Of a DNA stretch of 64,000 nucleotides, positions 1-64,000 are shown piece after piece. How positions within the stretch are numbered: the first letter of the stretch is position 1; each line of letters opens with the position of its first letter. The stretch is taken from positions 10,461 to 74,460 of the forward strand of contig LCRY01000001.1 in assembly GCA_001004905.1 (NCBI GenBank), written 5' to 3'. Origin of the DNA: Parcubacteria group bacterium GW2011_GWA1_56_13 (GTDB lineage: Bacteria; Patescibacteriota; Minisyncoccia; Phycocordibacterales; Phycocordibacteraceae). The notes under the pieces were generated by a model, which saw nothing but the letters and a program-made list of their open reading frames with translations, searched no databases and was not told the DNA's origin. Position numbers and translations under genes: made by a program.

Positions 1-124
1 ATGCCTCCTGTGGGCCGAATGTATGCCGCCAAACAGCAAGCGGAGTAAAGTGAGTATACTACCATATATGCCTATTTGTCAAGCCCCTGCTCCAGAGCGC
101 CTCTGCCGGTGGTATCATGGGCCG

Positions 125-1795
125 ATGGATTCCCCTTTTGATACGAAGAGCGAGGATGCGAAACTCGCCCAGGTGCGGGAGCGCGAAGAGGAGGACGTGG
201 CCCGCATTCTCTCCGAGAAATACGGCATGTCGTACGCGGACCTCTCTTTGAAACAGGTAGACAACGATGCACTGCGCATCGTTCCGGAGGCGCAGGCGCG
301 GGAAGCGGAGGCGGCGGCGTTCGCCAAGACGGCAAAGACGCTTTCGCTCGCCGTGCATAATCCGAACAATCCTGCTTTCACGAAGCTGAAAGAGGACCTT
401 TCCGCGCGCGAGTTCAAGGTAAAGGAATTCCTCGTATCGAAGAAAAGCCTCGACCGACTCCTGGCGCGGTACGCCGACCTCTCGTTTGCCGTGGAGTCGA
501 AAGCGGGTACGTTTTCCATACCTCCCGAAAATCTGGCAAAACTTATGGGCGCGACGACAACGCGTCTCGGCCTTACGCACGCGCTCGACGAAGCGAGCAA
601 GGAGCATTCGCTTGACCGTATCTCGCACATTCTTGAAGCCCTCTTCGCCGGAGCGTTCGGGCTCCGCGCCTCCGATATTCACATCGAACCGGGAGACGAG
701 CGGACGCTGTTGCGACTCCGCATTGACGGCGTGCTCTCCGACACGTACTTCTTCGACCCGAAAACCTACCATCAGCTGAATTCCCGCATCAAACTCCTGT
801 CGGGAGTGAAGTTGAACGTCACGAACCGCGCGCAAGATGGACGCTTCAGCATCGCCAAGGGCGGGAGCCAGATCGAAGTGCGCGCCTCCTTCATCCCCGG
901 CAACTTCGGCGAGTCCGTCGTGCTCCGCCTCCTCGACCCCGAAACGACCAAGGTCTCCTATACCGAGCTTGGCATCCATCCGAAACTCCTCGAGCGGCTC
1001 GAGAAAGAGATACGGCGCCCGAATGGAATGCTGCTGACGACCGGACCGACCGGGAGCGGCAAGACCACGACCTTGTACTCGTTCCTGCGCGAGATGCAGA
1101 CGCCGGAAATAAAGATAATCACGATCGAGGATCCGGTCGAATATCACCTCGAAGGCATCGTGCAGACGCAGGTGGAGGGCAAAAAATATACCTTCGCCGA
1201 GGGACTCCGCTCTATTGTGCGGCAGGACCCGGATATCATCATGGTGGGCGAGATACGCGACGGAGAGACGGCGAATATCGCCATCCAGGCGGCGCTCACA
1301 GGCCACTTCGTCTTCTCGACCCTGCACACGAACAATGCCGCCGGCACCTTCCCCCGGCTCGCGGACCTCGGTGCCGACCCAAAGTCGTTCGGCTCGGCGG
1401 TAAGCGTGTCGATGGCCCAGCGCCTCGTGCGCCGTTTGCACAAAGACACGAAAAAAGAGCGCTCTCTTACCGATGATGAGAAAAAAATGATAGCGAACGT
1501 GCTCGAGCCGCTCGCCGACAAGAGCCTCATCCCGAAAAAAATAGAAACGGTGTGGGAACCGGCGCCGCAGGACGAGGATGAGACCGGCTACAAGGGACGT
1601 GTCGGTTTGTACGAAGCGATATTCATGGATGACGAGCTCGCGAGTTTTCTGCGCGACAATCCGCCAGAGAACGAGATCTCGAAACTGGCCGCAAAGCAGG
1701 GCTACCTCACCATGGCGCAGGACGGCATACTGAAGGCGCTTTCGGGCCTCACCTCGCTCGACGAAGTCATCGCGACCGTCGAAATTCCTCGCTAG
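125..1795 (+). CDS. GspE/PilB-family type II secretion / type IV pilus assembly ATPase, second paralog in the window. The ORF opens at 23, so the true start may lie upstream.
   Basis: Walker A GPTGSGKTTTLYSFL; Walker B/Asp box IITIEDPVEY; His box LHTNNAAGT; N-terminal GSPII_E_N-like region; about 590 aa, typical PilB rather than PilT length. Confidence 0.8.
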   Translation: MDSPFDTKSEDAKLAQVREREEEDVARILSEKYGMSYADLSLKQVDNDALRIVPEAQAREAEAAAFAKTAKTLSLAVHNPNNPAFTKLKEDLSAREFKVKEFLVSKKSLDRLLARYADLSFAVESKAGTFSIPPENLAKLMGATTTRLGLTHALDEASKEHSLDRISHILEALFAGAFGLRASDIHIEPGDERTLLRLRIDGVLSDTYFFDPKTYHQLNSRIKLLSGVKLNVTNRAQDGRFSIAKGGSQIEVRASFIPGNFGESVVLRLLDPETTKVSYTELGIHPKLLERLEKEIRRPNGMLLTTGPTGSGKTTTLYSFLREMQTPEIKIITIEDPVEYHLEGIVQTQVEGKKYTFAEGLRSIVRQDPDIIMVGEIRDGETANIAIQAALTGHFVFSTLHTNNAAGTFPRLADLGADPKSFGSAVSVSMAQRLVRRLHKDTKKERSLTDDEKKMIANVLEPLADKSLIPKKIETVWEPAPQDEDETGYKGRVGLYEAIFMDDELASFLRDNPPENEISKLAAKQGYLTMAQDGILKALSGLTSLDEVIATVEIPR

Positions 1796-1807
1796 CAGTT
1801 TTTATGG

Positions 1808-1838
1808 AAAAACGCGAGCCTGTGCTCGCGTTTTTGCC
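1808..1838 (+). terminator. Rho-independent terminator after the GspE-like gene
   Basis: Hairpin aacgcgagc-ctgt-gctcgcgtt followed by TTTTT. Confidence 0.6.
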
Positions 1839-2117
1839 TCTCTTCCCGTACATAATCCTCAAGGCAAAACCCCGTGAGATAAAGAAGTTTGAAATGGCAC
1901 GGTCTCATGAATTGAGTCGTACATTCAAGATTTATCTCGCAGCAAACGTCCTTATCTCACGGGGGTAGACGAGACACCTGAGGAGATTCCCAGCGCCACG
2001 ACCGAAGTCGCGGACCAGAAAATCCTTGGGGAAACGCCCGAAGCCGTCAAGCCTTGCCTAGAGGAGTATGAACAGGATCAATAAACTGTGATAGAATGCT
2101 AGCATCATATAATTTTT

Positions 2118-3110
2118 ATGTCAAGTCCCCGTTCCGGCCTGCCCTCTCTGCCCGCTTCGCTTGACGCGGCCCTACGCCCCTCACGATGGGACGAATATGT
2201 CGGACAAAAACAAGTGAAAGCGAATATCCGAATCGCCATTGACGCCGCCAAAAAACGCGGGGGAATGCCGGAACATATTCTCTTCTACGGCCCGCCGGGC
2301 GTCGGAAAGACGACGCTTGCCCATCTTGTCGCCGCGGCGCTTGAATCGCCCATGAAAAGCACTTCCGGCGTCGCCATCGAGCGGGCGGGCGATCTGGCCG
2401 CCATTCTCACCAATCTTGAGCCGAATACGGTCTTGTTCATAGACGAAATCCACCGTCTCTCGCGCAAGATAGAGGAATTGCTCTACCCCGCACTCGAATC
2501 GGGACATCTCGATCTTGTGCTCGGCAAAGGGCCCTCGGCGCGCACGGTTGAACTCTCCCTCCCTCCCTTCACGCTCGTTGGCGCGACGACGCGCGTCGCG
2601 GAACTGTCCGGGCCGTTGCGCTCACGCTTCGGCGGGGGCGTTTACCAGCTCGATTTCTATAGCAACGAGGACCTATGGGACATCGTCCGACGCTCGGCTC
2701 GCCTTTTGAACCTCAAGGCACCGAAAGAGGTCATTGAGAGCATCGCGGCGCGGAGTCGCGCGACACCACGAGTCGCGAACGCGCTCCTGAAACGTGTTCG
2801 CGACTTCTCCGAAGTGCACGAGCGCGCCCTTTCCATCGCTCTCTGCGACGAGGCGTGCGAATTGTTTGGCATTGACGCGCTCGGGCTCACCAAAGACGAC
2901 AGACGTTACTTGGACGTCCTCCTTAAAAGTTTCCGGGGCGGCCCGGCCGGCGTCAGCGCTCTTGCGGCCGCGCTCCACGAGGACGTGGATACCGTCGAAT
3001 ATGTGTATGAACCGTATTTGCTGCGCCTTGGCTTTCTGGAACGCTCGAGTCGCGGGCGCATTCTCACCCCGAAAGGCCGCTCATACTTGACCGGCGACGT
3101 TCTTTTATAA
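2118..3110 (+). CDS. ruvB: Holliday junction branch migration helicase RuvB
   Basis: GPPGVGKTTLAHL Walker A; LFIDEIHRL Walker B; RuvB-type order and length (330 aa). Confidence 0.9.
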   Translation: MSSPRSGLPSLPASLDAALRPSRWDEYVGQKQVKANIRIAIDAAKKRGGMPEHILFYGPPGVGKTTLAHLVAAALESPMKSTSGVAIERAGDLAAILTNLEPNTVLFIDEIHRLSRKIEELLYPALESGHLDLVLGKGPSARTVELSLPPFTLVGATTRVAELSGPLRSRFGGGVYQLDFYSNEDLWDIVRRSARLLNLKAPKEVIESIAARSRATPRVANALLKRVRDFSEVHERALSIALCDEACELFGIDALGLTKDDRRYLDVLLKSFRGGPAGVSALAAALHEDVDTVEYVYEPYLLRLGFLERSSRGRILTPKGRSYLTGDVLL

Positions 3111-3219
3111 CGCAACCTGTAAAAGCGGGGTGGGCCGAAAAGTGGGTGGTGGAACTTGGCTCAGCGGTCCGGAGCGCCGCTCATTTTGCCGCTCGCGATC
3201 AAATTGCTATCATTGGAGG

Positions 3220-3774
3220 ATGTCAGGTCACAGTAAATGGTCCCAGATTAAGCGGCAAAAGTCGGTATCTGACGCGGCACGGAGCCGCACTTTCTCTCGG
3301 TTCGCGCGTCTTATCGCTCTTGAATCGAAAAAGTCCAATGGTGTCCTCTCGGCACCCGGCCTTGCGGCCGCCGTCTCGCGTGCGAAGGCCGCGAATATGC
3401 CCAAAGACAACATCGAGCGCGCCATCAAGAAGGGGATGTCCAAAGATTCGGGGGATCTCGAAACCGTCGTATACGAAGCATACGGTCCCGGCGGCGTTGC
3501 CATCATCATTACCGCGTTAACCGATAATAAAAACCGTACGACGCAGGAAATAAAGCATCTGCTTTCCCTCCATGGTGTCGAACTTGCGTCTTTAGGCGCC
3601 GCGAGCTGGGCGTTCACCAAGAACGCCGACGGATATGTGCCGAATGAACCCGGCGTCGAGGTCGCTGGTGCCGATGAAGAGCTCCTTTCCACAATTTTAG
3701 AAGCATTGGACGAGCACGACGACGTGCAACGGGTGTTCACGAACGCGAACGGCTATGCGGATACTGGCAATTGA
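3220..3774 (+). CDS. yebC: YebC/PmpR-family transcriptional regulator
   Basis: N-terminus MSGHSKWSQIKRQK matches the YebC signature MAGHSKW..IK; about 185 aa from that Met. Confidence 0.85.
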   Translation: MSGHSKWSQIKRQKSVSDAARSRTFSRFARLIALESKKSNGVLSAPGLAAAVSRAKAANMPKDNIERAIKKGMSKDSGDLETVVYEAYGPGGVAIIITALTDNKNRTTQEIKHLLSLHGVELASLGAASWAFTKNADGYVPNEPGVEVAGADEELLSTILEALDEHDDVQRVFTNANGYADTGN

Positions 3775-4228
3775 TCCGGGCTATGACCGTCTCGGCATGG
3801 CGGTCCTCGAAGGGACTGCCTCAAAGCCGGAGTTGCTCTGGAGCGATTGTGTGACTCCCGAGAAAGGAGCGCCGGCCAGCCGGCTTGCGCATGTGTCGCG
3901 TGCAGTTACGGACGCGATCATGAAATATTCCCCCGACGCCCTCTCCATCGAGACGCTCTTTTTCAGTGTCAATAAGAAAACAGCCATTGGGGTCGCCGAA
4001 GCGCGCGGAGCAATCCTTGCGGCCGCCGGCGCTTTGTCCATTCCAGTGAAAGAATATTCGCCTCAGCAGGTGAAGAATGCGGTGACCGGCCACGGCGGCG
4101 CCGACAAAACGGCGGTCGCGCGCATGCTTCCGCTACTCCTAAAACTCCCGGGGAAAAAGCGCACTGATGATGAGCTCGATGCAATCGCCATCGGCATTAC
4201 GTCACTAGTGGTATCATACGAATCATGA
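3755..4228 (+). CDS. ruvC: Crossover junction endodeoxyribonuclease RuvC
   Basis: MRILAIDPGYDRLGMAV N-terminus (RuvC catalytic Asp); 157 aa; adjacent to ruvB; TGA stop overlaps the next ATG (ATGA). Confidence 0.85.
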   Translation: MRILAIDPGYDRLGMAVLEGTASKPELLWSDCVTPEKGAPASRLAHVSRAVTDAIMKYSPDALSIETLFFSVNKKTAIGVAEARGAILAAAGALSIPVKEYSPQQVKNAVTGHGGADKTAVARMLPLLLKLPGKKRTDDELDAIAIGITSLVVSYES

Positions 4229-6393
4229 CCGTTCGCCGGCGCGCCTCATGGCGACATGCATTCCATGCGTCCGTTCTCGCTTTTTTCGGGTTCGGATTCC
4301 TTGTACTCGGGATATTGTTTGTGCTGGTCGCCGCCACTCCCGTGCTCGATATCAGCTCGTTTGCAGCCCGACAGTTGGATCAGTCTACGAAAATCTACGA
4401 CCGCACCGGACAGATCCTTTTATATGACTACAATCGGGACGCGAAACGCGAAATCGTTCCTTTGTACAATATATCGCCGAATATCATAAACGCCACGATC
4501 GCGATCGAAGATTCCAGTTTCTATGAACATGGGGGAATCCGATTCACTTCCATTATTCGTGCGATGATAGCCGATGCACTCGGCGGATCACTCTCCCAAG
4601 GAGGATCGACCATCACCCAACAGGTCGTGAAAAACACTCTTCTTACCAGCAGGAAAAGTATCGTCCGCAAACTGCATGAATGGGTGCTTGCCATCAAGCT
4701 AGAGCAGGTTTATTCCAAGGATCAGATCCTCGAAGCGTACCTCAACAACATTCCTTACGGCGGCACGCTCTACGGCGTGGAGGCGGCGGCCGAGGCCTAT
4801 TTTGGGAAAACCGCGAAGGACATCACCTCTGCCGAGGCCTCTTACCTCGCAGCCATGATCCAGGCGCCTACGTATTATTCCCCTTATGGAACGCATCAGA
4901 AAGAGTTGTCCGCCCGCAAGGACCTCGTCCTTAAGAGGATGTACACATTGGGTTTCATACAGGACATCGAATACGAGCAGGCGAGAAACGAGAAGATTTC
5001 CTTTGCTCCCGCAGGGCAGAATTCCATCATCGCCCCCCATTTCGTGTTCTATATCCTGAATCAGTTGGAAGAAAAATATGGCAAGAACATGCTTATTTCT
5101 GGGCTGAAGGTGACGACGACGCTTGACGCCGATCTTGAGACAAAAGCTGAATCGATCGTAAATCAGTACGCCCTCCAGAACGAAAAGAAGTTTAGGGCGT
5201 CGAACGCTTCCCTCGTCGCCCTCGACCCGGCGACCGGCCAGATCCTCGCGATGGTCGGTTCGCGGGATTTTTTCGATACGGCTATAGACGGTCAATATAA
5301 TGCGGCACTCGCCTCGCGTCAGCCGGGCTCCACGATGAAACCATTCATTTATTCATTGGCGCTTATGAATGGCTACACGCGCAACACGGTCGTGTTTGAC
5401 GTGCCGACACAGTTCTCCACTGCATGCCGCCCATCGGACGTGAACAATAGAACTTCTCCCTGTTATGCACCCCTTGATTACGATAATAAGTTCCGGGGCC
5501 CTATGACATTTGAAACCGCCCTCGCCCAATCCATTAATATTCCCGCTATTAAAGTCCTTTACTTGGTCGGCATACAAAACGCCATAAATCTCGCGAAGTC
5601 ATTCGGTCTCACCACACTCGGCAATCCAAACCAATACGGTCTCACGCTCGTGCTCGGCGGCGGCGAAGTCCGCCTCTTGGATCTGACGGGGGCCTTCGGT
5701 GTCTTCGCCAATGACGGCGTACTTGCCTCTCCGACCGGCATTCTTCAAGTCGATGACGCGCAAGGAAATGTGCTTGAAAAATATGATGCACATCTCTCGA
5801 GGGTCGTGCCCGAACATATTGCTCGAGATATGTCTGCGATGCTCTCTGATGCACAGGCGCGTCTACCGGAATATCCACTCGATTCACCATTGTCTTTCCC
5901 GGGCTATGATGTCGCGGTGAAGACGGGTACGACGGACGATACGCGCGATGCGTGGGTCATCGGCTATACACCGTCGGTCGCGCTCGGCGTCTGGGTGGGA
6001 AATAACGACAATACGCCGATGGTGAAATCCGTAGCTGGGTTTATCGCGGCACCAATGTGGCATGAGGCAATGGCGTATGCTCTTTCAAAATATCCGAGAT
6101 CCTATTTCGGCGAAGCGAGCCCCATTCCTGTATCTGTACCGCCTATGCTCCGAGGAAATTGGCAAATCCCTGATGCGAATGGAATTATTTTCCCTCATAG
6201 TTTGCTGTACTGGACGGATAAAAATAATCCCCAAGGACCGCCTCCTTCTAACCCGGCGCGAGATCCCCAGTTTGAGTACTGGGAGTACGGGATTTCAGCA
6301 TGGTATTACCTGCACCCCGAACTTTTCACCAATCCACCCCTTTTCGTCCCTCTTTCTTCCTCCTTCTCCTCGTCGGAGCAATCTTCTCTGTAA
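4225..6393 (+). CDS. Class A penicillin-binding protein with transglycosylase and transpeptidase domains
   Basis: N-terminal TM; GT51 motifs EDSSFYEHGGI and QGGSTITQQ; SxxK-like transpeptidase region STMKP, KTGTT; 722 aa. Confidence 0.85.
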   Translation: MTVRRRASWRHAFHASVLAFFGFGFLVLGILFVLVAATPVLDISSFAARQLDQSTKIYDRTGQILLYDYNRDAKREIVPLYNISPNIINATIAIEDSSFYEHGGIRFTSIIRAMIADALGGSLSQGGSTITQQVVKNTLLTSRKSIVRKLHEWVLAIKLEQVYSKDQILEAYLNNIPYGGTLYGVEAAAEAYFGKTAKDITSAEASYLAAMIQAPTYYSPYGTHQKELSARKDLVLKRMYTLGFIQDIEYEQARNEKISFAPAGQNSIIAPHFVFYILNQLEEKYGKNMLISGLKVTTTLDADLETKAESIVNQYALQNEKKFRASNASLVALDPATGQILAMVGSRDFFDTAIDGQYNAALASRQPGSTMKPFIYSLALMNGYTRNTVVFDVPTQFSTACRPSDVNNRTSPCYAPLDYDNKFRGPMTFETALAQSINIPAIKVLYLVGIQNAINLAKSFGLTTLGNPNQYGLTLVLGGGEVRLLDLTGAFGVFANDGVLASPTGILQVDDAQGNVLEKYDAHLSRVVPEHIARDMSAMLSDAQARLPEYPLDSPLSFPGYDVAVKTGTTDDTRDAWVIGYTPSVALGVWVGNNDNTPMVKSVAGFIAAPMWHEAMAYALSKYPRSYFGEASPIPVSVPPMLRGNWQIPDANGIIFPHSLLYWTDKNNPQGPPPSNPARDPQFEYWEYGISAWYYLHPELFTNPPLFVPLSSSFSSSEQSSL

Positions 6394-6399
6394 TAACGG

Positions 6400-7500
6400 T
6401 TATTGATTCATTGGAGAAACAAGATAAAGGAGTGAGGTATCCCCGACCCCTTTTATGATAAGCGGTCGACCTATTCCTGCGGCAAGTAATGAAATGCTTT
6501 CGGTTGTTGTGAGCGAGAGCGCTGCCAAGAGGTATCGATGATTGAAGGAAAGGTCTAGAGGGCTTCCTGAGATATTCGCGCTCAAGGTTTCCGAGGATTC
6601 GCCGATATCGAAGTTTTTCGCAAAAAAGGAGAAGTTGTTCTTTTTTGGGTTGAAACTGATTTTTACTTTCTGGAACGCATCGGAGAATATTGTCGTTCTT
6701 TTAAGAGCCGTTTCGAAATCCTTTCTAAGCACGACTGCCTCTACGATCGATTCTTTTGGTATGATTTGCCGGTAATCGGGATAGACCGCATTTGTGAGAC
6801 GGGAGACGAACATTCCTTGAGAAGCAACAAAAGCGCATTGATGCTCGTCGAATGACATGATTATATCGTCGTCTGGCAGCGCTTGCGCTATTTCGAGAGC
6901 GTTCTTTGCGGGAATAAGGAATTTACCTTGCGTTCCCTTATTGGAAAGGGGAATTTTTTTCTCTGCAAGGCGGAATGAATCGGTGGCAACGGCTGTTAGC
7001 ACCCCCCCTTCTATAGACATATAAATGCTTGATAATTCGGGGCGAACCATAGAGGAGGACGCACATGGCGCAATGGAGGTAAAAAGGTTTTTTAAGAGAA
7101 CACCAGGAAGCACCACTCTATTTTTTGGATTTTCTGGGAATGGAATGGTTGGAAAATCATCATAAGGGACCGTTTTTATCAAACTTTTGCCCGTACCGCT
7201 CATAAGTGAGACAGTGTCGCCAGTATGCTCGATAGTGATATTTCCTTCCTGGGTGAGCGTTCCTGCTATTTGTTGTAGAACAGCTGCAGGGATCGCAACG
7301 ACCCCATCGCTTATATATTTTCCTTCTAATTTTAGATCGATACCTATTTCGAGATTTGTCGCGCGCATTTTTATACCATCATGTCCGGCAATAATCAGTA
7401 TTGAAGATAAAACAGGAAGTGTCGTATTCTTCCTTTCGGCAAACCTAGACACTTTATACACAGCGTCAGAGAATTCTTTTTTTTCTATTGAAATATTCAT
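6400..7500 (-). CDS. dnaN: DNA polymerase III beta sliding clamp
   Basis: 366 aa; MNISIEKKEFSDAVYKVSRF...LPVLSSILI beta-clamp N-terminus; immediately downstream of dnaA. Confidence 0.9.
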   Translation of the reverse strand: MNISIEKKEFSDAVYKVSRFAERKNTTLPVLSSILIIAGHDGIKMRATNLEIGIDLKLEGKYISDGVVAIPAAVLQQIAGTLTQEGNITIEHTGDTVSLMSGTGKSLIKTVPYDDFPTIPFPENPKNRVVLPGVLLKNLFTSIAPCASSSMVRPELSSIYMSIEGGVLTAVATDSFRLAEKKIPLSNKGTQGKFLIPAKNALEIAQALPDDDIIMSFDEHQCAFVASQGMFVSRLTNAVYPDYRQIIPKESIVEAVVLRKDFETALKRTTIFSDAFQKVKISFNPKKNNFSFFAKNFDIGESSETLSANISGSPLDLSFNHRYLLAALSLTTTESISLLAAGIGRPLIIKGVGDTSLLYLVSPMNQ

Positions 7501-7612
7501 ACAATTCTTATTAAGGGTGTTGGTATTGGGGATATGGTAAAAAAATCAGATTTTATTTGTGCAACATTCCTTTTACTGAGTGCGCAATCTGTTGGTAATG
7601 ATGAAAAATAAC
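7501..7612. promoter_or_regulatory. AT-rich dnaA-dnaN intergenic region, candidate oriC element
   Basis: 112 bp of very AT-rich sequence. Flanked by DnaA-box TTATCCACA at 7659-7667 and GTTATCCAC (reverse) at 7697-7705 just inside the dnaA 3' end. Confidence 0.35.
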
Positions 7613-8962
7613 TCATACAAGTAGGGTACGAATATTTTGTATTTCTTTTGCCAGGTCGTTATCCACAATCACTTCCCGTTTTATCTTCTCACAGGAGTGG
7701 ATAACTGTTGTGTGATCGCGCCCACCAAGTTTTGTTCCTATGGTCGGATACGAAATGCTAAAATCCTCCCGCAAAATATACATAATGACCTGTCTCGGAC
7801 GCACCACTTCTCTTCTGCGTGTTTTTTCATAAATACTTTCTTCGTCAATACCGTAAAATGCCGCCACCTTATCTACAACATTCTTAACCGAGATATTTTT
7901 CTGGGGCCGTGTGAATGAACGAAGGGATTGACGGACTTCGACGATATCTGGAGCGACTCCTTTCACCTGCGCATGGCACACAATACTATTCACCATACCC
8001 TCCAATTCGCGTATAGAGCCGCTCATAGTGGAAGCGACATACTCGACGACCTCATCAGAAAGTATGACGCCATGGGAAGCAGCTTTCTTCCTGGCAATTG
8101 CCATGCGCGATTCAGGATCCGGTTCCCCAATATCAACCGACATACCACTTGCCAAACGGCCTTTTAAACGCTCGGCGATATCGGGGATGGCTACCGGGGC
8201 CCGATCGGAGGAAAAAATGATCTGTTTATTTGTGTCATGAAGAGCATTGAACAGATGGAATAATTCCTCTTCACTCCGCTCCTTCTTCGAAAGAAATTGG
8301 ACGTCATCCATGATGAGAAGGTCATAATGACGGTATTTATCTTTGAACCGATTCGCAGTTCCCGCCTGAACGGCATCGGTGTAATCAATAACGAACTTTT
8401 CGGAGGTGAGGTAATACACCTTACGACCAGGGTATTGTTTTTTGTATTGATTGCCGATCGCCTGGATGAGATGGGTTTTCCCGCGCCCGGTATCTCCGTA
8501 AATAAAAAGAGGATTGTATGTTATACCAGGGCGCTCGAGTGCTGCTTGTGCGGCCGCATACGCGAGATTATTGAAAGAGCCGATAACAAACGTGTCGAAT
8601 GTATATCGTGGGTTCAAATTATCACTTTTATTGATATAGAATTCATCAAGGGGAAGTTCAAGTGCTCCCCGCACGTTCCTTACCTCCTTTAATGCCTTAC
8701 GCCGTTCGTCCTTTACGATGAGATACTCGATATTACGGAACTCATAGGACACATCACGGACTATTTTGAGAAGGAGTGTGTGGAACTTCTTGAGGTACCA
8801 GTCCTTGAAGAACTGACTCGGCACACCGATGAAGATGACACCATCCTCCACCTTCACGATAAAACTGTTGCGGAACCATGTATTGAAATTTGCCGGCGAT
8901 ATCGAGAGTTCCACCTGTGTGAGAATGTATTCCCAGAGCTCTCGAGGATTCCCTTTATCCAT
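7613..8962 (-). CDS. dnaA: Chromosomal replication initiator DnaA
   Basis: 449 aa; Walker A GDTGRGKTHLIQAIGN; AAA+ and C-terminal domain IV; classic dnaA-dnaN with divergent rpmH-rnpA-yidC. Confidence 0.95.
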   Translation of the reverse strand: MDKGNPRELWEYILTQVELSISPANFNTWFRNSFIVKVEDGVIFIGVPSQFFKDWYLKKFHTLLLKIVRDVSYEFRNIEYLIVKDERRKALKEVRNVRGALELPLDEFYINKSDNLNPRYTFDTFVIGSFNNLAYAAAQAALERPGITYNPLFIYGDTGRGKTHLIQAIGNQYKKQYPGRKVYYLTSEKFVIDYTDAVQAGTANRFKDKYRHYDLLIMDDVQFLSKKERSEEELFHLFNALHDTNKQIIFSSDRAPVAIPDIAERLKGRLASGMSVDIGEPDPESRMAIARKKAASHGVILSDEVVEYVASTMSGSIRELEGMVNSIVCHAQVKGVAPDIVEVRQSLRSFTRPQKNISVKNVVDKVAAFYGIDEESIYEKTRRREVVRPRQVIMYILREDFSISYPTIGTKLGGRDHTTVIHSCEKIKREVIVDNDLAKEIQNIRTLLV

Positions 8963-9060
8963 AGTGCCTGGAGTATACTCTTATCGAGAAGGTAAAGCAC
9001 CAATGGTTTTTCCTGGGGAAACTGTTAATATCATGTGCATAACGTAATTTCACAATTTTT
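8963..9060. promoter_or_regulatory. dnaA-rpmH divergent intergenic region (promoters; alternative oriC location)
   Basis: 98 bp between the divergent dnaA and rpmH starts; contains the imperfect box tgtgcataa. Confidence 0.3.
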
Positions 9061-9198
9061 ATGTCAAAACGCACGTATCAGCCGAAAAAAAGGAAGCGGG
9101 CGCGAGCCCATGGCTTCCGTTCGCGCAGATCAACATCTGCCGGACGCAAGATTATGCGGGGTCGGCGACGTATCGGACGCTCTCGATTGTCCGCCTAA
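9061..9198 (+). CDS. rpmH: 50S ribosomal protein L34
   Basis: 45 aa [48 protein letters not shown], not in the ORF track (<60 aa); classic L34 consensus; precedes rnpA. Confidence 0.9.
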
Positions 9199-9203
9199 TC
9201 TTT

Positions 9204-9551
9204 GTGTTTCCACGCCGAAAACGGCTTCCTCGTTCGGCTTTCCCGGCCGCCCTGTCGACCGGCCGGCGTATCTCCTCCGCGCACTTTTCTGCCATCCTCC
9301 CGAAGGAGGCGGAGGGGTATGCCGTCGTCGTTTCGAAAAAAATTGCCCGGCTTTCGGTCGTACGGCATCGTATCAAGCGGCGGGTACTTGAAGCACTTCG
9401 GGGCATTTTGCGCTCAAGGAGGGACATTCCTCCAGCGCTCATACTCTTCCCTAAACAAACGGTAGAAAGGATGGATCATAAAACCATGCAGGAGGAACTG
9501 GAAGTACTTATTTCTAGAACCTCCACTCGGCGGCACGCGGGCGACAAATAG
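9204..9551 (+). CDS. rnpA: RNase P protein component
   Basis: 115 aa basic protein; RLPRSAFPAALSTGRRISSAHFS...VVVSKKIARLSVVRHRIKRRV matches the RnpA RNR-motif region; rpmH-rnpA-yidC synteny. Confidence 0.85.
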   Translation: MFPRRKRLPRSAFPAALSTGRRISSAHFSAILPKEAEGYAVVVSKKIARLSVVRHRIKRRVLEALRGILRSRRDIPPALILFPKQTVERMDHKTMQEELEVLISRTSTRRHAGDK

Positions 9552-9565
9552 CGTACAATACTCCC

Positions 9566-10309
9566 GTGATATCGACTTTTTTTCACGCCGTTTTTTATGA
9601 CCCGATTTATAATGCGCTCGTAGCGCTCGTAGCGCTCGTTCCCGGCTCTGATGTTGGTATCGCGGTCGTTCTCGTTACCATTATCATCCGGCTGATACTG
9701 CTTCCCTTCTCATTATCGGCAGCGCGCACTCAGCGGGCGATGAAAGTTTTGGAGCCGAAACTCAAAGAACTAAAGGAGAAACACAAAGGGAATAAAGAAA
9801 AAGAAGCACTCGAAACCCTTGGGCTCTACCGTGAGGCGCGAGTGAACCCGTTTGCGAGCATCCTTATGGTGTTCATTCAAATCCCCGTTCTGCTCGCCCT
9901 CTACTGGGTTTTCTATTATGAGCCGTTGTCCACCATCAACGTAGCGCAGCTCTACTCATTCACTCCCGTTCCACACGCGGTCTCACTCCAATTCCTCGGC
10001 CTCATATCGGTCGCCGGCAAGAGTTTGGTTCTTGCGGTCCTCGCCGGTCTTACCCAATTCTTTCAGGCGCATATGGCGCTCTCCGGGACGATGAAACCGT
10101 CGGATGCGAAGGGAATTCAGAACGACTTCCAGAGAGTCATGGGGATGCAGCTGAAATATGTATTTCCGTTCATTATCGGTGTTATTTCCTACACGACCTC
10201 CGGTGCCATCGCGCTCTACTTCATCACGACCAATCTTGCTGGTGCCCTCCAGGAGTGGCATGTGCAGCGTGTCATAGCCCGGGAAACCTCAGAGCGAGTA
10301 GCCCCATAA
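9566..10309 (+). CDS. yidC: Membrane protein insertase YidC/Oxa1, short form
   Basis: 247 aa polytopic membrane protein directly after rnpA; conserved YidC core helices. Confidence 0.8.
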   Translation: MISTFFHAVFYDPIYNALVALVALVPGSDVGIAVVLVTIIIRLILLPFSLSAARTQRAMKVLEPKLKELKEKHKGNKEKEALETLGLYREARVNPFASILMVFIQIPVLLALYWVFYYEPLSTINVAQLYSFTPVPHAVSLQFLGLISVAGKSLVLAVLAGLTQFFQAHMALSGTMKPSDAKGIQNDFQRVMGMQLKYVFPFIIGVISYTTSGAIALYFITTNLAGALQEWHVQRVIARETSERVAP

Positions 10310-11512
10310 CGAACCATCATTCTTGTTGGTGAATACAAGCACGGTGTCCAGCGAATCGACCGCAGGCGCCTCGACATCGAGAGATTCCTTGGTTTCTTTA
10401 GAGAAGTCCAGAATAAACTGGGCATAACGCCCAGTGACCTGTATTTTCCATATCCTGTCGGTAAATGACACGGTGCCCCGGTACCAATCATCGGGATACC
10501 GGGAGCCCTGAGGTGGATTCATGGGGACCCCGCAATAAATGGTAGAATCGTCCGCCGTCCACACGCATTTATCCGCGATGGACGCAATGGGAAGAGGGAT
10601 CTTCTCTCCGGTCGCCACGTTCGCTAATTCCATCTGCATTGCGCCGCCGGCGTCGGCGTAACTTACGAGCAACCATTTGCCGGAGTGGCTTGCTTTGGCG
10701 ACAAGACCGTTGCGTGGCCCCGCGACACGGGAAAAATATCCAGCGCCATCGACGAGGAATGCAGCGCCCGGAAGAGTGGCGGAAGGTTTGGTGTACGCGA
10801 GATATTGGTTCTTCCCGGCGAATGCGACGCGCAATGACGACAACGGCGTCGAAAATATCTGTGAAGCATGTGTGCCGTCGGTTCGGGCAAGCGAAGCGAC
10901 CGAGCCGTTCACGCCGGAGGAGAGTGTGAGCACGCCTGTCGAGGAAACGGCGATATCGGAAAGATTCTGTGGCAGGAAAAATCCATCAGAACCGTCTGTC
11001 CGTAAGGCGTAGGTGTTGGTGGTGGAGAAATCAGCGCCTGAAAGATAACGCACGAAAACCCCGGACGCATCCGGGAGCCAGACGGCGGACTGAATGCCCG
11101 GGATGGTCCGGTTGCTTATCCGCGTCAGTGTACCTGTGCGCACGGAATATGAATACACATTGCCACTTTGTCGCTCGATGTAACTCACGATGGTTTCCCC
11201 TGTCCCGAGCGAAGTGGAGGGAGACGCAGAACTCTCGCCATCGCTGTTCACCACCATCTCGCCCGGCACCACCGGCCCGGCGCTTATTTTCACGAGTCGG
11301 GGGGGAGGGGTCGGAGAAGTGTTCGTAGTAACGGTCGTCGTTCCGAACTCTTCGACGGGAGAAGACGCACCTTGCCCTGCGATCGGCAGGTCCACACTTC
11401 CAGCAGGAGCAACGACGACGCTTGCGGTATTGACGAAAAAGTAAAAATAGGCGGCGGTTCCGGTCCCGGCCAGGACTATCACGATGGCGATGATGGTAAG
11501 TGCGCGGCGCAT
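10289..11512 (-). CDS. Hypothetical N-terminally membrane-anchored extracellular protein (possible beta-propeller)
   Basis: N-terminal TM IIAIVIVLAGTGTAAYFYFF; Thr/Pro-rich linker; no recognised motif; last gene of the minus-strand T4SS-like operon. Confidence 0.5.
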   Translation of the reverse strand: MRRALTIIAIVIVLAGTGTAAYFYFFVNTASVVVAPAGSVDLPIAGQGASSPVEEFGTTTVTTNTSPTPPPRLVKISAGPVVPGEMVVNSDGESSASPSTSLGTGETIVSYIERQSGNVYSYSVRTGTLTRISNRTIPGIQSAVWLPDASGVFVRYLSGADFSTTNTYALRTDGSDGFFLPQNLSDIAVSSTGVLTLSSGVNGSVASLARTDGTHASQIFSTPLSSLRVAFAGKNQYLAYTKPSATLPGAAFLVDGAGYFSRVAGPRNGLVAKASHSGKWLLVSYADAGGAMQMELANVATGEKIPLPIASIADKCVWTADDSTIYCGVPMNPPQGSRYPDDWYRGTVSFTDRIWKIQVTGRYAQFILDFSKETKESLDVEAPAVDSLDTVLVFTNKNDGSLWGYSL

Positions 11513-11513
11513 A

Positions 11514-12209
11514 TCAATATCTCACACACGGATTTTGCACCGGCGTGGAACCCTGACCATCAGTGCAAGAAACTTGCGTGAGATTTTCTCTACAAAGGTC
11601 GTTGAAAAATTGTCGACAACCGTTTGAGTCCCTGGCACAAAAGTAACTTTTTCCATCAACAACGGCTTCTGGTTTCAGTTGAATACAGTAAGTACCCGTT
11701 TGAGGCGATGCATAGTAATCCTGCTGAAAACCAATGATCTGGCCGTTATTTATAGCGCGCGTACTTCCTGCTCGGACCGATTCCTGTACGTACTGCGTCT
11801 GTTGGGTTTGCGGTGAGCCGGACCTGGTATCAAGCGGGGGAAGGTTAACGGAGAGATTGAGGATACTCGGGTTGATGATGGAGAAGACGAGTGCGGGAGA
11901 GAGGACAAGCACGAGGCCGAAAATGGCGTTGTATATTTTTCCCTTGCTGTCCGTGAGAATACTGACATTATCTTGGTTCGTCGCTATTCGGAGCCCTTCC
12001 CAAACGATCATGAGGACGGCAAGTACCGCGGCAAGGCCAATGAGATATTTATAAAGATTGTTGAAAAATGCCGCGAGTCCTGCCGAGTCGGCCGTCACTC
12101 CTTGGGTCAGTCCCGGAATGGGGGCGAGCGGAATGAATCCATCCGCGAATGCATGCGGCGCTACGCCGAAGAAAAAGAGCGTCACGGCGATAAATAACAT
12201 TTTTTTCAT
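11514..12209 (-). CDS. Secreted/membrane protein with VirB2/TrbC-like topology and a Cys-rich C-terminal extension
   Basis: Signal peptide MKKMLFIAVTLFFFGVAPHAFA followed by two long hydrophobic segments; six Cys in the C-terminal 80 aa; 4-nt overlap with the upstream gene. Confidence 0.35.
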   Translation of the reverse strand: MKKMLFIAVTLFFFGVAPHAFADGFIPLAPIPGLTQGVTADSAGLAAFFNNLYKYLIGLAAVLAVLMIVWEGLRIATNQDNVSILTDSKGKIYNAIFGLVLVLSPALVFSIINPSILNLSVNLPPLDTRSGSPQTQQTQYVQESVRAGSTRAINNGQIIGFQQDYYASPQTGTYCIQLKPEAVVDGKSYFCARDSNGCRQFFNDLCRENLTQVSCTDGQGSTPVQNPCVRY

Positions 12210-13201
12210 AGGCCGAAGAAATTAGTGCTCGGTTTCGCCCCGAATATAAGCGGAAGATTCGCGGCGGCGGTTGCCGCGTTACCGGAGGAAGCGGTGAGCG
12301 AGAGCGAAGCGGTTCCCCTCCCCTCGCCGGTGGGGCGTAGTGTTATCAAGTTGCCGGTTTGTGCCGCCACGCCGTTTAAAAACCACTGGAGCGTTGGCAC
12401 GCCGCCCGAGAGAGGGAACGAGAAGGGCGCCGCGTAGAACGTGGCCTCCGCACCGCTCATGGTGTAACTGCCGGCGAGAGCACGTCCGAAGCGGATGCCG
12501 AGCAGTGGATCGTTCTCGTATATGTGCACGGAAGGTTCGAGCGCGGAAAACGACAGTGAAGCGCCGCCGACGATGGTCCCGGCGGCGTTCGTTACGGTGA
12601 CGGAGATTTCGCGTGTGCGGTACTGAAGCGGCGCAGCGGCAATGATGCTTGATTTTCCGATACCGGAGGAATCCATGACACGTGCACCGTCAACCGTCCA
12701 TGCGTAGGAGTATGTCGCCGGGATGGATGTTTTCCCACTGGCGTCCCTCAGGTTTGCAATGGCGATTATTCGTACGCTCCCTTCGAGCGGCACGAAAGGC
12801 TTGCCTGGGTAAAGAGGGGGGAAGGAGGATACTGGTTCGGCAATCAGCAGCACGTCCTGAGGTTGGAGAGAGACCGTCTGATTTGAAGAAATGCTGCCCG
12901 AGGATATTGTCACCCTTACGTTCATGATACTCCCCGCTTTCCCGAGTGGAACGGTGACGGGACGCACTGCGCCTTTATATATCTCCTTGCCCGAAGCCGA
13001 GACAGTGAGCGTTGCATTTGCAAGTTCCAGCGAATCGGACAGAACCGAGAGTGTGGCGTTGCTATAAGGAGCGGGATACTGCGGGTTAACCGAGAGCGTG
13101 AAGGCATTGCCGGTTATACTCCCGAGGTTTTCAAGAGATTGCGCCGATGCCAGAAACGGTAACACAAGGGCGACGCCACAGATCGCAAAAGCGAGACGCA
13201 T
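12206..13201 (-). CDS. Hypothetical secreted protein (Ig-like or repetitive beta-rich)
   Basis: Signal peptide MRLAFAICGVALVLPFLASAQS; Ser/Thr-rich; operon with the VirB4-like gene. Confidence 0.5.
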   Translation of the reverse strand: MRLAFAICGVALVLPFLASAQSLENLGSITGNAFTLSVNPQYPAPYSNATLSVLSDSLELANATLTVSASGKEIYKGAVRPVTVPLGKAGSIMNVRVTISSGSISSNQTVSLQPQDVLLIAEPVSSFPPLYPGKPFVPLEGSVRIIAIANLRDASGKTSIPATYSYAWTVDGARVMDSSGIGKSSIIAAAPLQYRTREISVTVTNAAGTIVGGASLSFSALEPSVHIYENDPLLGIRFGRALAGSYTMSGAEATFYAAPFSFPLSGGVPTLQWFLNGVAAQTGNLITLRPTGEGRGTASLSLTASSGNAATAAANLPLIFGAKPSTNFFGL

Positions 13202-13231
13202 ACTCCCTAGTATATATCCTGCGTGAGGCGA

Positions 13232-13900
13232 CTACGCCGCCTCACGCGCTTTTTCGGGGATTCCGTATTCGCCGCCCTCGGCGTGCGCCTGTTCGTACCA
13301 CTCATCATCGGCCGCCTCTGTTTCCGCGCGGTCCTGCAAAAGCCGGGCCATCCGCCGGTTCTGTTGCTGTAGCTGGGAGGCGGCTTGTTCTTTTTCGAAT
13401 GTTTGCAGCGCCGCCTTTTCCACCCGTATCTGCGTACGGTACATTTTCCACACGACGAGAGTAATAACAGGAACGGATCCGACGATAGGGATCTCGCTTA
13501 CCAGCAAACTTCCGGCGAACCACAACGCATTTTCTTTGAATATACGTCCATTCGTGACGAGAAGTATGATCCCAACAGTAAGCCATCCGGCAAATCCTAC
13601 CGCCATCGCCATTATCACGCCGAATGGCGCGATCATTTCTATAGCGACGGCTCCCACGAGCCCCGCGCCGGCCGTGCATACAAGAGCGGCCGTCTTCGTT
13701 CCAAGTAGCCCGAATGTCCACGCCTCCAAGGTGCCGCTCGTCGTTATCGTGCAGTAGAGGGCGGCAAGCGCGGGTCCAAAAAACCAAAACATCTCGAACA
13801 TCAAGCGCAGTGCATCAAAAATGGCGGAGACCGCCAGCACGGGGGTAGCTCTTCCCCACATCATCACCTTTGGCGGAGCACTATTTCTTTTCTGCGGCAT
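13232..13900 (-). CDS. Hypothetical polytopic membrane protein with a C-terminal coiled-coil tail
   Basis: 4-5 predicted TM helices; Gln/charged-rich C-terminal tail; located between the VirB4-like and secreted genes. Confidence 0.5.
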   Translation of the reverse strand: MPQKRNSAPPKVMMWGRATPVLAVSAIFDALRLMFEMFWFFGPALAALYCTITTSGTLEAWTFGLLGTKTAALVCTAGAGLVGAVAIEMIAPFGVIMAMAVGFAGWLTVGIILLVTNGRIFKENALWFAGSLLVSEIPIVGSVPVITLVVWKMYRTQIRVEKAALQTFEKEQAASQLQQQNRRMARLLQDRAETEAADDEWYEQAHAEGGEYGIPEKAREAA

Positions 13901-14012
13901 ACCCAGCGAGGACTAAAAAGAATTGCTCCGCGTGTCTGAAATGCTGGAATCTTATGTCGTTAAGGTAGTTTTGAGACATCATAGTAAGCAAATTATGTCT
14001 GGAGCAAGAACA

Positions 14013-15842
14013 CTATGCTTTTTTGTCCTGCTGGGCATACCGCTCTTTCTCCTGCTTGATGGCGAGGAGCTGGGACGGGTCGGACGTGATTATCTGGTCC
14101 TCGGTATAGCTAGCCACTACCTTGATGGCGACGTGTTTCAGGCCTGCGAAAAAGAGCCCTTCGCCCACGCCGGCCTCGAGCAGGAGATATTTTTCCTCGT
14201 CGGTGAGGTTGAATGTCTCCTGCAGAACGTTGATGGTCGTCGGCGACTGCTTGAGGAGGAGTTGGAGCGACGAGTTCGTGAGAATGGGCCGTCCGTAGGG
14301 GCTCTTGAGGAAGTCCTCCACGTCCTGCGTAATGGTGCAGACGCCCAGGTAGTATTTGCGCCCGCGCTTGGCCACCGAGTAGAGGAAGGAAGCGGTGTCT
14401 TCGCTCTTCATCATCCACCACGCCTCGTCAATGATGAGAAGACGCTTCTTCAGTTCGTGGCGCACGGCGTTCCAGATGTAGTGCGTGATGATGTACATCG
14501 CGACCGGCTTCAATTCGTCCTCCATGTCGCGCACCGAGAAGACGGCGAATTGCTGTTTGATGTCTATATTGGTCGGCTGGTTGAGAAATCCCGCCCAGGT
14601 GCCGCGCGTATATTTCGAGAGCCGTTCGACCAAGGACTCGCTCCCTTCCATGCCGGAGAGTACCTGCTCGAAGTCGGAGAGGAGCGGCGGTTCGGCGCCG
14701 GTAAAGTCGGCGTCGCCGGTGATGTCTTTGAGCGCGTACGTCTCGCTGATGGCGCGGTCGACGATAGCGTCCTCTTCGGGCGAGAGGCCGGAAAGCATGA
14801 TACGGAAGAGCCCGACGAGCGCGATGATGTTTGACCGCAGGATGTCTTTCGGGTCCTCGTCTTCTTTGACCGCCGGAAGATCGAACGGGTTTATGTGGTG
14901 CTCGGAGGAGAGCGAAATGTGGAACGATCGGCCGCCGGTCGCCTCTGCGAGCTGGTCATATTCGCGTTCCGGATCGATGACGATGACGTCGGTGCCGAAC
15001 ATGAGGGAGCGAAGCACTTCAAGCTTCGTCGCGTAGCTCTTCCCGGACCCGGACTTTGCGAAAATGACCGAGTTGTAATTCTCAAGCGAAAAGCGGTCGA
15101 AGAGAATAAGCGAAGAATTGTGCCGGTTGATGCCGTAGAGGATGCCACGGTCGCTCGTGAGGTCGAACGAGACAAAGGGGAAGAGCGAAGAGAGCGGCGA
15201 GGAATTCAGCTTCGAGTTAACAAGGAGCTCGTCGGTTCCGAGCGGAAGGCATGAACGGAACCCCTGCTCCTGCTGGAACAGCGCCGGTTTCGTGTAAACG
15301 AGTTTTGCATCGAGGATACCTCGGATATTTCCTTCGGTTTTGTCGATCTCCTCCTTTGAGTCGCCGTAGAGCGCGAGGTAGAGCCCCACTTCAAAGAGTT
15401 TTTCCTGTGCTTGCTGGAGATTGTTGCGCAGCGTCTCCAGATCCTGATAGGCGGTATCAAGCAGGGGGTCGCGCACGAGTCCCTTCGCCTCACGCTCGTT
15501 GATCTGACTCTCTACTTCCGCAACTTTTTTCTGGAAATCACGAAGTGCCTGCGCCGTCTCGATCGGATGGATGAATACGGAAACGTCGAGCACCTTATCA
15601 AGGTTAATGACCGGCGAGAACCATCCGTCGGTGAGGAACCGCGGGTAGGAAATGGTGTAAAAAGCGCGGACGAACTTCTCCCCGAGCTCGATCTCGCGCG
15701 GGCCGATGGAAAGAGCCGTCGGAGCGATCGTATCGACGAGTTCCAAGGAACCCTGTTTGTAGATATCTTTCGGCAAGACCGGCACGACCATCTGGTCTTG
15801 CGAGTGTTCCTTCTTCCGGTTCAAAAAATCGAGGAGTGACAT
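14013..15842 (-). CDS. VirB4/TrbE/CagE-family type IV secretion ATPase (C-terminal ATPase portion)
   Basis: Walker A FAKSGSGKSY; DEAW-type Walker B LLIIDEAWWMM; 609 aa. Confidence 0.8.
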   Translation of the reverse strand: MSLLDFLNRKKEHSQDQMVVPVLPKDIYKQGSLELVDTIAPTALSIGPREIELGEKFVRAFYTISYPRFLTDGWFSPVINLDKVLDVSVFIHPIETAQALRDFQKKVAEVESQINEREAKGLVRDPLLDTAYQDLETLRNNLQQAQEKLFEVGLYLALYGDSKEEIDKTEGNIRGILDAKLVYTKPALFQQEQGFRSCLPLGTDELLVNSKLNSSPLSSLFPFVSFDLTSDRGILYGINRHNSSLILFDRFSLENYNSVIFAKSGSGKSYATKLEVLRSLMFGTDVIVIDPEREYDQLAEATGGRSFHISLSSEHHINPFDLPAVKEDEDPKDILRSNIIALVGLFRIMLSGLSPEEDAIVDRAISETYALKDITGDADFTGAEPPLLSDFEQVLSGMEGSESLVERLSKYTRGTWAGFLNQPTNIDIKQQFAVFSVRDMEDELKPVAMYIITHYIWNAVRHELKKRLLIIDEAWWMMKSEDTASFLYSVAKRGRKYYLGVCTITQDVEDFLKSPYGRPILTNSSLQLLLKQSPTTINVLQETFNLTDEEKYLLLEAGVGEGLFFAGLKHVAIKVVASYTEDQIITSDPSQLLAIKQEKERYAQQDKKA

Positions 15843-15844
15843 AA

Positions 15845-16480
15845 TCAGTTGTCGAGGCGAATGGGGTTCTCAAGCTCTCCGGGATTGAAGGAACGGTACA
15901 AGAGTTCGATGATCTCCTCGGTTCCGAGCGGAACCGCTCGTACGCCGGTGCCGACGAGCCCTTCCGCGACGAGCGAGAGCCGCTGCTCAAGTTGCGCGCG
16001 GTCCTGCTCGAACGAGGCCTCTTGGGCGGCGCTCTTTACCGATGCGCTTTCGCGCTTCAGAAAGCTGACGGTCGCTGCGGCGGACACGTGCGGCGTGTAC
16101 GGCACGATGATGTAGAACGATTTTGTCATGATATTCGCTTGGTCCGTAAACGAGCGTACGAACTCGACGTACTCGTGCAACTGGATGCGCATAAGCTCGG
16201 TCTTTTGCTCCGGCGCTTTCTCTGCAAGTAGGGCGAGATACGGGCGCAGGTCCATACGGCGCGAATTGATGACGATCTGGATGGAAAAATCGAGCGTATT
16301 GAGAAAATTCTGGAAGCCAAGGACGATGGCATGCTGTTCATCGGCGGATTTAAGGCCGAAGTTGATGGAAGAACAGATAAGTACGCCGCGATAGCCGCCG
16401 TCTTTGAGGACGATAGTTCCGTTCCGTATCTCTTTGACCGGAACGAACTGCTGCGTTGCGCCTGCCGATTTAGTCGCCAT
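15845..16480 (-). CDS. VirB4 N-terminal-domain-like protein (possibly the split N-terminal part of the adjacent VirB4)
   Basis: 211 aa. The stop (15845-15847) lies 2 nt from the ATG (15840-15842) of the VirB4 ATPase ORF in a different frame. Combined 820 aa matches a full-length VirB4. Confidence 0.5.
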   Translation of the reverse strand: MATKSAGATQQFVPVKEIRNGTIVLKDGGYRGVLICSSINFGLKSADEQHAIVLGFQNFLNTLDFSIQIVINSRRMDLRPYLALLAEKAPEQKTELMRIQLHEYVEFVRSFTDQANIMTKSFYIIVPYTPHVSAAATVSFLKRESASVKSAAQEASFEQDRAQLEQRLSLVAEGLVGTGVRAVPLGTEEIIELLYRSFNPGELENPIRLDN

Positions 16481-16481
16481 A

Positions 16482-16928
16482 TCAAGTATCGCGTTCAGCG
16501 GGATTCACATCTCCCTTTTTTACGTCAAGTGACCACGCGAGTTCGGAGAGTTTCCCTCGGGTGAGCTTCGGCGTGCCACGCCTGGGTAGCTGCGCCGCCT
16601 CGGCAGCCGCCGCTGCAGCGGTCGCGGCGGTATATTCCTTGACCCCCGTCTCTTTATGTTTCCAGAGGAAGAATTTCGCGCCGGTGTAATAATTGAAACC
16701 GGCCTCCAGGATCTCGATAAATGCCTTGCCGTTCACCTTATAGAATGCGAGTGCCGCGCCGAATCCTGCCACGAGGGCCGAGAGCACGATCGCGAAGATC
16801 ATCGGCAGATAAACGAAGAACACGACGCAAAGCCCCGCAGCGCCGGCGATATAGATGAATTGTTTGAGGGTCAGAGGCCCGATGATCTTGTCCTCTACCT
16901 CGATGAACTGCGGCACTTGGTACTCCAT
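16482..16928 (-). CDS. PrgI-family (VirB3-like) small membrane protein
   Basis: N-terminus MEYQVPQFIEVEDKIIGPLTLKQFIYIAGAAG matches the PrgI-family start (VP..I..EDKI.GPLT..Q.IY); two TM segments; first gene of the operon. Confidence 0.55.
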   Translation of the reverse strand: MEYQVPQFIEVEDKIIGPLTLKQFIYIAGAAGLCVVFFVYLPMIFAIVLSALVAGFGAALAFYKVNGKAFIEILEAGFNYYTGAKFFLWKHKETGVKEYTAATAAAAAAEAAQLPRRGTPKLTRGKLSELAWSLDVKKGDVNPAERDT

Positions 16929-16941
16929 CCGCTCCAGTATA

Positions 16942-17002
16942 CCCTAGCACTCAACCGGTTTACGAAGTTCCCAGGCCGTTTTGTTCATTATTGAGTGCTG
17001 GG
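16942..17002. promoter_or_regulatory. Imperfect inverted repeat in the promoter region of the T4SS-like operon
   Basis: cctagcactcaa (16943-16954) and ttgagtgctggg (16991-17002) are reverse complements at 11 of 12 positions, about 36 nt apart. Confidence 0.3.
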
Positions 17003-17085
17003 TATAGCGGTAGTGCACAACGGTACACGCGGGATACTGTTGCTCTATACTGTATATGTTCGGAGTTCTTTACGGAGGGGCGAGT

Positions 17086-17268
17086 ATGGATATGACCATG
17101 GGCAAGGAACTCATTCTGGTAACGCGGGCGGAAGAGACCAGATGTTTTCGGTGCCGGAAAGTGGTCGATCTGACCATGGGAGCTTACCAAGAGCAGGTCG
17201 ACAGCATCGGGATCCCGCACTACTACCACATTTCCTGCTGGTTCGGACCCCTGGATTATCTGGATTAA
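17086..17268 (+). CDS. Hypothetical small Cys/His protein (possible zinc ribbon)
   Basis: 60 aa; CFRC...HYYHISCW; intergenic location; weak support. Confidence 0.25.
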   Translation: MDMTMGKELILVTRAEETRCFRCRKVVDLTMGAYQEQVDSIGIPHYYHISCWFGPLDYLD

Positions 17269-17301
17269 CAAGAGGCCGCACGAGGAGGCCTCTTCTTAAT
17301 T

Positions 17302-17562
17302 TTATGCCCCGCTCCCCTTGATGTCTTTGGATTGTAGCGGGCTTTCTATGCCAGGGACCCACTTTGCATTGATGGTGCCGAATTTCTTTTCATATTCCCC
17401 TAGCTGATGCACGAGACTCTGCACTAGCCGCTTCATATGTTGTGGCGTGAGTGCGTACGCATGCGCCGTCTCGCCGACGCTCATGAGCAGAACGAAATTC
17501 TCCTCGGAATGCCCCGCAATAACGTTTTCGCAGAACTGTTTGGGGATTTTATTGAAATCCAT
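17302..17562 (-). CDS. DUF3467-family small protein
   Basis: 86 aa; SEENFVLLMSVGETAHAYALTPQHMKRLVQSLVHQLGEYEKKFGTI resembles the DUF3467 core. Confidence 0.55.
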   Translation of the reverse strand: MDFNKIPKQFCENVIAGHSEENFVLLMSVGETAHAYALTPQHMKRLVQSLVHQLGEYEKKFGTINAKWVPGIESPLQSKDIKGSGA

Positions 17563-17569
17563 GCTTGCA

Positions 17570-18223
17570 TCATATGCTCCCGCCTGTCAGAAGTCCAAAC
17601 AGCCAGAGGACGAAATGAAAGAACGGCGTGGCAAAAATGTACGAGAAGATGATGAGGAACAGGACGAGAGAGAGTGCTCCGGCAGTACGGACCTGCTGCT
17701 CGAAGCGGCTCAAGCCAGGCGCGAGGTGCCACGGCAGCGCGGAACGCAGCGCGGTGAATCCGTCGAGCGGCGGGAATGGGATGAGATTGAAGAGGCCGAG
17801 GAAGAGGTTTATGAACGCGATGGTCGCGGCCAAAGAAAGCGCGGTTGCCGACAGCAGAGTGTCGCCCGTAGCGAGCGGAACAGAGCCAACACGGACGATG
17901 AGGCCGAAAATGACCGCAAGGAGGATATTCGTGCCGCTTCCGGCGACGGCAACGAGCGTTTCTCCCCAGTGCGGATTCCTCAGGTTGAAGGGATTGTATG
18001 GGACGGGCTTTGCCCAGCCGAAGAGGATGGGTGACCCCGTAAAGACGAGCAGCGCCGGAATGACGACGGAGCCCATGAGGTCGATGTGGGGAAGCGGATT
18101 GAGCGTGAGGCGCCCGGCGAGTCGGGCGGTCGGGTCGCCGAGCGAATTGGCGGCGTAGCCGTGCGCCACCTCATGCGCTATGACGGAAAAGACAAGAATG
18201 ACGAGAGAAAGAATACTGTCCAT
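17570..18223 (-). CDS. Site-2 protease family (peptidase M50) membrane metalloprotease
   Basis: HEVAHGYAA HExxH motif within the first TM region; multiple TM helices; 217 aa. Confidence 0.8.
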   Translation of the reverse strand: MDSILSLVILVFSVIAHEVAHGYAANSLGDPTARLAGRLTLNPLPHIDLMGSVVIPALLVFTGSPILFGWAKPVPYNPFNLRNPHWGETLVAVAGSGTNILLAVIFGLIVRVGSVPLATGDTLLSATALSLAATIAFINLFLGLFNLIPFPPLDGFTALRSALPWHLAPGLSRFEQQVRTAGALSLVLFLIIFSYIFATPFFHFVLWLFGLLTGGSI

Positions 18224-18331
18224 ATTGCTCGTTTCGTATCCTATGCTACCATGCGCCCCAGTACCACAGCCTCGCTTCGCTCGGCTGGCTACGGGGTAGG
18301 TCTCCTAAGGCAAGGTATCTATTTAATTTTT

Positions 18332-18574
18332 ATGGCAAGACAATGTGAAATTACCGGGAAAAGCACGCAAATCGGCGGGCGGTACTCTAACCGCACCCGC
18401 GCGACGCAGTTCAACCCGACCGGCAAAGGGCGCCGCAAGGCAAATCTCCAGCGCCGCCGCATCTACGTCGCCGAGCTCGGCAAGACCGTCATCGTCGATG
18501 TTTCCGTAAAAGGGCTTAAAACTATCAAGAAAAACGGTGCATTCGCCGCGCTCAAGAAGGCAGGAGTGATTTAA
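18332..18574 (+). CDS. rpmB: 50S ribosomal protein L28
   Basis: 80 aa MARQCEITGKSTQIGGRYSNRTRATQFNPTGKGRRKANLQRRRIYVAELGKTVIVDVSVKGLKTIKKNGAFAALKKAGVI; classic L28; lies within the longer track ORF 18086-18574. Confidence 0.9.
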   Translation: MARQCEITGKSTQIGGRYSNRTRATQFNPTGKGRRKANLQRRRIYVAELGKTVIVDVSVKGLKTIKKNGAFAALKKAGVI

Positions 18575-18581
18575 TAACGGC

Positions 18582-18615
18582 AAAAAAGAGCGCCGGACCA
18601 TTCGTTCGGCGCTCT
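18582..18615 (-). terminator. Terminator of cassette gene A (minus strand)
   Basis: Hairpin agagcgccg-gaccattcgtt-cggcgctct preceded on the plus strand by AAAAAA (a T-run on the minus strand). Confidence 0.5.
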
Positions 18616-18629
18616 GCTCACGGGCTCTG

Positions 18630-19343
18630 TCATTGCTTGCGTGCATCAATGATCGATGCGATCCGATCAATCATCCGTTCGGTAAGATGGTCTTTGTGGA
18701 AAATCGCGCACCCCTCCTCGAGATTTCGTAACCGGCAGATACTCCAGTATTCGTCCAAGGTGAACGGGATACCGAGGTACCGAGACCATGGGCAGACTGA
18801 ATAGTGAGTCCAGTCGACAGCCGTGCGACTTCCGAACCCTTGCGTATTCCACGCATGAAGCATCGGTCGGACAATCGATCCGTACGCGAGACCCTCGACG
18901 TACAGAATCGGAGGCGGAATAGCTGCCCATACTCGATCGTTTTCCATTGCCAGATGTGCGAGTAGCCATGCGTTTTCGAAGCAATGTCTGGGCCGAGGTT
19001 CGAAGGGAACGGTGGTCCATTCGTACGGCACGTAGTCCACTCCATATTCGAGCAATAGCCTCAGCCCAGCAGGGTGGACGCTGTTCAAGATCTTGAGATA
19101 GCCGGTGAATTGTTCTCCTCGCGCTCTTCTACCCGCTACCTGCTCGATAAAAGCGCGCAAGCTTGTATCGTGCCCGAGCGGGAATTTCCGAGCGAATCTC
19201 CGCGAAAGAAGATTACGGAAGTTCTTCCCTTGCGCGCTCATCAGCCATTTCCAATCGGTACGTTGGTCTATGTTTATTTCTACGGGTCGGCGCATGGCCT
19301 CCTCCCTATCAAGTTGTCCGCTGCGGACTCTACCAGATTGCAT
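18630..19343 (-). CDS. Cassette gene A: hypothetical protein with a transglutaminase-like/papain-like Cys-His-Asp motif arrangement
   Basis: HCFENAWLLAHLAMENDRVWAAIPPPILYVEG (compare TGase core G.C..FA.L...L..GIPAR.V.G), then MLHAWNT (HAW) and AVDWT (D); 237 aa. Confidence 0.45.
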   Translation of the reverse strand: MQSGRVRSGQLDREEAMRRPVEINIDQRTDWKWLMSAQGKNFRNLLSRRFARKFPLGHDTSLRAFIEQVAGRRARGEQFTGYLKILNSVHPAGLRLLLEYGVDYVPYEWTTVPFEPRPRHCFENAWLLAHLAMENDRVWAAIPPPILYVEGLAYGSIVRPMLHAWNTQGFGSRTAVDWTHYSVCPWSRYLGIPFTLDEYWSICRLRNLEEGCAIFHKDHLTERMIDRIASIIDARKQ

Positions 19344-19361
19344 ACAGTAATTCTAGTCGGC

Positions 19362-19409
19362 AAGAAGCACGGCGCCTTCGCCGCCCTCAAAAAAGCCGGT
19401 CGCATTTAA
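19362..19409 (+). repeat. Degenerate direct copy no. 2 of the rpmB 3' end
   Basis: aagaagcacggcgccttcgccgccctcaaaaaagccggtcgcatttaa encodes KKHGAFAALKKAGRI*; compare the native rpmB end at 18527-18574 encoding KKNGAFAALKKAGVI*. Confidence 0.85.
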
Positions 19410-19424
19410 ATTCACAAAACAAAA

Positions 19425-19449
19425 AGGACGGCCCGCCGTCCTTTTTTTG
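19425..19449. terminator. Bidirectional intrinsic terminator after rpmB-3' copy 2
   Basis: aggacggc-ccg-gccgtcct with an A-run upstream and TTTTTTT downstream. Confidence 0.6.
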
Positions 19450-19458
19450 GTCACGCCC

Positions 19459-20028
19459 TCACACCACCCGGCGCTCGGAAAATACTTTACCGAGAAGGCT
19501 CCCGTCCGTCTGGATGAGAGATTCAGTAATCGTCCACCCTGCCGCACGCATTTCAGCGTGGTACATTTGGCGTACCTCGTGTCGAGTCAAGATGATTCGA
19601 CCGTCCGGGCCAATGACGCGCGCCCAATATGGACCCTCACCCCAATCAAGCCACTGGTACGCGAAATTGATTGCGTTCAGTAGCGACTGGGACGTGTAGT
19701 TTTCGATGAAAGTCGGATTGAGCGTTGGACCGCAGACGACGAACGATGCGACTTTTGTCGGGAGGCCATACCCGCCTCTTGCCGCGTCCCAAACGCGCCG
19801 AGTCGTCCATGGCGAGACCACTATCTTCCCTTCGAAACTGTAGATCCCTGCCCACTGGGCTCTGCCGCCCCACATGAGTAAATGGGCGACTAGTTCCATA
19901 AGCAGGCGATTCTGAACCTGAATGATCTTGTCCTTCTGCGGGAGGCAGACTCTTAGGACGAATGACCGTCCGTTAAGCGCCTTCTTGGGGTAGGAACCGT
20001 AGCTTTCAACGTCGTTCGGTCGGTCCAT
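19459..20028 (-). CDS. Cassette gene B: diverged paralog of cassette gene A lacking the Cys/His/Asp positions
   Basis: LVAHLLMWGGRAQWAGIYSFEG aligns with LLAHLAMENDRVWAAI..YVEG of gene A; the catalytic C/H/D equivalents are replaced; 189 aa. Confidence 0.45.
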   Translation of the reverse strand: MDRPNDVESYGSYPKKALNGRSFVLRVCLPQKDKIIQVQNRLLMELVAHLLMWGGRAQWAGIYSFEGKIVVSPWTTRRVWDAARGGYGLPTKVASFVVCGPTLNPTFIENYTSQSLLNAINFAYQWLDWGEGPYWARVIGPDGRIILTRHEVRQMYHAEMRAAGWTITESLIQTDGSLLGKVFSERRVV

Positions 20029-20084
20029 CGGATTCTCCTTTAAGAGCAGTTCAGCTCGGACTATACTATGCGAAAGGTATTTTT

Positions 20085-20131
20085 AAAAGCACGGCGTCTT
20101 CGCCACTCTCAAACGCGCCGGTCGGATTTAA
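20085..20131 (+). repeat. Degenerate direct copy no. 3 of the rpmB 3' end
   Basis: aaaagcacggcgtcttcgccactctcaaacgcgccggtcggatttaa encodes KHGVFATLKRAGRI*. Confidence 0.8.
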
Positions 20132-20180
20132 AGCATAGATTCTTGTAATTTAATGAAGCGCTTGTTATCTTGGGAACGGA

Positions 20181-20441
20181 ATGGAGGATTTGCCCATGGC
20201 AAAACCATTTGCTGCCGGTGATCAAGTCGAGTGGCGTTATTTCGGGGGAAAAGAATGGACTGGAGGAATAATTGGGTCGATTGACCATGAACTTGGGATC
20301 ATGAGTGTTAACCAGGGCCATTTTTATGGCATTGAAGCTTCCCGCGCCACTCACACAGTCCGCAGAATAAATGGCAGATGGTTGGCGTTCCGCGCAGGCC
20401 ATGATGACTATATCGACCGAATACGCCATGTCAAAACCTGA
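20181..20441 (+). CDS. Hypothetical small protein (weak DUF2945/Tudor-like resemblance)
   Basis: 86 aa; FAAGDQVEWRYFGGKEWTGGIIGSID motif; lies after the third rpmB-3' copy. Confidence 0.35.
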   Translation: MEDLPMAKPFAAGDQVEWRYFGGKEWTGGIIGSIDHELGIMSVNQGHFYGIEASRATHTVRRINGRWLAFRAGHDDYIDRIRHVKT

Positions 20442-20481
20442 ACCAACCCCCGCCAAAAAGGTTCCTCTTACATAGAGGGAC

Positions 20482-21180
20482 CTACTTTTTTGTAATCATT
20501 TGACCGTTTGAAGTGTACATACTCGCGGGAGTTGAAGAAGAAGAGATAACGAGGTCCGGCGGAGGAAAACCCGCATTAAGCACAGCAAGCCATGCGGCGG
20601 CGCGCGGCGGCAGGTCGTTTTGGATGAGGATGGAAGTCGAACCATAAGAAATGCGCAGCACGACCGCACCATCGGCCGTGTTCAGGGCGGAGGCGGTGTT
20701 TGGCGGCCAGAGCACATCGGCATATGCGCCGTCGCCAAGCGAAAAGCGCTGGCCGCGCTCGGCCGTGAAATGGCGTAGGCCCCGCTGCGCGCTTGCCGCC
20801 GCGGCAAGCGCGGCTTCCTGGCTTCGAGTTCCTTCCGCGCGCGGGCGCACGAGCGCCGAAACGCGATAGCGTTCCATAATGTGCGGCAATCCGCCGGACG
20901 AATCGGCGGAAACGGTCGTGAGCACGATGCTGTCAATGTTTCTGTGCCACATCGGCAGGGCCGAACCGAGTTCGCGTAATATTCCGGCGTCCTTCCCGGC
21001 GTTTATAAGCAGCGTTGTGCCGCTCGGGCTCCGCACCAACACCGCGTTATCCTTGTCTGTATCGAGCACGCGTACTTCGAGCACCGGCAACGCGAATGCG
21101 GTCCGATACACGAGGACATTTCCGGCGACGAAAGCGACAAGTACCACAACATAGAAACCCACAACTTCTACACGGGGCAT
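20482..21180 (-). CDS. ComEC C-terminal metallo-beta-lactamase-like domain protein, catalytically degenerate and encoded separately
   Basis: LEVRVLDTDKDNAVLVRSPSGTTLLINAG...IDSIVLTTVSADSSGG follows the ComEC MBL-domain pattern; the HxHxDH metal ligands are replaced; N-terminal TM. Confidence 0.55.
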   Translation of the reverse strand: MPRVEVVGFYVVVLVAFVAGNVLVYRTAFALPVLEVRVLDTDKDNAVLVRSPSGTTLLINAGKDAGILRELGSALPMWHRNIDSIVLTTVSADSSGGLPHIMERYRVSALVRPRAEGTRSQEAALAAAASAQRGLRHFTAERGQRFSLGDGAYADVLWPPNTASALNTADGAVVLRISYGSTSILIQNDLPPRAAAWLAVLNAGFPPPDLVISSSSTPASMYTSNGQMITKK

Positions 21181-21209
21181 ACATAAAGTATATGGTACAT
21201 TCTATCTCT

Positions 21210-21800
21210 ATGAACTACTCACCAAAGACATTCAAGCTCCCGAAACTCGAGGGAATTTCCGAGAAGCAGCTCAAAGTGCATCTTGCTTTGTACGAAGGAT
21301 ACGTGAAGCACGTAAATCTCATCATGGATACCATTGCCAAGCAGGGTAAGGCCGATGACGAGGGCGGGAAATATGCGACCGCGGAATTGCGCCGCCGTCT
21401 CGCGTTCGAGTTCGACGGCATGCGCATGCACGAGTACTACTTCGAACAATTCGAAGGCGAAAAAGGAGGGAGTTCGGATTCAGGACTCGGGAAGGCGGCA
21501 AAGGAAAAATACGGCAGCGGCGAGAAGTTTATTGAACACATCAAGGAAGTCGCCGGTACGCGCGGCATCGGCTGGGTCGTCGTCTATAAGGACGCGCGTG
21601 CGGATACTATCCACACCGTTTTCGTCACCGATCACGAGCTCGGCCAGCTCGCCGGGCTCCCTATCATCCTCGCGCTCGACCTGTGGGAGCACGCGTATAT
21701 GGTGGATTATGTTCCGGCCGAAAAGAAAAACTACATTGACGCTTCCCTTGCGAACGTCAATTGGAGCGTCGTCGAAAAGCGTTTCGACGAAGCCAAGTAA
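21210..21800 (+). CDS. Fe/Mn superoxide dismutase family protein
   Basis: C-terminal PIILALDLWEHAYMVDYVPAEKKNYIDASLANVNWSVVEKRF matches the SOD D.WEHAY...NW..V..R motif; N-terminal LPKLEG...YVKHVN region; overlaps the ComEC ORF 3' end convergently by about 70 nt. Confidence 0.7.
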   Translation: MNYSPKTFKLPKLEGISEKQLKVHLALYEGYVKHVNLIMDTIAKQGKADDEGGKYATAELRRRLAFEFDGMRMHEYYFEQFEGEKGGSSDSGLGKAAKEKYGSGEKFIEHIKEVAGTRGIGWVVVYKDARADTIHTVFVTDHELGQLAGLPIILALDLWEHAYMVDYVPAEKKNYIDASLANVNWSVVEKRFDEAK

Positions 21801-23263
21801 ATCAATCCGGCGTACGCAACGAGTGCAAGCCAGAACGGGAACGGCGGGAGTGAGAATGCCGCAAGCGGTAGCGCGGCGGACTCGCGCGCGATAAATAAGA
21901 GGTAAGCATTCGCAAGGTACGCGGGGAATGCGAGCACGATGCCAATGAGCGGGGCCATAGAACCGAACAGCATTCCCGCAAAGCCCGCGAGGGCGGAAGA
22001 CCCCATCGCGAGCGGGACAAACGGCATCACGAGCAGGTTTGCCGGAATGGAAACGAGCGAGAGATTGCCGGTGTCGTAGAGGAGAAGCGGCAGCACGGCG
22101 ATCTGCGCCGAAAGCGTGGTCGCCACCGCATTTTTCCAGAATGAGCTTTTCATAAACGACAAAAACGTCTCGACGATGGGAGCGAGCCAGATGAGTCCGG
22201 TAGTTGCCGCCACCGAAAGGCCGAAGCCGGGGTCAAAGACGAGGTAGAGAGGGTTCCAGAGGAGCATGAGGAACACAACGAGGAGGAGCGCCCGACCGGC
22301 CGCATAGGTGCGGCCGGTCGCGCGGGCGTAGAGCGCGATGAGCGCCATGAGCGCGGCGCGCAGCGCCGTCGCCGAGAACCCAGCGATACCCACGAACATA
22401 AGCAGGGCAAACGCTCCGGCCGCCGCGCCCCAACGCCTCGGGAGCGCAGTGAGCGCGAGCGCGGCTATCACCCACTCGGCAACGACCATGACGTTGTAGC
22501 CGGAGAGCACGATTATCTGCACGAGGCCGCTGCGGACGAAATCTTCCTTTACTTTCTCGCCCAATCCCGATTTGCCGCCGATGACGATGCCGCTGGCCAG
22601 GGATGCATGGGGCTCGGGTAATGTCGCGGCGATACCATCAAGGAACGCATGCTTTACGCGCGCAAGCGCGGCCGGAAGCGAGTACCACGGCGCTGGCGAT
22701 TCGACGCGCAGGTATGCGAAATTGAGCATAAAACGCACGCCGTCGCGCTCCAGATATTTGTCGTAGCGGAATATGCGGCCATTATCGTCGGCGAACGGTT
22801 CCGGGATGGCGAGCGTTCCCGACACGAATACTCGGTCGCCGACGGCGACGCTTGGATAGCGCGGTGCGACTGCCAGCATCGTCGTTGATTCATTCCCTTT
22901 TGAAACTCGTATTTCGACGCGCTGGTTCGCATCACGCACATCGGGGTCGCTCACCACGATGCCTTCATACGAAACTCGCTGCCCCACTTCGGCGACGAAG
23001 ACCGTCGGCAGAGGCGATTCGGAAAGCGCCATGCGCACCGCGCCGAGCGCGGCCACGAGGCAAAAAGCGATGGCGAGCGCATAAAATATATGCCGCTTGA
23101 AGTAGTAGAACGCGCCGAACACACCCGCCGCGAGCACAAAAAATACCGCCGGTTCCCATCCCGACGTGAGCGACCGTACGAACACCCCTCCCGCGAATCC
23201 TATGACAACGGCAATAAGTGCACCCACGTAAAGTATGGTAGCGCAACCTGGGTCTTGACACAT
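21731..23263 (-). CDS. comEC: DNA internalisation-related competence protein ComEC/Rec2 (DUF4131 plus Competence domain, no MBL domain)
   Basis: 510 aa polytopic; Competence-domain motifs LALTALPRRWGAAAGAFALLMFVGIAGFSATALRAALMALIALYA...LLWNPLYLV.DPGF. Confidence 0.8.
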   Translation of the reverse strand: MCQDPGCATILYVGALIAVVIGFAGGVFVRSLTSGWEPAVFFVLAAGVFGAFYYFKRHIFYALAIAFCLVAALGAVRMALSESPLPTVFVAEVGQRVSYEGIVVSDPDVRDANQRVEIRVSKGNESTTMLAVAPRYPSVAVGDRVFVSGTLAIPEPFADDNGRIFRYDKYLERDGVRFMLNFAYLRVESPAPWYSLPAALARVKHAFLDGIAATLPEPHASLASGIVIGGKSGLGEKVKEDFVRSGLVQIIVLSGYNVMVVAEWVIAALALTALPRRWGAAAGAFALLMFVGIAGFSATALRAALMALIALYARATGRTYAAGRALLLVVFLMLLWNPLYLVFDPGFGLSVAATTGLIWLAPIVETFLSFMKSSFWKNAVATTLSAQIAVLPLLLYDTGNLSLVSIPANLLVMPFVPLAMGSSALAGFAGMLFGSMAPLIGIVLAFPAYLANAYLLFIARESAALPLAAFSLPPFPFWLALVAYAGLIYLASSKRFSTTLQLTFAREASM

Positions 23264-23309
23264 TTCCCATATAAAGATAACATATCCGTTATGTTAGCCC
23301 CGGTACATT

Positions 23310-23681
23310 ATGGAATATAGCTTCTGGCAGACCCGACAAGGGGGAACGCCAGTTCTAGATGACTTACAAGCTGTAGCCCAAGCCGATGCTAACTCAGGAA
23401 AATCTTACTGGCTCCAGCTGAGCAAGGTCGAGAAATATACCTATCAGCAATTAATAAGGAAACTTCTCAAGAAGCTCAAAGGGAAGAATCCCTACAAGCT
23501 GTTTGAACTAAGATTTGCCCTGCCCCGGAAGATAGCAAGGACCTTTTGCGTCATCAGTCGTGATTCGAAATTATGGTTGTTACATCTGGTTATTAAGAAG
23601 AAAGATGGAACTAAGCGTTCTGATATAAAGATTGCTGAAGAAAGGGCAAAAATCCTAGAACAGACAATCCATTATCTGTAA
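23310..23681 (+). CDS. HigB/Gp49-family (RelE/ParE superfamily) toxin-like protein
   Basis: LFELRFALPRKIARTFCVISRDSKLWLLHLVIKKKDGTKRSDIKIAEERAKIL matches the Gp49/HigB core (ElR...yRi.yf....ivLLhgf.KK); low-GC islet. Confidence 0.6.
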   Translation: MEYSFWQTRQGGTPVLDDLQAVAQADANSGKSYWLQLSKVEKYTYQQLIRKLLKKLKGKNPYKLFELRFALPRKIARTFCVISRDSKLWLLHLVIKKKDGTKRSDIKIAEERAKILEQTIHYL

Positions 23682-23691
23682 ATGAAACAAT

Positions 23692-24138
23692 ATGAAGATA
23701 CAACACGCAAAATCGATACTGCTTGAAAATGATATGATTCGAAAATCATTTGGGAAAAATGATCTTGATAGCATCAAGATGAATGTCGGTCTGCAGATTC
23801 TTGAGCTGAGGTTAATCAAGAACCTTACTCAAAAGCAGCTTGCCAAAAAAATCGGTACTAAGCAGCCGAGTGTTGCGCGTGTTGAAAGAGGAGCTATGGC
23901 CCCTAGTTTAACGTTCCTATATAAAATAGCGGCTGCGGTTGATACGGAATTAATTCCACCTAAATTCGCAGTTGTTGAAAGGAACGAACAACTATATCAA
24001 ACGAATAATTTTCCTTCCTACCATTTCAGCAATGTGCAGAGTCAAGGAAAGCTGCAAAAAAATGCTGAAATTTCACATGTGCAACTTCCAAGTACTCGGG
24101 AGATATTCTCGTTTGATCATCAATTAGTTACACGGTAA
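23692..24138 (+). CDS. XRE-family HTH protein, putative HigA-like antitoxin
   Basis: HTH LRLIKNLTQKQLAKKIGTKQPSVARVERG; immediately downstream of the toxin-like gene; low GC. Confidence 0.6.
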   Translation: MKIQHAKSILLENDMIRKSFGKNDLDSIKMNVGLQILELRLIKNLTQKQLAKKIGTKQPSVARVERGAMAPSLTFLYKIAAAVDTELIPPKFAVVERNEQLYQTNNFPSYHFSNVQSQGKLQKNAEISHVQLPSTREIFSFDHQLVTR

Positions 24139-24149
24139 TTCTCAAAAAC

Positions 24150-24623
24150 ATGGAAAAAGAAAACATACTTAGATACATGGGCGGCATAGTTTGTGAATCT
24201 TCTGCAGTCGACCAACAGACCCAAAGTCTTTCTGCCTTCAAGATAATTGACCAAATTAATGTGAACATTAAATCAACCGACCCGACGGTAACATCAAAAT
24301 CACTACAAAAAATAACAATCCCTCTTTCGCTACAAGTTATTTCTCTATGGAAAAGAAATAAACAATCGGATCAAGGGAGGGACATCGAAGGAAAAATCGT
24401 TGTGGAGATTATTGATCCCCGAGGTGAAGTCCTCGCAAAACATCCTATTAATGTCCTACTGCCATTAAACAAAATTCGTTCCAGAACAATTCTTAATATA
24501 CAGGGAATGCCTGTATCAACTACTGGTGAGTATTGTGTGCAGATGAAAGAGGTTAACACAAACGGGAAAGAATCATCACCTCTGGCCAAGCTTTGTTTCG
24601 ATTTAATTCTAAACAAGGAGTGA
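24150..24623 (+). CDS. Hypothetical protein in the low-GC islet
   Basis: 157 aa; AT-rich codon usage like its neighbours; no recognisable motif. Confidence 0.4.
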   Translation: MEKENILRYMGGIVCESSAVDQQTQSLSAFKIIDQINVNIKSTDPTVTSKSLQKITIPLSLQVISLWKRNKQSDQGRDIEGKIVVEIIDPRGEVLAKHPINVLLPLNKIRSRTILNIQGMPVSTTGEYCVQMKEVNTNGKESSPLAKLCFDLILNKE

Positions 24624-24663
24624 CTATCACAATAGTAAAAACGCTAGAAATAATGTCAGGAAT

Positions 24664-25089
24664 CTAGAATCCAGAACCTCGGTCCATGGCCCCGTTCGCA
24701 AGAGCATCGGCGTCGGTGTTTTCTTCCCGCGGGACGTGAGTGAAGGAAACGGTACCAAAGGCAGAAGCGAGTTGGCCGAGGCGCGCCTGCTGTTCCTTCA
24801 AGACCGGATGTTTTACTTTATATTCTCCGCGCATCTGCTTTACGATAAGCTCGCTATCGAGCTTCACCTTTACCTCCGTCGTGTCGTGTTCCGAAAGCGG
24901 TACGAGCTTCAGGAGCTCCTCAAAGGCGAGAATGACCGCTTCGTATTCTGCGTAATTGTTCGTGCGCGTGCCGAGGAATTTGGAGACGCTCGCGACCGAA
25001 TTGCCAAGCTCGTCCCGTATCATCGCTCCCGCGCCCGCAGGCCCCGGGTTTCCCCGCGCTCCCCCGTCGGCATGGATGGTGAACTTCAT
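24664..25089 (-). CDS. rnhA: Ribonuclease HI
   Basis: 141 aa; HADGGARGNPGPAG...YAEYEA...THVPREENTDADALA DEDD motif pattern. Confidence 0.85.
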   Translation of the reverse strand: MKFTIHADGGARGNPGPAGAGAMIRDELGNSVASVSKFLGTRTNNYAEYEAVILAFEELLKLVPLSEHDTTEVKVKLDSELIVKQMRGEYKVKHPVLKEQQARLGQLASAFGTVSFTHVPREENTDADALANGAMDRGSGF

Positions 25090-25096
25090 ACCGCTA

Positions 25097-26890
25097 TCAT
25101 ACCAATCGGATGTCTAAGAGTCGCAGGCGGACAGGATTCCCGCGGCTGAAGGTGTCGCGCTCCACGTGCGCGAGCATATTCACGCGGCTTCCTCCTTCTA
25201 ACGCGCCTGCGGTGCGCGCGACGGGTCCTTTTGCGAAAAACGTGACCGCGTCGATGCTCCTCCTCCCTTCTTCCGCCGATATTTTTAATTTTAAATGTTC
25301 TTCGCCTTTTCCGAAGCGAGAAACCTCCCGCACGGCGACCTCGCGTAGCAGAAACACCGGTTTGGGGTTCTCTATGCCGAAAGGGGCGAGCTTCTCGACC
25401 TTTTTCAGGAGCGTACCGTCTATTTCTTCCGGCGTAACGACCGCGTCGGCGTGCATGGAGAGATCATCTTCGAGCGGTTTCCCTTTCGTGAGATGGTCGT
25501 GCGCCTCGACGAGCCGGTCTTCCAGATAAAACACTTCCGTATCGCGCACGGTGAAACCGCCCGCGGCGCGGTGCCCGCCGAATTCCACGAACGTGCCCTC
25601 GGTCGCCTGCATGAGTTCCAAAATGTGCGTGGTACCGCCGTTGCGCACCGAGCCCTTCAAGCTCAAGTTCCCTTCCCGCCCCCACAAAAATACGGGCCGC
25701 TCGTATTCGTCCGCGATGTTCCCGGCGACGAGGCCCAAGAGCGCCGGGCGCCACGCCGGATCTCCGAGCGCGATGACCGACCGCACGGTTCCGCGCTCCT
25801 TGATGCGCGTATGCACCGCGCGCGTAATGGCGCCCGCCTCGGCTTTCCGCGTCCGGTTCGCCTTCTCCAATTTTTTTGCGAGCTCGTCGGCCTCATTCTC
25901 GTCGGTGGTGGTGAACAGGCGGAACGCGTCGCGCGCGTCGCCGATGCGGCTCGCGGCGTTCACTCTCGGCGCGAGCATGAAACCGACGTCGTCTTCGGAG
26001 AGCGTGCGCTGGTCAACGCGCATCCCGCGGCACAGCTTTTGGAGCCCGATGCGCGGCGACTTGCGCATCACCATGAGCCCGAAGGTCGCGAGTACGCGAT
26101 TTTCGTCCACGAGCGGCACCATGTCCGCGATGGTGGCGAGCCCGACCATGTCGAGGAGCCATTTCTCCCACCCTTCCGGCACTTTCTGGCGCAATTGCGG
26201 TTCGCAGGCGAGCGTCGCGCAGACGAGCTTCCACGCGACGCCCGAACCGCACAGCCCGTGGAACGGATACGTTTCATCGGCCCGGGCATTCGGATCGAGC
26301 ACCGCAAACGCTTTTGGCAATATCGGCCCTTCGACTTCGCTTGAGGCAGGCAGGTGGTGGTCGGTAACGATGACGTCCATGCCGAGTTCGCTTGCGCGCG
26401 CGACCGGCGCGCTGTCGGTAATGCCGGAATCCACCGTGACGATAAGTTTCACCCCGCGCTCCGCGAGCTTCTCGACGCCGTCCTCGTTCATCCCGTAGCC
26501 CTCGTTGTGGCGGTGCGGGATGTAATTCTCGAAATCCGCACCGGCTTTTTTGAGGAAATCGTGCATCACGACGGCGCCCGGGATGCCGTCGCAGTCGTAA
26601 TCGCTCCACACGGCGATTTTTTCTCCCGAAAGGATAGCCGTCGCAAGCCGCTTCGCGGCAAGCGGCATGTCGGTCATGAGGAACGGGTCGTGCAGGTGTT
26701 TGGCGTACGAGGGATTGAGGAATGTCTCGGCGGCTTCACGCGTCACGACGCCGCGGCGCGAAAGGAGCGCCGCAGTGAGCTCGTCGTACGCGCCGAGCTC
26801 TTCGCGAAGCAGGGCGGACAAGGGCTCGTGGAGCGGGAACATATAGGCCGTATTGTATACTGACCCGATGAAAGACTGTATCTTCTGCAA
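25097..26890 (-). CDS. recJ: Single-stranded-DNA-specific exonuclease RecJ
   Basis: DHH motifs DYDCDGI, VTDHH; DHHA1 region; 597 aa. Confidence 0.9.
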   Translation of the reverse strand: MQKIQSFIGSVYNTAYMFPLHEPLSALLREELGAYDELTAALLSRRGVVTREAAETFLNPSYAKHLHDPFLMTDMPLAAKRLATAILSGEKIAVWSDYDCDGIPGAVVMHDFLKKAGADFENYIPHRHNEGYGMNEDGVEKLAERGVKLIVTVDSGITDSAPVARASELGMDVIVTDHHLPASSEVEGPILPKAFAVLDPNARADETYPFHGLCGSGVAWKLVCATLACEPQLRQKVPEGWEKWLLDMVGLATIADMVPLVDENRVLATFGLMVMRKSPRIGLQKLCRGMRVDQRTLSEDDVGFMLAPRVNAASRIGDARDAFRLFTTTDENEADELAKKLEKANRTRKAEAGAITRAVHTRIKERGTVRSVIALGDPAWRPALLGLVAGNIADEYERPVFLWGREGNLSLKGSVRNGGTTHILELMQATEGTFVEFGGHRAAGGFTVRDTEVFYLEDRLVEAHDHLTKGKPLEDDLSMHADAVVTPEEIDGTLLKKVEKLAPFGIENPKPVFLLREVAVREVSRFGKGEEHLKLKISAEEGRRSIDAVTFFAKGPVARTAGALEGGSRVNMLAHVERDTFSRGNPVRLRLLDIRLV

Positions 26891-27200
26891 AATAATCGCG
26901 GGCGAAGTGCCGAGCGAGAAGACGCATCACGAAGACGATGCGATAGTGTCATTCCCCGACATCCACCCCGTGCGCCCGGGCCACACCCTTGTGGTCACGG
27001 CTAAGCACTATCAGTGGTTTTGGGAATTGCCGGGTGACGTCGCGAACGACTTCTTTAGGGTCTCCCGGAAGATGGCGCGAGAGCTGAAGGAAAAAACGGG
27101 CGCCGATTACGTCCAGCTCTCCATTGTGGGCAAAGACGTTCCGCACGTGCACGCGCACCTCATTCCGCGGACATTCGGCGATACGAAAGCGTTACTGTAG
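26853..27200 (+). CDS. HIT-family (histidine triad) hydrolase
   Basis: CIFCKII..E N-terminus; HVHAHLIP histidine triad; 115 aa. Confidence 0.8.
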   Translation: MYTDPMKDCIFCKIIAGEVPSEKTHHEDDAIVSFPDIHPVRPGHTLVVTAKHYQWFWELPGDVANDFFRVSRKMARELKEKTGADYVQLSIVGKDVPHVHAHLIPRTFGDTKALL

Positions 27201-28340
27201 GGCCTCGATACCGGGCAAGGTGCCGCGCGCGAGGTATTCGAGCATGGCGCCGCCACCGGTCGAGACGAAGGAAAAGCGCGGCAGAAGACCGAGATTTTCG
27301 ATGGCGGCGATAGTGTCCCCGCCGCCGACGACCGAATGCGCCTTTGAGGCGGCGACTGCGCGGGCGAAATCATTTGTCGCGTCAATGAATCCATTCTCAT
27401 AATTCCCCAAGGGTCCATTCCAGAGGACGGTCTTCGCTTTTGCGGCCAGCCCGGCGAGAAGCGCTGCGGTTCCCGGGCCATGGTCCAAGATATTTTCGTC
27501 GTTTTTGATATCCCCGAAAGGAGCGATGCGAGCTTCGGAGCGCGACGGGAAAGAGCCGTCCGCGCGGGCGGATACGACGACCGAATCTATCGGCAAGACG
27601 AGCTTCGAATTCGCGAGAAGACGCCTGATATCCTTCTCGTCCGCCTGCGACGTGAGCGATTTCCCCACTTCCTGTCCCGACGCTTTGAGAAAATCGTTTC
27701 CAAGGGCTCCGCCAACGAACACGTGATCATATGTACCCAGCAAGGTCGCGAGCACCGCTTCCTTGGTATTGAATTTCGCCCCCGCAATGACGGCAAGTGC
27801 CGGGCGCTTCGGCGCGAGCGCTCGTGTCAGCTCCTGTATTTCCTCTTCGAGCAGAAGTCCGGCGTACGACGGCAGGAATTGGGGAACGCCGACGATAGAC
27901 GCATGCGTCCGATGGCACGTATCGAAACTATCCTGGACGAACACATCGGCGAGCAGAGCGAGCTCCCTTGCGAAGGAATGGTCGTTTGCCCGTTCCCCGC
28001 GATCGCGTCGCAGGTTTTCCAAGACGAGGATGGTGCCGGGAGCAAGGTCGCGAACGGCCGCGCGCGCCCCTTCCCCGACGGTTTCGCCGAAGAACGAAAC
28101 GCTCGGTATGAGCGTGCCAAGCGCGTTCGCGACGGGCCGGAGCGTCTCGGTCCCTTTCTGGCCGAGATGGCTGATGAGCACGACGCGCGCGCCCTGCTGC
28201 GCGAGATGGCGGATGGTCGGCAGCGCACGACGCAGACGGTAGTCATTCACTACCCTCCCGTTCTCGACAGGTACATTCAGTGCCGCACGCACCAATATCG
28301 GAATATGTTGGAAAATTCGTATATCGCGGACGGAACGCAT
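27192..28340 (-). CDS. pgk: Phosphoglycerate kinase
   Basis: 382 aa; N-terminal LNVPVENGRVVNDYRL...VVLISHLG PGK signature. Confidence 0.9.
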   Translation of the reverse strand: MRSVRDIRIFQHIPILVRAALNVPVENGRVVNDYRLRRALPTIRHLAQQGARVVLISHLGQKGTETLRPVANALGTLIPSVSFFGETVGEGARAAVRDLAPGTILVLENLRRDRGERANDHSFARELALLADVFVQDSFDTCHRTHASIVGVPQFLPSYAGLLLEEEIQELTRALAPKRPALAVIAGAKFNTKEAVLATLLGTYDHVFVGGALGNDFLKASGQEVGKSLTSQADEKDIRRLLANSKLVLPIDSVVVSARADGSFPSRSEARIAPFGDIKNDENILDHGPGTAALLAGLAAKAKTVLWNGPLGNYENGFIDATNDFARAVAASKAHSVVGGGDTIAAIENLGLLPRFSFVSTGGGAMLEYLARGTLPGIEALQ

Positions 28341-28479
28341 GCCCGGTTAGGACAACACGGCATTGCTCCCCGTGTCGGGGATTCGGCAATGCCCATGCCG
28401 CAAAAAAACAAACGAGCCCGCCTTGCCCCGCTCGACCGCAGGAGCACTCACACGACGCCATGTTGACGTGCCGAGCATG

Positions 28480-29223
28480 CTACCGTAGCTGCCTTACCAG
28501 CAGTGCGAAATCGCGCGGGTCGACCGACGCGTGTCCCACAAGAAATCCGTCAACGCCCGAACTTGCCGCGAGGTCCCGCACGTTTGTCCGTTCGACCGCG
28601 CCACCATAAAGCACCAGGGAACCGTGGGAACTCTTTCCGGGCAGAAGTTCCGCGAGCACCTTGCGTATATAAAGCACCATTTCGGTCAGATCGTTCGGTC
28701 CGATGGAGTGCTCGGCTGCTTTGCCGATCGCCCACAACGGCTCGTACGCGATAATGACATTCGCGCGTTCCCTCGGAGAAAGCGGCTCGAGGGCGGCGGT
28801 AAGCTGTTCGCGCACGATCGCGAGATACCGTCCCTCACCGTCACGTTCCGTTTCTCCGACGCAGAGAATGGGAGTGAGGCCGTGGGTGAGCGCATGGGAG
28901 AGCTTCACAGCGACGATGGCATCGGTGTCGCCGAGCGCTCTGCGCTCGGAATGTCCGACGATGGCGTACGTCGCGCCGGCGGCGGCATAGGTCTGCGCCG
29001 TCGCTTCGCCGGTTAGGGCGCCGCCGGTCGTGGCCGATATGTCCTGCGCAGCGAAGGCAATGACGGACCTGTTCCGGAGCGCGAGCGCGCCCAACAGAGG
29101 GGCGCTCGGCGCAAGCACGACTCGGATCCGGGTCGCCGAGGCGACCCTCTTGCTCGTCGTTAAAAGCTTCCGCGCCTTCGCGAGTTCCTCAACATATGCC
29201 TTCCAGTTCGCGACAATGAGCAT
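28480..29223 (-). CDS. tpiA: Triosephosphate isomerase. The ORF extends to 29292, but the likely start is MLIVANWK at 29223.
   Basis: IVANWKAY; IAYEPLWAIG TIM motifs. Confidence 0.85.
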   Translation of the reverse strand: MLIVANWKAYVEELAKARKLLTTSKRVASATRIRVVLAPSAPLLGALALRNRSVIAFAAQDISATTGGALTGEATAQTYAAAGATYAIVGHSERRALGDTDAIVAVKLSHALTHGLTPILCVGETERDGEGRYLAIVREQLTAALEPLSPRERANVIIAYEPLWAIGKAAEHSIGPNDLTEMVLYIRKVLAELLPGKSSHGSLVLYGGAVERTNVRDLAASSGVDGFLVGHASVDPRDFALLVRQLR

Positions 29224-29298
29224 GTCTATAATAGTAGCAGGTAGCGGGAGCGGGTGGCAGGCGAATCCGGACCGCCCTGCGTTTCCTACCAACTGCTT

Positions 29299-30618
29299 TC
29301 ACCGGGTGATGGCGTAGGAGCCGGGAATGAAGGCCCAGCTCCCGCCCGGGCCTGCCTGGAACGCGGTATTGGGAAGGCCGGTGTCGTAGGTGACGGTTGC
29401 GGATTGCGAAAGGGAGATTTTATACCCGGTCGCCTCCTTCACGTTCACGCTCTGGCCGAGCGTGAGGCGTCCGTGGCTTGCATAGGCGACGAGCGCGGAC
29501 GCTCCCTGTCCGAGCGAGACGGCGACGTTCGACCCGCCTTGTTCCGCGCTCCTGTTCTGCGAAATGAGGAATACGAACGACCGCGGCGCGCCGGACCCGA
29601 AGAACTCGGTACTTTGGCCGACGGTGATGACGCCGCTACCCGTTGGGTTGGATGGATTATCCGCGATGATGGCCACGTTCTGGTCGCCGAGAGCCGGATC
29701 GATCCGTATCGTCGGCCCGGTTTGCGTGGTGATGTTGCCGGTCACCCAGATCGGTCCCGTGACCGTAAGCACGCCGGAAGAACTCTTCACGATCAGGTTG
29801 CAGGCGATCTTCTTTGGGCCGAGCGCCACGTCCGTACTGATCGTATAGTCGCCGTGGCTATCGCACGAACTGATCGTACCGCCCTCCGCCGCATACGATT
29901 CCCAAAGGGCGATCTGCTCGTCCGAGATCGGCAGCGCGACCTCCGCCTGGTCCGGACTATTCGGGTACAAGGTACCGTTGACGGTCGTGTTGACCTTGGT
30001 GACGTAATAGGCGTCCCCATCGATGGTCGTCGGCTGGCTCCCTAATCCGATGGTGTGCGCATACGCGGAGCTCGTGGCATGAACCCCGTATATGATGCCG
30101 TTCGGACCGGAGGAAATGACATCTCCGTATATATAATTCCCGCCGCTACCGGTGACCGGGCCGCTCGAGAACACGTTGCCGATTATTTTCGAAGTGTTGT
30201 TCATGGAAAAGCCGCCATTTCCCGCCTGGATGCCGTAATGGAACGCGATGTTGGCATTGTCGAGCCCGACATCGGCTTGGACGATTTTCGTTGCCGTTGG
30301 ATTTTGGTTATCCGGCACATATCCCGTTGCGGTGATCCGCTTGATGTTGGGGTCAATGTCCTGGACCGCTATAGTGAACATCCCGTTGCCGAGGGCCGTG
30401 TTGGCTTCTCCGGTGTAGGCAGGGTTCTGATTCAGTTGATACGTCGCTTCGTCAAACGCCCCCTCGGCGATCGCGAGTGCTTGCGCAGCGGCGACCGTCA
30501 CCCGTTCAGCCCGTCCGTATGAAGTTAAATACCCCACGAGCGCGGTGGAAACGGTCATGAATATGCCGGCAAAAACGAGCGCGAGCAGCATGATTTGTCC
30601 TTTTGTGTATGCGGTCAT
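29299..30618 (-). CDS. Large Gly/Ser-rich membrane-anchored protein, last gene of the pilus operon (putative pilus-associated or tip protein)
   Basis: N-terminal hydrophobic anchor KGQIMLLALVFAGIFMTVSTALVGYL without the conserved pilin Glu5; Gly-rich beta-repeat region; 4-nt overlap with the upstream pilin gene. Confidence 0.45.
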   Translation of the reverse strand: MTAYTKGQIMLLALVFAGIFMTVSTALVGYLTSYGRAERVTVAAAQALAIAEGAFDEATYQLNQNPAYTGEANTALGNGMFTIAVQDIDPNIKRITATGYVPDNQNPTATKIVQADVGLDNANIAFHYGIQAGNGGFSMNNTSKIIGNVFSSGPVTGSGGNYIYGDVISSGPNGIIYGVHATSSAYAHTIGLGSQPTTIDGDAYYVTKVNTTVNGTLYPNSPDQAEVALPISDEQIALWESYAAEGGTISSCDSHGDYTISTDVALGPKKIACNLIVKSSSGVLTVTGPIWVTGNITTQTGPTIRIDPALGDQNVAIIADNPSNPTGSGVITVGQSTEFFGSGAPRSFVFLISQNRSAEQGGSNVAVSLGQGASALVAYASHGRLTLGQSVNVKEATGYKISLSQSATVTYDTGLPNTAFQAGPGGSWAFIPGSYAITR

Positions 30619-31169
30619 GGCGAGAAATTACGCAGGTACAACTGCTCGCGCACACGGCTTTGCACCGTCTGCTCTTTGTATTGCGCGCGGGTTTGTATAT
30701 CGGCTATGACATTCGTGACCTGTGAAAAATCAGCATCGTCATACGTGAAAGAAACGGCATCCAGTGTGCCGCTTAGGCGAGTGAGTCCGGACACGCGTAC
30801 GCTCTGTGCATCTGCAAGCACAAGGCGGTAAAACTCGGTGGAAGATGCGTAAAATACGACATAATCTTTCGCGCTTTCCACAATGGCACCGGAACCATTG
30901 AACGCGGGAAGCGAAAGCACGAGAGTAGTCGAGCCGGACGCGTAGGACGTACCGGAGAAGGCGTGGGAAGCGAGCACCCGGTCCGCGGGAAGTACGGCCG
31001 CCTCCAGCGCGTTCAGCGCCGCGCCGGAGGAGCCGGCGGTCGCAATGAACGCCTGCTGGTATCCGTACATCGAATTGAAAACAAAAAACAAGTTTACCAG
31101 CGCCATCAGCACCACGACACTCACGCTCATGACGACGACCGCTTCGATAAGGGTGAATCCCTGTTTCAT
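30615..31169 (-). CDS. Prepilin-type N-terminal cleavage/methylation domain protein (type IV pilin or pseudopilin). The ORF extends to 31241, but the likely start is MKQGFTLIE at 31169.
   Basis: KQG|FTLIEAVVVMSVSVVVL class III signal peptide with Glu5. Confidence 0.7.
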   Translation of the reverse strand: MKQGFTLIEAVVVMSVSVVVLMALVNLFFVFNSMYGYQQAFIATAGSSGAALNALEAAVLPADRVLASHAFSGTSYASGSTTLVLSLPAFNGSGAIVESAKDYVVFYASSTEFYRLVLADAQSVRVSGLTRLSGTLDAVSFTYDDADFSQVTNVIADIQTRAQYKEQTVQSRVREQLYLRNFSP

Positions 31170-31555
31170 TTTAGTCCGGAATCCTCCGTTATGAGAGTCG
31201 TGAGCGACACTGTCCGGGTCACGAGGCCTGCTCCTCTCCACGAGACGCCCACGTCGACACGCTTGGTGTCGTCGTTGAAAGCCGTGCTGGTCAGGGACGA
31301 GGTGCTCGAAGCGAGCGAGGCGAGGAGTGTGTCCTCGAACGGGCCATCCGGCGGCAGCGCCGCATAACCGCCGGCGCGCAGCCGTTCGATCTCGCCGCGG
31401 ACGATCTTCAGTGCCAGGTCCTGATCGCGCACTTCCCTGCCGTTAATGGGAATGCGTTCGAGCAGGACCGAAGTCGCCACTATCATCAGGCCTATGATGG
31501 CGGTAGCGACGGTTACTTCGATGAGAGAGAATCCTCGCGGCCGGGGCGACACCAT
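31166..31555 (-). CDS. Prepilin-type N-terminal cleavage/methylation domain protein (type IV pilin or pseudopilin)
   Basis: RG|FSLIEVTVATAIIGL class III signal peptide; 129 aa. Confidence 0.7.
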   Translation of the reverse strand: MVSPRPRGFSLIEVTVATAIIGLMIVATSVLLERIPINGREVRDQDLALKIVRGEIERLRAGGYAALPPDGPFEDTLLASLASSTSSLTSTAFNDDTKRVDVGVSWRGAGLVTRTVSLTTLITEDSGLK

Positions 31556-31556
31556 A

Positions 31557-32774
31557 CTAGATGGCCGAAGAGAGCGAATAAATCGGCGCGATCATCGATA
31601 CGGCGAACACGCCAACGGCGCCGCCGATGAGGAGCATGAGGACGGGCTCGATAATGGTCGAGAGATCTTTTGTTTTCTCTGCAACATCCCCTTCGTAGAA
31701 CTCCGCGATCTGCTTCAGCATCTCGGCCACCTTGCCGGTTTCCTCACCGACCGCGAGCATGTCGCTCATGAGGATCGGATACAGTCTGGCATGCTCGGCA
31801 AACGCCGCGGAGAGCAGTTCCCCTTTCTTCACATGTGCCTGGGCCTCCTCGACGACGTTGGCGAACGCTTCGGCATGTACGACCTCGCGGGTGATGGCAA
31901 GCGCCTGGAGCACCGGCACGCCCGCCGACAGGAGCGAGGAGAGTGTGCGGGAAGCGCGTGCGGCGTAGGTCTCACGTACGAGTTCGTTGAGGACGGGGAT
32001 TGTGAGCGCTATCGCGAGCACGAGCCGCGCTCCTATCTTTGATCGGACGAATGCGACGGTTCCCAGAACGAGTGCAACAAGCGAAAGGAGCACGAGCGAT
32101 ATATGCGCCACCATGAAGTCCGAAAGGGCGACGATGATGCGCGTGGCAAGCGGTATCTGGACCCCGAGTGCCGTAAAGGTCTTGGTCAGGGTCGGTACGA
32201 CATAAATAAGCATCAGGACGCTCACGACGACGATGGCCGTGATGACGATTGCCGGGTAGATCATCGCGCCTTTTATTTTTCGTACCAGCTCCTCCGATCG
32301 TTCCATCTGGAGGGCAACGACGGTAAGCGACTCGGCAAGAGAACCCGACTCCTCGCCCGCCTGCACCATCGCAATGAACACTTCCGGGAACACTTTCGGA
32401 TATGCCGACAGCGCTTCGTGGAACGACGATCCTTTCTTAACCGATTCGGAGAGCCCGGCGGCGATCCTCTTTAGGTAGGTATTGCTCGACTGCCGTTCGA
32501 TAATGGACAGGGCGCGCGAAACGGAGAGCCCGGCACCCAGCATGGCGGAGAGATTCTTCGCGGTGCGCACCACCTCCATGCGTTTTACCCCCGTTCCGAT
32601 CGAAATGTTGAACCGAGAAAGCGCGCCAGGACTGAATCCCCGCTTCTCCGCGATTGCAACGACGAACCCTCCTTCGTTATGTATCTGGTGGTACACATCG
32701 AAGCGCGACGACGCCTCGACGACGCGTGTTTCATCCGGCGCGCCTTCTTTCCGTACCGTAATGCGGAACTTCAT
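31557..32774 (-). CDS. pilC: Type IV pilus / T2SS platform protein, PilC/GspF family
   Basis: 405 aa; duplicated GspF domains; three TM segments; follows pilB with a 2-nt gap. Confidence 0.85.
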   Translation of the reverse strand: MKFRITVRKEGAPDETRVVEASSRFDVYHQIHNEGGFVVAIAEKRGFSPGALSRFNISIGTGVKRMEVVRTAKNLSAMLGAGLSVSRALSIIERQSSNTYLKRIAAGLSESVKKGSSFHEALSAYPKVFPEVFIAMVQAGEESGSLAESLTVVALQMERSEELVRKIKGAMIYPAIVITAIVVVSVLMLIYVVPTLTKTFTALGVQIPLATRIIVALSDFMVAHISLVLLSLVALVLGTVAFVRSKIGARLVLAIALTIPVLNELVRETYAARASRTLSSLLSAGVPVLQALAITREVVHAEAFANVVEEAQAHVKKGELLSAAFAEHARLYPILMSDMLAVGEETGKVAEMLKQIAEFYEGDVAEKTKDLSTIIEPVLMLLIGGAVGVFAVSMIAPIYSLSSAI

Positions 32775-32776
32775 GG

Positions 32777-34555
32777 TTATTCGGTTATAGTACGGAGTAC
32801 CTCCTCGATGCTCGTGATGCCGCGCGCCGCTTTGTAGAGACCGTCCTCGAGCATCGTGAGCATGCCTTCCTTCTTCGCCTGTGCTTCCAGCGCGTCACTG
32901 GTCCCCGAACGGAGGATGATTTCCCTGATGGCGGGCGAAACATCGAGCACTTCGTGAATGCCGATGCGGCTTTTGTAGCCGTCGGCGCATTCAGGCGAGG
33001 GCATCGGCCGATAAAATGGGAGCTCGTCGAGCGTCGTTCCCGCCTTAAGAAGTTTTTCGTCCTGGAGCGCCTTGAACGCGGCGGCGAATTCCGCGTCGCT
33101 CGCGATCTTCGCGCGTGTCGTTTTGTCCATCGCGTACTGCTCCTTCGTATCGCAGAGCTTACGCACAAGCCGTTGCCCGATGATGACGCGGACGGTAGAG
33201 ACGAGCAGGAAAGGCTCAACGCCCATGTCAATGAGACGCGGAATGGCGCCTGCGGCGCTATTGGTATGGATAGTCGAGAGTACGAGATGGCCGGTCAGCG
33301 CGGCGTTGATCGCCAATGATGCCGTTTCGCCGTCGCGTATCTCGCCGACCATGATGATGTCCGGGTCCTGGCGCACAAGCGAACGGAGCCCGTTGGCGAA
33401 GGTGAATCCTATCTGGGGATTCACCTGGGTCTGATTTACGCGCTTCATCTGGTATTCGATCGGGTCTTCGACGGTCGAGATGTTCACGTCCGGCTGGTTG
33501 AGGATGTCGAGCATGGTGTACAACGTCGTCGTCTTGCCGCTGCCGGTCGGGCCCGAAATGAGGATGATGCCGGTGGTCTGCTTGAGTGCGCGGTGGATAC
33601 GCTCCATATTCTCGCCATGCAGGCCGAGAACCTCGAGAGTGAATCCCTCGCCGGTTTCCCGCAAAAGGCGCATAACCGTTTTCTCGCCGAAGAACGTCGG
33701 CAGGATCGAGACGCGGAAGGAGACCTTGTCGGCTTCGGTCTCCATCTTGAACCGGCCGTCCTGCGGGAGGCGCTTTTCGTCGAGTTTCAGGTTGGAGAGC
33801 ACTTTGATGCGCGCGACGATGCCCGCCGCCGCGTTCTTCGGCAAGGTCATTGCGTCGTGGAGTATGCCGTCGATGCGGTAACGCACCAGCACCTCCTTTT
33901 CCATCGGTTCGATGTGGATGTCCGAAGCCCCCTGCACGATCGCATGCCGCAAAAGAGTGTCGACGATGCGCACGATCGGCAGGTCCTCGGCCATCTTCTT
34001 CAGTTCGTCGCCCGAGAGGTCCTTTCCTCCCTCCGCGACGACGCGTATTTTCTCCGCTTCGGTCGAAATGATGTCGCCGAATTCGTCCTTCAGCGATTTT
34101 TGGTATTGCAGGAGCGCGTGTTTGATGCTGTCGGCGTCAGTGAGCCGCGGCAGTATCTTCAGTCCCGTTTTTTTCCGGACCGAGTCGATGGATACAAGGT
34201 CTCCAACGTCGAGCATCACGACTTCGAGAGCGTCCCCTTCTTTTCTGTAGGCGATGATATTGTGCGTGCGTGCGATGGGTTCTGGAATGAGCGCGAGAAC
34301 GTCGGCCGGGATACGATGCTCTTTCAAGTTCACGAACGGAATGCCGAGGACGTATGCCTGAATGCGCCGAAGGGCGTCGCTGGTCAAGGAGCCACGCGAT
34401 ACGAGAATGTCGCCCAGCGACTGACCGCGTTCTTTCGCCTCCGCCGCCGCAGCCTCGATATCTTTTTTGGCGATAAGGCCAGAATCGGTGATGAACTCCT
34501 TGAGCTCTCCCTCTGAAACGTGCATATATGAAGAAGTATAGCGCCTCCTGCCCAT
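32777..34555 (-). CDS. pilB: Type IV pilus assembly ATPase PilB (GspE family)
   Basis: N-terminal GSPII_E_N domain; Walker A ISGPTGSGKTTTLYTML; TVEDPIEY; IHTNSAAGA; 592 aa. Confidence 0.9.
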   Translation of the reverse strand: MGRRRYTSSYMHVSEGELKEFITDSGLIAKKDIEAAAAEAKERGQSLGDILVSRGSLTSDALRRIQAYVLGIPFVNLKEHRIPADVLALIPEPIARTHNIIAYRKEGDALEVVMLDVGDLVSIDSVRKKTGLKILPRLTDADSIKHALLQYQKSLKDEFGDIISTEAEKIRVVAEGGKDLSGDELKKMAEDLPIVRIVDTLLRHAIVQGASDIHIEPMEKEVLVRYRIDGILHDAMTLPKNAAAGIVARIKVLSNLKLDEKRLPQDGRFKMETEADKVSFRVSILPTFFGEKTVMRLLRETGEGFTLEVLGLHGENMERIHRALKQTTGIILISGPTGSGKTTTLYTMLDILNQPDVNISTVEDPIEYQMKRVNQTQVNPQIGFTFANGLRSLVRQDPDIIMVGEIRDGETASLAINAALTGHLVLSTIHTNSAAGAIPRLIDMGVEPFLLVSTVRVIIGQRLVRKLCDTKEQYAMDKTTRAKIASDAEFAAAFKALQDEKLLKAGTTLDELPFYRPMPSPECADGYKSRIGIHEVLDVSPAIREIILRSGTSDALEAQAKKEGMLTMLEDGLYKAARGITSIEEVLRTITE

Positions 34556-34670
34556 GTCCGGACGCTCTTTTCACACGCTATTGACGCACAAGGCGTATTT
34601 GGTACACTTGTCGGTATCTGAAATGCCCCTACGGGGCTTTCTTTATAAAAGTGCGACATACATATTCCAT

Positions 34671-36023
34671 ATGATCGATCTCAAAACCATCAATGCAGTG
34701 CTCGGAGAATTCGAAGACCGCGGCATCAGCCGCGCGACGATGCTCGACGCAATCGAGAGCGCGATGGCGACCGCGTACAAGCGCGAATACGGCAAGCGCG
34801 GGCAGGTGATACGCGCAAAGCTCGACCTCAACACAGGCACCATCGCCTTTGAACAGGTAAAAACGGTCGTTGACGAAACGAGCGTACGCTTTCCGTCGCC
34901 CGATGAAGCACCGGTGCGCCCACACTCGTTCCATGGCGAAGATGAGCATCTTGCGGAGGGCGAATTGCCGCGGTTTGATCCCGAAAAGCACATCCTCCTT
35001 GAGGACGCGAAGCGCATGAAGCGCGGTGTCTCCGTCGGCGAAGAGATAAGCTTCCCGCTCGAGCCGCAGGACGACTTCGGCCGCATCGCCGCGCAGACGG
35101 CAAAGCAGGTGGTCATCCAGAAGGTGCGCGAAGCCGAAAAACTCTCCATGATGGAGGAGTTCGGCGAGAAAAAAGGCCAGATAGTGAGCGGCATCGTCCA
35201 GCGCATGGAGCGCGGTGCGATATTTGTCGACCTCGGGCGCACCACCGGCATTATTCCCTACGAGGAACAGATACCGGGCGAGCGCTACCGCATGGGCGAG
35301 CGCATACGCGCGTATCTCTACGCGGTGGACGAGGGCTTCCGCGGCGTCTACCTGCGTCTTTCGCGGGCACATCCGAAGTTCGTCGTGAAGCTATTCGAGC
35401 TTGAGGCGCCGGAACTTGCCGCCGGTTCGATCGAGGTGAAGGCGCTCGCGCGCGAGCCGGGGAGCCGCACCAAAATAGCGCTCGCGTCCTTGGACCCGCA
35501 TGTCGACCCGGTTGGCTCCCTCGTCGGTCAGAGGGGCGTCCGTGTCTCGACCGTGATGAGCGAGCTTGGCGGCGAGCGCATCGACATCATCGAGTGGAGC
35601 GACAACATGAAGGAGTTCGTAAAAGAAGCGCTTTCTCCCGCGACTCCGCTTACGGTCGAGCTTGACGAAGCGAACCATCGCGCCACGGTCACCGTTGCCG
35701 AGGACGAACAGTCGCTCGCCATCGGCCGCGGCGGCCAGAACGTTCGGCTCGCGGCCAAACTCACTGGATGGAACATTGACATCGTATCGGCAGGAGGCAC
35801 CGAAGTCGCCGAATCCGACGGCGAGACCGTTGCCGTCGCGGAGGTCGATGCTGACCCCGCCGAGGCGGCCGGCGTGATGCCGACCGAGAGCGTCGAGATC
35901 GTCACCGATGATACGAAGGAGACGACCGTGCTGCCCGCCGAAGAGGAGTTGGCGATACTCCCGGCGAGCGATGAAAGCGCGGCTGACAAAGCGGAAGACA
36001 GAGACATCGCGAAAGACGAATGA
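34671..36023 (+). CDS. nusA: Transcription termination/antitermination factor NusA, with an acidic C-terminal extension
   Basis: MIDLKTINAVL N-terminus; S1 and two KH domains (GRGGQNVRLAAKLTGWNIDI); acidic tail. Confidence 0.9.
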   Translation: MIDLKTINAVLGEFEDRGISRATMLDAIESAMATAYKREYGKRGQVIRAKLDLNTGTIAFEQVKTVVDETSVRFPSPDEAPVRPHSFHGEDEHLAEGELPRFDPEKHILLEDAKRMKRGVSVGEEISFPLEPQDDFGRIAAQTAKQVVIQKVREAEKLSMMEEFGEKKGQIVSGIVQRMERGAIFVDLGRTTGIIPYEEQIPGERYRMGERIRAYLYAVDEGFRGVYLRLSRAHPKFVVKLFELEAPELAAGSIEVKALAREPGSRTKIALASLDPHVDPVGSLVGQRGVRVSTVMSELGGERIDIIEWSDNMKEFVKEALSPATPLTVELDEANHRATVTVAEDEQSLAIGRGGQNVRLAAKLTGWNIDIVSAGGTEVAESDGETVAVAEVDADPAEAAGVMPTESVEIVTDDTKETTVLPAEEELAILPASDESAADKAEDRDIAKDE

Positions 36024-36039
36024 GGTATAATCGACGGAT

Positions 36040-36564
36040 ATGAACTTACTGCACGACATCGATCCGGGAACGAAGGAAGCGATGAACGTCATCATCGAGA
36101 TCCCGAAGGATTCGCACAACAAGTACGAGATAGACAAGAAAACCGGTCTCATCAAGCTCGACCGCGCGAATTATTCTTCGGCGGCGTATCCGTTTGACTA
36201 TGGCTTCGTGCCTCAAACGCTCTGGGACGACGGCGATGCGCTTGACGTGATCGTGCTTACCACCTACCCGCTTGATGTCGGTGTTCTGGTCGTCGCCCGC
36301 CCCGTCGGCATTCTCCATATGGTGGATAACGGCGATGCCGACGAAAAGATAATCGCGGTACCGGTCGAGGACAAGCGCTGGGACGACGTGCAGGATATCA
36401 ACGACGTAAATCAGCACCAGCTCAAAGAATTCGTTCATTTCTTTGAGACGTACAAGCAGCTCAAGGGAAAGCCGGTGTCGGTGAAAATCGACGGATACGA
36501 GGACGGCGCGAAGGCGATGGAGGCCTTCGAGCGCGCATGCAGGCTGTATAGCGACAAAAAATAA
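36040..36564 (+). CDS. ppa: Inorganic pyrophosphatase (family I)
   Basis: DGDALDVIVL signature; 174 aa. Confidence 0.9.
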   Translation: MNLLHDIDPGTKEAMNVIIEIPKDSHNKYEIDKKTGLIKLDRANYSSAAYPFDYGFVPQTLWDDGDALDVIVLTTYPLDVGVLVVARPVGILHMVDNGDADEKIIAVPVEDKRWDDVQDINDVNQHQLKEFVHFFETYKQLKGKPVSVKIDGYEDGAKAMEAFERACRLYSDKK

Positions 36565-36565
36565 C

Positions 36566-36808
36566 ATGGAGAACAAAACATTTATTCCACGTGATGAACC
36601 AGTACGGGAAACCATCCCGACAATGCCGGAATCCTCGGTACCACCGAGCGCCCCGTTCCCCGGGACGCCGTCACCGAAAGCGCAGTCCTGGGGCGTCGTC
36701 ATTTCGATCATCATCATCATGCTTATGATCATCGTCGGCGCCTTCTACGCTTGGGGCAAGCGGATCGCTCAAGAACGCGCGCTCATCGCGCCTACGGCCG
36801 ACCAATAA
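36566..36808 (+). CDS. Hypothetical small single-pass membrane protein
   Basis: Pro-rich N-terminus, then TM VVISIIIIMLMIIVGAFYAW; ATGA overlap with the ppa stop. Confidence 0.4.
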   Translation: MENKTFIPRDEPVRETIPTMPESSVPPSAPFPGTPSPKAQSWGVVISIIIIMLMIIVGAFYAWGKRIAQERALIAPTADQ

Positions 36809-36901
36809 TCTTTGAAACAAAACCTCCCCCTCGTCTGCCGCGAACAAACAATTAAGAATATATTTGTTACTCAGATCACGTGATGGTATAATGTAAGCAT
36901 C

Positions 36902-37504
36902 ATGTATAAAAGCAACCAGCCGCGCGCATCTATGCTCGTTCCGATGGTCATCGAAAAGAGCCAGTTCGGTGAGCGCGCGTACGACATTTACTCGCGTCTT
37001 CTCAAGGAGCGTATCGTTTTTCTTGGCGGTCCGATCGACGACGACGTCGCTAATCTCGTCATTGCCCAACTCCTCTTCCTCGAGGCGGAGGACCCGAAAA
37101 AGGACATTTCGCTCTACATAAACTCTCCGGGCGGCTCGGTCACCGCGACGTTGGCCATGGTCGATACCATGAATCATGTGAAGCCCTCGGTCTCCACTGT
37201 CTGCGTCGGCATGGCGGCATCCGGCGCGGCGATCCTGCTTTCCGCCGGCGCAAAAGGCAAGCGCTTCGCGCTTCCGAACGCGGAAGTGATGATCCATCAA
37301 CCGCACGGCGGCGCCGAGGGCCAGGCGACCGACATCGAGATCACCGCAAAACAGATCATTAAGTTGCGCGAACGGCTGAATCACATTCTCGCGAAAAATA
37401 CCGGCCAATCATTCGAGAAGATCGAGAAGGATGTGGAGCGCGATTTCTTCATGACTGCAGAGGAAGCGAAGAAATACGGTCTTGTTGACCAGGTCTATAA
37501 ATGA
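36902..37504 (+). CDS. clpP: ATP-dependent Clp protease proteolytic subunit
   Basis: 200 aa; [12 protein letters not shown]; catalytic Ser region MAASGAA, His/Asp; ClpP family. Confidence 0.9.
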
Positions 37505-37512
37505 TATCGAGA

Positions 37513-37558
37513 GAAAAACGGACGGAGGTTCCCAGTGGGACCCTCCGTCCGTTTTTTA
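37513..37558 (+). terminator. Rho-independent terminator after clpP
   Basis: aacggacggagg-ttcccagtggga-ccctccgtccgtt followed by TTTTT. Confidence 0.65.
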
Positions 37559-37704
37559 TGACACGTTAGTTCCTGTGCGGCAATAGCATGCGGTGTGGTA
37601 TCTTTACCTGACGCTGACCGACCGTACGCTGTCCCGGGAGACCCTCCGTATTTCCTTTTACTTGAACGAGACCCGCCTTCGGGGCGGATAACTATGACGG
37701 GCGT

Positions 37705-39234
37705 ATGTCACTCAAAATCATACTGATCATGCTCGCGCTTTCCGGCGTGGGCGGCATCGTGCTCGGCTACGTGCTTCGCGTTCTTATCGGGCTCGCTCAG
37801 CGCGGCTCGATCGAGCTCGAAATAAAACAGAAAATGCTCCAGGCGAAGGAGCAGGCAGCGAAGATAATCGCCGATGCGGAATTCCGCGGAGAGGTCGTCG
37901 AGACCGAACGCCTCGCACCCGTTGAAGAACGCGAAGAAAAAGTCGCTGCACGGGAAGAGCGCGTCGCCTCGCGGGAGGAATTTCTCGATTCCCGCCAAAG
38001 GGACCTCGACGAAAAGGAAGTCGAAGTACGCGCGCGCGAACAACAAGCCGTGCATGCGAGAGCCGCGGCAGAAAAACTGACAGCCGAGCGGTCCAAGGAA
38101 CTCGCGAAGGTTGCCAACCTGTCGGAGGACAAAGCGCGTGAAGAGTTATTTTCCCAGATCGAGCGCGCCTACGAAGAGGCGATCCTTTTGCGTCTCCAGA
38201 AGCTCGAGGCGCACGGCCGGGAGCGCCTCGAGGACAAGGCGCGCGCCATTCTGACGTCCACCATTCATCGCCTCGGGAACGCGGTCAATGCTGAAGTGAT
38301 GTCTCTCTCGGTGGCGCTCCCCTCGGAAGAACTCAAGGGGAAGATCATAGGCAAAGAAGGACGCAACATCAAAGCGTTCGAGCGCGCGACCGGGGTGGAC
38401 GTCATCATTGACGATTCGCCGGAGAAGATAACGCTTTCCTCGTTCGATCCGCTCCGTCGCGCGGTCGCAAAGATCGCGCTTGAGAAGCTCATCGCCGATG
38501 GCCGTATCCAACCCGCGAAAATAGAGGAAACCGTGGAAAAAACGCGCGCCGAGGTGGCCGAGATCGTGAAGCAGAAAGGTGAAGCCGCTGCGTACGAGGC
38601 CGGCGTCATCGGGCTCGACCCGAAGCTCACCGCGCTTTTGGGTCGTCTCCATTTCCGCACGAGCTATGGGCAGAACGTACTCACGCACTCCATCGAGATG
38701 GCGCATATCGCCGGCATGCTCGCGGGAGAGCTCGGTGCGGACGCGGCCGTGGCGCGCACGGGCGCCCTCCTCCATGACATCGGGAAAGCTGTTGACCATG
38801 AAGTGCAGGGCACCCACGTAGAGATCGGACGTCGCATCCTGGAAAAATTCGGTATTGACCAGCGCATCATACAGGCAATGCAGTCGCACCACGAAGAGCA
38901 TCCCTACGAGACGCCCGAAGCGGTCATTGTCCAGGTCGCCGACGCGATATCGGGCGGTCGCCCGGGCGCCCGCCGCGACACCGTTGACCGCTATCTGGAA
39001 CGCCTCGGCGATCTGGAGCGCCTCGCCAGCACTTTCCCCGGTGTCGAGAAGGTGTACGCCATCGCGGCAGGGCGCGAAATACGCATCTTCGTGAATCCCG
39101 GCAAGGTTTCCGACCTGGCTATGCACGCCCTGGCCCGGGACATCGCGAAGCGCATACAGGAAGAATTGAAATATCCGGGCGAAATCAAGGTCAATATCAT
39201 CCGGGAGAACCGGGTCGTCGAGTTTGCCCGCTGA
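37705..39234 (+). CDS. rny: Ribonuclease Y
   Basis: N-terminal TM; coiled coil; KH domain; HD domain LLHDIGKAVDHE; 509 aa. Confidence 0.9.
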   Translation: MSLKIILIMLALSGVGGIVLGYVLRVLIGLAQRGSIELEIKQKMLQAKEQAAKIIADAEFRGEVVETERLAPVEEREEKVAAREERVASREEFLDSRQRDLDEKEVEVRAREQQAVHARAAAEKLTAERSKELAKVANLSEDKAREELFSQIERAYEEAILLRLQKLEAHGRERLEDKARAILTSTIHRLGNAVNAEVMSLSVALPSEELKGKIIGKEGRNIKAFERATGVDVIIDDSPEKITLSSFDPLRRAVAKIALEKLIADGRIQPAKIEETVEKTRAEVAEIVKQKGEAAAYEAGVIGLDPKLTALLGRLHFRTSYGQNVLTHSIEMAHIAGMLAGELGADAAVARTGALLHDIGKAVDHEVQGTHVEIGRRILEKFGIDQRIIQAMQSHHEEHPYETPEAVIVQVADAISGGRPGARRDTVDRYLERLGDLERLASTFPGVEKVYAIAAGREIRIFVNPGKVSDLAMHALARDIAKRIQEELKYPGEIKVNIIRENRVVEFAR

Positions 39235-39397
39235 TTTCGCATTATCCACGCCCCTCTGGCAAGGGGATTGCGCAAAATGGCGCATTTCCTATACTTTCCC
39301 CCATACCCTCCTTCGCCTCGCCCGGAGCTCGGCTTCGGCAGGGCACGGCCCACCGACCGGGCATAGGCAGGGTTGTTTACTAGGTAAAACTATATTC

Positions 39398-39670
39398 ATG
39401 AATAAAGCAGACATTGTCGACAAGGTGCACGGCGTCCTGGGCACGACGAAAGCGGACGCCGAACGCGCCGTCGAGTGCATGATCGATTCCATCGTTTCCG
39501 GCCTCAAATCCGGCAATGAAGTATCGATCGCCGGCCTCGGCATCTTCGCGACGAAGGCGCGTCCCGCGCGCCAGGGCCGCAATCCTCGCACCGGCGAGAC
39601 GATTCACATCGCAGCGAGCCGCACCGCGAAATTCCGCACCGCCAAAGCGCTTAAAGACGCCGTCAAATAA
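39398..39670 (+). CDS. hup: DNA-binding protein HU
   Basis: 90 aa; MNKADIVDKV...GLGIFATKARPARQGRNPRTGETIHIAASRTAKF classic HU/IHF fold motifs; lies within the longer track ORF 39224-39670. Confidence 0.9.
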   Translation: MNKADIVDKVHGVLGTTKADAERAVECMIDSIVSGLKSGNEVSIAGLGIFATKARPARQGRNPRTGETIHIAASRTAKFRTAKALKDAVK

Positions 39671-39698
39671 TAGGCAGGAAGCAGAAGACAGTATGCAG

Positions 39699-39736
39699 AA
39701 AAGAACGCGGCGCCTCTGGGCGCCGCGTTCTTTTTG
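39699..39736 (+). terminator. Rho-independent terminator after hup
   Basis: gaacgcggcgcc-tctg-ggcgccgcgttc followed by TTTTT. Confidence 0.7.
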
Positions 39737-39981
39737 ATATTCGAAGATTATGGATTATTTCGGTCTTCGTTCGCGCGCTTTTCTGCGAGTTCCTCCGGCG
39801 TCATCACAACAAGCGATTCCGGATCTACGAGAGGCTTCTTTGTCTCTTGCTCTTTCTCCTCTCCGCTTTTCGAGAAGAGCTTTTCAAATGGATTCATCAG
39901 GGCATCGTTAATGGCTATAACCTAATGGTAGAGCACTAGGCCCGCCTGTCAACCGAGGCCGAGGCGAGGTACTTCTTTTTC

Positions 39982-40704
39982 TCAGTTTTTCTGGGGAAAT
40001 AATTCCCCATACACCTCCTGCGGCCGCGCTTTCGTAGACAGCGCCTTGATGGTTTCATGGAGCGCCAGATAGGCAGTGACAGCGAGCGGGTCGCGCGTAA
40101 CCATCGCCTTCTTTTTTGCTCGATCGGTGATTAAGACCATTGTGCCGTCAGAAATAATTTCTAGATTTTCTAACTCTGGAGTATCGGCGGTGATATGCAG
40201 TATGGTTGGTCGCCGCAGATGAGATAAAAGCTCCTCTTTTGCCACCCGCTTTATCAGTTCAACGCCTCTCGTTGTCAGAATCCCGTCGACAATAATCTGT
40301 CGTAGTCGTTGGCGATGGTGAACAGGTTTGTATGTGGTTCCTCTCGATATCTCTTCCGTAAGCACGCGCACCGCCTCTGCACCCTGAATACCCCAAAGCT
40401 TCTGGGACGGGCTTCTTGTGAGCATTTCATACGCGCGTTCGATCGGGATTTCCATAGAACCGGTCCCCGCTTCTAACGGCTCCAAGATCCAGGTATAAAT
40501 TCTGCCGGTTCGGTCTTGCCGCACCAGTCCTCTCTTTTCTAATCGCCTCAAATTATAAAGCAATGTGAGCCGCTTCTTATCCAATCGCTCTTCAAGTTCC
40601 CGCATCGATGCGGGCTTTCTCGATGCATACAACGCTTTCAGCAGTGACACCTGTGTCTTATTAAACCCTCCCCTTCTAAGCTCTATGTTAAAAATATTTG
40701 ACAT
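39982..40704 (-). CDS. Winged-helix (MarR/ArsR-like) DNA-binding protein with an unknown C-terminal domain
   Basis: N-terminal wHTH LLKALYASRKPASMRELEERLDKKRLTLLYNLRRLEKRGLV; 240 aa; lower GC than the neighbours. Confidence 0.5.
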   Translation of the reverse strand: MSNIFNIELRRGGFNKTQVSLLKALYASRKPASMRELEERLDKKRLTLLYNLRRLEKRGLVRQDRTGRIYTWILEPLEAGTGSMEIPIERAYEMLTRSPSQKLWGIQGAEAVRVLTEEISRGTTYKPVHHRQRLRQIIVDGILTTRGVELIKRVAKEELLSHLRRPTILHITADTPELENLEIISDGTMVLITDRAKKKAMVTRDPLAVTAYLALHETIKALSTKARPQEVYGELFPQKN

Positions 40705-40834
40705 ATAATATCTTACAACTATGGCTTAGTTGCTGGGGAAAAGCAACTGCACAGAAGAGGATAGTAAATCACCCTTGCAGAATTTGATACTGATTGCAGA
40801 TGTTCCTCTGCAGGGCCTTCACAAGGAGAATGCC

Positions 40835-41074
40835 ATGAAAGTAAGACAGATTTCACCAGAGTGCGGCATAGGGATGTGCCCCACGGTGTTTCAGATATCG
40901 CCTGATTGCGGCCTCGGAGCCTGCGCGACAGTTTTCGAAGCCGAGGGCGACCTGATCATCGTCGGTACCGTCCTCACGGCGGAAGAGCTTGGGGCGGTCG
41001 CGCACAAGGTCAAATCAGGGGAAGAAATGGCGGTGCGCGTCCCCAAATCGCTCATCGCTGGCCTCAAGATCTGA
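40835..41074 (+). CDS. Hypothetical small protein with a tandem Cys-x4-Cys repeat
   Basis: ISPECGIGMCPTVFQ / ISPDCGLGACATVFE tandem 15-aa repeat; 79 aa; followed by a terminator. Confidence 0.35.
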   Translation: MKVRQISPECGIGMCPTVFQISPDCGLGACATVFEAEGDLIIVGTVLTAEELGAVAHKVKSGEEMAVRVPKSLIAGLKI

Positions 41075-41088
41075 TTCTCGCTTACCTA

Positions 41089-41116
41089 GGCCGCACGAAT
41101 CATGCGGCCTTTTTTG
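41089..41116 (+). terminator. Rho-independent terminator
   Basis: ggccgcacgaatcatgcggcc followed by TTTTTT. Confidence 0.6.
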
Positions 41117-41127
41117 TGGAGAAGCTA

Positions 41128-41589
41128 ATGTCAGTTGTACATAGGCATTTCTACCAAACGTCCGAGTGGATAGCATTGGGCTGCGTCGGGACTGCCATCA
41201 TGCTTGAGTACATTTTCCCCCTGCCAAAGATGCCACAGTGGTACCTACCGAATGCAGGAATTGGGCTCGTTCTAGGTGCAGTAGCCATTCTCTGTTGGTG
41301 CCAGATTCTCTTTCAAAGGTCAGGACAATCCACCAAGCCAAGACGCCCAACAACGAAACTCATTACTTGGGGACCATATCGATATTCGCGCAATCCCATC
41401 TATGTGGCGCTCGTTACGCTGATATTCGGCGTCGGACTTATGGGCGGATGGCTCTGGGTCGATGGGTCTGCAATAGTGACAGCTTTCTTTGTCCGCGAGC
41501 TACTGATTCTTCCAGAAGAAGAGTATTTAGAAAAGGTATTCAATGGAGAGTATATTGAGTACAAAAAGAAGGTAAGGCGTTGGATATAA
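41128..41589 (+). CDS. Isoprenylcysteine carboxyl methyltransferase (ICMT/PEMT) family membrane methyltransferase
   Basis: TWGPYRYSRNPIYVALV motif; 4-5 TM; 153 aa. Confidence 0.7.
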   Translation: MSVVHRHFYQTSEWIALGCVGTAIMLEYIFPLPKMPQWYLPNAGIGLVLGAVAILCWCQILFQRSGQSTKPRRPTTKLITWGPYRYSRNPIYVALVTLIFGVGLMGGWLWVDGSAIVTAFFVRELLILPEEEYLEKVFNGEYIEYKKKVRRWI

Positions 41590-41631
41590 TCGATTAACCG
41601 ATCGCTTCGCGACCCATGCGAAGCGATTTTC

Positions 41632-42807
41632 TTATGGTCTCAAGTACTTCTTTTTCTGTAATTTGTCGGGGAGATACGACCCTTCGTCGTATTTCTCATA
41701 ACCCTTACCATAATCAAGCCATTTCATCAGCTTCGTAACCGGATTGCGGAGCTTTTTTGGAACGGGCAGATTGCCGTATTCGCGCACGTCCGCCTGCGCC
41801 GCGCGGAGCGCATCATACGCGGAGCGGTTCTTCTTCGCGCCCGCGAGATACGCAACGCCGTGGGCAAGATTGATGGCACACTCCGGGTACCCGATGGTCT
41901 CGCACGCGCGGAATACCGCGTTCGCGACCACCAGCGCCGTCGGCTGGGCAAGCCCTATGTCTTCCGAAGCGAAGACCACCATTCTCCGTGCGATGAAGAG
42001 CGGGTCCTCTCCCGCATCCACCATCCGAGCAAGGTAGTAGAGCGCCGCGTCCGCCTGCGAAGCACGCATGCTCTTAATGAACGCGCTAATAGTGTCGTAA
42101 TGTTCCTCGCCTTTCTTGTCGTAGCGCAGACGGGGCGATTCAAGCGCCCTACCAAGCGTGTCGGCGGTAATTGCGCCATACAAACTCTGCGCACCCTCCA
42201 TCATGCCGAGCGCCTTGCGTGCATCCCCGTTCGCGTAGCCGAGAAGCCAATCAAAGGCGTCCTTCCCCACTTTCAATTTCGTGCTTTTAACGATGGCGCG
42301 AAGCGCCTCTTCGGAGAGCGGTTCCAAAACGAACACACGGCAGCGCGACAGAAGTGGCGCGATGACTTCAAACGAAGGATTCTCGGTCGTCGCGCCGATG
42401 AGCGTCAACTCCCCGCTTTCGACGTAGGGCAGGAGGAAATCCTGCTGGCTCTTGTTGAACCGGTGTATCTCGTCCAAGAATAAAACTTTCGGTTTTTCGC
42501 TCAGCGACGCCGATTGCGCAACGGCTTTCGAAGCCCGCTTCGCTGGCGAGGGAGAGCCGACTATTTTCTTTATGTCCTCTTTCCCCGCCGATACGGCAGA
42601 CAGTTCAAATAATTCCGCATCCAGCGCGCGGGCGTAGATACGCGCTATGGTCGTCTTGCCGGACCCCGGCGGCCCCCAAAGGATGAACGAAAACAGATGC
42701 TTTTTCTCTGCCGCGACCCGGATGGGTTTACCTTTTCCTACGAGGTGCTCCTGTCCAACGACGTCATTGAGCGTCTGCGGCCGTATGCGCGCGGCAAGAG
42801 GTTCCAT
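41632..42807 (-). CDS. rarA: Replication-associated recombination protein A (AAA+ ATPase)
   Basis: LWGPPGSGKTTIARIY Walker A; LFLDEIHRFNKSQQD; MgsA C-terminal domain; 391 aa. Confidence 0.9.
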   Translation of the reverse strand: MEPLAARIRPQTLNDVVGQEHLVGKGKPIRVAAEKKHLFSFILWGPPGSGKTTIARIYARALDAELFELSAVSAGKEDIKKIVGSPSPAKRASKAVAQSASLSEKPKVLFLDEIHRFNKSQQDFLLPYVESGELTLIGATTENPSFEVIAPLLSRCRVFVLEPLSEEALRAIVKSTKLKVGKDAFDWLLGYANGDARKALGMMEGAQSLYGAITADTLGRALESPRLRYDKKGEEHYDTISAFIKSMRASQADAALYYLARMVDAGEDPLFIARRMVVFASEDIGLAQPTALVVANAVFRACETIGYPECAINLAHGVAYLAGAKKNRSAYDALRAAQADVREYGNLPVPKKLRNPVTKLMKWLDYGKGYEKYDEGSYLPDKLQKKKYLRP

Positions 42808-42808
42808 G

Positions 42809-42879
42809 TGCGGGATACCGGAATCGAACCGGTGCTATCAGTTTGGAAAACTGATGTTCTACCATTAAACTAATCCCGC
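42809..42879 (-). tRNA. tRNA-Trp (anticodon CCA), no encoded 3' CCA
   Basis: Cloverleaf read manually: GCGGGAT...anticodon loop TTCCAAA...GGTTCGATTCC...ATCCCGCA; abuts the rarA start. Confidence 0.75.
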
Positions 42880-42911
42880 TTGATGCGAGAATACCATTTT
42901 TGGGATAGCGT

Positions 42912-44048
42912 ATGAATATGCTGCGCTTTTTGCCGTATGTCGGCGCTCTTGCCGTTCTTGCACTTGTCGCTCTTGCCATCTCCTTCTCAAGCGGCGCATC
43001 GGCGCGGTATTCCCCCTCCGCCACCACCCCACATGCCTCCTCGACGCTTTCCGTGTTGCCCTCTTTCGTTTTCCCGGCTCTTACCTTCCCCTCTCTGGAA
43101 CCACGGACATCGGCAGCGACCGTCTCAGCGTCTCGCGCCAGCCCATCCGCGCCTTTGGTGCTCGCTCCCGCTGAAAACCCGGCTGCGGCGGCATCTTCTT
43201 CGCCAGCGCTTCCTGCACATACGCCACTCATTTCCTCCGGGGCGGCGCTGCGTAAGGCGCTGGTAAATATCATCTGTCGCGTTCCAGCAAATGTCGGTCT
43301 GCTCTCGATAACGGGAAGCGGCGTCATGGTACACCCGAAAGGCATCATCCTTACCAATGCCCACATCGGGCAATATTTTCTTTTCGCCGACCGCGGTATT
43401 TCCTGCGTCGTCCGCACCGGCGGTCCGGCCGTCAGTGCCTACAAGGCCTCCCTCCTCTATCTCTCGCCGGCATGGATTCAAGCGAATTCAAGCGTGCTTA
43501 CCGAGGCGAATCCAAAAGGGACCGGACAGTACGACTTCGCCCTCCTCGCCGTCACCGGAAGCGCGACCGCCAAAGCGCTCCCCGCCTCGTATCCGTACGT
43601 GCCGCTCGCGGCGCAGCCGCCAAATACTGGAACTCCAGTCGCCATCGCTTCATATGGCGCGCAATTTCTCGGTCCCGAGCAGATAGAATCCGCCCTCTTC
43701 CCCACCGTTGTCTTCGGCTCGGTGAAGGACATCTACACGTTCGGCGACGATACGATCGACGTGCTCGCGCTCGGCGGTTCGGCAGCGGCACAGGAAGGTT
43801 CTTCCGGCGGCGGCGTGGTGGAGGCAGATGGGGAACTTGTCGGCATCATCACCACGAGCACCCTGCAAGATGATACCGGCGCGCGCTCCCTCCATGCCAT
43901 TACGGCGTCCTATATCAGGACCGAATACGCAAATGAAACGGGAAAAACGTTGAGCGCTCTGCTTGCGAAGTCGCTCGCAAGCGCTGTCGCTGATTTCTCT
44001 CTGACGCTTCCCGCGCTTGAGGCCATTCTCGTCGCTCATTTGCCCTAG
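42912..44048 (+). CDS. Secreted trypsin-like (S1 family) serine protease
   Basis: N-terminal TM/signal; catalytic triad context TNAHIG (His), DFALLAV (Asp), GSSGGGVV (Ser); 378 aa. Confidence 0.75.
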   Translation: MNMLRFLPYVGALAVLALVALAISFSSGASARYSPSATTPHASSTLSVLPSFVFPALTFPSLEPRTSAATVSASRASPSAPLVLAPAENPAAAASSSPALPAHTPLISSGAALRKALVNIICRVPANVGLLSITGSGVMVHPKGIILTNAHIGQYFLFADRGISCVVRTGGPAVSAYKASLLYLSPAWIQANSSVLTEANPKGTGQYDFALLAVTGSATAKALPASYPYVPLAAQPPNTGTPVAIASYGAQFLGPEQIESALFPTVVFGSVKDIYTFGDDTIDVLALGGSAAAQEGSSGGGVVEADGELVGIITTSTLQDDTGARSLHAITASYIRTEYANETGKTLSALLAKSLASAVADFSLTLPALEAILVAHLP

Positions 44049-44068
44049 AGTGCCGGTCAAGTTCTCTG

Positions 44069-44139
44069 TCGGGGCGCCGAGATTTGAACTCGGACTACAA
44101 CCTCCCAAAGGTCGCGTGCTACCGTTACACTACGCCCCG
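44069..44139 (-). tRNA. tRNA-Pro (anticodon TGG), no encoded CCA
   Basis: CGGGGCG acceptor; anticodon stem CGACC/GGTTG with loop TTTGGGA; T-arm CCGAG-TTCAAAT-CTCGG. Confidence 0.75.
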
Positions 44140-44159
44140 TTGCTTCGCACTTTAGCACC

Positions 44160-44555
44160 TCACACGATTTGCGGCAGGTAACTGACTCGTGCCATCCCAT
44201 CCCGGCGCCGGAGCCACACGAGGCAGCCATCCACCTGCCACTCCCCTTCCCAATTCTTTTCAAGGACATACCACTCGCCTGTGCGCGCGACTTTCCGTAC
44301 CTTCGCCTCATGCAGATTGAGCGACGGATCATACTCGTCCTCGGAACTTTTTTCGTCGCGGAATTCGTCAGTGAGTATGGTCTTTACTTCGACAAAATGT
44401 AAGGTATTTTCCCTCTTCGCCACGAGGTCAAGTTCGCCGGTTTTGCGCGTCACATTTCGGTCCTGGATGGAAAACCCGTGCCGCCGTAGATACTCGCACG
44501 CTACGTTTTCGCCAAGCATGCCGACCTCCTTGCGTGTGTAGGACGAGATATCCAT
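44160..44555 (-). CDS. yraN: YraN-family (UPF0102) PD-(D/E)xK endonuclease
   Basis: GENVACEYLRRHGFSIQDRNVTRKTGELDLVA...VEVK pattern; 131 aa. Confidence 0.8.
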   Translation of the reverse strand: MDISSYTRKEVGMLGENVACEYLRRHGFSIQDRNVTRKTGELDLVAKRENTLHFVEVKTILTDEFRDEKSSEDEYDPSLNLHEAKVRKVARTGEWYVLEKNWEGEWQVDGCLVWLRRRDGMARVSYLPQIV

Positions 44556-45010
44556 GCCCTTTATAAATATGGCTTATTCATTAAGTATTTCATGGACGGA
44601 TGGGAAAGTCCCATGTCCTTTATCCACAGTATGCACAGCTTTATCCACTTCAACACAAAACAAAAATATACGCAAAAATGACTATTTATTTGAGCGATTC
44701 TCCCAATCACCGCACAAAACCTCGTACGCTCGCTTGTGTGCGGGCTCGTCCACGATGTTCGAACCCGATACATCAATCGGGACCTCAAATTGCTCGAGTT
44801 AATTGACTCGATACAGAAGATAGAAAAAAATGCATTCGAACCCTCTTAGGGAAGTTGCTTGACGGTTAGCGTTCGTTTGTTACTGTCATCGCAGTTCTTT
44901 GATACGTTCAATTTAGGGTTTGCTGTAGCAGAGAGCGGCTTATTCACTTGGCCATTCCCTGCTATGGCAAACCTTCGATCTGAAGGAGTCCGCTGGCACC
45001 CAGCAAAAGG

Positions 45011-45379
45011 ATGATGACGATGCTTGCACGAAAAACTGCATTGATCACGTCTCGAGATCCAAAGGGCCGACAGGCAGTATCTATCTTCGAAGCCGCATAC
45101 AACCATTTAAACCTGAACGAGGGAGAAGCGCAGGTTCTGAACGAGCGCGGCAACAAGCTCAAACAAGGCATTGAACACCTGATTCACATCATCGTTATGG
45201 AACAGGCGCCAAGGGTGAAGGAAAGATGGCGTGTCCGATACCCTCACTCACCTCACGTGGCAGAAGTCGAGATCAAGGAAATCTCCGCGAAGGTTGTTCG
45301 GGTGAAAGAGTGTGGCTTCGGGCCCTTCTACACCTTCAAGATCACCGAGATTGAATTCCTGGAACTGTGCGCTTGGTAA
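45011..45379 (+). CDS. Hypothetical protein
   Basis: 122 aa; no recognisable motif; divergent from yraN across an AT-rich region. Confidence 0.4.
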   Translation: MMTMLARKTALITSRDPKGRQAVSIFEAAYNHLNLNEGEAQVLNERGNKLKQGIEHLIHIIVMEQAPRVKERWRVRYPHSPHVAEVEIKEISAKVVRVKECGFGPFYTFKITEIEFLELCAW

Positions 45380-45510
45380 CTTGGCCCCACCGCTCAAACA
45401 GACCCGCGTTTGTTCGAGCGGTTTCTGTTTCCCTACAAAATACATTGCCGATACAGAGTATTTTTCGTCTAGGTGTGAAACGTGCCACTCAAGCACGTTT
45501 TCTGTCCGGG

Positions 45511-45581
45511 TGCGGGTAGCGAGAATCGAACTCGCGTCAACTGATTGGCAACCAGTTGTTCTACCACTGAACCATACCCGC
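45511..45581 (-). tRNA. tRNA-Gly (anticodon GCC), no encoded CCA
   Basis: GCGGGTA acceptor; anticodon stem ACTGG/TCAGT with loop TTGCCAA; T-arm GCGAG-TTCGATT-CTCGC. Confidence 0.75.
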
Positions 45582-45619
45582 GCCGCAGCATGATACCACG
45601 CCACTGCTCTGTGTTTCTA

Positions 45620-45691
45620 GTGCCCCGACCAGGAATCGAACCCAGAATTCGACGTCCGAAGCGTCGCGTGATATCCGTTTCACCATCGGGG
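45620..45691 (-). tRNA. tRNA-Arg (anticodon TCG), no encoded CCA
   Basis: GCCCCGA acceptor; anticodon stem CGACG/CGTCG with loop CTTCGGA; TTCGATT T-loop. Confidence 0.7.
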
Positions 45692-45746
45692 CCTGCCTCG
45701 CCGGCAAGGCGGGCGCGCCTGTAATACTACGGTACTATGCTAGGAT

Positions 45747-47216
45747 TTGGAAATGCAGTACCGCATTCCGAAAGAGGTTTCAGAAATTTCCAAACGGCTC
45801 AAAGAGGACGGCTATGAGGCATATCTCGTCGGCGGGTGTGTCCGCGACCTCATCATCGGCCTGGAACCTAAGGATTGGGACATCACCACAAGCGCTACCC
45901 CAGAGCAGATCCAGACCGTATTTCCGGATTCTTTTTACGAAAACGACTACGGGACCGTGGGGATAAAAAGCGGCTCCGAAGACAGCAGACTCGCCATCGT
46001 GGAAGTGACCCCGTATCGCGTCGAATCCGGCTATTCTGACAAACGTCGGCCAGATACCGTTCGATTCGGAACTTCCCTGCTTGAGGATCTTGCTCGCCGG
46101 GACTTTACGGTCAATGCCATTGCCCTCGATGTCTCTCAAGGACAACTCGTTGACCCCTATGGCGGTCAAAAGGACATAAAGGACAAACTTATCCGCGCCG
46201 TCGGCAATGCATCGGACCGCTTCGACGAAGATGCGCTCCGCATGCTCCGTGCGGTTCGCTTGGTCGCGGAACTTGGCTTCGGCATAGACGGCGATACGGC
46301 AGCCGCAATAAGCAAAAATAGCAAGCATTTAGGCCGTATTTCTAAAGAAAGGATACGCGATGAATTCGTGCGGATACTCAATTCGAGGCGGCCTATGGAC
46401 GCGCTCGTGCTCGCCAACCAGCTCGGCATCCTCGCATTCATCGTACCCGACCTCGTGCGAGGGATCGGAGTGGAACAGAATCAGGCACACTCGTACGATG
46501 TTTTTGAACATAACCTCCGCACGATGCAGCACGCGGCCGATAAGGAATGGAGTTTTGACATCCGCCTTGCTGGCCTTTATCACGATATCGCTAAACCGGA
46601 AACACGGCGTTGGTCGGAAGAAAAGAACGATTGGACCTTCCATGGGCACGATGTAGTCGGTTCACGTGTAACGAGAAAAGCGCTCGATAACTTCCATTTT
46701 TCACGCGAAACTGGAGAAAAGGTGGTAAAGCTTGTCCGTTGGCATATGTTTTTCTCCGATCCCGAACAAATTACCCTCTCTGCCGTACGCCGGATGATAA
46801 AGAACGTCGGGGAAGAGAACATCTGGGACCTGCTTAATCTCCGAATATGCGACAGGATAGGGACTGGAAGGCCAAAGGAACAGCCGTTCCGTTTCCGCAA
46901 GTACAAAGCAATGGTAGACCAGGCGTTACGGGATCCTATTTCCGTGGCTATGCTAAAGACAGATGGAGCCAGAATAATGCAGAAGTTCCACGTGAACCCC
47001 GGTCCGGTCATTGGGTATACGCTTCACGCGCTCCTTGAAGAGGTTCTTGATGATTCGGCCAAGAACACCGAGAAGTATTTGGATAAAAGAACCGAAGAAC
47101 TACTCAAACTGCCAGAAAACGAATTAAAAAAGCTCGGGGAAGCAGGGAAGGAACGTCGGGAAGCGGCAGAAGATGAGGAAATACAACGCATAATGGAGAA
47201 ACATCACGTGTGCTAA
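45747..47216 (+). CDS. cca: CCA-adding tRNA nucleotidyltransferase with a C-terminal HD domain
   Basis: GGCVRDLIIG...DWDITT polymerase-beta head motif; RDFTVNA; HD domain; 489 aa. Confidence 0.85.
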   Translation: MEMQYRIPKEVSEISKRLKEDGYEAYLVGGCVRDLIIGLEPKDWDITTSATPEQIQTVFPDSFYENDYGTVGIKSGSEDSRLAIVEVTPYRVESGYSDKRRPDTVRFGTSLLEDLARRDFTVNAIALDVSQGQLVDPYGGQKDIKDKLIRAVGNASDRFDEDALRMLRAVRLVAELGFGIDGDTAAAISKNSKHLGRISKERIRDEFVRILNSRRPMDALVLANQLGILAFIVPDLVRGIGVEQNQAHSYDVFEHNLRTMQHAADKEWSFDIRLAGLYHDIAKPETRRWSEEKNDWTFHGHDVVGSRVTRKALDNFHFSRETGEKVVKLVRWHMFFSDPEQITLSAVRRMIKNVGEENIWDLLNLRICDRIGTGRPKEQPFRFRKYKAMVDQALRDPISVAMLKTDGARIMQKFHVNPGPVIGYTLHALLEEVLDDSAKNTEKYLDKRTEELLKLPENELKKLGEAGKERREAAEDEEIQRIMEKHHVC

Positions 47217-47224
47217 CACATGAG

Positions 47225-47838
47225 CCTTCGATTGGTTAATCCCGAGGTAATCCAAATAGTATGTGAAATCTGATTCACGCGAAACAGATATGGGAACAAA
47301 AAAGCCGCTCAAGGTGGCCGAGGCGTAAAAGGAGCAGGGGCGTAAATGGTGCCTCAAGGCCGGAGAATGTAGAGCGGCTTTTAGTTTGAAGGAGCGCTTT
47401 CACGTGGAATACCATGCCGAAGGGCTTGTGTCGCGGATCGCCGCGGAGCGTTGGCAGGCACCTCATTTAGCGCTTTGATAGAAAGAACTGGGAAGGAACT
47501 CCCCGGTGCGCCAAGCAGAACCCGGCGTACCCTGGAGTAAATGTATTCCTAGTAAAGGACATTGTAAAGGACACATCTGTGGATAGTGTCCTTTAGTATC
47601 AACCCTGCAGGTTCGGTGTTAAAATTAGTGTGGAAGTGCAGGGCAGATAATAGCCGACGAGAGCGACGTTGATGACGGCCTTCGTCGCATTTCTCCAGAC
47701 CGTCTACGGGGCTTCCCATAGGACCAGGTGAACTCGCTGACGACTTCCTGGTTCCCGAAGGGCAGCAACGATTAACGAGATGGTGGCCAGTCGTCAGGGT
47801 TTGCCATCATTGAGGCCCCACGCGGGGCCTTTCTTTTT
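47225..47838 (+). ncRNA. Candidate structured non-coding RNA region, possibly RNase P RNA and/or another stable RNA, ending in an intrinsic terminator
   Basis: No credible ORF across about 600 nt; dense nested stems, e.g. aaaagccgctc (47296-47306) with gagcggctttt (47369-47379), and ctgacgac (47736-47743) with gtcgtcag (47791-47798); gcagaacccggcgta at 47514-47528 resembles RNase P CR-V ACAGAACCCGGCUUA; terminator aggccccacgcggggcct plus T-run at 47813-47838. Confidence 0.3.
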
Positions 47839-47869
47839 AATTTTAATTCGATGAAACGGGGCAGTAGTC

Positions 47870-48667
47870 CTATGTCGCGAGGGTAATCGCGACCGGACAA
47901 TGATCGGAGCCGTAAATATCTGGGTAGATGTCGGCTTTTTTGACGCGCTTTACGAACTCGTTCACGACGAAGAAATAATCAATGCGCCAGCCAACGTTGC
48001 GGTCGCGCGCACGAGTGAATAGATCCCAATAGGTATATGCCTCGCGCCTGGCGGGGAAGAAGTGGCGATATATATCCACGTACCCGGCACTGATAACTTC
48101 GTCTATCCAGGCGCGCTCCTCGGGCAAAAATCCGGTATTCTCCTCGTTTTCTTTCGGCCGCGCGAGGTCTATCTCTTCGTGAGCGGTGTTCAAATCGCCG
48201 CAGAAAATGACCGGTTTCTGCTTGCGTAATGTCTCGGCGAATGTGAGGAATGCGTCGTAAAAACGCAACTTGTAATCAAGCCGTTCAGGACCCTGCCCGG
48301 CATTAGGGAAATAGACGTTTAAAAGCCAGAAGTCCTCATATTCGGCCCCAATAAAGCGCCCTTCCTGGTCGAATTCTTTTATGCCCATGCCGTAGATGAC
48401 CGAGAGCGGCTCAATTTTTGAGTAGAGAGCGACGCCGCTGTAGCCCTTCTTGATCTGACAGGAGGAAAAAAACGCCGAATAGCCGACAGGGGAGAGCAGC
48501 GCTTCAGGAAGCTGCTCCGGTGCGGCTTTTGTCTCCTGTAGGCAGAAAATATCCGGTTTCGTACCCACCAGAAACGATTCCCAGTAACCATTCTTCGCAA
48601 GCGACCGCAGCCCGTTGACATTCCACGAGACGATGCGGATGGAGCTCATTTTGTCCCATTTTATCAT
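47870..48667 (-). CDS. xth: Exodeoxyribonuclease III (AP endonuclease, EEP family)
   Basis: IVSWNVNGLRS N-terminus; C-terminal SDHCPV; 265 aa. Confidence 0.85.
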   Translation of the reverse strand: MIKWDKMSSIRIVSWNVNGLRSLAKNGYWESFLVGTKPDIFCLQETKAAPEQLPEALLSPVGYSAFFSSCQIKKGYSGVALYSKIEPLSVIYGMGIKEFDQEGRFIGAEYEDFWLLNVYFPNAGQGPERLDYKLRFYDAFLTFAETLRKQKPVIFCGDLNTAHEEIDLARPKENEENTGFLPEERAWIDEVISAGYVDIYRHFFPARREAYTYWDLFTRARDRNVGWRIDYFFVVNEFVKRVKKADIYPDIYGSDHCPVAITLAT

Positions 48668-48703
48668 GTATGCTTTCTATGGCCGCTCTTTACGTCGTAC
48701 GTT

Positions 48704-49084
48704 GTGCACCGAACGGATGGAGCCAAGGGAGGGCGCATGAGTGCCGTCATTCATCGAGTGTTGCTCGCTGATCTCAAGGGTTTGGCCGAAATTTGGGAAA
48801 TCCCCAACGGAAACCTCGGACTCGAAATTAACGCCGAAGGGAATCTCGTTCCGAGACTCATTGACGAGGAAGACGGTGTCGCGAGTTTGTCCCAGATGCT
48901 GGAAGTCGCCGAAAGGGATTTCCCAGATAATGATATTTTGGATCTCGTCGTACAGATCTACGAGTCACGCGGCGGGAACCGGATGAAACTTTCGACGGTG
49001 AACTACATCTGTTCCGCGGAAGGCAGAGCCTGCAAGTCCCGTTGGTGGACGTTCACCGATGACTACAAGAACCGTATGCATTGA
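48704..49084 (+). CDS. Hypothetical protein
   Basis: 126 aa; no recognisable motif; followed by the hairpin agaggccc-ttcg-gggcctct. Confidence 0.4.
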   Translation: MHRTDGAKGGRMSAVIHRVLLADLKGLAEIWEIPNGNLGLEINAEGNLVPRLIDEEDGVASLSQMLEVAERDFPDNDILDLVVQIYESRGGNRMKLSTVNYICSAEGRACKSRWWTFTDDYKNRMH

Positions 49085-49206
49085 GCTCAGAGAGGCCCTT
49101 CGGGGCCTCTTCTCGTTATCTGACATGCTGTTTTCTTGGGAGCCCAGTGGACGACCCCTGCCACGGCATCGGAATACTTGGCCACGGGGCAGGTTTCGCT
49201 CCGGCC

Positions 49207-50106
49207 TTAGTTACGGGATTTCCCGTGGTATTTGCGGTGAATTTCTCTCAAATGACTATCGGTGATGTGCGTATAAATTTGGGTCGTATTGATGGAGGCG
49301 TGGCCGAGGAGCTGTTGGACGGAGCGGATGTCGGCACCATTGTTGAGTAAGTCGGTAGCGAAGACGTGACGGAGCACGTGTGGGGTTACTCTTTTTGTAA
49401 TACCGGCTTTGGCAGCGCATTTTTTGATAATTCGCTCGACGGAGCGGGGCGTGAGCCGCGCCGGAATGATCTTTCCGACGGGGACATTCACAAAAAGCGC
49501 CTCCGCCATGTCCTTGCGTGCCCTGAGGTACGCGGAAACGGCATTCTTGGCGACGGGGGAGAGAAAGACGACCCTGACTTTGTCTCCCTTGCCGCGCACC
49601 GAAAGGGAATCCTGAGTGATATCTATGTCCGAATCAAGCGCGCAGAGCTCGGAAACGCGCAGTCCGGTGGAGAAAAGGAGCTCGAGTATGGCGGCATCGC
49701 GCAGACCCTTCTCCCCGGAACCACGGGCGGCCTGCATAAGTCGTCCGAGCTCTGTGGGAGTGATGAGGTCAAGTTCACGTTCGGGAAGCTTGGCGAGTTC
49801 GATGCGTTCGGGAGAGATGCATTCGATGCCCTGCTTACGCAGGAATTTCAAGAATGCGCGGAGAGCAATCATATAGTAATTTTGGGTACGCCGCTTCATT
49901 GAATCGGCATTTGTCCCCTTCTGACGATTGAGCCACAGGCGGAAGTCGCGAATATTTTTTTCGCTGATGTCACCTACCTTTCGTATCTCCATCCGGGAGA
50001 AGTAACGGGTAAGGTAGTGATCATAATTTTCGACCGTTTTCACCGCGCGTCCGCGCTCTATCTCTATGTATTCCAGAAATTGTCGTTTTGCGGCCTCTGC
50101 TTCCAT
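49207..50106 (-). CDS. Tyrosine site-specific recombinase XerC/XerD family
   Basis: RVSELCALD; HVLRHVFATDLL; LGHASINTTQIYTHI catalytic Tyr motif; 299 aa. Confidence 0.85.
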   Translation of the reverse strand: MEAEAAKRQFLEYIEIERGRAVKTVENYDHYLTRYFSRMEIRKVGDISEKNIRDFRLWLNRQKGTNADSMKRRTQNYYMIALRAFLKFLRKQGIECISPERIELAKLPERELDLITPTELGRLMQAARGSGEKGLRDAAILELLFSTGLRVSELCALDSDIDITQDSLSVRGKGDKVRVVFLSPVAKNAVSAYLRARKDMAEALFVNVPVGKIIPARLTPRSVERIIKKCAAKAGITKRVTPHVLRHVFATDLLNNGADIRSVQQLLGHASINTTQIYTHITDSHLREIHRKYHGKSRN

Positions 50107-50209
50107 GTAATTACTTTAACACCCAACGTCGCACATTATTTTTCTAAGCGGTGCCCGGCACCATGTGACTCTTGCAATTTCGTGCTGGGCGTGGTAGGAT
50201 GAGGCGTCT

Positions 50210-50476
50210 ATGCTTACCACTAAGAAAAAGACGGCGGCTATCAAGAATGCCGCCCGGCACGACACGGACACCGGCTCGGCGGACGTGCAAGTCGCGCTCC
50301 TTTCGAAACAGATCGATGACCTGGCGAGACATCTCAAGAAAAATCCGAAAGATTTTCATTCTCGCCGCGGACTTCTGCAGATGGTGGCCGATCGTCGCTC
50401 TCATTTGCGCTACCTTGAGACTTCCAACAAACGCCGCTACAACGCTCTTGTCAAGAAACTCGGGCTCAAGAAGTAG
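50210..50476 (+). CDS. rpsO: 30S ribosomal protein S15
   Basis: 88 aa; GSADVQVALLSKQIDDLARHLKKNPKDFHSRRGLLQMVADRRSHLRYL S15 signature. Confidence 0.9.
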   Translation: MLTTKKKTAAIKNAARHDTDTGSADVQVALLSKQIDDLARHLKKNPKDFHSRRGLLQMVADRRSHLRYLETSNKRRYNALVKKLGLKK

Positions 50477-50568
50477 CCACGAGGGTTTAGTGCTACACTG
50501 GTACGTGTGCGATTTATTTGTATAAGCATTTTTTAGGGCTATACCCTAGCAACTCGTAATTTATTTTT

Positions 50569-51084
50569 ATGGCAGTTATCAAACATCCAGCTCAGCGTGT
50601 CGGCGTATTCATTGACACGCAAAATCTCTATCACAGCGCCAAACACCTCTACAAAGCGCGCGTGAACTTCGGTAATATCCTGGAGGAAGCAGTCGGAGGC
50701 CGCATTCTCGTGCGTGCCATCGCCTACGTCATTAAGACGGAGAGCGGCGAAGAGAAGGGCTTCTTCGAAGCACTCACCAAGATGGGCATCGAAACGAAGG
50801 TGAAAGACCTACAGGTCTTCGCCGACGGTGCAAAGAAGGCCGACTGGGACGTCGGACTCGCAATTGATGCGGTGAAACTCGCCCCGAAGCTCGACACGGT
50901 CGTCTTGGTTACGGGCGACGGTGACTTCGTCCCGCTTATCCAATATCTCGATATAAACGAAGGATGCCAAGTTGAGGTCATCTCCTTCGGCAAGTCGTCC
51001 TCGGGCAAGCTGAAGGAGGCCGCGCACGCATTCACCGACATGTGCGAGGACCCGCATCGGTTTACCATCTCTTCTCGCGGCTAA
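50569..51084 (+). CDS. NYN-domain (LabA/DUF88) protein
   Basis: RVGVFIDTQNLYHSAK...VLVTGDGDFVPLIQYL NYN motifs; 171 aa. Confidence 0.75.
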   Translation: MAVIKHPAQRVGVFIDTQNLYHSAKHLYKARVNFGNILEEAVGGRILVRAIAYVIKTESGEEKGFFEALTKMGIETKVKDLQVFADGAKKADWDVGLAIDAVKLAPKLDTVVLVTGDGDFVPLIQYLDINEGCQVEVISFGKSSSGKLKEAAHAFTDMCEDPHRFTISSRG

Positions 51085-51179
51085 AACATTCCTGAAAAGC
51101 AGGAATCTTCACCACAACAGCACTCCGTTTAGGGATAACGCGCTCGCACCAGCCCCCCATGCGCTACTATACGTAGTGC

Positions 51180-52424
51180 ATGGACACGTCCCCGACCGTA
51201 CCGACGGCCGCTTCCGGCGCCCCGCCGTCTTCAAACACCGGGCAGACGCCGGAGAAATATATCCGTACGTTTGAGGGCGACATAGAGGCCTTCAAGAAGG
51301 GACGGATACCCAACTTCGCCCCCTTGAAGGAGCCGCCGACGCTTGCTCAAAACCCGATCCAGCCGCCGCAGACACCCGTTCCCACGGACACTGCCCCGCC
51401 CGGCAATCCACAAGACAGATTGCCGGAAAAATTTCCCGCGAACCAAACCGCAGAGGCAAAACCAAAGCCGCCGGAATCTCCCCTGGAGACGTACGCAGGA
51501 GATTTTTCACGGAGGATGCAAGAAACGCACGCCTCGAGGGCGACCGTGCTTGCAGCGCAACAGGACGCTCTGTCGGGAGCGCCCCATGCCGTTTTGGAGA
51601 AATCTCCCGACAACAGGAATATGCTCTACGTCATTGCCGCCGCCGTGCTCCTGCTCATGGGAACGGCGGGAACGTACATTGCCTACACGCGCTACCTTGC
51701 CAGCGTGGAGCCGGTCGTTCTTGCGCCGGTGGTATCGGCCCCGATATTCGTCGACGAGAGGGAACAGATACTGAGCGCGGCTCCTTCGGATGTATGGCAG
51801 GTGGTCACTCAATCGGCGGCGCGTCCGCTTGCTTTAAACGCCGTCCGTCTTCTCTATATGGATCCGGTAACAACGACCGAAGATGATGTTTTTTCCGCCC
51901 TGCAGCTACCGGCACCCGACATTTTGCTGCGTAACGTGAATGCCGCGCGCAGCATGGCAGGCGTTATCCGTTCGGGGAGCGGACAAAGCCCATTTTTCAT
52001 ACTATCCGTTGCTTCCTACCGAGACACCTTCGCAGGCATGCTTGCGTGGGAACCGACGATGCCGCGCGATCTTGGCGCGCTCTTTTTTGTGCCGCCGCCA
52101 GCGTTCTCTGCGGAGGCAACAAGTTCGCCGCAAGCGGCCGCATCGATTGCTACCACCTCGACAAGTTCGCCGCAGACAGGTCCGGCGCAGACAATCGCAA
52201 CGACTACACAAAAAACAAGCGCAAAAGCAGCCCCTGGGGCGGCAACCACACCCGAATTTCATGACGAGATCGTCGGCAACCACGATGTTCGCATATATCG
52301 CGACGCCGAAGGCCGTACGCTTCTTTACGGCTATTGGAACCAGGAAACGCTCGTTATCGCGCGCGATCCGGCGGCATTCGTAGACATACTGGGGCGGCTT
52401 GCAACTTCCCGCGCACAGAACTGA
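51180..52424 (+). CDS. Hypothetical Pro/Thr-rich single-pass membrane protein
   Basis: Pro-rich N-terminus; TM MLYVIAAAVLLLMGTAGTYIAY; Ala/Thr/Ser-rich low-complexity segment; 414 aa. Confidence 0.45.
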   Translation: MDTSPTVPTAASGAPPSSNTGQTPEKYIRTFEGDIEAFKKGRIPNFAPLKEPPTLAQNPIQPPQTPVPTDTAPPGNPQDRLPEKFPANQTAEAKPKPPESPLETYAGDFSRRMQETHASRATVLAAQQDALSGAPHAVLEKSPDNRNMLYVIAAAVLLLMGTAGTYIAYTRYLASVEPVVLAPVVSAPIFVDEREQILSAAPSDVWQVVTQSAARPLALNAVRLLYMDPVTTTEDDVFSALQLPAPDILLRNVNAARSMAGVIRSGSGQSPFFILSVASYRDTFAGMLAWEPTMPRDLGALFFVPPPAFSAEATSSPQAAASIATTSTSSPQTGPAQTIATTTQKTSAKAAPGAATTPEFHDEIVGNHDVRIYRDAEGRTLLYGYWNQETLVIARDPAAFVDILGRLATSRAQN

Positions 52425-52446
52425 TTCTTTGCTATCATTACCCCCC

Positions 52447-52794
52447 ATGAAAATGAAACACTTTAAGCGGGAGCTCGAGGCCGAGAAAGCGAAGCTCGAA
52501 GCGCAGATGGGGACTATCGGCCGTAAGAGCCCGAGCGTTCCGGGCGACTGGGAGCCCGTGCCCTCGGAAACCGGCATGGAGTCGGACCTTGCTGACCAAG
52601 CGGACGTCGTTATGAGCCGCGAGAGCAACTCGGCCATCCTCGCCGATCTCGAAGCCCGTTACGACACCATTCTTGCCGCGCTTTCGAGGATCGAAAAAAA
52701 GAAATACGGAAAGTGCGAAGTATGCGGCGAGGAAATAGAGGGGGCGCGTCTCGATGCCGATCCCGCCGCTACGACCTGCATGAAGCATTTATAA
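52447..52794 (+). CDS. DksA/TraR-family C4 zinc-finger protein
   Basis: Coiled-coil N-terminus and C-terminal CEVCGEEI...[10 protein letters not shown] zinc finger. Confidence 0.7.
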
Positions 52795-52805
52795 TCCCGC
52801 CTTCG

Positions 52806-54380
52806 ATGTCGGCGACCCGATCGGAAGTTGCAGAAAGGACGAAACGAACAGCCGTCACGGCGAATAAGCGCGGATATGCGAAAACGCTCGCGGCGCAACC
52901 GATCGGGGCCGGCGCTCAACTGGTCAGTGTCGAAGCCGACCTCACGCGCGGACTCCACGCGTTCTCGGTCGTGGGACTCCCCGATAAGGCGGTCGAAGAA
53001 GCCCGTGACAGAATCAGCGCCGCGATACGCCACTGCGGATACAAGCCGCCGAAGCAGCAGAACAAACGTATCGTTCTCTCGCTCTCGCCTGCGGATTTGA
53101 AAAAGGAGGGTTCGCATTACGATCTTGCACTCGCGCTCGCATACCTTATCGCAGCCGATGACCTACAGCCGCTTTCCGGTAGCGCGCTCCTTGTGGGCGA
53201 GCTCGCGCTCAATGGGGCACTCCGCGCGGTGAAAGGTGTCCTGCCGCAAGTTCTTGCGGCCAAACAGCACGGCGTCAAAACAGTTTTCGTGCCGCCGGGA
53301 AACTCGCGCGAGGCCCTGCTCGCCGAAGGCCTCGCCGTCTATGCGCCCGCCTCGCTCGCCGAGCTCCTTCAGCATCTTGCCGGGGAAAAGCTCCTGCCGC
53401 GCCTGGTTCGCGACAGGGGAACGGTCCCACCGCAGCCCGCGCTCGACCTCGCCGATATAAAAGGGCAGGAGAGTGCTAAGCGCGCTCTCGAAATCGCCGC
53501 TGCCGGCCGACACAATATCGTCCTATATGGTCCGCCCGGCACCGGCAAAACGATGCTTGCCCGTGCGCTCTCCGGAATTCTGCCGCCCCTCTCCGACGAT
53601 GAAGTACTCGAAGTGACCGCCATACATTCGACGGCCGGACTCCTCGGCGACGGCGAAGCGATGTATTGGCCGCCGTTCCGCGCACCGCATCATTCGGTCT
53701 CGCACATCGCCGTCGTTGGCGGCGGCACCTTCCCCAAAGCGGGCGAAGTGACGCTCGCGCACAAAGGGGTTCTCTTTTTGGATGAATTTCCTGAATTTGA
53801 ATCACGAGCGCTCGAGGCGCTCCGGCAACCGCTTGAAGACCGGATTGTGACCGTCTCTCGGGCGCGGGCCACCGTTACATTTCCGGCTGATTGCATGATC
53901 GTCGCTGCAATGAACCCGGCAGACACGATCTCGAACGACGCGCGCGTCGCGCTCCGGGCCGCGGCCAAACAAGCGCGCCGCATTTCGCGACCCATCGTGG
54001 ACCGCCTTGACCTCTGGATCGAAGTGCCGCTCGTGCCGCATGACGCGCTCGCGAAGCTGGGCGGCGGCGAATCATCCGCGGACGTACGCAGGCGCGTTGT
54101 CGCCGCTCGCGCCCGTTCGGCGAAACGGATCGGCAAGCGCGGCGCCACGAACGCCGCGCTTACGGGCCGCGAACTGGATACGAAAGGCGCGTTCAGTGCC
54201 GCCGCGAAAGAGACCTTGATGAGCGCCGCCGCCCGCCTCAACCTTTCCCCGCGCAGTTTTCATCGCACGATGCGGGTAGCGCGCACGATCGCCGATCTTG
54301 CCGGTGCTGATTCGGTCACCCCCGCCTTCGTACACGAAGCGCTACAGTACCGTCCCCGCGGGCTGTTCGGATTCGAGTAA
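52806..54380 (+). CDS. comM: YifB/ComM-family Mg-chelatase-like AAA+ ATPase, competence-associated
   Basis: Lon-like N-terminal domain; [14 protein letters not shown] Walker A; [10 protein letters not shown]; C-terminal ChlI domain; about 525 aa. Confidence 0.85.
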
Positions 54381-54498
54381 ACGACCCAAGGTCTGGATTC
54401 GAATGTACATTCGTCGAAAATAATCCGCGGTTGCCGTCGGCAGGTGGAAGCTACTGCAACGGGTGAGGGTACAAAAAATATAATCGCTGTTTGCGCGC

Positions 54499-55647
54499 TC
54501 ACTGCGGAGAGCACACAGAACCAACACGGCAGGTGCGGAAGGGGTTGGCGGCACCGCGGACTTCGAAGTGGAGGTGCGTGCCGGTCACACGGCCGGTGGC
54601 GCCCACATAGCCGATGACCTGTCCTTGTGTCACCGCCTGACCCATGCCGACGGCATTACTGCTGTTGTGGGAATAGAGCGTCTGCGTTCCGTTCGCATGC
54701 TGAAGCACGATGTAGTTTCCGTAGCCGCCGTTCCAACCACCCGCGCGCGCAATGATGACCGTACCGTCTGCCGCCGCACGAATGGGAGTGCCGCGCGGAG
54801 CGCCAAAATCAATTCCGTTCCAACCATGCAGTCCTTGGGTCACACGGCTTCCCGGCACCGGATGGGCGTAATAGCCGGCGATGAACGTACCACCGGCACC
54901 GCGAAGTGTGGAAACGGCGGTTTGCGGGCGCGCCGCAGGCGGCGCGACGACCTCGCCGCCCGGAATGATAACGGTCGTACCAACGGCAAGCGGCGCACTC
55001 TCGTCAAGTCCGTTGAACTGCGCGATCTCGTCTGCGTCTCCGCTGTATTTCCTTGCAAGCGACCCGAGCGTGTCCCCCTTTACGACCTTGTGCTCGATGC
55101 CGGACACCGGAAGGATAACGAGCGTATCGCCCGGATGCACGTCCCGCGCGCTCTTCAAGTCGTTCGCCCAGATAATCGTATTTATGGAAACGTTGAACAT
55201 GCCCGCAATGTCCGAAAGCGTGTCATCCGGTCGTACGACGTAGACGGAGATACGACCGGGAGTCGCGGACCCCGCGACGTCGGCGATCGTGCCGGAAGGC
55301 CCGGAAAAAGCAAGCAGGGCCCTACCACCGCTTGTCTGAAGCGTGTCGAGGAGGCCTTTATTGGGATTCGGGTCCGAATTAGTGGCGGCGACGAGCGCTG
55401 GCGTTCCCGTATCCGGCATGAATGCATTCACTGCCGCCGCAGCGTTCGTAGAGAATGACCAGAACGCGCTGGCGTAGTTCGGCAGGACCGCGGCGAGCGC
55501 CACAATCGCACATCCCGATATGAAAAGCTGTTGAGTGAATTTTATAGGAAAACGAGGCGGGGCGGGTTGTCTGTCAGGATACAAGAATGGCTTACATACT
55601 CTCGTATATAAGCCATTCCTTGAATGCTTTCGTATCAGCCGATACAA
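54499..55647 (-). CDS. LysM-domain-containing M23-family peptidoglycan endopeptidase
   Basis: Two LysM repeats (DTLSDIAGMFNVSINTIIWAN; KGDTLGSLARKY); M23 motifs HNSSNAVGMG and GTHLHFEV; N-terminal membrane anchor. Confidence 0.8.
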   Translation of the reverse strand: MYRLIRKHSRNGLYTRVCKPFLYPDRQPAPPRFPIKFTQQLFISGCAIVALAAVLPNYASAFWSFSTNAAAAVNAFMPDTGTPALVAATNSDPNPNKGLLDTLQTSGGRALLAFSGPSGTIADVAGSATPGRISVYVVRPDDTLSDIAGMFNVSINTIIWANDLKSARDVHPGDTLVILPVSGIEHKVVKGDTLGSLARKYSGDADEIAQFNGLDESAPLAVGTTVIIPGGEVVAPPAARPQTAVSTLRGAGGTFIAGYYAHPVPGSRVTQGLHGWNGIDFGAPRGTPIRAAADGTVIIARAGGWNGGYGNYIVLQHANGTQTLYSHNSSNAVGMGQAVTQGQVIGYVGATGRVTGTHLHFEVRGAANPFRTCRVGSVCSPQ

Positions 55648-55728
55648 GAAGTGTAGCCGAGGTGAAGCCGCCCGTCAATCATGCTTTCTTCATTCTGTGG
55701 AAAGCGATTTGTACGCTATATTCGGTAG

Positions 55729-57678
55729 GTGAAATACCTCCACGGATTAAATGACGCGCAACAGCGCGCTGTCCTCGCGAAGGACGGGCCCGTTTCCGTG
55801 CTCGCGGGCGCCGGAAGCGGGAAGACACGGGTACTGACCACCCGGATATACCACCTCATCCGCGAAGGCGTACCAGCGAACCGCATTCTCGCCGTCACCT
55901 TCACCAATAAGGCCGCCCGGGAAATGCGCCAGAGAGTCCGCGGCATGCTTCAGGACCGCTCGATAGAGCGGGACCAGGAGGGGCTTGGAGAAATTCCTTT
56001 CATCGCGACTTTCCATGGGCTTGGGCGCGAGCTTCTCGAGAGCTACGGCAAGGTAATTGGCATTCCGCGCTTTTTCAGCGTGTATGACCGCGACGATTCG
56101 GAAAAGGTGGTCGCCGCGGCGCTCAAAGCGCTCGACGTCGAGGCGAAAGAACTGTCGCCGCGGACGGTTCTCGGCAGGATATCGCGTGAAAAAGGGAACG
56201 GCGTACGCGTGCAGGAATTCGCTGAAAAGTACGCGCGCGGCGGATTCGGCAACCGGATCGTCGGCCTCGCATGGGAGCGGTACGAAAAGAAGCTTCGCGA
56301 GGAGAAAGCCCTTGATTTCGACGACCTCATCGCCCTTCCCGTGCGAATGCTTGAAGAGCATGAGAACGTGCGTATGCTTGCGCAAGACCGTTGGCGATAC
56401 ATACATATCGACGAATATCAGGACACGAACGCGCTCCAAGGGCGGCTCGCGAACATCCTCTCGGCCAAGCACCGGAACCTGTTCGTCGTGGGCGACATAG
56501 ACCAGACCATCTATACCTGGCGCGGCGCGACTATCGAGAACCTTCTTGCCTTCGACAAGGATTATCCGGACGCGAAGACCATCGTGCTCGAGCAGAATTA
56601 CCGCTCCACGAAAAACGTCGTCGATGCGGCGAATGCGGTCATCGAAAAGAACAAAAATCGCAAGAAAAAATACGCGACGACCGATAAAGCCGCCGGCGAA
56701 CCCATCCGTGTCCATGTCGCCCGCAGCGCCGAAGATGAAGCGCGCTGGATTGCGCTAAAGATACGGCAGCTGCTGCGGGAGGGGCATAAGCCGGAGGACA
56801 TCGCGGTGCTCTTCCGCACCAATTTCCAGTCCCGCGCGCTTGAGGAGGGATTACTCCGTGCGGGTGTTCCGTACAGGATTCTTGGCACGCGCTTTTTCGC
56901 GCGCAAAGAGGTAAAGGACGCGCTGGCGTGGATGCGGCTTGCGCTTGATCCTTCGCGCGAAACGGACAAATTGCGCGCGGCGGCTTCACCGCCGCGCGGC
57001 ATCGGACGCGTGACACTCGGAAAACTGGTGGCGGGAGAGCGTGTCATGCTTCGCGCGGGAGAAAAAGCGAAGGTGGAGGCATTCGAGAGCATTATTGAGG
57101 AACTCGCGCGGGCTGCGATAGTACTTCTGCCGTCGGAATTCGTGAAGCTCGTCGTCGAGAAAAGCGGCATGCGTCGCGTGCTCTTTGACGAGGGGAGCAC
57201 GGAGGACCGGGAGCGATTCGAGAACGTGGAAGAGCTCGCGTCGGTCGCGGTGCGACACGACCACGTTCCCGGAAAGGAGGGCATTGCGGCATTTCTCGCC
57301 GAGGCCGCGCTTGCGAGCGATCAGGACGAGATGGACCACCCGTCAAAGGACTCGGGACAGGGGAAAGAGAAAAAAGGCGTTACCCTTATGACCGTCCATG
57401 CGGCCAAGGGGCTTGAGTTCGATACCGTATTTGTGAGCGGGATGGAAGAAGGGCTGTTCCCGCATCAGGGGATGGATGAGAAAGAGCGCGATGCCGAGGA
57501 AGAGCGCCGACTTTTCTACGTCGCCATGACGCGCGCAAAAGAGCGTCTTATCCTCACGCTCGCGCTCGTCCGCAAAATTTACGGGAGCGATTATCTGTCC
57601 GAACCCTCTTCTTTTCTTGCCGACATAGACCCGTCGCTCCTCGTCTTTGACGAAGGCGAGGAAATCATCACGGCTTAG
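55729..57678 (+). CDS. pcrA: ATP-dependent DNA helicase PcrA/UvrD
   Basis: LNDAQQRAV; AGAGSGKTRVLTTRI Walker A; UvrD helicase motifs through the C-terminus; 649 aa. Confidence 0.9.
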   Translation: MKYLHGLNDAQQRAVLAKDGPVSVLAGAGSGKTRVLTTRIYHLIREGVPANRILAVTFTNKAAREMRQRVRGMLQDRSIERDQEGLGEIPFIATFHGLGRELLESYGKVIGIPRFFSVYDRDDSEKVVAAALKALDVEAKELSPRTVLGRISREKGNGVRVQEFAEKYARGGFGNRIVGLAWERYEKKLREEKALDFDDLIALPVRMLEEHENVRMLAQDRWRYIHIDEYQDTNALQGRLANILSAKHRNLFVVGDIDQTIYTWRGATIENLLAFDKDYPDAKTIVLEQNYRSTKNVVDAANAVIEKNKNRKKKYATTDKAAGEPIRVHVARSAEDEARWIALKIRQLLREGHKPEDIAVLFRTNFQSRALEEGLLRAGVPYRILGTRFFARKEVKDALAWMRLALDPSRETDKLRAAASPPRGIGRVTLGKLVAGERVMLRAGEKAKVEAFESIIEELARAAIVLLPSEFVKLVVEKSGMRRVLFDEGSTEDRERFENVEELASVAVRHDHVPGKEGIAAFLAEAALASDQDEMDHPSKDSGQGKEKKGVTLMTVHAAKGLEFDTVFVSGMEEGLFPHQGMDEKERDAEEERRLFYVAMTRAKERLILTLALVRKIYGSDYLSEPSSFLADIDPSLLVFDEGEEIITA

Positions 57679-58001
57679 CCGCTCTTCTGTTCTGGTTCTG
57701 CAACGCCGAAATGCTCCTTCAGGGCTGTTTCGATATGCTGTTTCTGGTGTTCGGGCATCTTCTTCCACTCCTCATGCTCTTTATTCAGGAATTTCATGGC
57801 TGTATCGAGGTGGTGGGCTCGCATGCCGGAACTCGTGCCCGTTTTGTGCTCAACATGCGCGATAGCATCGCTCATGATCCCTTTCGCGCGTTCAAGGTCT
57901 GCATGTTCGAAGCCGTGCTTGTAGCGTAAGGTTGCGCGAAATGTCCTATCGAAGTTGTGAGGCGTAAGGCGTAGATCATTCATACGGTGTAAAGTATACA
58001 T
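57675..58001 (-). CDS. Hypothetical small His-rich protein. The upstream extension of the track ORF overlaps ksgA and is rejected.
   Basis: About 108 aa from MYTLHRMNDLRL; His/Glu/Lys-rich; the longer 199 aa ORF would overlap ksgA antisense. Confidence 0.35.
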   Translation of the reverse strand: MYTLHRMNDLRLTPHNFDRTFRATLRYKHGFEHADLERAKGIMSDAIAHVEHKTGTSSGMRAHHLDTAMKFLNKEHEEWKKMPEHQKQHIETALKEHFGVAEPEQKSG

Positions 58002-58008
58002 CTTACGT

Positions 58009-58815
58009 ATGCGCACACGCAAATCCCTTGGACAGCATTTCCTGATGCACCGGCTCATCGCGGAGCGCATCGCGATTGTCGCAGGACTCTCTCCGCATTC
58101 CGTGGTGCTCGAGATCGGCCCCGGCACGGGAATGCTCACGCGGCAGTTGCTGCAGCGCGCGAAGAAAGTTATCGCCGTCGAAGCGGACCGCGGACTTTTT
58201 GAGAGATTGCAAAAAGAGTTTGAAGCGGACATCGCCGAAGGCCGGCTTATGCTCACCCACGCGGACATACGCACGTTCTCCCTTTCCGCGCTTCCGAAAG
58301 GATATGCACTTGTCGCGAATATTCCGTACTACCTGACCGGCGAAATATTCCGGATGTTCCTTGCATCGGACAACCAGCCGAGCGCGATGACCCTTCTCGT
58401 GCAGAAAGAAGTCGCCGCCCGCATCGCCCGCGCAAAAAAAGAGAGCATTCTTTCGCTCTCGGTAAAGGCATACGGCACGCCGAAGTACGAATTCACCGTG
58501 CCGCGCGGCGCCTTCAAGCCGTCTCCGGGCGTCGATTCCGCCGTGCTGACGGTCCGCGATATCTCACGGAAGCACTTCGCCACCAAAGAGCAGGAACGGC
58601 GGTTTTTCGAGCTCCTGCATGCGGGATTCGCGCATAAACGCAAATTCGTGCGGAATAACCTTTCGGATGCCGGCCTTTCCGCCGGGGGAATACCCGCGAA
58701 AAGCCGGGCAGAAGACCTGCCGCTTGCGGTCTGGCTTGCCCTGAGCAAAGTCGAAGGACTTTCGCTCGCGCGCCTCGACTCGCCGTCTTCGGCGAGGCGG
58801 GCCAAAAACGCATAG
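58009..58815 (+). CDS. rsmA: 16S rRNA (adenine1518/1519-N6) dimethyltransferase RsmA/KsgA
   Basis: LGQHFL; EIGPGTGMLT SAM motif; NIPYY; 268 aa. Confidence 0.9.
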   Translation: MRTRKSLGQHFLMHRLIAERIAIVAGLSPHSVVLEIGPGTGMLTRQLLQRAKKVIAVEADRGLFERLQKEFEADIAEGRLMLTHADIRTFSLSALPKGYALVANIPYYLTGEIFRMFLASDNQPSAMTLLVQKEVAARIARAKKESILSLSVKAYGTPKYEFTVPRGAFKPSPGVDSAVLTVRDISRKHFATKEQERRFFELLHAGFAHKRKFVRNNLSDAGLSAGGIPAKSRAEDLPLAVWLALSKVEGLSLARLDSPSSARRAKNA

Positions 58816-58887
58816 CAAACAATGCACAGATGAGACGGCACCCGACCGGCTATCGCGCCGGCGACTGCTATACTTTATGGCGATACT

Positions 58888-59919
58888 ATGGGGCAAATTC
58901 TGCGAAATTGGCGAGTTACCCTAGCGGCGTTTTTTGCAGTAGCAGCCATCATCGGTTCGTACCTGCTTGCTCGCGGTATCGAGTCGCCTCCGGCGGCGCA
59001 GGCGTCGACGGAATCGGCGCTACTGCAGGCGATCGCGGAGAAGGACTCGGACGGCGATGGACTTCCCGACTGGGAAGAAGCACTCTACGGCACATCGGCG
59101 AACATCACCGACACGTTTCGTCTCGGTATGGCCGACGGTGAGGCGGTCGCGAAGGGTCTCATCGTGCCGAGGGCCATCGCCGATATGTCTACCCTGGCTT
59201 CTTCACCGGCAGTACCCGGTCCCAACGGTCTTCCGCCGGCGCCTGCGGAAGGAACGCTCACTGCCGCTTTCGCGCAGAATTTTTTCACGCTCTATCTTGC
59301 GGCAAAGCAACGCAAAGGAGGAGAGAATCTCTCCGAAAGTGATATGGCGAATGTCGCGAACGAAGCGCTAAGCTCACTTTCCTCCGCGATAACCGCCGCA
59401 CCCGATTTCAAGTCGGCGAAGGACCTCACGGTGTCCGGTTCCGGTGCGGAGGCGCTCAGAGCATTTGCCGCGGACGCGGAAGCCGTGCTTCTGAAGAATA
59501 CGAACAATGCGACGACCAGTGAACTTAACTATTTAAAGAATGCAGTGGAGAATAACGACATCACTGCGCTTTCGCATATCGCCTCGATAGCAAAGGGGTA
59601 TCGTGATTCTGCAGCCGGCCTTGCGATGCTTCCTGTACCGCAAGAACTCGCCAGCGTCGATCTCGCTCTTATAAACTCGCTTATGCGCATGAGCGAGATA
59701 GCGACCGATTTCACGCGCGTGAACGATGACCCTCTTGCGGCGATGCTTGCACTCCAGCAATATCCGCAGGCGGTGCTCGCACTCGGGAACGCTTTTGTAC
59801 GCATCGGCACTATCTACAAGGATGCGGACGTTTCTCTTCTTGCGAGCACGCCGGGCGCTTCCTTCGTCAATCTCATCTCGGATGTCGCGGCGAGCAAGCA
59901 GGTAGCCAAGAAACCATGA
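58888..59919 (+). CDS. Hypothetical membrane-anchored extracellular protein with a calcium-binding-like DxDxDG motif
   Basis: N-terminal TM TLAAFFAVAAIIGSYLLA; DSDGDGLPDWEE; first gene of a 4-gene operon joined by 4-nt overlaps. Confidence 0.45.
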   Translation: MGQILRNWRVTLAAFFAVAAIIGSYLLARGIESPPAAQASTESALLQAIAEKDSDGDGLPDWEEALYGTSANITDTFRLGMADGEAVAKGLIVPRAIADMSTLASSPAVPGPNGLPPAPAEGTLTAAFAQNFFTLYLAAKQRKGGENLSESDMANVANEALSSLSSAITAAPDFKSAKDLTVSGSGAEALRAFAADAEAVLLKNTNNATTSELNYLKNAVENNDITALSHIASIAKGYRDSAAGLAMLPVPQELASVDLALINSLMRMSEIATDFTRVNDDPLAAMLALQQYPQAVLALGNAFVRIGTIYKDADVSLLASTPGASFVNLISDVAASKQVAKKP

Positions 59920-61601
59920 AGTCACGTCTATTTTCTTCAACACTAGCATCGTTACTCGTTGTCGCACTAATCGTGCCATCTGTTTTTCTAGTCGCACCGC
60001 AAAAAGTGCAAGCCGTTTCATCGTTCGAAACGAACCCAGTCATAATTACCAATACTGTAATTTCTGCAATAAAAGCCACACTCTCTGCCGCGCTTGATGT
60101 CACCAATACTGCCGCAAACGTTGCGCGGGAAGTTAATACCTACGTTCTTCAGCCGCTCGCTTTCGTCCTCTCGGGCAACCTGATGAAGCTCATCACCGCG
60201 AGTGTCATCGCCTTCGTCATCGGTAAGACGAACGGCACCGGCGTGCCGCAATTCGTGCAGAACCTGCAGGGACACATGCAAATGGTAGGTGATACGCAAG
60301 CATCCGCATTTTTTGCCCAATTCGGCAGGAATTCGAATTCACCGTTCGCCGCTGCGATCAGCTCATCGCTTCGCACGTACTACCTTCAGAATACAAGTTC
60401 TGCGGGATTCTTCGCCGCCAATCAAAACACGCTGAATCGCGTATGCCCGAATTCGGACGCCTTTCTTGCGGGCAACTGGCCGCAATGCGGCGCGGGAGCA
60501 TGGTTAGCGCTTACGGGCCCCAATCCGAACAATCCATACATTTTAAATCAAGCTGCGGAGAGCCATCTGGCGTCCGTCGTGGGTGGCGCACAAGCCGCGC
60601 GCAGTGCGGAACTAGATTGGGCACAGGGATTTCTTTCCTGGTGCGGTCCGGCTGAAATGCCGACTACGGATTCGGGTGATGGGACGGCGATGGAGGGTAC
60701 TGCACCCGGGGATGCTTGCACGCAGAGCGACGGCACACCGGGCACCATCAAAACGCCCGGCTCGGTTATCAAAGCCGTAGCCGATGAGGCGATTACTCTC
60801 CCGTGGAAGAAGCTCGCCGAAATGGGTAGCTTGGCGAAAGAAGTGAATCAAATCCTCGGCAATGTGGGGACAGTTCTCGCCACGGTGAACTTTGCCTCCG
60901 AGCTTCTCGGAGGCCCGGACTCCGGTGGCCTCTTCGGCGTCGGGCAGACGTCCGTCTCACAGCCCACCTCACGGCTCGTGCAGTATCAGACGGCACCGGG
61001 ATACTTTGGCGTCACGCCAGGGCAGGTGTATCAAAATGCGGCCACGCTTCCGTCATCTGGTTCTGACATGTCGAACCGTATAACGCAATACCGATCAACA
61101 TGGAATACGATAGCCGCGTCGGCGAACGCTGCATCGACAACAGTTGCCAGTTTGGTGAATTTCTGCACGACGGCTGCAATCCAAAATCCCGACACTGCAA
61201 GTACCTATGAAGCACAGGCAACGGCGGCACGCACGGCGCTTTCAACTGAGATAGCCCCTGTTCTCGCGAAGGCGGATGCCGCCTTCGCGACGATTGAGGA
61301 GGCGAGCGCTCTCGTACAGAAGGTGCAGACCGAACTGAACTCCGGCATTGACCCGAAAAGCGGTGCATACCTTGCCGATTTGCAGACGCTCCAGACAATG
61401 TCGCCGACCGATTTTGACGTCATAAACGTCCAACAGGACACGCAGGCTTTTGGGCAGTCAGTCGCCACTCCCGCAGGGTCTCTTACGGTAGGGGGCGGTT
61501 CGCTCATTGACCAGATGAGTCTCCTTGCCACGAATGCCCAAGCGATTAAAAACGCGGGGTGCACCACAATTTCGCAAGGAGGAACGGAGGCCGCCATATG
61601 A
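59916..61601 (+). CDS. Hypothetical large secreted protein
   Basis: Signal/anchor SSTLASLLVVALIVPSVFLVAP; Ala/Thr/Ser/Gly-rich; 561 aa; overlaps both neighbours by 4 nt. Confidence 0.45.
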   Translation: MKSRLFSSTLASLLVVALIVPSVFLVAPQKVQAVSSFETNPVIITNTVISAIKATLSAALDVTNTAANVAREVNTYVLQPLAFVLSGNLMKLITASVIAFVIGKTNGTGVPQFVQNLQGHMQMVGDTQASAFFAQFGRNSNSPFAAAISSSLRTYYLQNTSSAGFFAANQNTLNRVCPNSDAFLAGNWPQCGAGAWLALTGPNPNNPYILNQAAESHLASVVGGAQAARSAELDWAQGFLSWCGPAEMPTTDSGDGTAMEGTAPGDACTQSDGTPGTIKTPGSVIKAVADEAITLPWKKLAEMGSLAKEVNQILGNVGTVLATVNFASELLGGPDSGGLFGVGQTSVSQPTSRLVQYQTAPGYFGVTPGQVYQNAATLPSSGSDMSNRITQYRSTWNTIAASANAASTTVASLVNFCTTAAIQNPDTASTYEAQATAARTALSTEIAPVLAKADAAFATIEEASALVQKVQTELNSGIDPKSGAYLADLQTLQTMSPTDFDVINVQQDTQAFGQSVATPAGSLTVGGGSLIDQMSLLATNAQAIKNAGCTTISQGGTEAAI

Positions 61602-63658
61602 CCCGTTTCCCCGCCATCGTCTTCATCGCCCTCGCGCTCTTTGTCGGCGTGGCGGGCGCAGCGCCCGCCACGCATGCGCAAACCACTTGTACGAATGTAG
61701 GCAGTTCTTGCACCACAGCGGATGGTTCTATCGGCACCTGTGCTTCAGACCCTGATACTAATGGTCTTTACTGTCTCTCGAGTGCGTATGGCACAGCGAC
61801 GGCGAACAATCCTGGGGGCTCAGTCGACAAAGCAGCCGCGGCAACACCGAAGGCGCTCCCGCCGGATCCCGACATGAGCAAGGGATTCGGTACCATCATG
61901 ACCTGGATAATGTCCCTTTTTGCGTGGCTCGTTGGGGTTGCGGCGATCACGCTCGATTACGCCGTGTATTACACAGTCGTCACGATGGGGGATTACGTGA
62001 ACAAGCTTTCGGCCGTCGGCGTGACCTGGCGCATCATGCGCGATTTCGGCAACATAGCACTCATTTTCGGTTTCCTTGCCGCCGGAATTATGACGATTCT
62101 CAACGTGGACTGGTATGGATTTGGGAAGAAAATGCTTCCCATGCTTGTCGTCAGTGCCGTACTCCTCAATTTCTCGCTTTTTGCGGCCGAGGCGGTGATA
62201 GATGCCGGGAATCTTTTCGCAACGCAGTTTTATACGCAAATCAAGGGCGGCACTGTGCCCTCACAGGTCTCACTGTCTCAAACAACCATTGAAAATGAAG
62301 GTATTTCGAACAAAATAATGGCTCAGCTGGGGCTCCAGACCATCTATACCGCCGGCAGGGTGAATACTGAAGTGTACAAGGCCGGAAACACGTGGCTCAT
62401 CGGTTTTATGGGCATCATCCTTTTCACTATTACGGCGTTCGTGATGTTCTCGCTCGCCTTCATACTCATCGCGCGATTCGTCATACTCCTCGTTCTTATC
62501 ATTGTCGCGCCTCTCGGCTTCGCGGGGCTTGCCATACCGAAACTCAAAAGTGTTGCGGACAAGTGGTGGGCGGCACTCTTTGAACAGACCATCACGGCAC
62601 CTGTACTCCTCCTCCTGTTGTATGTCGCTCTTGCGGTCATCACGGATGCTCAATTCCTTACCGGCCTCTGCGGTGGCGGGACCTGCTCAAAAAATTGGAT
62701 AGGTTTCGTGAACGGGAATGATCTGGCCGGCTTCGCGAGCATGATACTTTCCTTCCTTGTCGCGATGGGACTTCTGCTCGCGGTCGTCGTCGCTTCAAAG
62801 AAACTGTCCGCCTTCGGCGGTGATTGGGCAATCAAAAGTGCCGGCAAGCTCAGCTTCGGCGCGACTGCGTGGGCGGGACGCAATACGGTCGGGTGGGGAG
62901 CCCAAGGTCTTTCCCAATACATTCGCAGAAGTCGGATTGGAGGCACAAAGGCAGGGCGTCTATTCGCTACAGCGGCCGATTATGGAGCAAAGGGAAGTTT
63001 TGACGTGCGAGGGGCCACTCTTTTTGGCGGTTTGAAAGCAGTTGGAGTCGATGCCGGTAAGGCCCAGGATGGCGGATACAGGGGACGTCGAGAACGGGCA
63101 ATGAAGGGCCATGAGGATTATGTAAAATCCATTGGTAAGGCATATAGTGAACAGGGCGCGACCGCTAAACAACAACGTGCACTCGCTGAAGAGCAAGCGC
63201 GGGCAAAAGACGTTGGTGAGAGAGCGAAGGCCGACAAGGCAGAAGCCGAACGTCTGCAAAAAATTTATGACACCAATCGTCAGAAAGGCATCCTTACCGA
63301 TCAGCAAACTATAAATGAACTCAATGCCGCAAAGGGAAGACGCGATGCAAGCGCGGCGGAGGCTGAGGCGGCACAAATCCGACTCAAAACAGCTAAGGAT
63401 GAAGTGGATAGGGCCAATAAAGGAGTCTCAGACGCGGAGAGAAACGCGAAACTGGGATATGCCGAAAATATCAATCGTTCTGTACTGGGCTGGGCGCTAT
63501 TCGGTCCGGGAGGCAGCGCTTCGGCGCGGAAGATTATCAAGGACGCGACCAAAGATCCGAACAAACAAATTCTTGATACTCTCAGAAAAGTGGTTGAAGA
63601 CCAGGAGCAACCAAAAGAAGAAAAGAAATCTGAAGAACCCAAAGCACCAGGGACCTAA
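61598..63658 (+). CDS. VirB6/TrbL-like polytopic inner-membrane protein (candidate T4SS channel component) with a Cys-rich N-terminal domain and a coiled-coil C-terminal domain
   Basis: Signal peptide; 8 Cys in the first 60 mature residues; at least 6 TM helices; about 250 aa Lys/Glu/Ala-rich cytoplasmic tail. The topology matches TrbL/VirB6 and TcpH-like proteins. Confidence 0.4.
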   Translation: MTRFPAIVFIALALFVGVAGAAPATHAQTTCTNVGSSCTTADGSIGTCASDPDTNGLYCLSSAYGTATANNPGGSVDKAAAATPKALPPDPDMSKGFGTIMTWIMSLFAWLVGVAAITLDYAVYYTVVTMGDYVNKLSAVGVTWRIMRDFGNIALIFGFLAAGIMTILNVDWYGFGKKMLPMLVVSAVLLNFSLFAAEAVIDAGNLFATQFYTQIKGGTVPSQVSLSQTTIENEGISNKIMAQLGLQTIYTAGRVNTEVYKAGNTWLIGFMGIILFTITAFVMFSLAFILIARFVILLVLIIVAPLGFAGLAIPKLKSVADKWWAALFEQTITAPVLLLLLYVALAVITDAQFLTGLCGGGTCSKNWIGFVNGNDLAGFASMILSFLVAMGLLLAVVVASKKLSAFGGDWAIKSAGKLSFGATAWAGRNTVGWGAQGLSQYIRRSRIGGTKAGRLFATAADYGAKGSFDVRGATLFGGLKAVGVDAGKAQDGGYRGRRERAMKGHEDYVKSIGKAYSEQGATAKQQRALAEEQARAKDVGERAKADKAEAERLQKIYDTNRQKGILTDQQTINELNAAKGRRDASAAEAEAAQIRLKTAKDEVDRANKGVSDAERNAKLGYAENINRSVLGWALFGPGGSASARKIIKDATKDPNKQILDTLRKVVEDQEQPKEEKKSEEPKAPGT

Positions 63659-63661
63659 ATT

Positions 63662-64000
63662 ATGGACCAGAATCAAATCGAACCAACATTAGAGGCCAGT
63701 ATTCGGGAGGTGATGCAGACGTTGCCGCCGCCAATTCGCAGCTACCTTGCGCAGGGAAGGTACACGTCGGTCGCGAAAAATTTAATGATGAAGCATCGCC
63801 TGCGCATTGACCAGGCGGGCATTCTCGAGCGGGAAATAATGCTTCTTCTCATGGGCATCGAGAATCCGGATGAGTTTACGCAGTCGCTTGCCGAGGAAGC
63901 GAAGCTCGACGAACAGACCATCAATGGCATCGTGCAGGACGTGAACGAGCAGATTTTTATTCCGCTTCGGGAAGAGATGCGCCGTGGCGAACAGAAACCG
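63662..64000 (+). CDS. Hypothetical protein, 3'-truncated by the window end
   Basis: ORF starting MDQNQIEPTLEASIREVMQTLPPP; continues past 64000; follows the VirB6-like gene after a 3-nt gap. Confidence 0.4.
   Translation, partial: MDQNQIEPTLEASIREVMQTLPPPIRSYLAQGRYTSVAKNLMMKHRLRIDQAGILEREIMLLLMGIENPDEFTQSLAEEAKLDEQTINGIVQDVNEQIFIPLREEMRRGEQKP

Follow-up and report, generated by a model that had tools for sequence, protein, structure and literature searches.

Gene content and junctions of the locus

The stretch of DNA analyzed here (64,000 nucleotides, hereafter the window) carries seven co-directional ORFs on the minus strand between positions 10289 and 16928, whose coordinates were confirmed on the ORFs and letters of the window. 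The first one (16482–16928) encodes a PrgI-family VirB3 homologue of 148 aa with a hydrophobic hairpin at about residues 27–65. It is followed after 1 nt (TGA-T-ATG) by a TrsD-like protein of 211 aa (15845–16480), which is the N-terminal part of a split VirB4 made as a separate polypeptide, and after 2 nt (TGA-TT-ATG) by the C-terminal three quarters of the VirB4 ATPase, 609 aa long (14013–15842). A gap of 112 nt precedes the gene of a small polytopic membrane protein of 222 aa (13232–13900), with about four TM helices and a charged C-tail, and 30 nt further begins that of a beta-rich exported protein of 331 aa (12206–13201), with a signal peptide in its N-terminal hydrophobic segment. The latter gene overlaps by 4 nt (ATGA), and is thereby translationally coupled with, the gene of a VirB2-like T4SS pilin of 231 aa (11514–12209), made of a signal peptide, a two-helix hairpin and a C-terminal domain of about 105 aa. 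The last gene of the operon (10289–11512) lies 1 nt after the pilin gene (TGA-T-ATG) and encodes a protein of 407 aa anchored by one N-terminal TM segment. The tight coupling noted in the preliminary description, with 4 nt or less at most junctions, was found at four of the six, and the membrane-anchored seventh ORF it placed after a 1-nt gap is indeed there. A promoter scan of the locus gave no signal above chance, so that gene spacing and synteny are the basis on which the operon is proposed.

The PrgI/VirB3 identity proposed for the 148-aa product was borne out by the Pfam profile PF12666 (38 bits, cut-off 27), and the N-terminus reported for it, MEYQVPQFIEVEDKIIGPLTLKQFIY, was read in the sequence together with the Walker A motif GSGKSY and the Walker B motif IIDEAWWMM of the ATPase. 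Of 80 related loci, 77 carry the PrgI gene immediately upstream of the TrsD-like one. The 609-aa product matched the NCBIfam model conju_CD1110 of VirB4-like proteins of the CD1110 family (373 bits, cut-off 325; profile positions 183–733 of 752), Pfam P-loop_TraG (90 bits) and the VirB4 structure PDB 4ag5 (E 1e-41). Profile, PDB match and Walker motifs identify it as the VirB4-family ATPase of a VirB4-based T4SS; the non-VirB4 assignment envisaged beforehand as the adverse outcome was not what the profile search gave. The 211-aa product covers positions 1–166 of the same CD1110-family model (E 1.8e-7), as well as positions 100–236 of the Mbov_0397 VirB4 model (2.8e-8) and 7–169 of TIGR00929, and it carries a precomputed Pfam match to PF26593 “TraC-like”. 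The two ORFs thus add up to one VirB4, in accordance with the split suggested earlier.

This split is not a frameshift, since it is kept across relatives, the TrsD-like gene being present in 78–79 of the 80 loci. More than 5000 homologues of the 211-aa protein exist; among 120 listed, almost every one has about this length. The same split occurs on Firmicutes plasmids. On sequence evidence VirB4 is under strong purifying selection: the 609-aa protein is 73–93% identical across 80 species, its median identity is 82% versus 78% for DnaA and 55% for DnaN, and its conservation exceeds that of DnaA in 56 of 59 species loci.

The 231-aa product exceeded the cut-off of PF18895 (T4SS_pilin) by 3.6 bits (30.2 versus 26.6) and fell below that of PF04956 (TrbC; 22.6 versus 27.9). 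Its homologues carry the names pilin or TrbC/VirB2. The AF2 model consists of helices at residues 2–22, 42–77 and 82–121, then a small alpha/beta domain; Foldseek did not discriminate, with T-pilus VirB2 ranked ninth (E 2.3). All six cysteines lie within residues 175–228, so that the Cys-rich tail of a VirB2-like pilin, as first described, is recovered. Among orthologues the core is conserved and the tail hypervariable; in 51 out of 58 the tail contains cysteines in an even number above zero. The C-terminal domain is lineage-specific. Canonical mature VirB2/TrbC pilins have about 70–100 aa and match the TrbC/VirB2 profile. A canonical short pilin was rejected here because of the PF04956 score, the length of 231 aa and the additional domain of about 105 aa.

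The three other products are also conserved. An iterated HMM recovered homologues of the 222-aa protein at the equivalent position in 59 of 62 sequences (the window and 61 loci), with conserved FD, IPxxxxxPxxT and ED motifs; the protein gave no match to VirB6, to Pfam or to PDB sequences. The 331-aa gene is present in 75 of 80 loci; its product had no PDB sequence match and only a sub-threshold one to the Ig-like BiPBP_C. All 63 loci with enough flank possess the 407-aa gene, whose family has two invariant cysteines (C316 and C327). Its product, with no PDB sequence match, probably combines a Pro/Thr-rich linker with a beta-propeller-like ectodomain, to judge from a weak beta-propeller hint. 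Searches with Pfam, NCBIfam and PDB profiles detected no VirB8, PrgL or TcpC among the cluster proteins.

Conserved synteny and a displaced VirB6 module

The order PrgI, TrsD-like, VirB4, membrane protein, 331-aa protein, pilin and 407-aa protein, then convergent yidC (9566–10309), rnpA (9204–9551), dnaA (7613–8962) and dnaN (6400–7500), was observed in 80 species-representative genomes, a recurrence which places the arrangement far beyond chance. The position beside dnaA is kept in at least 59 species, and the proximity to dnaA, dnaN and rnpA in at least 57 related loci; no integrase borders the cluster, and the GC content of the locus equals that of its flanks. Among the window's ORFs with 400 aa or more, Pfam searches found neither a relaxase nor a VirD4/T4CP, as the preliminary description had stated for the vicinity.

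These observations bear on a conjugative T4SS, derived from an ICE or a plasmid, that would export DNA with a relaxase and a coupling protein encoded elsewhere in the genome. VirB4 does match best the VirB4 models of conjugative transposons and ICEs, the closest non-CPR relatives are Firmicutes plasmid clusters, of which 103 of 309 were typed as conjugative, and T4CP homologues are distant from virB4 in many Patescibacteria (PMC12102498). However, a fixed site with neither border integrase nor GC anomaly, a VirB4 more conserved than DnaA, at odds with the pattern of mobile elements, and the scarcity of relaxases (just 103 of 3,035 genomes; PMC12102498) make conjugation extremely improbable. 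Membership among conjugative MPF-FATA elements of the pCF10, pGO1 or ICE type was rejected on the absence of relaxase and T4CP from the window, the fixed chromosomal synteny and the GC content.

A second group of genes was observed on the plus strand at the far end of the window. It starts with a membrane-anchored protein of 343 aa (58888–59919) bearing a TSP3-like Ca-binding motif (weak TSP3_bac match), whose gene precedes the VirB6-like one and belongs, in relatives, to one cluster with PrgI and VirB4. The second gene (59916–61601) encodes an exported protein of 561 aa, syntenic in at least 26 loci, with strongly conserved motifs in the alignment and no Pfam, NCBIfam or PDB match. The third (61559–63658, annotated start probably 61598) encodes a VirB6/TrbL-like polytopic membrane protein of 699 aa which has the VirB6 fold and whose model superposes on TrwI; a channel subunit of this type is encoded with the system, and the VirB6-like gene previously noticed about 45 kb away keeps its assignment. 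The last gene (63662–64000), cut by the window end after 113 codons, encodes the N-terminal part of a conserved cytoplasmic protein which matched by BLASTP (E down to 2e-22) the genes that separate VirB6 from PrgI in 25 loci; in relatives this gene stands between the VirB6-like gene and PrgI.

About 45 related species have the VirB6-like gene, its two upstream neighbours and its downstream neighbour immediately upstream of PrgI. Since the module is contiguous with PrgI in these relatives, an ancestral cluster of about 11 genes has been broken in two in this lineage. Thus, the earlier reading of a chromosomal, non-conjugative, minimal T4SS stands for its first two terms and agrees with published work (PMC10633639, PMC12102498), but the apparatus is not minimal: positions 58888–64000 hold its displaced other half, and the 222-, 331- and 407-aa genes are also conserved members.

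The setting among competence and type IV pilus genes described at the outset is real, with ComEC (21731–23263), PilB (23–1795 and 32777–34555) and PilC (31557–32774) near the locus, and RecJ and ComM-like ATPase genes also in the window. Such company, together with a T4SS that has no relaxase or T4CP, weak VirB4 matches to CedB and CedD, and the co-localization of the T4SS with comF, recG and radA in class ABY1 (PMC12102498), would fit a DNA-uptake machine similar to Helicobacter ComB or crenarchaeotal Ced that cooperates with ComEC, RecJ and the type IV pilus genes around it. Membership in the Ced/ComB type was nevertheless rejected, CedB reaching 33.8 bits for a cut-off of 700 and CedD 23.8 for 600, with no further Ced/ComB matches. 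Also, ComEC is upstream of PrgI in just 23 of 80 loci, most relatives having the VirB6 module there instead; this adjacency is, from the comparison of loci, a lineage-specific, derived state. In Southlakia, competence depends on type IV pili and ComEC, and comEC is dispensable whereas epibiotic growth requires the T4SS with its pilins (PMC10633639, PMC12857230). The derived state of the adjacency and the Southlakia results weaken the DNA-uptake idea, which we regard as unlikely. Of the two roles initially put forward, DNA uptake or cell-cell interaction, it is the interaction with a host that is better supported.

Relation to described type IV secretion systems

By its sequence features the locus is assigned to the Patescibacteria-type chromosomal T4SS clusters beside oriC, here in Candidatus Kaiserbacteria (class Paceibacteria). 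Systems of this type were described by Wang et al. (2023; PMC10633639) and Quinonero-Coronel et al. (2025; PMC12102498), and a cluster next to the replication origin is carried by nearly all ultra-small Patescibacteria (CPR). The latter survey defined them as relaxase-less systems next to dnaA with TrsD-like, PrgI and VirB2 components, forming a clade nested in the monoderm MPF-FATA class, and found a VirB4 homologue in 2,417 of 3,035 genomes, 2,407 of them of the Patescibacteria-clade type. That the present VirB4 belongs to this clade has indirect support from its best profile, a Firmicutes ICE-type VirB4, from its 73–93% identity to VirB4s of Paceibacteria and from the VirB4-positive entry of the genome in the survey table. 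Our locus has no essential difference from the Paceibacteria arrangement of that survey: a separate TrsD-like protein beside virB4, an adjacent PrgI-type VirB3, a nearby VirB2-like pilin gene (PF18895/PF04956 in the survey, PF18895 with a consistent hairpin model here), no relaxase, a non-adjacent T4CP (none in the window), and proximity to dnaA, dnaN, rnpA and ksgA. The name TrsD follows the profiles of that survey, because the NCBIfam TrsD model gave only 17 bits (cut-off 200) on the 211-aa ORF.

A 100% identical protein occurs in Candidatus Kaiserbacteria GCA_003531405.1. As this genome is in the survey dataset, where it is flagged VirB4-positive (PMC12102498), the core finding was already known: the locus is real and biologically important, but already published. 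What is added here is the displaced VirB6 module and split cluster, the conservation of the VirB4 split, the variable pilin tail and the conservation of VirB4 relative to DnaA. In the main text of PMC12102498, a keyword search returned no mention of the two-locus split in Kaiserbacteria or of the variable Cys-rich pilin tail, and no family assignments were seen there for the 222-, 331-, 407-, 343- and 561-aa proteins and the cytoplasmic protein.

The T4SS of Southlakia epibionticum ML1 (SEML1_0006-0019; PMC10633639) is likewise chromosomal, of monoderm type, with pilin genes and no recognizable relaxase, and it is the source of the only functional data. It belongs to class Saccharimonadia instead of Paceibacteria, is contiguous whereas the present cluster is split, encodes six divergent pilins in an array (one pilin gene here), and has peptidase and lysozyme genes directly downstream of virB4.

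Firmicutes MPF-FATA clusters with a split VirB4 (pGO1 TrsD/TrsE type; plasmid cluster of Pontibacillus sp. ALD_SL1, L081) have the same core order, namely pilin-like (PF18895, 47 bits), TrbL-like, VirB3-like, TrsD-like and CD1110-type VirB4. Identity to the Pontibacillus proteins was 34% over 595 aa for VirB4 and 29% over 199 aa for the TrsD-like protein. In contrast with our locus, these clusters are plasmid-borne, continue with a large M23 peptidoglycan hydrolase, encode a pilin of 151 aa without a long Cys-rich tail, and have no homologues of the 222-, 331-, 407-, 343- and 561-aa proteins. Minimized diderm systems of MPF-T (R388 Trw, Agrobacterium VirB) share equivalents of VirB2, VirB3, VirB4 and VirB6. 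The present system differs from them in having no outer-membrane core (VirB7/9/10), VirB11, VirD4 or VirB5 and no recognizable VirB8, in its split VirB4, and in a pilin more than twice as long.

Proposed function

We consider it quite probable that this Patescibacteria-type T4SS beside oriC serves host contact and macromolecule exchange, not conjugation. The identities of the components, their conserved synteny and the split of the cluster are shown by the data above; pilus, direction of transport and substrates are what we infer from homology, as follows. PrgI/VirB3 would anchor the two-polypeptide VirB4 (TrsD-like N-domain and ATPase) at the membrane, where the VirB6/TrbL-like channel subunit, whose gene a lineage-specific rearrangement has left 45 kb away, would join them. 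This PrgI-VirB4-VirB6 assembly could power the building of a VirB2-like pilus or conduit, whose pilin would display its variable, disulfide-rich C-terminal domain outside the cell. The 222-, 331- and 407-aa products, presumably co-transcribed, would be conserved accessory or envelope-spanning parts. Such a machine would serve host-cell contact and the exchange of macromolecules, by exporting effectors, importing host material or both, as the epibiotic lifestyle requires.

The hypervariable disulfide-rich external domain, typical of adhesins, and a cluster with no coupling protein or recognizable effector genes might also suit an organelle for adhesion only, in which VirB4 assembles a pilus tethering the cell to a host or a surface and no substrate is translocated. 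Type IV pili for adhesion are already encoded by these genomes (PMC12206443, title); the extreme conservation of VirB4 and the retained VirB6 channel subunit suggest translocation, and the conserved cytoplasmic protein whose gene in relatives lies between those of VirB6 and PrgI might act as a substrate adaptor. Adhesion alone therefore appears very unlikely.

A host-contact pilus or channel for an epibiotic lifestyle is on this analysis the most likely role, the essentiality data being those of Saccharimonadia, where the cluster differs by its pilin arrays and adjacent hydrolases. Tubular structures between a Minisyncoccota parasite and its host may be T4SS pili (bioRxiv 10.64898/2026.06.21.733656). 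Also, an M23+LysM peptidase is encoded at 54499–55647, three genes upstream of the distal module, and could be the peptidoglycan hydrolase of the system.

Composition of the gene cluster

The seven ORFs of the cluster (10289-16928, minus strand) were found exactly where the preliminary description had placed them, and the PrgI-like N-terminus, the Walker A motif GSGKSY and the Walker B motif IIDEAWWMM that it quoted were all read in the sequence. The junctions, on the minus strand, are TGA-T-ATG between the PrgI gene and the 211-aa ORF, TGA-TT-ATG between the 211-aa and 609-aa ORFs, a 112-nt gap before the 222-aa ORF, a 30-nt gap between the 222-aa and 331-aa ORFs, an ATGA overlap between the 331-aa ORF and the pilin gene, and again TGA-T-ATG between the pilin gene and the 407-aa ORF, the 3′ end of which shares 21 nt with the convergent yidC. 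In a promoter and terminator scan, promoter-like sites were not above the shuffled expectation. A strong inverted repeat (13220-13248; 11-bp stem, 8 GC pairs) is located where the 222-aa gene ends and in the 30-nt gap that precedes the 331-aa gene. It could be a processing or attenuation point separating the ATPase genes from the pilin genes.

The PrgI, VirB4-like ATPase and pilin assignments, for which a profile search had been proposed, all scored above the Pfam or NCBIfam cut-offs. The 148-aa protein matched PrgI (38 bits, cut-off 27) and the 231-aa protein matched T4SS_pilin PF18895 (30.2 bits, cut-off 26.6), its TrbC/VirB2 score being slightly under threshold in Pfam. The 609-aa protein (14013-15842) belongs to the CD1110 family of VirB4-like conjugal ATPases (NCBIfam, 373 bits, curated cut-off 325) and spans positions 183-733 of the 752 of this profile. 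The 211-aa TrsD-like protein (15845-16480), the precomputed Pfam family of which is PF26593 "TraC-like", aligns with positions 1-166 of the same profile and, in two further VirB4 models, with the N-terminal part. Between them, the two ORFs therefore cover a single VirB4. Its sole solved sequence relative is the C-terminal domain of a Thermoanaerobacter VirB4 (4ag5, E 1e-41).

An assembly artefact or a frameshift was ruled out as the origin of the split, since the identical 2-nt junction recurs, and also by the lengths of the homologues and by the presence of the split on Firmicutes plasmids. Database homologues of the 211-aa protein number over 5000; of the 120 matches listed, nearly all are ~211 aa long.

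No significant family match was given by Pfam and NCBIfam for the 222-, 331- and 407-aa proteins. Hydropathy indicated ~4 TM segments in the first, an N-terminal signal or anchor in the second and an N-terminal anchor in the third. A profile search of PDB sequences with the 331-, 407- and 211-aa families, and with the 343- and 561-aa families of the distal module (58888-64000, plus strand), returned nothing significant, so that VirB8, VirB5 and VirB1 could not be assigned among them. The 222-aa protein was also considered as the missing VirB6 and was rejected: a profile of 25 position-equivalents had no relevant match in Pfam or among PDB sequences, the protein is too small with its ~4 TM helices, and the 699-aa distal gene is preferred. 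In the alignment of the 222-aa family (A1; gene at 13232-13900, minus strand), FD, IPxxxxxPxxT and ED motifs are conserved, and many members end in an Ala-Ala dipeptide after a long charged tail.

Conservation across species and the displaced VirB6 half

A scan of one genome per species yielded at least 579 VirB4 relatives, from which 80 loci with 10-kb flanks were retained (L001-L080). Searching these with the window proteins (tblastn), we detected VirB4 in 80/80 loci, the TrsD-like protein in 79/80, PrgI in 77/80, the 331-aa protein in 75/80, the 407-aa protein in 63/80, the pilin in 55/80 and the 222-aa protein in 30/80. With ORF calling at equivalent positions and HMMs, the counts rose to 58 for the pilin and to 59 for the small TM protein. 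Essentially every locus with sufficient flank kept the order PrgI, TrsD-like protein, VirB4, small TM protein, 331-aa protein, pilin and 407-aa protein, followed by convergent yidC, rnpA, dnaA and dnaN. The TrsD-like ORF measured ~210-230 aa in 78 loci, and the split of VirB4 is thus conserved.

No gene of the neighbourhood is as conserved as VirB4, the median identity of which is 82%, to be compared with 78% for DnaA and 55% for DnaN; the identity of VirB4 to the window gene (14013-15842) exceeded that of DnaA (7613-8962) in 56/59 loci. At the level of sequence, this conservation argues for vertical inheritance and strong constraint, and an apparent constraint stronger than that on DnaA is one comparative result useful for work on Paceibacteria, a group with very few cultured members. 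A genomic island or a recent horizontal acquisition was ruled out by synteny and by the GC profile, as the cluster has a GC content of 0.55-0.57 and its flanks are no different. Elsewhere in the window, GC dips to ~0.44 at 6000-9000, over dnaN and dnaA, which is the probable oriC region, and at 23000-25000, a small low-GC island; in L082, a public contig identical to the window, this island holds a pair of Gp49 (HigB-like) and HTH_3, likely a toxin-antitoxin module.

The VirB6-like gene that had been placed 45 kb away was assigned to the VirB6/TrbL family by the Pfam matches of its orthologues and by the fold of its model. In the product of this ORF (61559-63658, plus strand), a signal peptide and an N-terminal segment with Cys are accompanied by multiple TM helices and a long charged tail; the protein itself has no Pfam match. 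Among its 56 orthologues (45-61% identical), 17 matched TrbL/VirB6 and 3 matched TrbL_4 in Pfam. The best PDB matches in Foldseek of its AlphaFold2 model (pLDDT 78) were TrwI/VirB6 chains of the R388 T4SS (probability 1.00, target-normalised TM-score 0.53). Orthologue profiles and predicted structure together thus identify a VirB6/TrbL-family protein.

On its 5′ side, on the plus strand, lie the genes of a 343-aa anchored protein and a 561-aa exported protein, both lacking annotation, and the three-gene set is preceded by uvrD and ksgA. In ~45/80 related loci the same set stands directly upstream of PrgI and on the same strand, with a single conserved cytoplasmic gene between the VirB6-like gene and PrgI. 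The last 339 nt of the window (63662-64000), straight after the VirB6-like gene, encode the N-terminus of this cytoplasmic family, which has no NCBIfam or Pfam match. The position of the set in relatives and the cytoplasmic gene at the window end therefore point to an ancestral single cluster of ~11 genes. In the Kaiserbacteria lineage of the window (loci L001-L022 and a few others), a rearrangement shifted the VirB6 half by ~45 kb onto the opposite strand and also placed the M50 peptidase and ComEC genes beside PrgI. The arrangement is consistent with a single inversion and a breakpoint between the cytoplasmic gene and PrgI. It follows that the adjacency to competence genes is derived and that the apparatus is not "minimal" as first described, its VirB6 half being present in the distal module. 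This half can thus be displaced without being lost, and the comparison defines a conserved cluster of ~11 genes in which six protein families have no annotation.

Two other genes were noted in this part of the window. An M23 peptidase with LysM domains (54499-55647, minus strand) is encoded beside uvrD and precedes the VirB6 module by three genes, a position that it also has in the relatives L027 and L031. It is a candidate for the VirB1-type hydrolase of the cell wall in this system. A tyrosine recombinase (49207-50106, minus strand), with Phage_integrase and SAM-like N domains, is probably XerC/D-like.

Known relatives and function

Patescibacteria are estimated to represent about one quarter of the domain Bacteria, and their T4SS is one of a small number of machines with a demonstrated essential role in epibiotic life. 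A VirB4 homologue is present in 2,417 of 3,035 Patescibacteria genomes, and 2,407 of these VirB4s form a monophyletic clade nested in MPF-FATA; their partners are TrsD (a homologue of the VirB4 N-terminus), a PrgI-type VirB3, VirB2-like pilins detected with PF04956 and PF18895, and sometimes VirB6, and in Paceibacteria the cluster adjoins dnaA, dnaN, rnpA and ksgA (Quinonero-Coronel et al., 2025; PMC12102498). The 211-aa protein has a 100% identical counterpart in the Candidatus Kaiserbacteria assembly GCA_003531405.1, which is listed in the genome table of that survey with the flag "Yes", taken as VirB4 present. The system is already described and this assembly already surveyed, so that the core finding is a correct rediscovery. 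The locus adds no new kind of system, and its residual value comes from the split of the 11-gene cluster, from conserved families that lack annotation and from a pilin tail that is hypervariable and rich in Cys.

Relatives of the TrsD-like protein were found by tblastn on 309 plasmids, mostly of Bacillus and Clostridium (24-30% identity over ~90% of the length). On plasmid NZ_CP062975.1 of Pontibacillus sp. ALD_SL1 (351801-361354; L081), the core order is that of the cluster, with genes for a PF18895 pilin-like protein, a hypothetical protein, a 779-aa TrbL-like protein, a 116-aa TraL/PrgI-like protein, a 274-aa TrsD-like protein, a 621-aa CD1110-type VirB4 and a large M23 hydrolase. A split VirB4 and a PF18895 pilin thus also exist in Firmicutes, in agreement with the published MPF-FATA ancestry, and VirB2-like pilins among monoderms are not confined to Patescibacteria.

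Component identity and synteny are observed, and a T4SS of host contact is the best-supported reading, the earlier T4SS interpretation being essentially right. The proposed membrane complex comprises PrgI, the VirB6-like protein and a VirB4 in two parts; with accessory envelope proteins, it would assemble a VirB2-like pilus or conduit serving macromolecule exchange with the host and not conjugation. What we say of the pilus, of the substrate and of the transport direction is inferred from homology and from genetic work on Saccharimonadia. In Southlakia, epibiotic growth requires the T4SS and its pilins according to Tn-seq (Wang et al., 2023; PMC10633639). Tubular structures that "may be T4SS pili" were described at the Minisyncoccota-host interface (2026 preprint, 10.64898/2026.06.21.733656). 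An organelle acting in adhesion only is a less likely reading.

Conjugation, with relaxase and T4CP genes located at a distance, is also less likely. T4CP genes do lie elsewhere in Patescibacteria genomes, and relaxases are nearly always absent from them (PMC12102498). The window agrees with the preliminary description on this point, as neither a relaxase nor a VirD4/TcpA coupling protein was found among its ORFs of ≥400 aa.

A machine for DNA uptake would suit the competence and type IV pilus setting that had been reported, and the ComEC, RecJ and PilB/PilC genes were indeed found in the window. The cluster is flanked by dnaN, dnaA, rnpA and yidC on one side and by the genes of the M50 peptidase, ComEC and RecJ on the other. 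This reading is less likely than host contact: in Southlakia comEC is dispensable, and the essential role of the T4SS is therefore not ComEC-dependent DNA uptake (2025 FEMS review, PMC12857230). Competence and type IV pilus genes are dense in the window (23-1795, 21731-23263, 25097-26890, 31557-34555 and 52713-54380) and include two PilB-like ATPases, PilC, ComEC, RecJ and a ComM-like Mg-chelatase-family ATPase. Also, an 86-aa DUF3467 protein (17302-17562, minus strand), located between the M50 peptidase gene and the 373-nt region upstream of PrgI, is conserved in only 10 of the closest relatives (72-88% identical).

The pilin core and its variable tail

The window contains one pilin gene only. 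In the AF2 model of its product (pLDDT 77), the signal peptide is helical, residues 42-77 and 82-121 form a hairpin of two helices, and the C-terminal domain is small and of alpha/beta type. All six cysteines are within residues 175-228. In a PDB fold search, the T-pilus VirB2 came at rank 9 and an archaeal conjugative pilin at rank 43, neither significant, as helical hairpins match many unrelated proteins.

Database homologues fell into two classes: full-length matches that include the tail of the window protein, and matches over the N-terminal 55-60% only (~70% identity), with other tails and a total length of 160-400 aa. Among 58 orthologous pilins of the species set, BLAST found the core in 57 and the tail of the window protein in none; nor was similarity to this tail detected in any of 64 species-level orthologues. 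Across L001-L080, the C-terminal domain (11514-11837, minus strand) is hypervariable, with both its length and its sequence changing from species to species, and the core is conserved. Tails of 58 orthologues measured 7-336 aa (median 149), typically with 5-8% Cys, and their cysteine count was even and non-zero in 51/58, which suggests, from sequence, a disulfide-bonded surface domain. In some pilins, an insert rich in Cys separates the signal peptide from the first helix. Searched alone against 1.84 billion representative proteins, the tail gave 12 matches, of which 3 were pilins and the others giant repeat-rich surface-type proteins; in the latter Pfam found no common domain, so that the similarity appears compositional and not due to homology.

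In F and T pili, the pilin termini are at the outer surface. By analogy, the C-terminal domain would decorate the filament, and this variable Cys-rich tail is a candidate host-specificity module. We put forward, as a tentative and rather doubtful proposal, that the single VirB2-like pilin of Paceibacteria combines a conserved polymerising core with a hypervariable disulfide-bonded C-terminal domain, displayed along the T4SS pilus as a host-recognition determinant. If true, the tail type would predict host range in uncultured Paceibacteria, and the tail would correspond in function to the arrays of divergent pilins in Saccharimonadia. Our search found no paper connecting VirB2, Patescibacteria and cysteine-rich domains. 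In a structure-clustering preprint, PF18895 dominates freshwater-specific clusters, which fits with highly diversified pilins.

Follow-up and report, generated by a model that had tools for sequence, protein, structure and literature searches.

Two adjacent genes of the window (the whole stretch of 64,000 nt of Patescibacteria DNA that was analyzed) very probably represent an ancient natural split of VirB4, in which a TrsD-like protein and a VirB4-type ATPase are encoded by two genuine genes and translated separately. The preliminary description of this locus left four readings open. A natural two-subunit VirB4 stands, and the three others, namely a frameshift mutation or pseudogene, a programmed frameshift and a sequencing error, are refuted by the agreement of independent assemblies, the two-gene state of 78 other genomes, purifying selection on each gene in its own frame and the lack of a slippery site. 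What that description missed is the remote homology of the upstream gene to the known TrsD/TraD family (Pfam 'TraC-like'), and that a gene pair of this kind has been published as standard in Patescibacteria (PMC12102498).

The trsD-like/virB4 junction and its locus

The genes considered here, together with the junction itself and the evidence used for each, are the following:

16482..16928, minus strand: PrgI / VirB3-like small membrane protein, 148 aa (Pfam PF12666 PrgI, E 2.5e-9, 38 bits versus a cut-off of 27)
15845..16480, minus strand: TrsD-like / 'TraC-like' protein, 211 aa (NCBIfam matches, fused homologue, predicted fold)
15840..15847, minus strand: junction, with TGA at 15847-15845, tt at 15844-15843 and ATG at 15842-15840 (sequence and ORF list)
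14013..15842, minus strand: VirB4-type ATPase, 609 aa (NF045971 conju_CD1110; Pfam P-loop_TraG, AAA_10 and DUF87)
13232..13900, minus strand: hydrophobic 222-aa protein, family-less, next gene downstream of the ATPase (ORF list)
12206..13201, minus strand: 331-aa protein, family-less, with a hydrophobic N-terminus (ORF list)
11514..12209, minus strand: VirB2-like T4SS pilin, 231 aa (Pfam PF18895 T4SS_pilin, E 4.9e-7, 30.2 bits versus a cut-off of 26.6)
7613..8962, minus strand: dnaA (Pfam Bac_DnaA, E 8.6e-62, DnaA_N and Bac_DnaA_C)
6400..7500, minus strand: dnaN (Pfam DNA_pol3_beta, all three domains)

This locus is a chromosomal T4SS cluster of the Patescibacteria (Kaiserbacteria/Paceibacteria type) with the order prgI/virB3-like, trsD-like, virB4. 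The first gene of the trio, which is also found upstream in related loci, ends 1 nt before the next ATG (TGA t ATG). The genes of the 222-aa and 331-aa proteins likewise keep their positions in related loci, and the last 4 nt of the latter are also the first 4 nt of the pilin-like gene. The product of the pilin-like gene also matched TrbC/VirB2 in Pfam (E 1.2e-4). The downstream ORFs of 222, 331, and 407 aa gave no Pfam or NCBIfam family above threshold, so no VirB6 was assigned among them. With VirB4, TrsD-like, PrgI/VirB3, and VirB2-like pilin genes co-located, the cluster shares these components with the T4SS described for Patescibacteria (PMC12102498). It adjoins the region of the replication origin, with dnaA and dnaN ~5 kb from virB4, a location that is frequent but not obligatory for these systems (PMC12102498).

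Across the junction the minus strand reads ...CTC GAC AAC TGA tt ATG TCA CTC CTC... and re-reading it confirmed what had first been described: the upstream ORF stops at TGA 15845-15847, the ATPase starts at ATG 15840-15842 after a 2-nt spacer, the two ORFs are in different frames, and their lengths add up to 820 aa (211 + 609). The ATG of the ATPase lies 5 nt past the first base of the TGA, giving a frame offset of 2, equivalent to -1. No Shine-Dalgarno-like motif was found within 20 nt of this ATG. The arrangement is what a tightly packed operon ordinarily shows where one gene meets the next. The 211-aa protein was found on 14 contigs, and the junction was identical in all six that were inspected, which were taken from distinct records in NCBI, ENA, JGI, and Logan.

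Two complementary parts of VirB4

The 211-aa protein stands alone and is homologous to the ~200 residues with which VirB4 begins, i.e., to the first half of its N-terminal domain. A resemblance to this domain had been proposed from the sequence together with a profile search as a check; the search did find the similarity, and profiles, a fused homologue and the predicted fold agree on it. Among NCBIfam models, the protein matched positions 1-166 of the CD1110 VirB4 profile (E 1.8e-7), VirB4_plasma (E 2.8e-8), positions 7-169 of VirB4_CagE, and NF041427 TrsD/TraD (17.1 bits, E 0.0038, versus a cut-off of 200), although all matches to curated VirB4 and TrsD models fell far under their cut-offs. 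The precomputed annotation gives PF26593 'TraC-like' for the exact protein and for all of its listed homologues, although a local Pfam hmmscan of the ORF returned no family. The gene context is also that expected of TrsD, with a free-standing protein of ~200-230 aa placed between a VirB3/PrgI-like gene and a VirB4-type ATPase. Considering the score of 17 bits versus 200, and an hhalign probability of 56% to TrsD of pSK41, membership of TrsD in the strict sense amounts to remote homology.

The AF2 model of the 211-aa protein (pLDDT 80.6, pTM 0.68) was compared with the PDB by Foldseek, and the top 14 matches were all TrwK/VirB4 chains of R388 (prob 0.99-1.00, ~174-210 alignment columns, TMq 0.36-0.53; the output gives no aligned TrwK residue ranges), followed by a match with prob 0.33. 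At the sequence level, the profile of the 211-aa family retrieved from all PDB sequences only a chance match to a ketoacyl-ACP reductase (E 0.28). Its hhalign alignment to R388 TrwK (taken from NC_028464) was insignificant (E 0.042, probability 1%), with the register as expected (109-207 to 109-209). The link to solved VirB4 structures thus rests on the fold and on intermediate profiles.

The 609-aa ORF scored 373.3 bits against NF045971 conju_CD1110 (cut-off 325, E 2.3e-111), covering profile positions 183-733 of 752, and its translation contains a Walker A motif (SGSGKS) and a Walker B-like motif (LLIIDEAW). Residues 232-587 matched the VirB4 C-terminal domain of PDB 4AG5 (E 1e-41), and the protein aligned to TrwK 300-741. 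The complete N-terminal domain is not on this chain, from which the first ~180 profile positions are missing, and the missing part is supplied by the upstream gene. Both proteins have extra tails beyond the profile matches, with 37 aa at the end of the 211-aa protein and 30 aa at the start of the 609-aa protein in place of 16 profile positions.

Both halves also occur together in a rare relative (P0215), a single chain of 797 aa encoded in a PrgI-VirB4-dnaA locus. Its residues 5-213 align to residues 6-204 of the 211-aa protein (42% identity), and its residues 226-796 to residues 31-600 of the 609-aa protein (57% identity). P0215 lacks both the tail motif (PIRLD-x) of the first protein and the head motif (M[A/S]LLDFL) of the second, and therefore differs from the gene pair by a deletion or a divergent linker and not by 1 nt. 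PrgI-TrsD fusions were also suspected in representatives where the match starts at residues 76-143, but the two that were inspected, P0164 and P0207, carry Q/P-rich low-complexity extensions instead.

Since the ATPase ORF passes the curated CD1110 VirB4 threshold by itself, and the scores of the 211-aa protein against curated VirB4 and TrsD models are so low, the 609-aa protein might be read as a complete short VirB4 that works alone, next to an unrelated accessory protein. We regard this as very improbable, as the two proteins cover complementary and non-overlapping parts of one VirB4 profile (1-166 and 183-733), are collinear with P0215 and are encoded by genes whose adjacency is conserved, and as the predicted fold of the smaller one matches only VirB4 chains in the PDB.

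Conservation of the gene pair and rival readings of the junction

Whether orthologous loci hold one gene or two had been raised as a question in the preliminary description, and the junction was therefore compared across 78 other species-level genomes, all of which (78/78) have two separate genes. The spacer was 8 nt or shorter in 54 of them, 10-113 nt in 17 and 552-978 nt in six, with an overlap (14 nt) in the remaining one. Frame offsets of 0, 1, and 2 were found in 25, 30, and 23 genomes, respectively, and the 25 in-frame pairs are still divided by a stop codon. TAA, TAG, and TGA each serve as the stop of the first gene among these relatives. Extra DNA separates both genes in 6/78 genomes, with at least one whole gene inserted where inspected. 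The inverted repeat of an inserted cassette, a small element with a gene for a four-helix bundle of the 23S-rRNA-IVS type, had no match within the window.

The ATG of the ATPase is kept in 78/78 relatives, and synonymous codon changes have left intact both the tail of the first protein (PIRLD-x) and the head of the second (M[A/S]LLDFL). As judged from these sequence comparisons, purifying selection holds each gene in its own frame right up to the junction. On a broader scale, a total of 5114 stand-alone homologues of the 211-aa protein were retrieved at E<=1e-3, the best 120 of which are all 211-228 aa long, and a further 120 homologues (~44-57% identity) are all 205-223 aa long. The family comprises 2447 cluster representatives, and full VirB4 length is reached by one among the best 150. 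The trsD-like/virB4 arrangement is conserved across thousands of Patescibacteria genomes.

These patterns bear directly on the three other readings. A sequencing or assembly error, in which a 1-nt indel broke a single 820-aa virB4, would account for two ORFs 2 nt apart in different frames with the summed length of a normal VirB4, and the single ORF of P0215 shows that one undivided relative exists. Its probability is nevertheless negligible, given that the six identical junctions come from different samples and assemblers, that two genes are present in each of the 78 other species, at spacings of -14 to 978 nt, in all frame offsets and with 25 in-frame pairs divided by a stop, that the ATG is invariably kept, and that the difference from P0215 exceeds 1 nt. 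The identical junction across independent assemblies, together with the pair being kept in 78 further genomes, indicates that it is due neither to chance nor to an assembly artefact.

Equally hard to credit is a programmed -1 frameshift or a stop read-through that would add a fused VirB4 of 820 aa to the two separate products. The offset is indeed equivalent to -1 and the ORFs abut, but the slippery heptamer that the preliminary description proposed to look for (X_XXY_YYZ) is absent from the last 93 nt of the 211-aa ORF, and the ATPase frame has a stop 10 codons upstream of its ATG. Moreover, no single recoding mechanism could be conserved across a frame relation (25/30/23) and a spacer (-14 to 978 nt) that vary to this extent.

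A recent inactivation of virB4 by a frameshift mutation has nothing in its favor beyond the frame difference and can practically be dismissed, since both ORFs are intact and of a length conserved in thousands of homologues, their residues are conserved with synonymous turnover up to the stop of one and from the ATG of the other, the ATPase retains its motifs and a score above the curated CD1110 cut-off, and the homologous TrsD gene has been reported among the essential genes of Ca. Southlakia epibionticum ML1, a relative in culture (PMC12102498).

Proposed working of the pair and comparison with known systems

In the two-gene reading, the 211-aa TrsD-like protein corresponds in evolutionary terms to the opening ~200 residues of single-chain VirB4, and the 609-aa protein provides the remainder of the N-terminal domain and the ATPase domain. 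We infer a non-covalent association of the TrsD-like and ATPase subunits, by which the full N-terminal domain of VirB4 would be rebuilt. In the R388 machine, VirB3 wraps the N-terminal domain of VirB4, which also dimerises via that domain (PMC9259494); by analogy, the pair described here would link the ATPase to, and dock it at, the PrgI/VirB3-like membrane protein. An N-terminal domain made of two polypeptides, with the break point of pGO1/pSK41, may therefore offer a handle on how the ATPase docks to VirB3/PrgI.

Spacers of 1-2 nt could allow translational coupling by termination and re-initiation, and could keep the three proteins at matched levels. Such coupling probably takes place in this genome. 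It is not obligatory in the family: 23/78 spacers are 10 nt or longer (up to 978 nt), so coupling is plausible solely in genomes with tight junctions.

We also considered, as an unlikely extension, that the break in the N-terminal domain is functionally exploited and not neutral, and, separately, that the trsD-virB4 junction is a preferred target of the small inverted-repeat cassette. As a free subunit, the TrsD-like protein could let the cell adjust the stoichiometry or the timing of VirB4 hexamer docking onto PrgI/VirB3; perhaps just some copies of VirB4 would bear it, much as R388 has a 'central' and an 'outside' VirB4. The T4SS of Patescibacteria has been reported as essential for epibiotic growth, and the break would, if this extension were true, represent a regulated assembly step in a system on which the epibiotic lifestyle depends.

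Among known systems, the SCO6880 family of Actinobacteria and the VirB3-VirB4 fusions likewise show modules of VirB3, VirB4-N, and VirB4-ATPase shuffled between polypeptides. The SCO6880 model (477 positions) was weakly matched by PrgI (12-104), the 211-aa protein (221-290) and the start of the 609-aa protein (363-476), and at ~16-19 bits versus a cut-off of 60 the likeness is an analogy only. In these proteins the membrane module forms one chain with the N-terminal domain, and the break is located further downstream. Single-chain VirB4 proteins, i.e., TrwK of R388 (823 aa) and the CD1110-family VirB4 of Gram-positive ICEs, are collinear with the 211-aa and 609-aa proteins taken together (820 aa), whereas in the pair the chain is interrupted within the N-terminal domain (TrwK 15-400 by definition).

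The plasmids pSK41/pGO1 of Staphylococcus aureus (pGO1 subclass of MPF-FATA) have the same gene order, with a small gene in the position of VirB3, a TrsD of ~220 aa and a VirB4-type ATPase. In pSK41, TrsD (TraD) is 227 aa and TrsE (TraE) is 672 aa long. Residue 3 of the 609-aa ATPase aligns to residue 2 of TrsE (E 2e-37, 23% identity). The alignment thus begins at the extreme N-terminus of both ATPases, which puts the split at the same point. With a profile of 42 sequences of the 211-aa family, hhalign aligned almost the whole protein to pSK41 TrsD (E 1.1e-4, 163 columns, ~17% identity). The split is ancient and common to TrsD/TrsE of staphylococcal pGO1/pSK41. On the other hand, the plasmid pSK41 is conjugative and encodes both a relaxase and a coupling protein, whereas the system of Patescibacteria lies on the chromosome and, as described in the literature, is mostly devoid of a relaxase and used for the epibiotic lifestyle.

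The closest counterpart is the pair of TrsD and VirB4 catalogued in Patescibacteria by Quinonero-Coronel et al. 2025, who found 2,272 TrsD homologues, 1,664 of them adjoining virB4, and described TrsD as remotely homologous to the N-terminus of VirB4 and as the most abundant T4SS component of the group (PMC12102498). Both the homology and the adjacency are thus already published and the pair is not new in kind, although we found no paper on a 'split VirB4' under that name. What is added here are the statistics on spacing and frame, the conserved termini, the match of the TrsD-like fold to TrwK/VirB4 and the rare fused variant. For annotation, the pair is the normal state of a widespread and ancient split, and should neither be flagged as frameshifted or pseudogenised nor merged. 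The locus comes from the same phylum-level group as the catalogued pairs, has PrgI/VirB3-like, TrsD-like, VirB4, and VirB2-like pilin genes beside dnaA as they do, and shows no substantive difference from them (PMC12102498).

Two ORFs and one VirB4

The junction was re-read from the sequence and is exactly as the preliminary description had it: two ORFs, in different frames because a 2-nt spacer separates them. The minus strand reads ...CTC GAC AAC TGA tt ATG TCA CTC CTC..., and the ATPase frame has a stop 10 codons ahead of the ATG. Upstream, the stop of a PrgI/VirB3-like ORF is followed after a 1-nt gap by the ATG of the 211-aa ORF (TGA t ATG). A VirB2-like pilin gene, then dnaA and dnaN, lie downstream of the ATPase gene, and the distance of dnaA and dnaN from virB4 (about 5 kb) means that the T4SS cluster adjoins the probable replication origin. 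Records carrying the exact 211-aa protein are named Candidatus Kaiserbacteria, and the locus is part of a Patescibacteria genome.

Features of the locus in the window
16482-16928, minus strand: 148-aa ORF, PrgI/VirB3-like, directly upstream of the 211-aa ORF
15845-16480, minus strand: 211-aa TrsD-like ORF, stop TGA at 15847-15845
14013-15842, minus strand: 609-aa ATPase ORF (virB4), start ATG at 15842-15840
13232-13900, minus strand: 222-aa conserved cluster ORF, no Pfam/NCBIfam family at threshold
12206-13201, minus strand: 331-aa conserved cluster ORF, no Pfam/NCBIfam family at threshold
10289-11512, minus strand: 407-aa conserved cluster ORF, no Pfam/NCBIfam family at threshold
7613-8962, minus strand: dnaA, about 5 kb downstream of virB4
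6400-7500, minus strand: dnaN, about 5 kb downstream of virB4

The VirB6- or VirB8-like component that such systems are expected to have may be one of the 407-, 331- and 222-aa ORFs.

Profile matches identify the 609-aa protein as a VirB4-type ATPase: it scored 373 bits against the cut-off of 325 of the NCBIfam CD1110 VirB4 model, matched P-loop_TraG, AAA_10 and DUF87 in Pfam, and was matched by the solved VirB4 C-terminal domain 4AG5 (E 1e-41). It covers only positions 183-733 of the 752 in CD1110. The 211-aa protein matched positions 1-166 of CD1110 (E 1.8e-7), a mycoplasma VirB4 model (E 2.8e-8), positions 7-169 of VirB4_CagE and the TrsD/TraD model (E 0.0038), all far below the curated cut-offs. 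The two ORFs therefore match complementary parts of one VirB4 profile. A precomputed Pfam annotation assigns PF26593 'TraC-like' to the 211-aa protein; our local Pfam scan of it returned no family.

The resemblance to the VirB4 N-domain noted in the preliminary description was borne out by three independent lines, namely this profile coverage, a fused relative and the fold, and the 211-aa protein is the VirB4 N-terminus. The fused relative is P0215, a single-chain VirB4 of 797 aa (L087:544-2937; GCA_964615945.1, contig CAZTUR010000004.1) from another metagenome-assembled genome with an otherwise similar PrgI-VirB4-dnaA order. Its residues 5-213 align with 6-204 of the 211-aa protein (42% identity) and 226-796 with 31-600 of the ATPase (57% identity), the two parts being joined by a 12-residue linker. 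P0215 has neither the conserved PIRLD tail nor the MxLLDFL head and so is not a split gene that a 1-nt change has repaired; the fusion was seen on one contig only. An AlphaFold2 model of the 211-aa protein, built from an 81-sequence alignment, was confident (mean pLDDT 80.6, pTM 0.68). Its best 14 Foldseek matches in the PDB were all R388 T4SS TrwK/VirB4 chains (probability 0.99-1.00, about 174-210 alignment columns, TMq 0.36-0.53), and the next match had a probability of 0.33. Weak sequence alignments to TrwK were also in register, both for residues 109-207 of the 211-aa protein (TrwK 109-209, E 0.042) and for 129-561 of the ATPase (TrwK 300-741). As the TrwK N-terminal domain spans residues 15-400 (PMC9259494), the break falls inside the VirB4 N-terminal domain.

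Conservation of the split among relatives

Homologues of the 211-aa protein numbered 5114 at E <= 1e-3, and the best 120 were all 211-228 aa long (84-100% identity). A profile search brought in 120 more stand-alone proteins, 205-223 aa long and about 44-57% identical to the window protein. When 1.84 billion cluster representatives were searched exhaustively, 2447 relatives were retrieved, and among the best 150 (37-86% identity) P0215 alone had full VirB4 length. Three TrsD-like proteins (P0164, P0207 and P0195) carry long Q/P-rich low-complexity extensions, of about 100-140 aa at the N-terminus or about 230 aa at the C-terminus.

We surveyed the junction at 80 loci from species-representative genomes, and both genes were scorable in 78. 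The orthologue comparison gave two separate genes, with the ATPase ATG kept, in 78/78. The spacer was 8 nt or less at 54 loci, 10-113 nt at 17 and 552-978 nt at six, and one locus had a 14-nt overlap. Frame offsets of 0, 1 and 2 occurred at 25, 30 and 23 loci, which is the expectation for independent genes, and the first gene used TAA, TAG and TGA stops. The P-I-R-L-D-x end of the first protein is kept despite synonymous turnover (e.g., Arg CGC/CGT/AGA/AGG and Leu CTC/CTA/CTT/TTG/TTA), as is the M-A/S-L-L-D-F-L start of the second. On these codon comparisons, each gene is under selection in its own frame.

Together, free spacing and frame, own-frame selection and the lack of a slippery heptamer exclude the other explanations left open by the preliminary description. 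Programmed frameshifting is excluded by the junction, conservation and selection data and by the absence of any X_XXY_YYZ heptamer in the last 93 nt at the window junction. The same junction, conservation and selection data exclude a recent frameshift or pseudogene. They also exclude sequencing error; 14 contigs carry the protein and junction in identical form, and the six that were inspected come from separate NCBI, ENA, JGI and Logan records. The fourth explanation, a natural split, stands on two conserved genes with complementary VirB4 homologies: this is a natural, ancient split gene and no anomaly.

Spacers, cassettes and proposed working

Several loci (L038, L043, L044, L046, L052, L053, L075, L079-L081 and L084) have an AT-rich spacer of 30-50 nt with a repeated TTTAAATATTT-like motif, which could be an operon-internal promoter or regulatory element. 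L084 (DAHXMN010000149.1) is a 2-kb contig with the gene pair (76% identity) binned as Candidatus Woesearchaeota archaeon, and is probably a binning contaminant.

In 6/78 related genomes a 552-978-nt cassette lies exactly between the TrsD-like stop, TAG in all six, and the virB4 ATG.

Cassettes in related genomes
L015:4125-4850
L023:3475-4365
L055:1896-2880
L062:4128-4940
L073:610-1170
L082:4125-5010

The inserted DNA held at least one whole gene where checked. The product of one L082 ORF is a 23S-rRNA-IVS-type four-helix-bundle protein (PF05635, E 4.5e-37), while a second, cargo ORF in L082 has a DUF5680 domain; a similar MQTFRDL... ORF was recognized by eye in the other copies. A repeat scan found flanking inverted repeats of about 17-24 nt with CTAG(G/A)GC-like units in L082 and L055, and none bounding the L062 cassette. 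The cassette resembles a small mobile element that prefers the trsD-virB4 junction as its target; the window has no copy of its inverted repeat.

The 1-2 nt spacers and the absence of a Shine-Dalgarno-like motif within 20 nt of the ATPase ATG suggest that termination-reinitiation coupling would link prgI, trsD and virB4 in this genome. The system cannot depend on such coupling, since the spacer in 23/78 relatives measures from 10 nt to about 1 kb. The TrsD-like protein and the ATPase subunit would associate non-covalently to complete the N-terminal domain, and the former may thereby mediate VirB4 oligomerisation, docking to the PrgI/VirB3-like membrane protein, or both.

Comparison with known systems

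The split VirB4 is real but ordinary: the literature already covers the gene pair, its homology to the N-terminus of VirB4 and how prevalent it is in Patescibacteria. Our additions are modest, namely junction statistics in which spacing and frame are completely free, the conserved termini, a split point identical to that of pSK41 TrsE, the TrsD-like/TrwK fold match and one fused variant. The Staphylococcus aureus plasmid pSK41 shares gene order and ATPase start point with the window locus, having a small VirB3-position gene, trsD (227 aa) and TrsE (672 aa), a DUF87/VirB4 ATPase. Residue 3 of the window ATPase aligns to TrsE residue 2 (LLDFLNRKK vs MAFLKKKK, E 2e-37), so both begin at the same point, and a profile of the 211-aa family matched pSK41 TrsD over 163 columns (E 1.1e-4, probability 56%). 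In Patescibacteria, TrsD was the most numerous of the T4SS components recovered, with 2,272 homologues of which 1,664 were VirB4-associated, and the homologue of Ca. Southlakia epibionticum ML1 is listed as essential (Quinonero-Coronel et al. 2025, PMC12102498). The clusters described there are often near dnaA, a pattern with which the origin-adjacent cluster of the window agrees, and the window locus fits these published Patescibacteria T4SS in every tested respect.

What the first reader, a model, noticed from the sequence alone, without database searches (positions are those of the whole stretch)
18527..20131. Tandem cassette array bounded by three degenerate direct copies of the rpmB 3' end
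Seen directly: the last ~47 nt of rpmB (18527-18574) encode KKNGAFAALKKAGVI plus a stop. That segment recurs twice downstream in the same orientation. The copy at 19362-19409 encodes KKHGAFAALKKAGRI plus stop. The copy at 20085-20131 encodes KHGVFATLKRAGRI plus stop. The three copies are only about 70% identical at the DNA level, yet each keeps the reading frame, the peptide and the stop codon. Each interval between copies holds one minus-strand gene with its own intrinsic terminator (18582-18615 and 19425-19449). Established knowledge: integrative elements that insert into the 3' end of a conserved gene, classically a tRNA gene, carry a surrogate 3' end and leave the displaced original as a direct repeat. 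Successive insertions produce stacked, degenerate copies. Inference: two very small cassettes have inserted serially at the rpmB 3' end (an unusual target), or an ancient tandem duplication has diverged. The units are far smaller than normal islands and carry no integrase. The only tyrosine recombinase in the window (49207-50106) is 30 kb away. This may be a cassette-exchange system acting in trans, or remnants left after loss of the integrase.
Basis: partly seen in the sequence, partly recalled or inferred. Interest (0 to 1): 0.85.

Follow-up and report, generated by a model that had tools for sequence, protein, structure and literature searches.

The report
Stacked gene cassettes behind rpmB
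Two small foreign genes were inserted one after the other into the tail of the ribosomal protein L28 gene of a Parcubacteria (CPR) bacterium, each insertion leaving the previous gene tail behind as a fossil. The same integrase-free process recurs at other essential genes in related bacteria, where the cargo is mostly toxin-antitoxin pairs.

Summary
The last ~47 nt of rpmB (18527-18574) recur at 19362-19409 and 20084-20131, in frame and each with a stop codon. They match at 36, 39 and 31 of 48 positions; chance gives at most 27-28. Between the copies lie two unrelated minus-strand genes, each with its own promoter and terminator.

Comparative data support serial insertion:
- Many relatives have an empty site, others carry different inserts, and six further lineages carry displaced rpmB ends.
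- One of these is a second three-copy array.
- The same architecture occurs at rpsI, rpsG, fusA, an M50 peptidase gene and mscL.
- The cargo is usually a toxin-antitoxin pair.
- No insert I checked encodes a recombinase.

Differences between copies are almost all synonymous, and every displaced copy keeps a stop. Each copy was therefore once a working gene end.

The closest published match is "insertion with long target duplication", described for restriction-modification systems, whose mechanism is unresolved. I favour homology-guided integration of DNA from related lineages that carries its own gene tail. Decayed integrase islands or a recombinase acting in trans are less likely. I class it as a new variant of a known kind, of moderately high interest.

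The parts
18332..18574 (+). rpmB (ribosomal protein L28, 80 aa), the target gene. Its last 16 codons are copy 1.
   Evidence: Pfam PF00830, E 1e-12; 79-97% identical to L28 of 80 Parcubacteria genomes.
18527..18574 (+). Copy 1: the working 3' end of rpmB (KKNGAFAALKKAGVI*). In the model it arrived with cassette 1.
   Evidence: The relatives nearest in the rpmB body (L033, L020) match copy 1 better (81-83%) than copy 2 (67-71%).
18587..18615 (-). Terminator hairpin of cassette-1 gene (12-bp stem; T-run on the minus strand only).
   Evidence: strand folding: -24 kcal/mol, z -3.5 on the + strand; UCUUUUUUG follows the stem on the minus strand. A similar hairpin follows rpmB in L100, ahead of a gene-1 homologue.
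18630..19295 (-). Cassette-1 gene, 221 aa. It belongs to a small Parcubacteria-only family with invariant Cys105, His147 and Asp161, and is probably a transglutaminase/papain-like enzyme.
19296..19358 (-). Ribosome-binding site and promoter/5' region of the cassette-1 gene. This is the right edge of cassette 1.
   Evidence: GGAGG lies upstream of the ATG. The region is conserved with gene-1 homologue loci L099 and L101 up to ~19355, after which those loci diverge and carry no rpmB copy.
19362..19409 (+). Copy 2: a displaced, untranslated former rpmB end (KKHGAFAALKKAGRI*).
   Evidence: 36/48 identical to copy 1, with 8 synonymous and 2 non-synonymous codon changes. 41/45 identical to the working rpmB end of L065 and 40/45 to L036/L053. 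nhmmer E 2.5e-10.
19421..19446 (.). Bidirectional terminator hairpin of the cassette-2 gene.
   Evidence: Terminator scan; fold -15.6 to -17.3 kcal/mol with U-runs on both strands.
19459..20028 (-). Cassette-2 gene, 189 aa, an orphan of unknown fold.
   Evidence: Only 2 other homologues among 5.8 billion proteins. AF2 failed (pLDDT 33). Unrelated to gene 1. A sigma-70-like promoter (TTTAAA, 16 nt, TATAGT) lies at 20087-20060.
20084..20131 (+). Copy 3: the oldest displaced rpmB end (KHGVFATLKRAGRI*). It marks where rpmB ended before both insertions.
   Evidence: 39/48 identical to copy 2 and 31/48 to copy 1; nhmmer E 1.3e-3. Its left edge overlaps the -35 box of the gene-2 promoter.
20181..20441 (+). 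86-aa ORF with its terminator at 20459-20483. It is a further lineage-specific insert between copy 3 and the convergent MBL-fold ORF, and has no flanking repeat.
   Evidence: No homologue in the 80 related loci. In empty-site relatives the rpmB stop lies 0-17 nt from the end of the MBL ORF. Terminator.
20482..21180 (-). Convergent MBL-fold ORF (232 aa), the conserved right-hand neighbour of the empty site.
   Evidence: Weak Lactamase_B_2 hit. It lies directly after rpmB in L030, L047, L048, L068, L074 and others.

Best explanation
The 3' end of rpmB is an insertion hot spot. Foreign DNA enters by recombination inside the last 14-21 codons of the gene, and the incoming DNA carries its own version of those codons plus the stop. 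L28 therefore stays intact, and the resident tail is pushed downstream as an untranslated relic.

Two rounds built the window's array:
- Copy 3 is the original end.
- The unit [copy 2 + terminator + 189-aa gene + promoter] came first.
- The unit [copy 1 + terminator + 221-aa Cys-His-Asp enzyme gene + promoter] came last.

The units encode no recombinase. I infer that the conserved gene tail itself acts as the homology arm. DNA from a related lineage, probably taken up by the competence machinery, would be integrated by the host's homologous recombination. This could be a Campbell-type insertion-duplication, or a double crossover that uses rpmB on the left and a displaced tail on the right.

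The outcome is what Kobayashi's group called 'insertion with long target duplication'. In relatives the same process mostly carries toxin-antitoxin pairs, which resist loss.

Shown: the repeats, the empty and variant sites, the recurrence at other genes, the coding-type divergence, and the absence of recombinases in the inserts checked.
Inferred: the order of events, RecA-type homology guidance, and DNA uptake.
For: 1. The repeats are real and lie in frame.

2. Empty sites exist. The rpmB stop lies 0-70 nt from the MBL ORF or the SOD gene in many of 80 relatives. About 29 loci carry inserts of 0.3-2.2 kb with very diverse content.

3. Displaced rpmB ends sit downstream of rpmB in L019, L029, L065, L079, L081 and L102-104. 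All are on the + strand, with nhmmer E values from 1e-15 to 6e-7. L103 reads rpmB | TA-1 | copy | TA-2 | copy.

4. The same architecture occurs at other genes:
- rpsI (L016: a 33-nt copy directly after the HicA stop)
- rpsG (L141 with three copies, L114, L122)
- fusA, an M50 peptidase gene and mscL
Six unrelated target sequences argue against one site-specific enzyme and for guidance by homology.

5. Copy-to-copy differences are nearly all synonymous. Examples are L079 (8 nt), L114 (7 nt) and L103 copies 1/2 (6 nt) with no amino-acid change; L016 with Ser AGT versus TCG; and window copies 1/2 with 8 synonymous and 2 non-synonymous codons. A random-substitution simulation gives P <= 0.001 for most pairs. 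Every displaced copy keeps a stop, often a different one. Window copy 2 is 41/45 identical to a working rpmB end elsewhere.

6. No integrase or transposase was found in the inserts checked at these sites. Pfam covered the larger ORFs at the rpmB site; the L143 and L074 inserts were judged from their translations only.

7. Junctions are tight. There are 0-4 nt between the toxin stop and the displaced copy in four different cassette types, which leaves no room for arm-type att sites.

8. L113 and L019 differ at 1 position in ~1190 nt upstream. They then differ at 38 positions in the last 169 nt of rpmB, almost all third codon positions. Their cassettes are only 77% identical. This pattern is what a homologous-recombination breakpoint inside rpmB would leave.

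9. ComEC lies 3 kb away. Published cases of long target duplication occur mostly in naturally competent species, and their repeats often span a stop codon (PMC2853133).
Against: - No donor, circular form or excision product was seen. All 25 contigs of the window's own species carry the identical array.
- The window's copies now share at most 8-nt runs of identity (copies 1/2), so RecA could not act on them today.
- The L113/L019 breakpoint could be an assembly chimera. L004 and L178, from one sample, are mosaic inside rpmB.
- Homologous recombination alone does not explain how the first junction between a cassette and a partial gene tail arose.
- TA cassettes at rpmB are about as diverged between genomes (73-77%) as their flanks (72-80%). 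That fits old vertical inheritance, yet the relics have not decayed. Either donors are unsampled or the relics are under selection.
- About 20 insert-bearing loci show no duplication.
- Detecting copies partly by peptide similarity biases the sample towards coding-like relics.
Confidence: 0.5

Rival explanations
1. The cassettes are decayed integrative elements. Under this reading they are the last remnants of IME/ICE-type islands that integrated with their own tyrosine integrases at the rpmB 3' end (tandem accretion). They then lost everything but the att repeats and an addictive or useful gene, like cis-mobilisable elements.
For: The architecture (surrogate gene end, displaced original, stacking) is exactly that of att-site accretion. 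The 3' ends of ribosomal-protein genes are classic integrase targets, and accretions with decayed elements are common in streptococci (PMC5357655). An element that carries a surrogate end also explains coding-type divergence of the copies.
Against: No integrase was found at the rpmB site in 81 genomes or in dozens of metagenome loci, and the largest insert is 2.2 kb. None was seen at the rpsG, rpsI, fusA, M50 or mscL sites either. Four different cassette types have 0-4 nt between the cargo stop codon and the repeat. Repeated, precise decay to that state is unlikely. The lengths of the displaced copies vary from 33 to about 100 nt.
Confidence: 0.15
2. A host recombinase acts in trans. Candidates are the Xer-like tyrosine recombinase at 49207-50106 or an unrecognised enzyme. 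It would move recombinase-less modules in and out of the gene tails, as Xer does for IMEX elements and Acinetobacter pdif modules.
For: A Xer-type recombinase is present. The cassettes are small, self-contained and often TA pairs, like pdif modules (my own knowledge). If cassettes cycle in and out, every copy is periodically the working gene end. That would explain why relics stay coding-competent even though cassettes look as old as their flanks.
Against: At least six targets with no sequence in common are used. The window's three copies have no significant fold (z -0.9 to +1.0); I did not test for a dif-like palindrome. All copies are direct, not alternating as in pdif modules. No excision variants appear among 25 contigs of the species. 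The left edges of the displaced copies vary.
Confidence: 0.12
3. This is a true long target-site duplication made in situ by an unknown insertion mechanism. It could involve staggered breaks tens of nucleotides apart plus fill-in, or tandem duplication followed by replacement of the inner segment. The two copies would then diverge where they sit.
For: L081's two copies are nearly identical (58/61), as in the published RM cases (44/46, 47/47). L125 duplicates ~60-100 nt of non-coding DNA, and L110 duplicates the tail of the convergent gene. Duplication is therefore not tied to the rpmB coding sequence. A pathway of tandem duplication followed by homologous substitution has been proposed for similar structures (PMC3457768).
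Against: In-situ divergence predicts mostly non-synonymous changes and lost stops in the untranslated copy. The observed changes are overwhelmingly synonymous and every stop is kept. Window copy 2 resembles working ends of other lineages more than its own copy 1.
Confidence: 0.13
4. An ancient tandem duplication of one unit (gene tail + terminator + gene) has since diverged.
For: The spacings are similar (835 and 722 nt) and both intervals have the same layout: terminator, minus-strand gene, promoter.
Against: The two proteins are unrelated (best BLASTP E 1.6). The cassette DNAs align at noise level while the 47-nt tails are 75-81% identical. Gene-1 homologues occur without gene 2 in other genomes.
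Confidence: 0.02

Closest known systems
Insertion with long target duplication (Nobusato et al. 2000; Furuta, Abe & Kobayashi 2010, PMC2853133)
   Same: Small self-contained gene units are inserted with direct duplication of more than 30 bp of target, of variable length. There are no transposase, integrase or terminal inverted repeats. The repeats often span the stop or start of the flanking gene, so that gene stays intact. Empty sites exist in relatives, and most cases are in naturally competent species. The cargo there (restriction-modification systems) is addictive, like the TA pairs here.
   Different: The cargo here is TA pairs and orphan genes that I take not to cut DNA, so the DNA breakage by the cargo proposed for RM systems would not be the cause. 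Targets are the tails of ribosomal-protein and other core genes. Insertions are stacked into arrays of up to three copies. The copies are often diverged alleles (65-85% identical, synonymous changes) rather than near-identical duplicates. The hosts are CPR/Parcubacteria.
Tandem accretion of integrative elements and cis-mobilisable elements at 3' ends of tRNA or ribosomal-protein genes (e.g. streptococcal IMEs at rpsI, rpmG, rplL; PMC5357655)
   Same: A surrogate gene end, the displaced original left as a direct repeat, serial stacking with the newest next to the gene, and ribosomal-protein gene tails as targets.
   Different: No integrase at any of the sites examined. Units are 0.5-0.8 kb instead of 5-40 kb. 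There is no space for recombinase arm sites. Many unrelated targets are used within one bacterial group.
Neisseria minimal mobile elements: cassette exchange by transformation and homologous recombination in conserved flanking genes (PMC3787668 contains the term; I did not read it, and the description is from my own knowledge)
   Same: Variable cassettes lie between conserved genes. There are no mobility genes. Movement is inferred to be by DNA uptake and host homologous recombination. The L113/L019 comparison shows exactly this kind of block exchange, if it is real.
   Different: Minimal mobile elements leave no duplicated gene tail and are not stacked.
Integron cassette arrays and Xer-dependent pdif modules
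   Same: Arrays of small modules, often TA pairs, that carry no recombinase and are separated by a recurring short sequence.
   Different: There is no intI, attI or common promoter. The recurring sequence has no attC-like fold. Cassettes have their own promoters and terminators and may lie on either strand. The repeats are direct copies of a coding gene tail and differ from site to site.

Membership tests
Insertion with long target duplication | Direct repeat of more than 30 bp of target sequence flanking the insert | tested here: met
   46-48 nt copies at 18527, 19362 and 20084; 33-100 nt in related loci.
Insertion with long target duplication | An empty site, with a single copy of the target, exists in related genomes | tested here: met
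   The rpmB stop is followed within 0-70 nt by the MBL ORF or the SOD gene in many of 80 relatives.
Insertion with long target duplication | No transposase, integrase or terminal inverted repeats in the insert | tested here: met
   No such Pfam, NCBIfam, PHROG or PADLOC hits for the window's cassette genes or for the larger ORFs of related inserts. The L143 and L074 inserts were judged from translations only. Inverted repeats were not searched for in the cassette region itself.
Insertion with long target duplication | Both copies match the pre-insertion target (near-identical repeats) | tested here: inconclusive
   Met in L081 (58/61). Not met in the window (65-81%) or in most other loci, where the differences are synonymous. 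No near-identical empty-site strain is available.
Integrative element with tyrosine integrase (IME/ICE/genomic island, CIME) | att-type direct repeats at the 3' end of a conserved gene, with a surrogate end | tested here: met
Integrative element with tyrosine integrase (IME/ICE/genomic island, CIME) | Integrase encoded within or beside the element, in this or related genomes | tested here: not met
   None in about 29 occupied rpmB sites or at the other gene ends examined. The only recombinase confirmed in the window is 30 kb away.
Integrative element with tyrosine integrase (IME/ICE/genomic island, CIME) | Excised circular form or precise excision | tested here: inconclusive
   No variant appears among 25 contigs of the species, but raw reads could not be searched.
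Integron cassette array | intI, attI and a common promoter adjacent to the array | tested here: not met
   The neighbours are rpmB, an M50 peptidase gene, the MBL ORF, SOD and ComEC.
Integron cassette array | attC sites: imperfect inverted repeats that fold as single strands | tested here: not met
   The copies fold no better than shuffles (z -0.9, +1.0, +0.3). The adjacent hairpins are ordinary terminators.
Xer-dependent modules (IMEX / pdif) | Flanking 28-bp dif-like sites with two recombinase-binding arms, in alternating orientation for pdif modules | tested here: not met
   All copies are in direct orientation and are coding-gene tails that differ between targets. Binding by the Xer-like protein is not testable here.
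Transposon / insertion sequence | Transposase, terminal inverted repeats and a short identical target duplication | tested here: not met
   No transposase. The repeats are 33-100 nt and diverged. Terminal inverted repeats were not searched for in this region.
Type II toxin-antitoxin module (as cargo) | Two small overlapping genes with recognisable toxin and antitoxin families | tested here: not met
   The window's cassettes are single genes with no TA signature. Related loci do carry TA pairs: ParE, HicA, weak RelE/StbE + ParD, and the 81-aa family linked to these by hhalign.

The most novel reading that the evidence does not exclude
Parcubacteria may harbour an active class of mobile cassettes that carry no recombinase of their own (mostly toxin-antitoxin pairs, also single genes). 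Their only 'mobility determinant' would be a portable copy of the last 10-30 codons of an essential host gene, used as a homology landing pad.

The cassettes would cycle in and out of ribosomal-protein, EF-G and other core gene tails. Each displaced tail would then periodically become the working one again. That would explain why relics stay coding-competent, with synonymous-only divergence and conserved stops, for as long as the cassettes themselves have been diverging.
Probability: 0.22. Interest if true: 0.8.

Novelty: new variant of a known kind. Interest (0 to 1): 0.62.

Why it matters
CPR/Patescibacteria have tiny genomes, few recognisable mobile elements and no genetic tools, and how they acquire genes is poorly known. 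This locus and its relatives show a recurrent route of gene gain that appears to need no integrase. It uses the tails of essential, highly conserved genes as landing sites and keeps a fossil record of successive events.

It also extends 'insertion with long target duplication' from restriction-modification systems to cargo that I take not to cut DNA. The mechanism of that process has been unresolved since 2000. The extension removes the proposed role of cargo-inflicted DNA breaks and points to the host's own recombination.

In practice, displaced gene tails are an easily searchable marker for recent gene acquisition in metagenome-assembled genomes. A [gene tail + cargo + gene tail] design suggests a way to deliver genes into these bacteria.

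Tried and rejected
- **Chance similarity:** rejected by the shuffle control and the profile search.
- **Tandem duplication of whole units:** rejected.
- **Structured recombination site (attC-like) in the copies:** no fold beyond shuffles.
- **Replication terminus/dif at this locus:** no GC-skew switch.
- **Function of the cassette genes:** the family libraries gave nothing. The gene-1 model is confident, but fold matches are weak. The gene-2 model failed, so no fold search was run.
- **Phage or plasmid carriage:** no relatives of gene 1 and only distant (about 30%) relatives of the TA toxin in IMG/VR.
- **tmRNA as the target in L141, L114 and L122:** the peptide 'ANKAFAHFAW*' looked like a tag, but ARAGORN and Rfam found nothing. 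It proved to be the S7 C-terminus.
- **Excision or empty-site variants within the window's own species:** none in 25 contigs. Contig breaks cluster inside the conserved rpmB body and look like assembly effects.
- **Which window copy is native:** rank correlations of similarity across relatives were too noisy for more than a hint.
- **S10 tail duplication in the S10-L3 insertion of L013:** none found.
- **Exact-match look-up of the L28 protein:** not on record.
- **PDB sequence search for the 81-aa toxin family:** no hit.
Full report
**Source and observation**

The window is from Parcubacteria group bacterium GW2011_GWB1_57_6 (GCA_001005015.1, contig LCSC01000001.1), a Kaiserbacteria-like CPR genome.

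rpmB lies at 18332-18574 on the + strand (Pfam Ribosomal_L28). Its last 48 nt (KKNGAFAALKKAGVI*) recur twice on the same strand:
- 19362-19409 (KKHGAFAALKKAGRI*)
- 20084-20131 (*KHGVFATLKRAGRI*)

The copies match at 36/48, 39/48 and 31/48 positions. Thirty shuffled 48-mers never exceeded 28/48 anywhere in the window. The family is the top direct repeat of the whole window. A DNA profile built from 80 genuine rpmB ends finds both extra copies, at E 2.5e-10 and 1.3e-3. Similarity ends exactly at the stop codon.

**What lies between the copies**

- Interval 1 holds a terminator hairpin (18587-18615) and a minus-strand gene of 221 aa (18630-19295) with its ribosome-binding site and upstream region.
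- Interval 2 holds a bidirectional terminator (19421-19446) and a minus-strand gene of 189 aa (19459-20028) with a sigma-70-like promoter.
- The two cassettes are unrelated at protein and DNA level. This rules out a diverged tandem duplication.

Neither gene hits Pfam, NCBIfam, PHROGs or PADLOC.

Gene 2 has only two other homologues and could not be modelled.

**The same site in relatives**

I fetched the rpmB locus from 80 species-level genomes.
- In many of them the rpmB stop is followed within 0-70 nt by the convergent MBL-fold ORF or by the SOD gene. These are empty sites.
- About 29 loci carry inserts of 0.3-2.2 kb. Their content is very diverse: kinase-like, HD-domain, shikimate-kinase-like, peptidase and many orphan genes.
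- None of the ORFs I checked is a recombinase.

Extra copies of the rpmB tail, always on the + strand and downstream, occur in L019, L029, L065, L079 and L081. They also occur in metagenome contigs L102-104, L108-109, L116, L118 and L121.

In these loci the DNA between rpmB and the displaced tail is a compact two-gene toxin-antitoxin-type cassette:
- ParE in L065 (Pfam).
- A weak RelE/StbE + ParD pair in L103.
- An 81-aa family linked to that toxin by profile comparison.

L103 is a second three-copy array: rpmB | TA-1 | copy | TA-2 | copy | MBL ORF. L029 has a weak third relic after a 422-aa minus-strand gene.

Gene-1 homologues sit in the same rpmB-ComEC interval in L009, L099 and L100, and in other variable spots in more distant genomes. 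In L099 and L101 the gene-1 upstream region is conserved up to the point corresponding to window ~19355, and no rpmB copy follows. Copy 2 therefore belongs with the cassette to its right. The repeating unit is [gene tail + terminator + gene + promoter].

**Not specific to rpmB**

- In Adlerbacteria (L016-18) a HicB/HicA pair sits directly after rpsI and is followed at once by a 33-nt copy of the rpsI tail.
- Relatives of the 81-aa toxin cassette sit after rpsG. The peptide 'EANKAFAHFAW*' is the S7 C-terminus (Pfam). There are up to three copies (L141, L114, L122).
- A stop-anchored peptide scan of 1.26 Mb of fetched loci found displaced tails of fusA (L143), an M50 peptidase gene (L074), mscL (L134) and two unidentified ORFs.
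- That scan gave 16 hits in the downstream direction against 3 in the control direction, and I interpret those 3 as counterparts of real arrays.
- Judged from their translations, the inserts in L143 and L074 hold TA-like pairs or an ABC transporter, and no recombinase.
- L125 duplicates ~60-100 nt of non-coding DNA, and L110 duplicates the tail of the convergent gene.

**How the copies differ**

Across 16 copy pairs the differences are overwhelmingly synonymous:

| Pair | Differences |
|---|---|
| L079 | 8 nt, no amino-acid change |
| L114 (rpsG) | 7 nt, no amino-acid change |
| L103 copies 1/2 | 6 nt, no amino-acid change |
| L016 (rpsI) | Ser AGT versus TCG |
| Window copies 1/2 | 8 synonymous and 2 non-synonymous codons |

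Both variant residues in window copy 2 occur in working L28 proteins of other genomes. Every displaced copy keeps a stop codon, often a different one from its partner. Random substitutions of equal number gave so few amino-acid changes with P <= 0.001 for most pairs.

Window copy 2 is 41/45 identical to the working rpmB end of L065, against 33/45 to the window's own working end. The copies are therefore alternative functional alleles of the gene tail. They are not one sequence decaying in place.

Decay does occur elsewhere, for example the degenerate relics in L105, L106 and L029. Caveat: finding copies partly by peptide similarity favours well-preserved ones.

**Mechanism**

A classical integrase island in decay is unlikely, for three reasons:
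- No integrase was found at any of these sites in the inserts I checked.
- Inserts are at most 2.6 kb.
- Four different cassette types have only 0-4 nt between the cargo stop codon and the displaced tail.

A single site-specific enzyme acting in trans is unlikely because at least six unrelated target sequences are used. In addition, the copies have no fold and are all direct. The Xer-like recombinase at 49207-50106 is best read as housekeeping.

A staggered-cut target duplication made in situ conflicts with the synonymous pattern, although L081 (58/61 identical) would fit it.

I favour homology-guided integration. Incoming DNA from a related lineage carries its own gene tail next to its cargo, and host recombination resolves inside the conserved tail. 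This would be either a Campbell-type insertion-duplication or a double crossover in which a displaced tail serves as the right-hand arm.

Supporting hints:
- L113 and L019 are identical over ~1190 nt upstream except at 1 position. They then differ at 38 of the last 169 nt of rpmB, almost all third codon positions. Their cassettes are only 77% identical.
- In the window, the rpmB body groups with copy 1. The relative closest in the flanking ComEC and DUF3467 genes (L053) matches copy 2 at 90%.

Both hints are weak. Short-read contigs can switch between co-occurring relatives inside conserved rpmB, as L004 and L178 show.

Three points remain unexplained:
- How the first cassette-to-partial-tail junction arises.
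- Why TA cassettes look as old as their flanks while their relics remain intact.
- Why about 20 occupied sites have no duplication.

**Comparison with what is known**

The closest published description is 'insertion with long target duplication' (PMC2853133). It has these features:
- Restriction-modification systems are inserted with variable direct target duplications longer than 30 bp.
- There are no other mobility genes.
- The repeats often span a stop or start codon, so the neighbouring gene survives.
- Most cases are in naturally competent bacteria.
- The mechanism is unresolved.

A pathway of tandem duplication followed by homologous substitution has also been proposed for similar structures (PMC3457768).

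The present case differs in five ways:
- The cargo is TA pairs and orphan genes that I take not to cut DNA.
- The targets are the tails of ribosomal-protein and other core genes.
- The insertions are stacked.
- The copies have allelic, synonymous divergence.
- The hosts are CPR bacteria.

It resembles tandem accretion of integrase elements at rpsI, rpmG and rplL in streptococci (PMC5357655), but fails the defining test of an integrase. It resembles Neisseria minimal mobile elements in lacking mobility genes, but those leave no duplication (my own knowledge).

**Verdict**

The enzyme and the pathway are inferred, not shown. I rate this a new variant of a known kind.

Noticed in passing
window 23310-24623: A low-GC patch (35-45% against ~55%) lies between the ComEC start and RNase H. 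It holds a Gp49/HigB-like toxin gene (123 aa), an HTH (Xre-type) antitoxin-like gene (148 aa) and a 157-aa orphan. This is a separate TA-type insertion with no flanking direct or inverted repeats.
   Followed up: partly
window 14013-16928: PrgI-like, TraC-like and VirB4/TraG P-loop ATPase genes (type IV secretion or conjugation-like) lie just upstream of the M50-rpmB pair and are syntenic in relatives. They could be relevant to DNA exchange in these bacteria.
   Followed up: no
window 18630-19295 and P0001-P0016: The gene-1 family is a Parcubacteria-only protein with invariant Cys, His and Asp and motifs CFxNAW, YVEG and PMLHAWN. Its model is confident (pLDDT 91) but has only weak transglutaminase/papain-like fold matches. 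It is found repeatedly in variable spots next to TA genes: after rpsI+HicAB in Adlerbacteria, and between S10 and L3 in L013.
   Followed up: partly
L013 3100-9380: A ~6-kb block of small genes (DUF4258/DUF2283, HigB-like, a gene-1 homologue and orphans) is inserted inside the otherwise universal S10-L3 junction of the ribosomal protein operon. No copy of the S10 tail was found.
   Followed up: partly
L004 and L178 (window 18340-18465): Contigs from one sample are mosaic within the 5' half of rpmB. L004 joins the window-type array to an upstream region 100% identical to L053/L036, with 19 mismatches in between. L178 is the reciprocal. This is either real recombinants or assembly switching between co-occurring relatives.
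   Followed up: partly
L122 ~60-130 and 750-830: Relic copies of the rpsG tail carry a ~30-nt hairpin-forming insert (CGTGCCCTTCCGAAGCCTTGGCGAAGGAGG) inside the former coding sequence. One copy has a 1-nt frameshift. The insert may be a small palindromic element.
   Followed up: no
L125 2650-2760 and 3310-3400: A TA cassette of the same family is flanked by a ~60-100 nt direct repeat of non-coding DNA containing a GTATAAT promoter-like box and a leader hairpin. Long duplication is therefore not restricted to coding tails.
   Followed up: partly
window 20181-20441: An 86-aa ORF with its own terminator lies between copy 3 and the MBL-fold ORF. It has no homologue in any of the 80 related loci and no flanking repeat, so it is a further lineage-specific insertion at the same hot spot.
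   Followed up: partly
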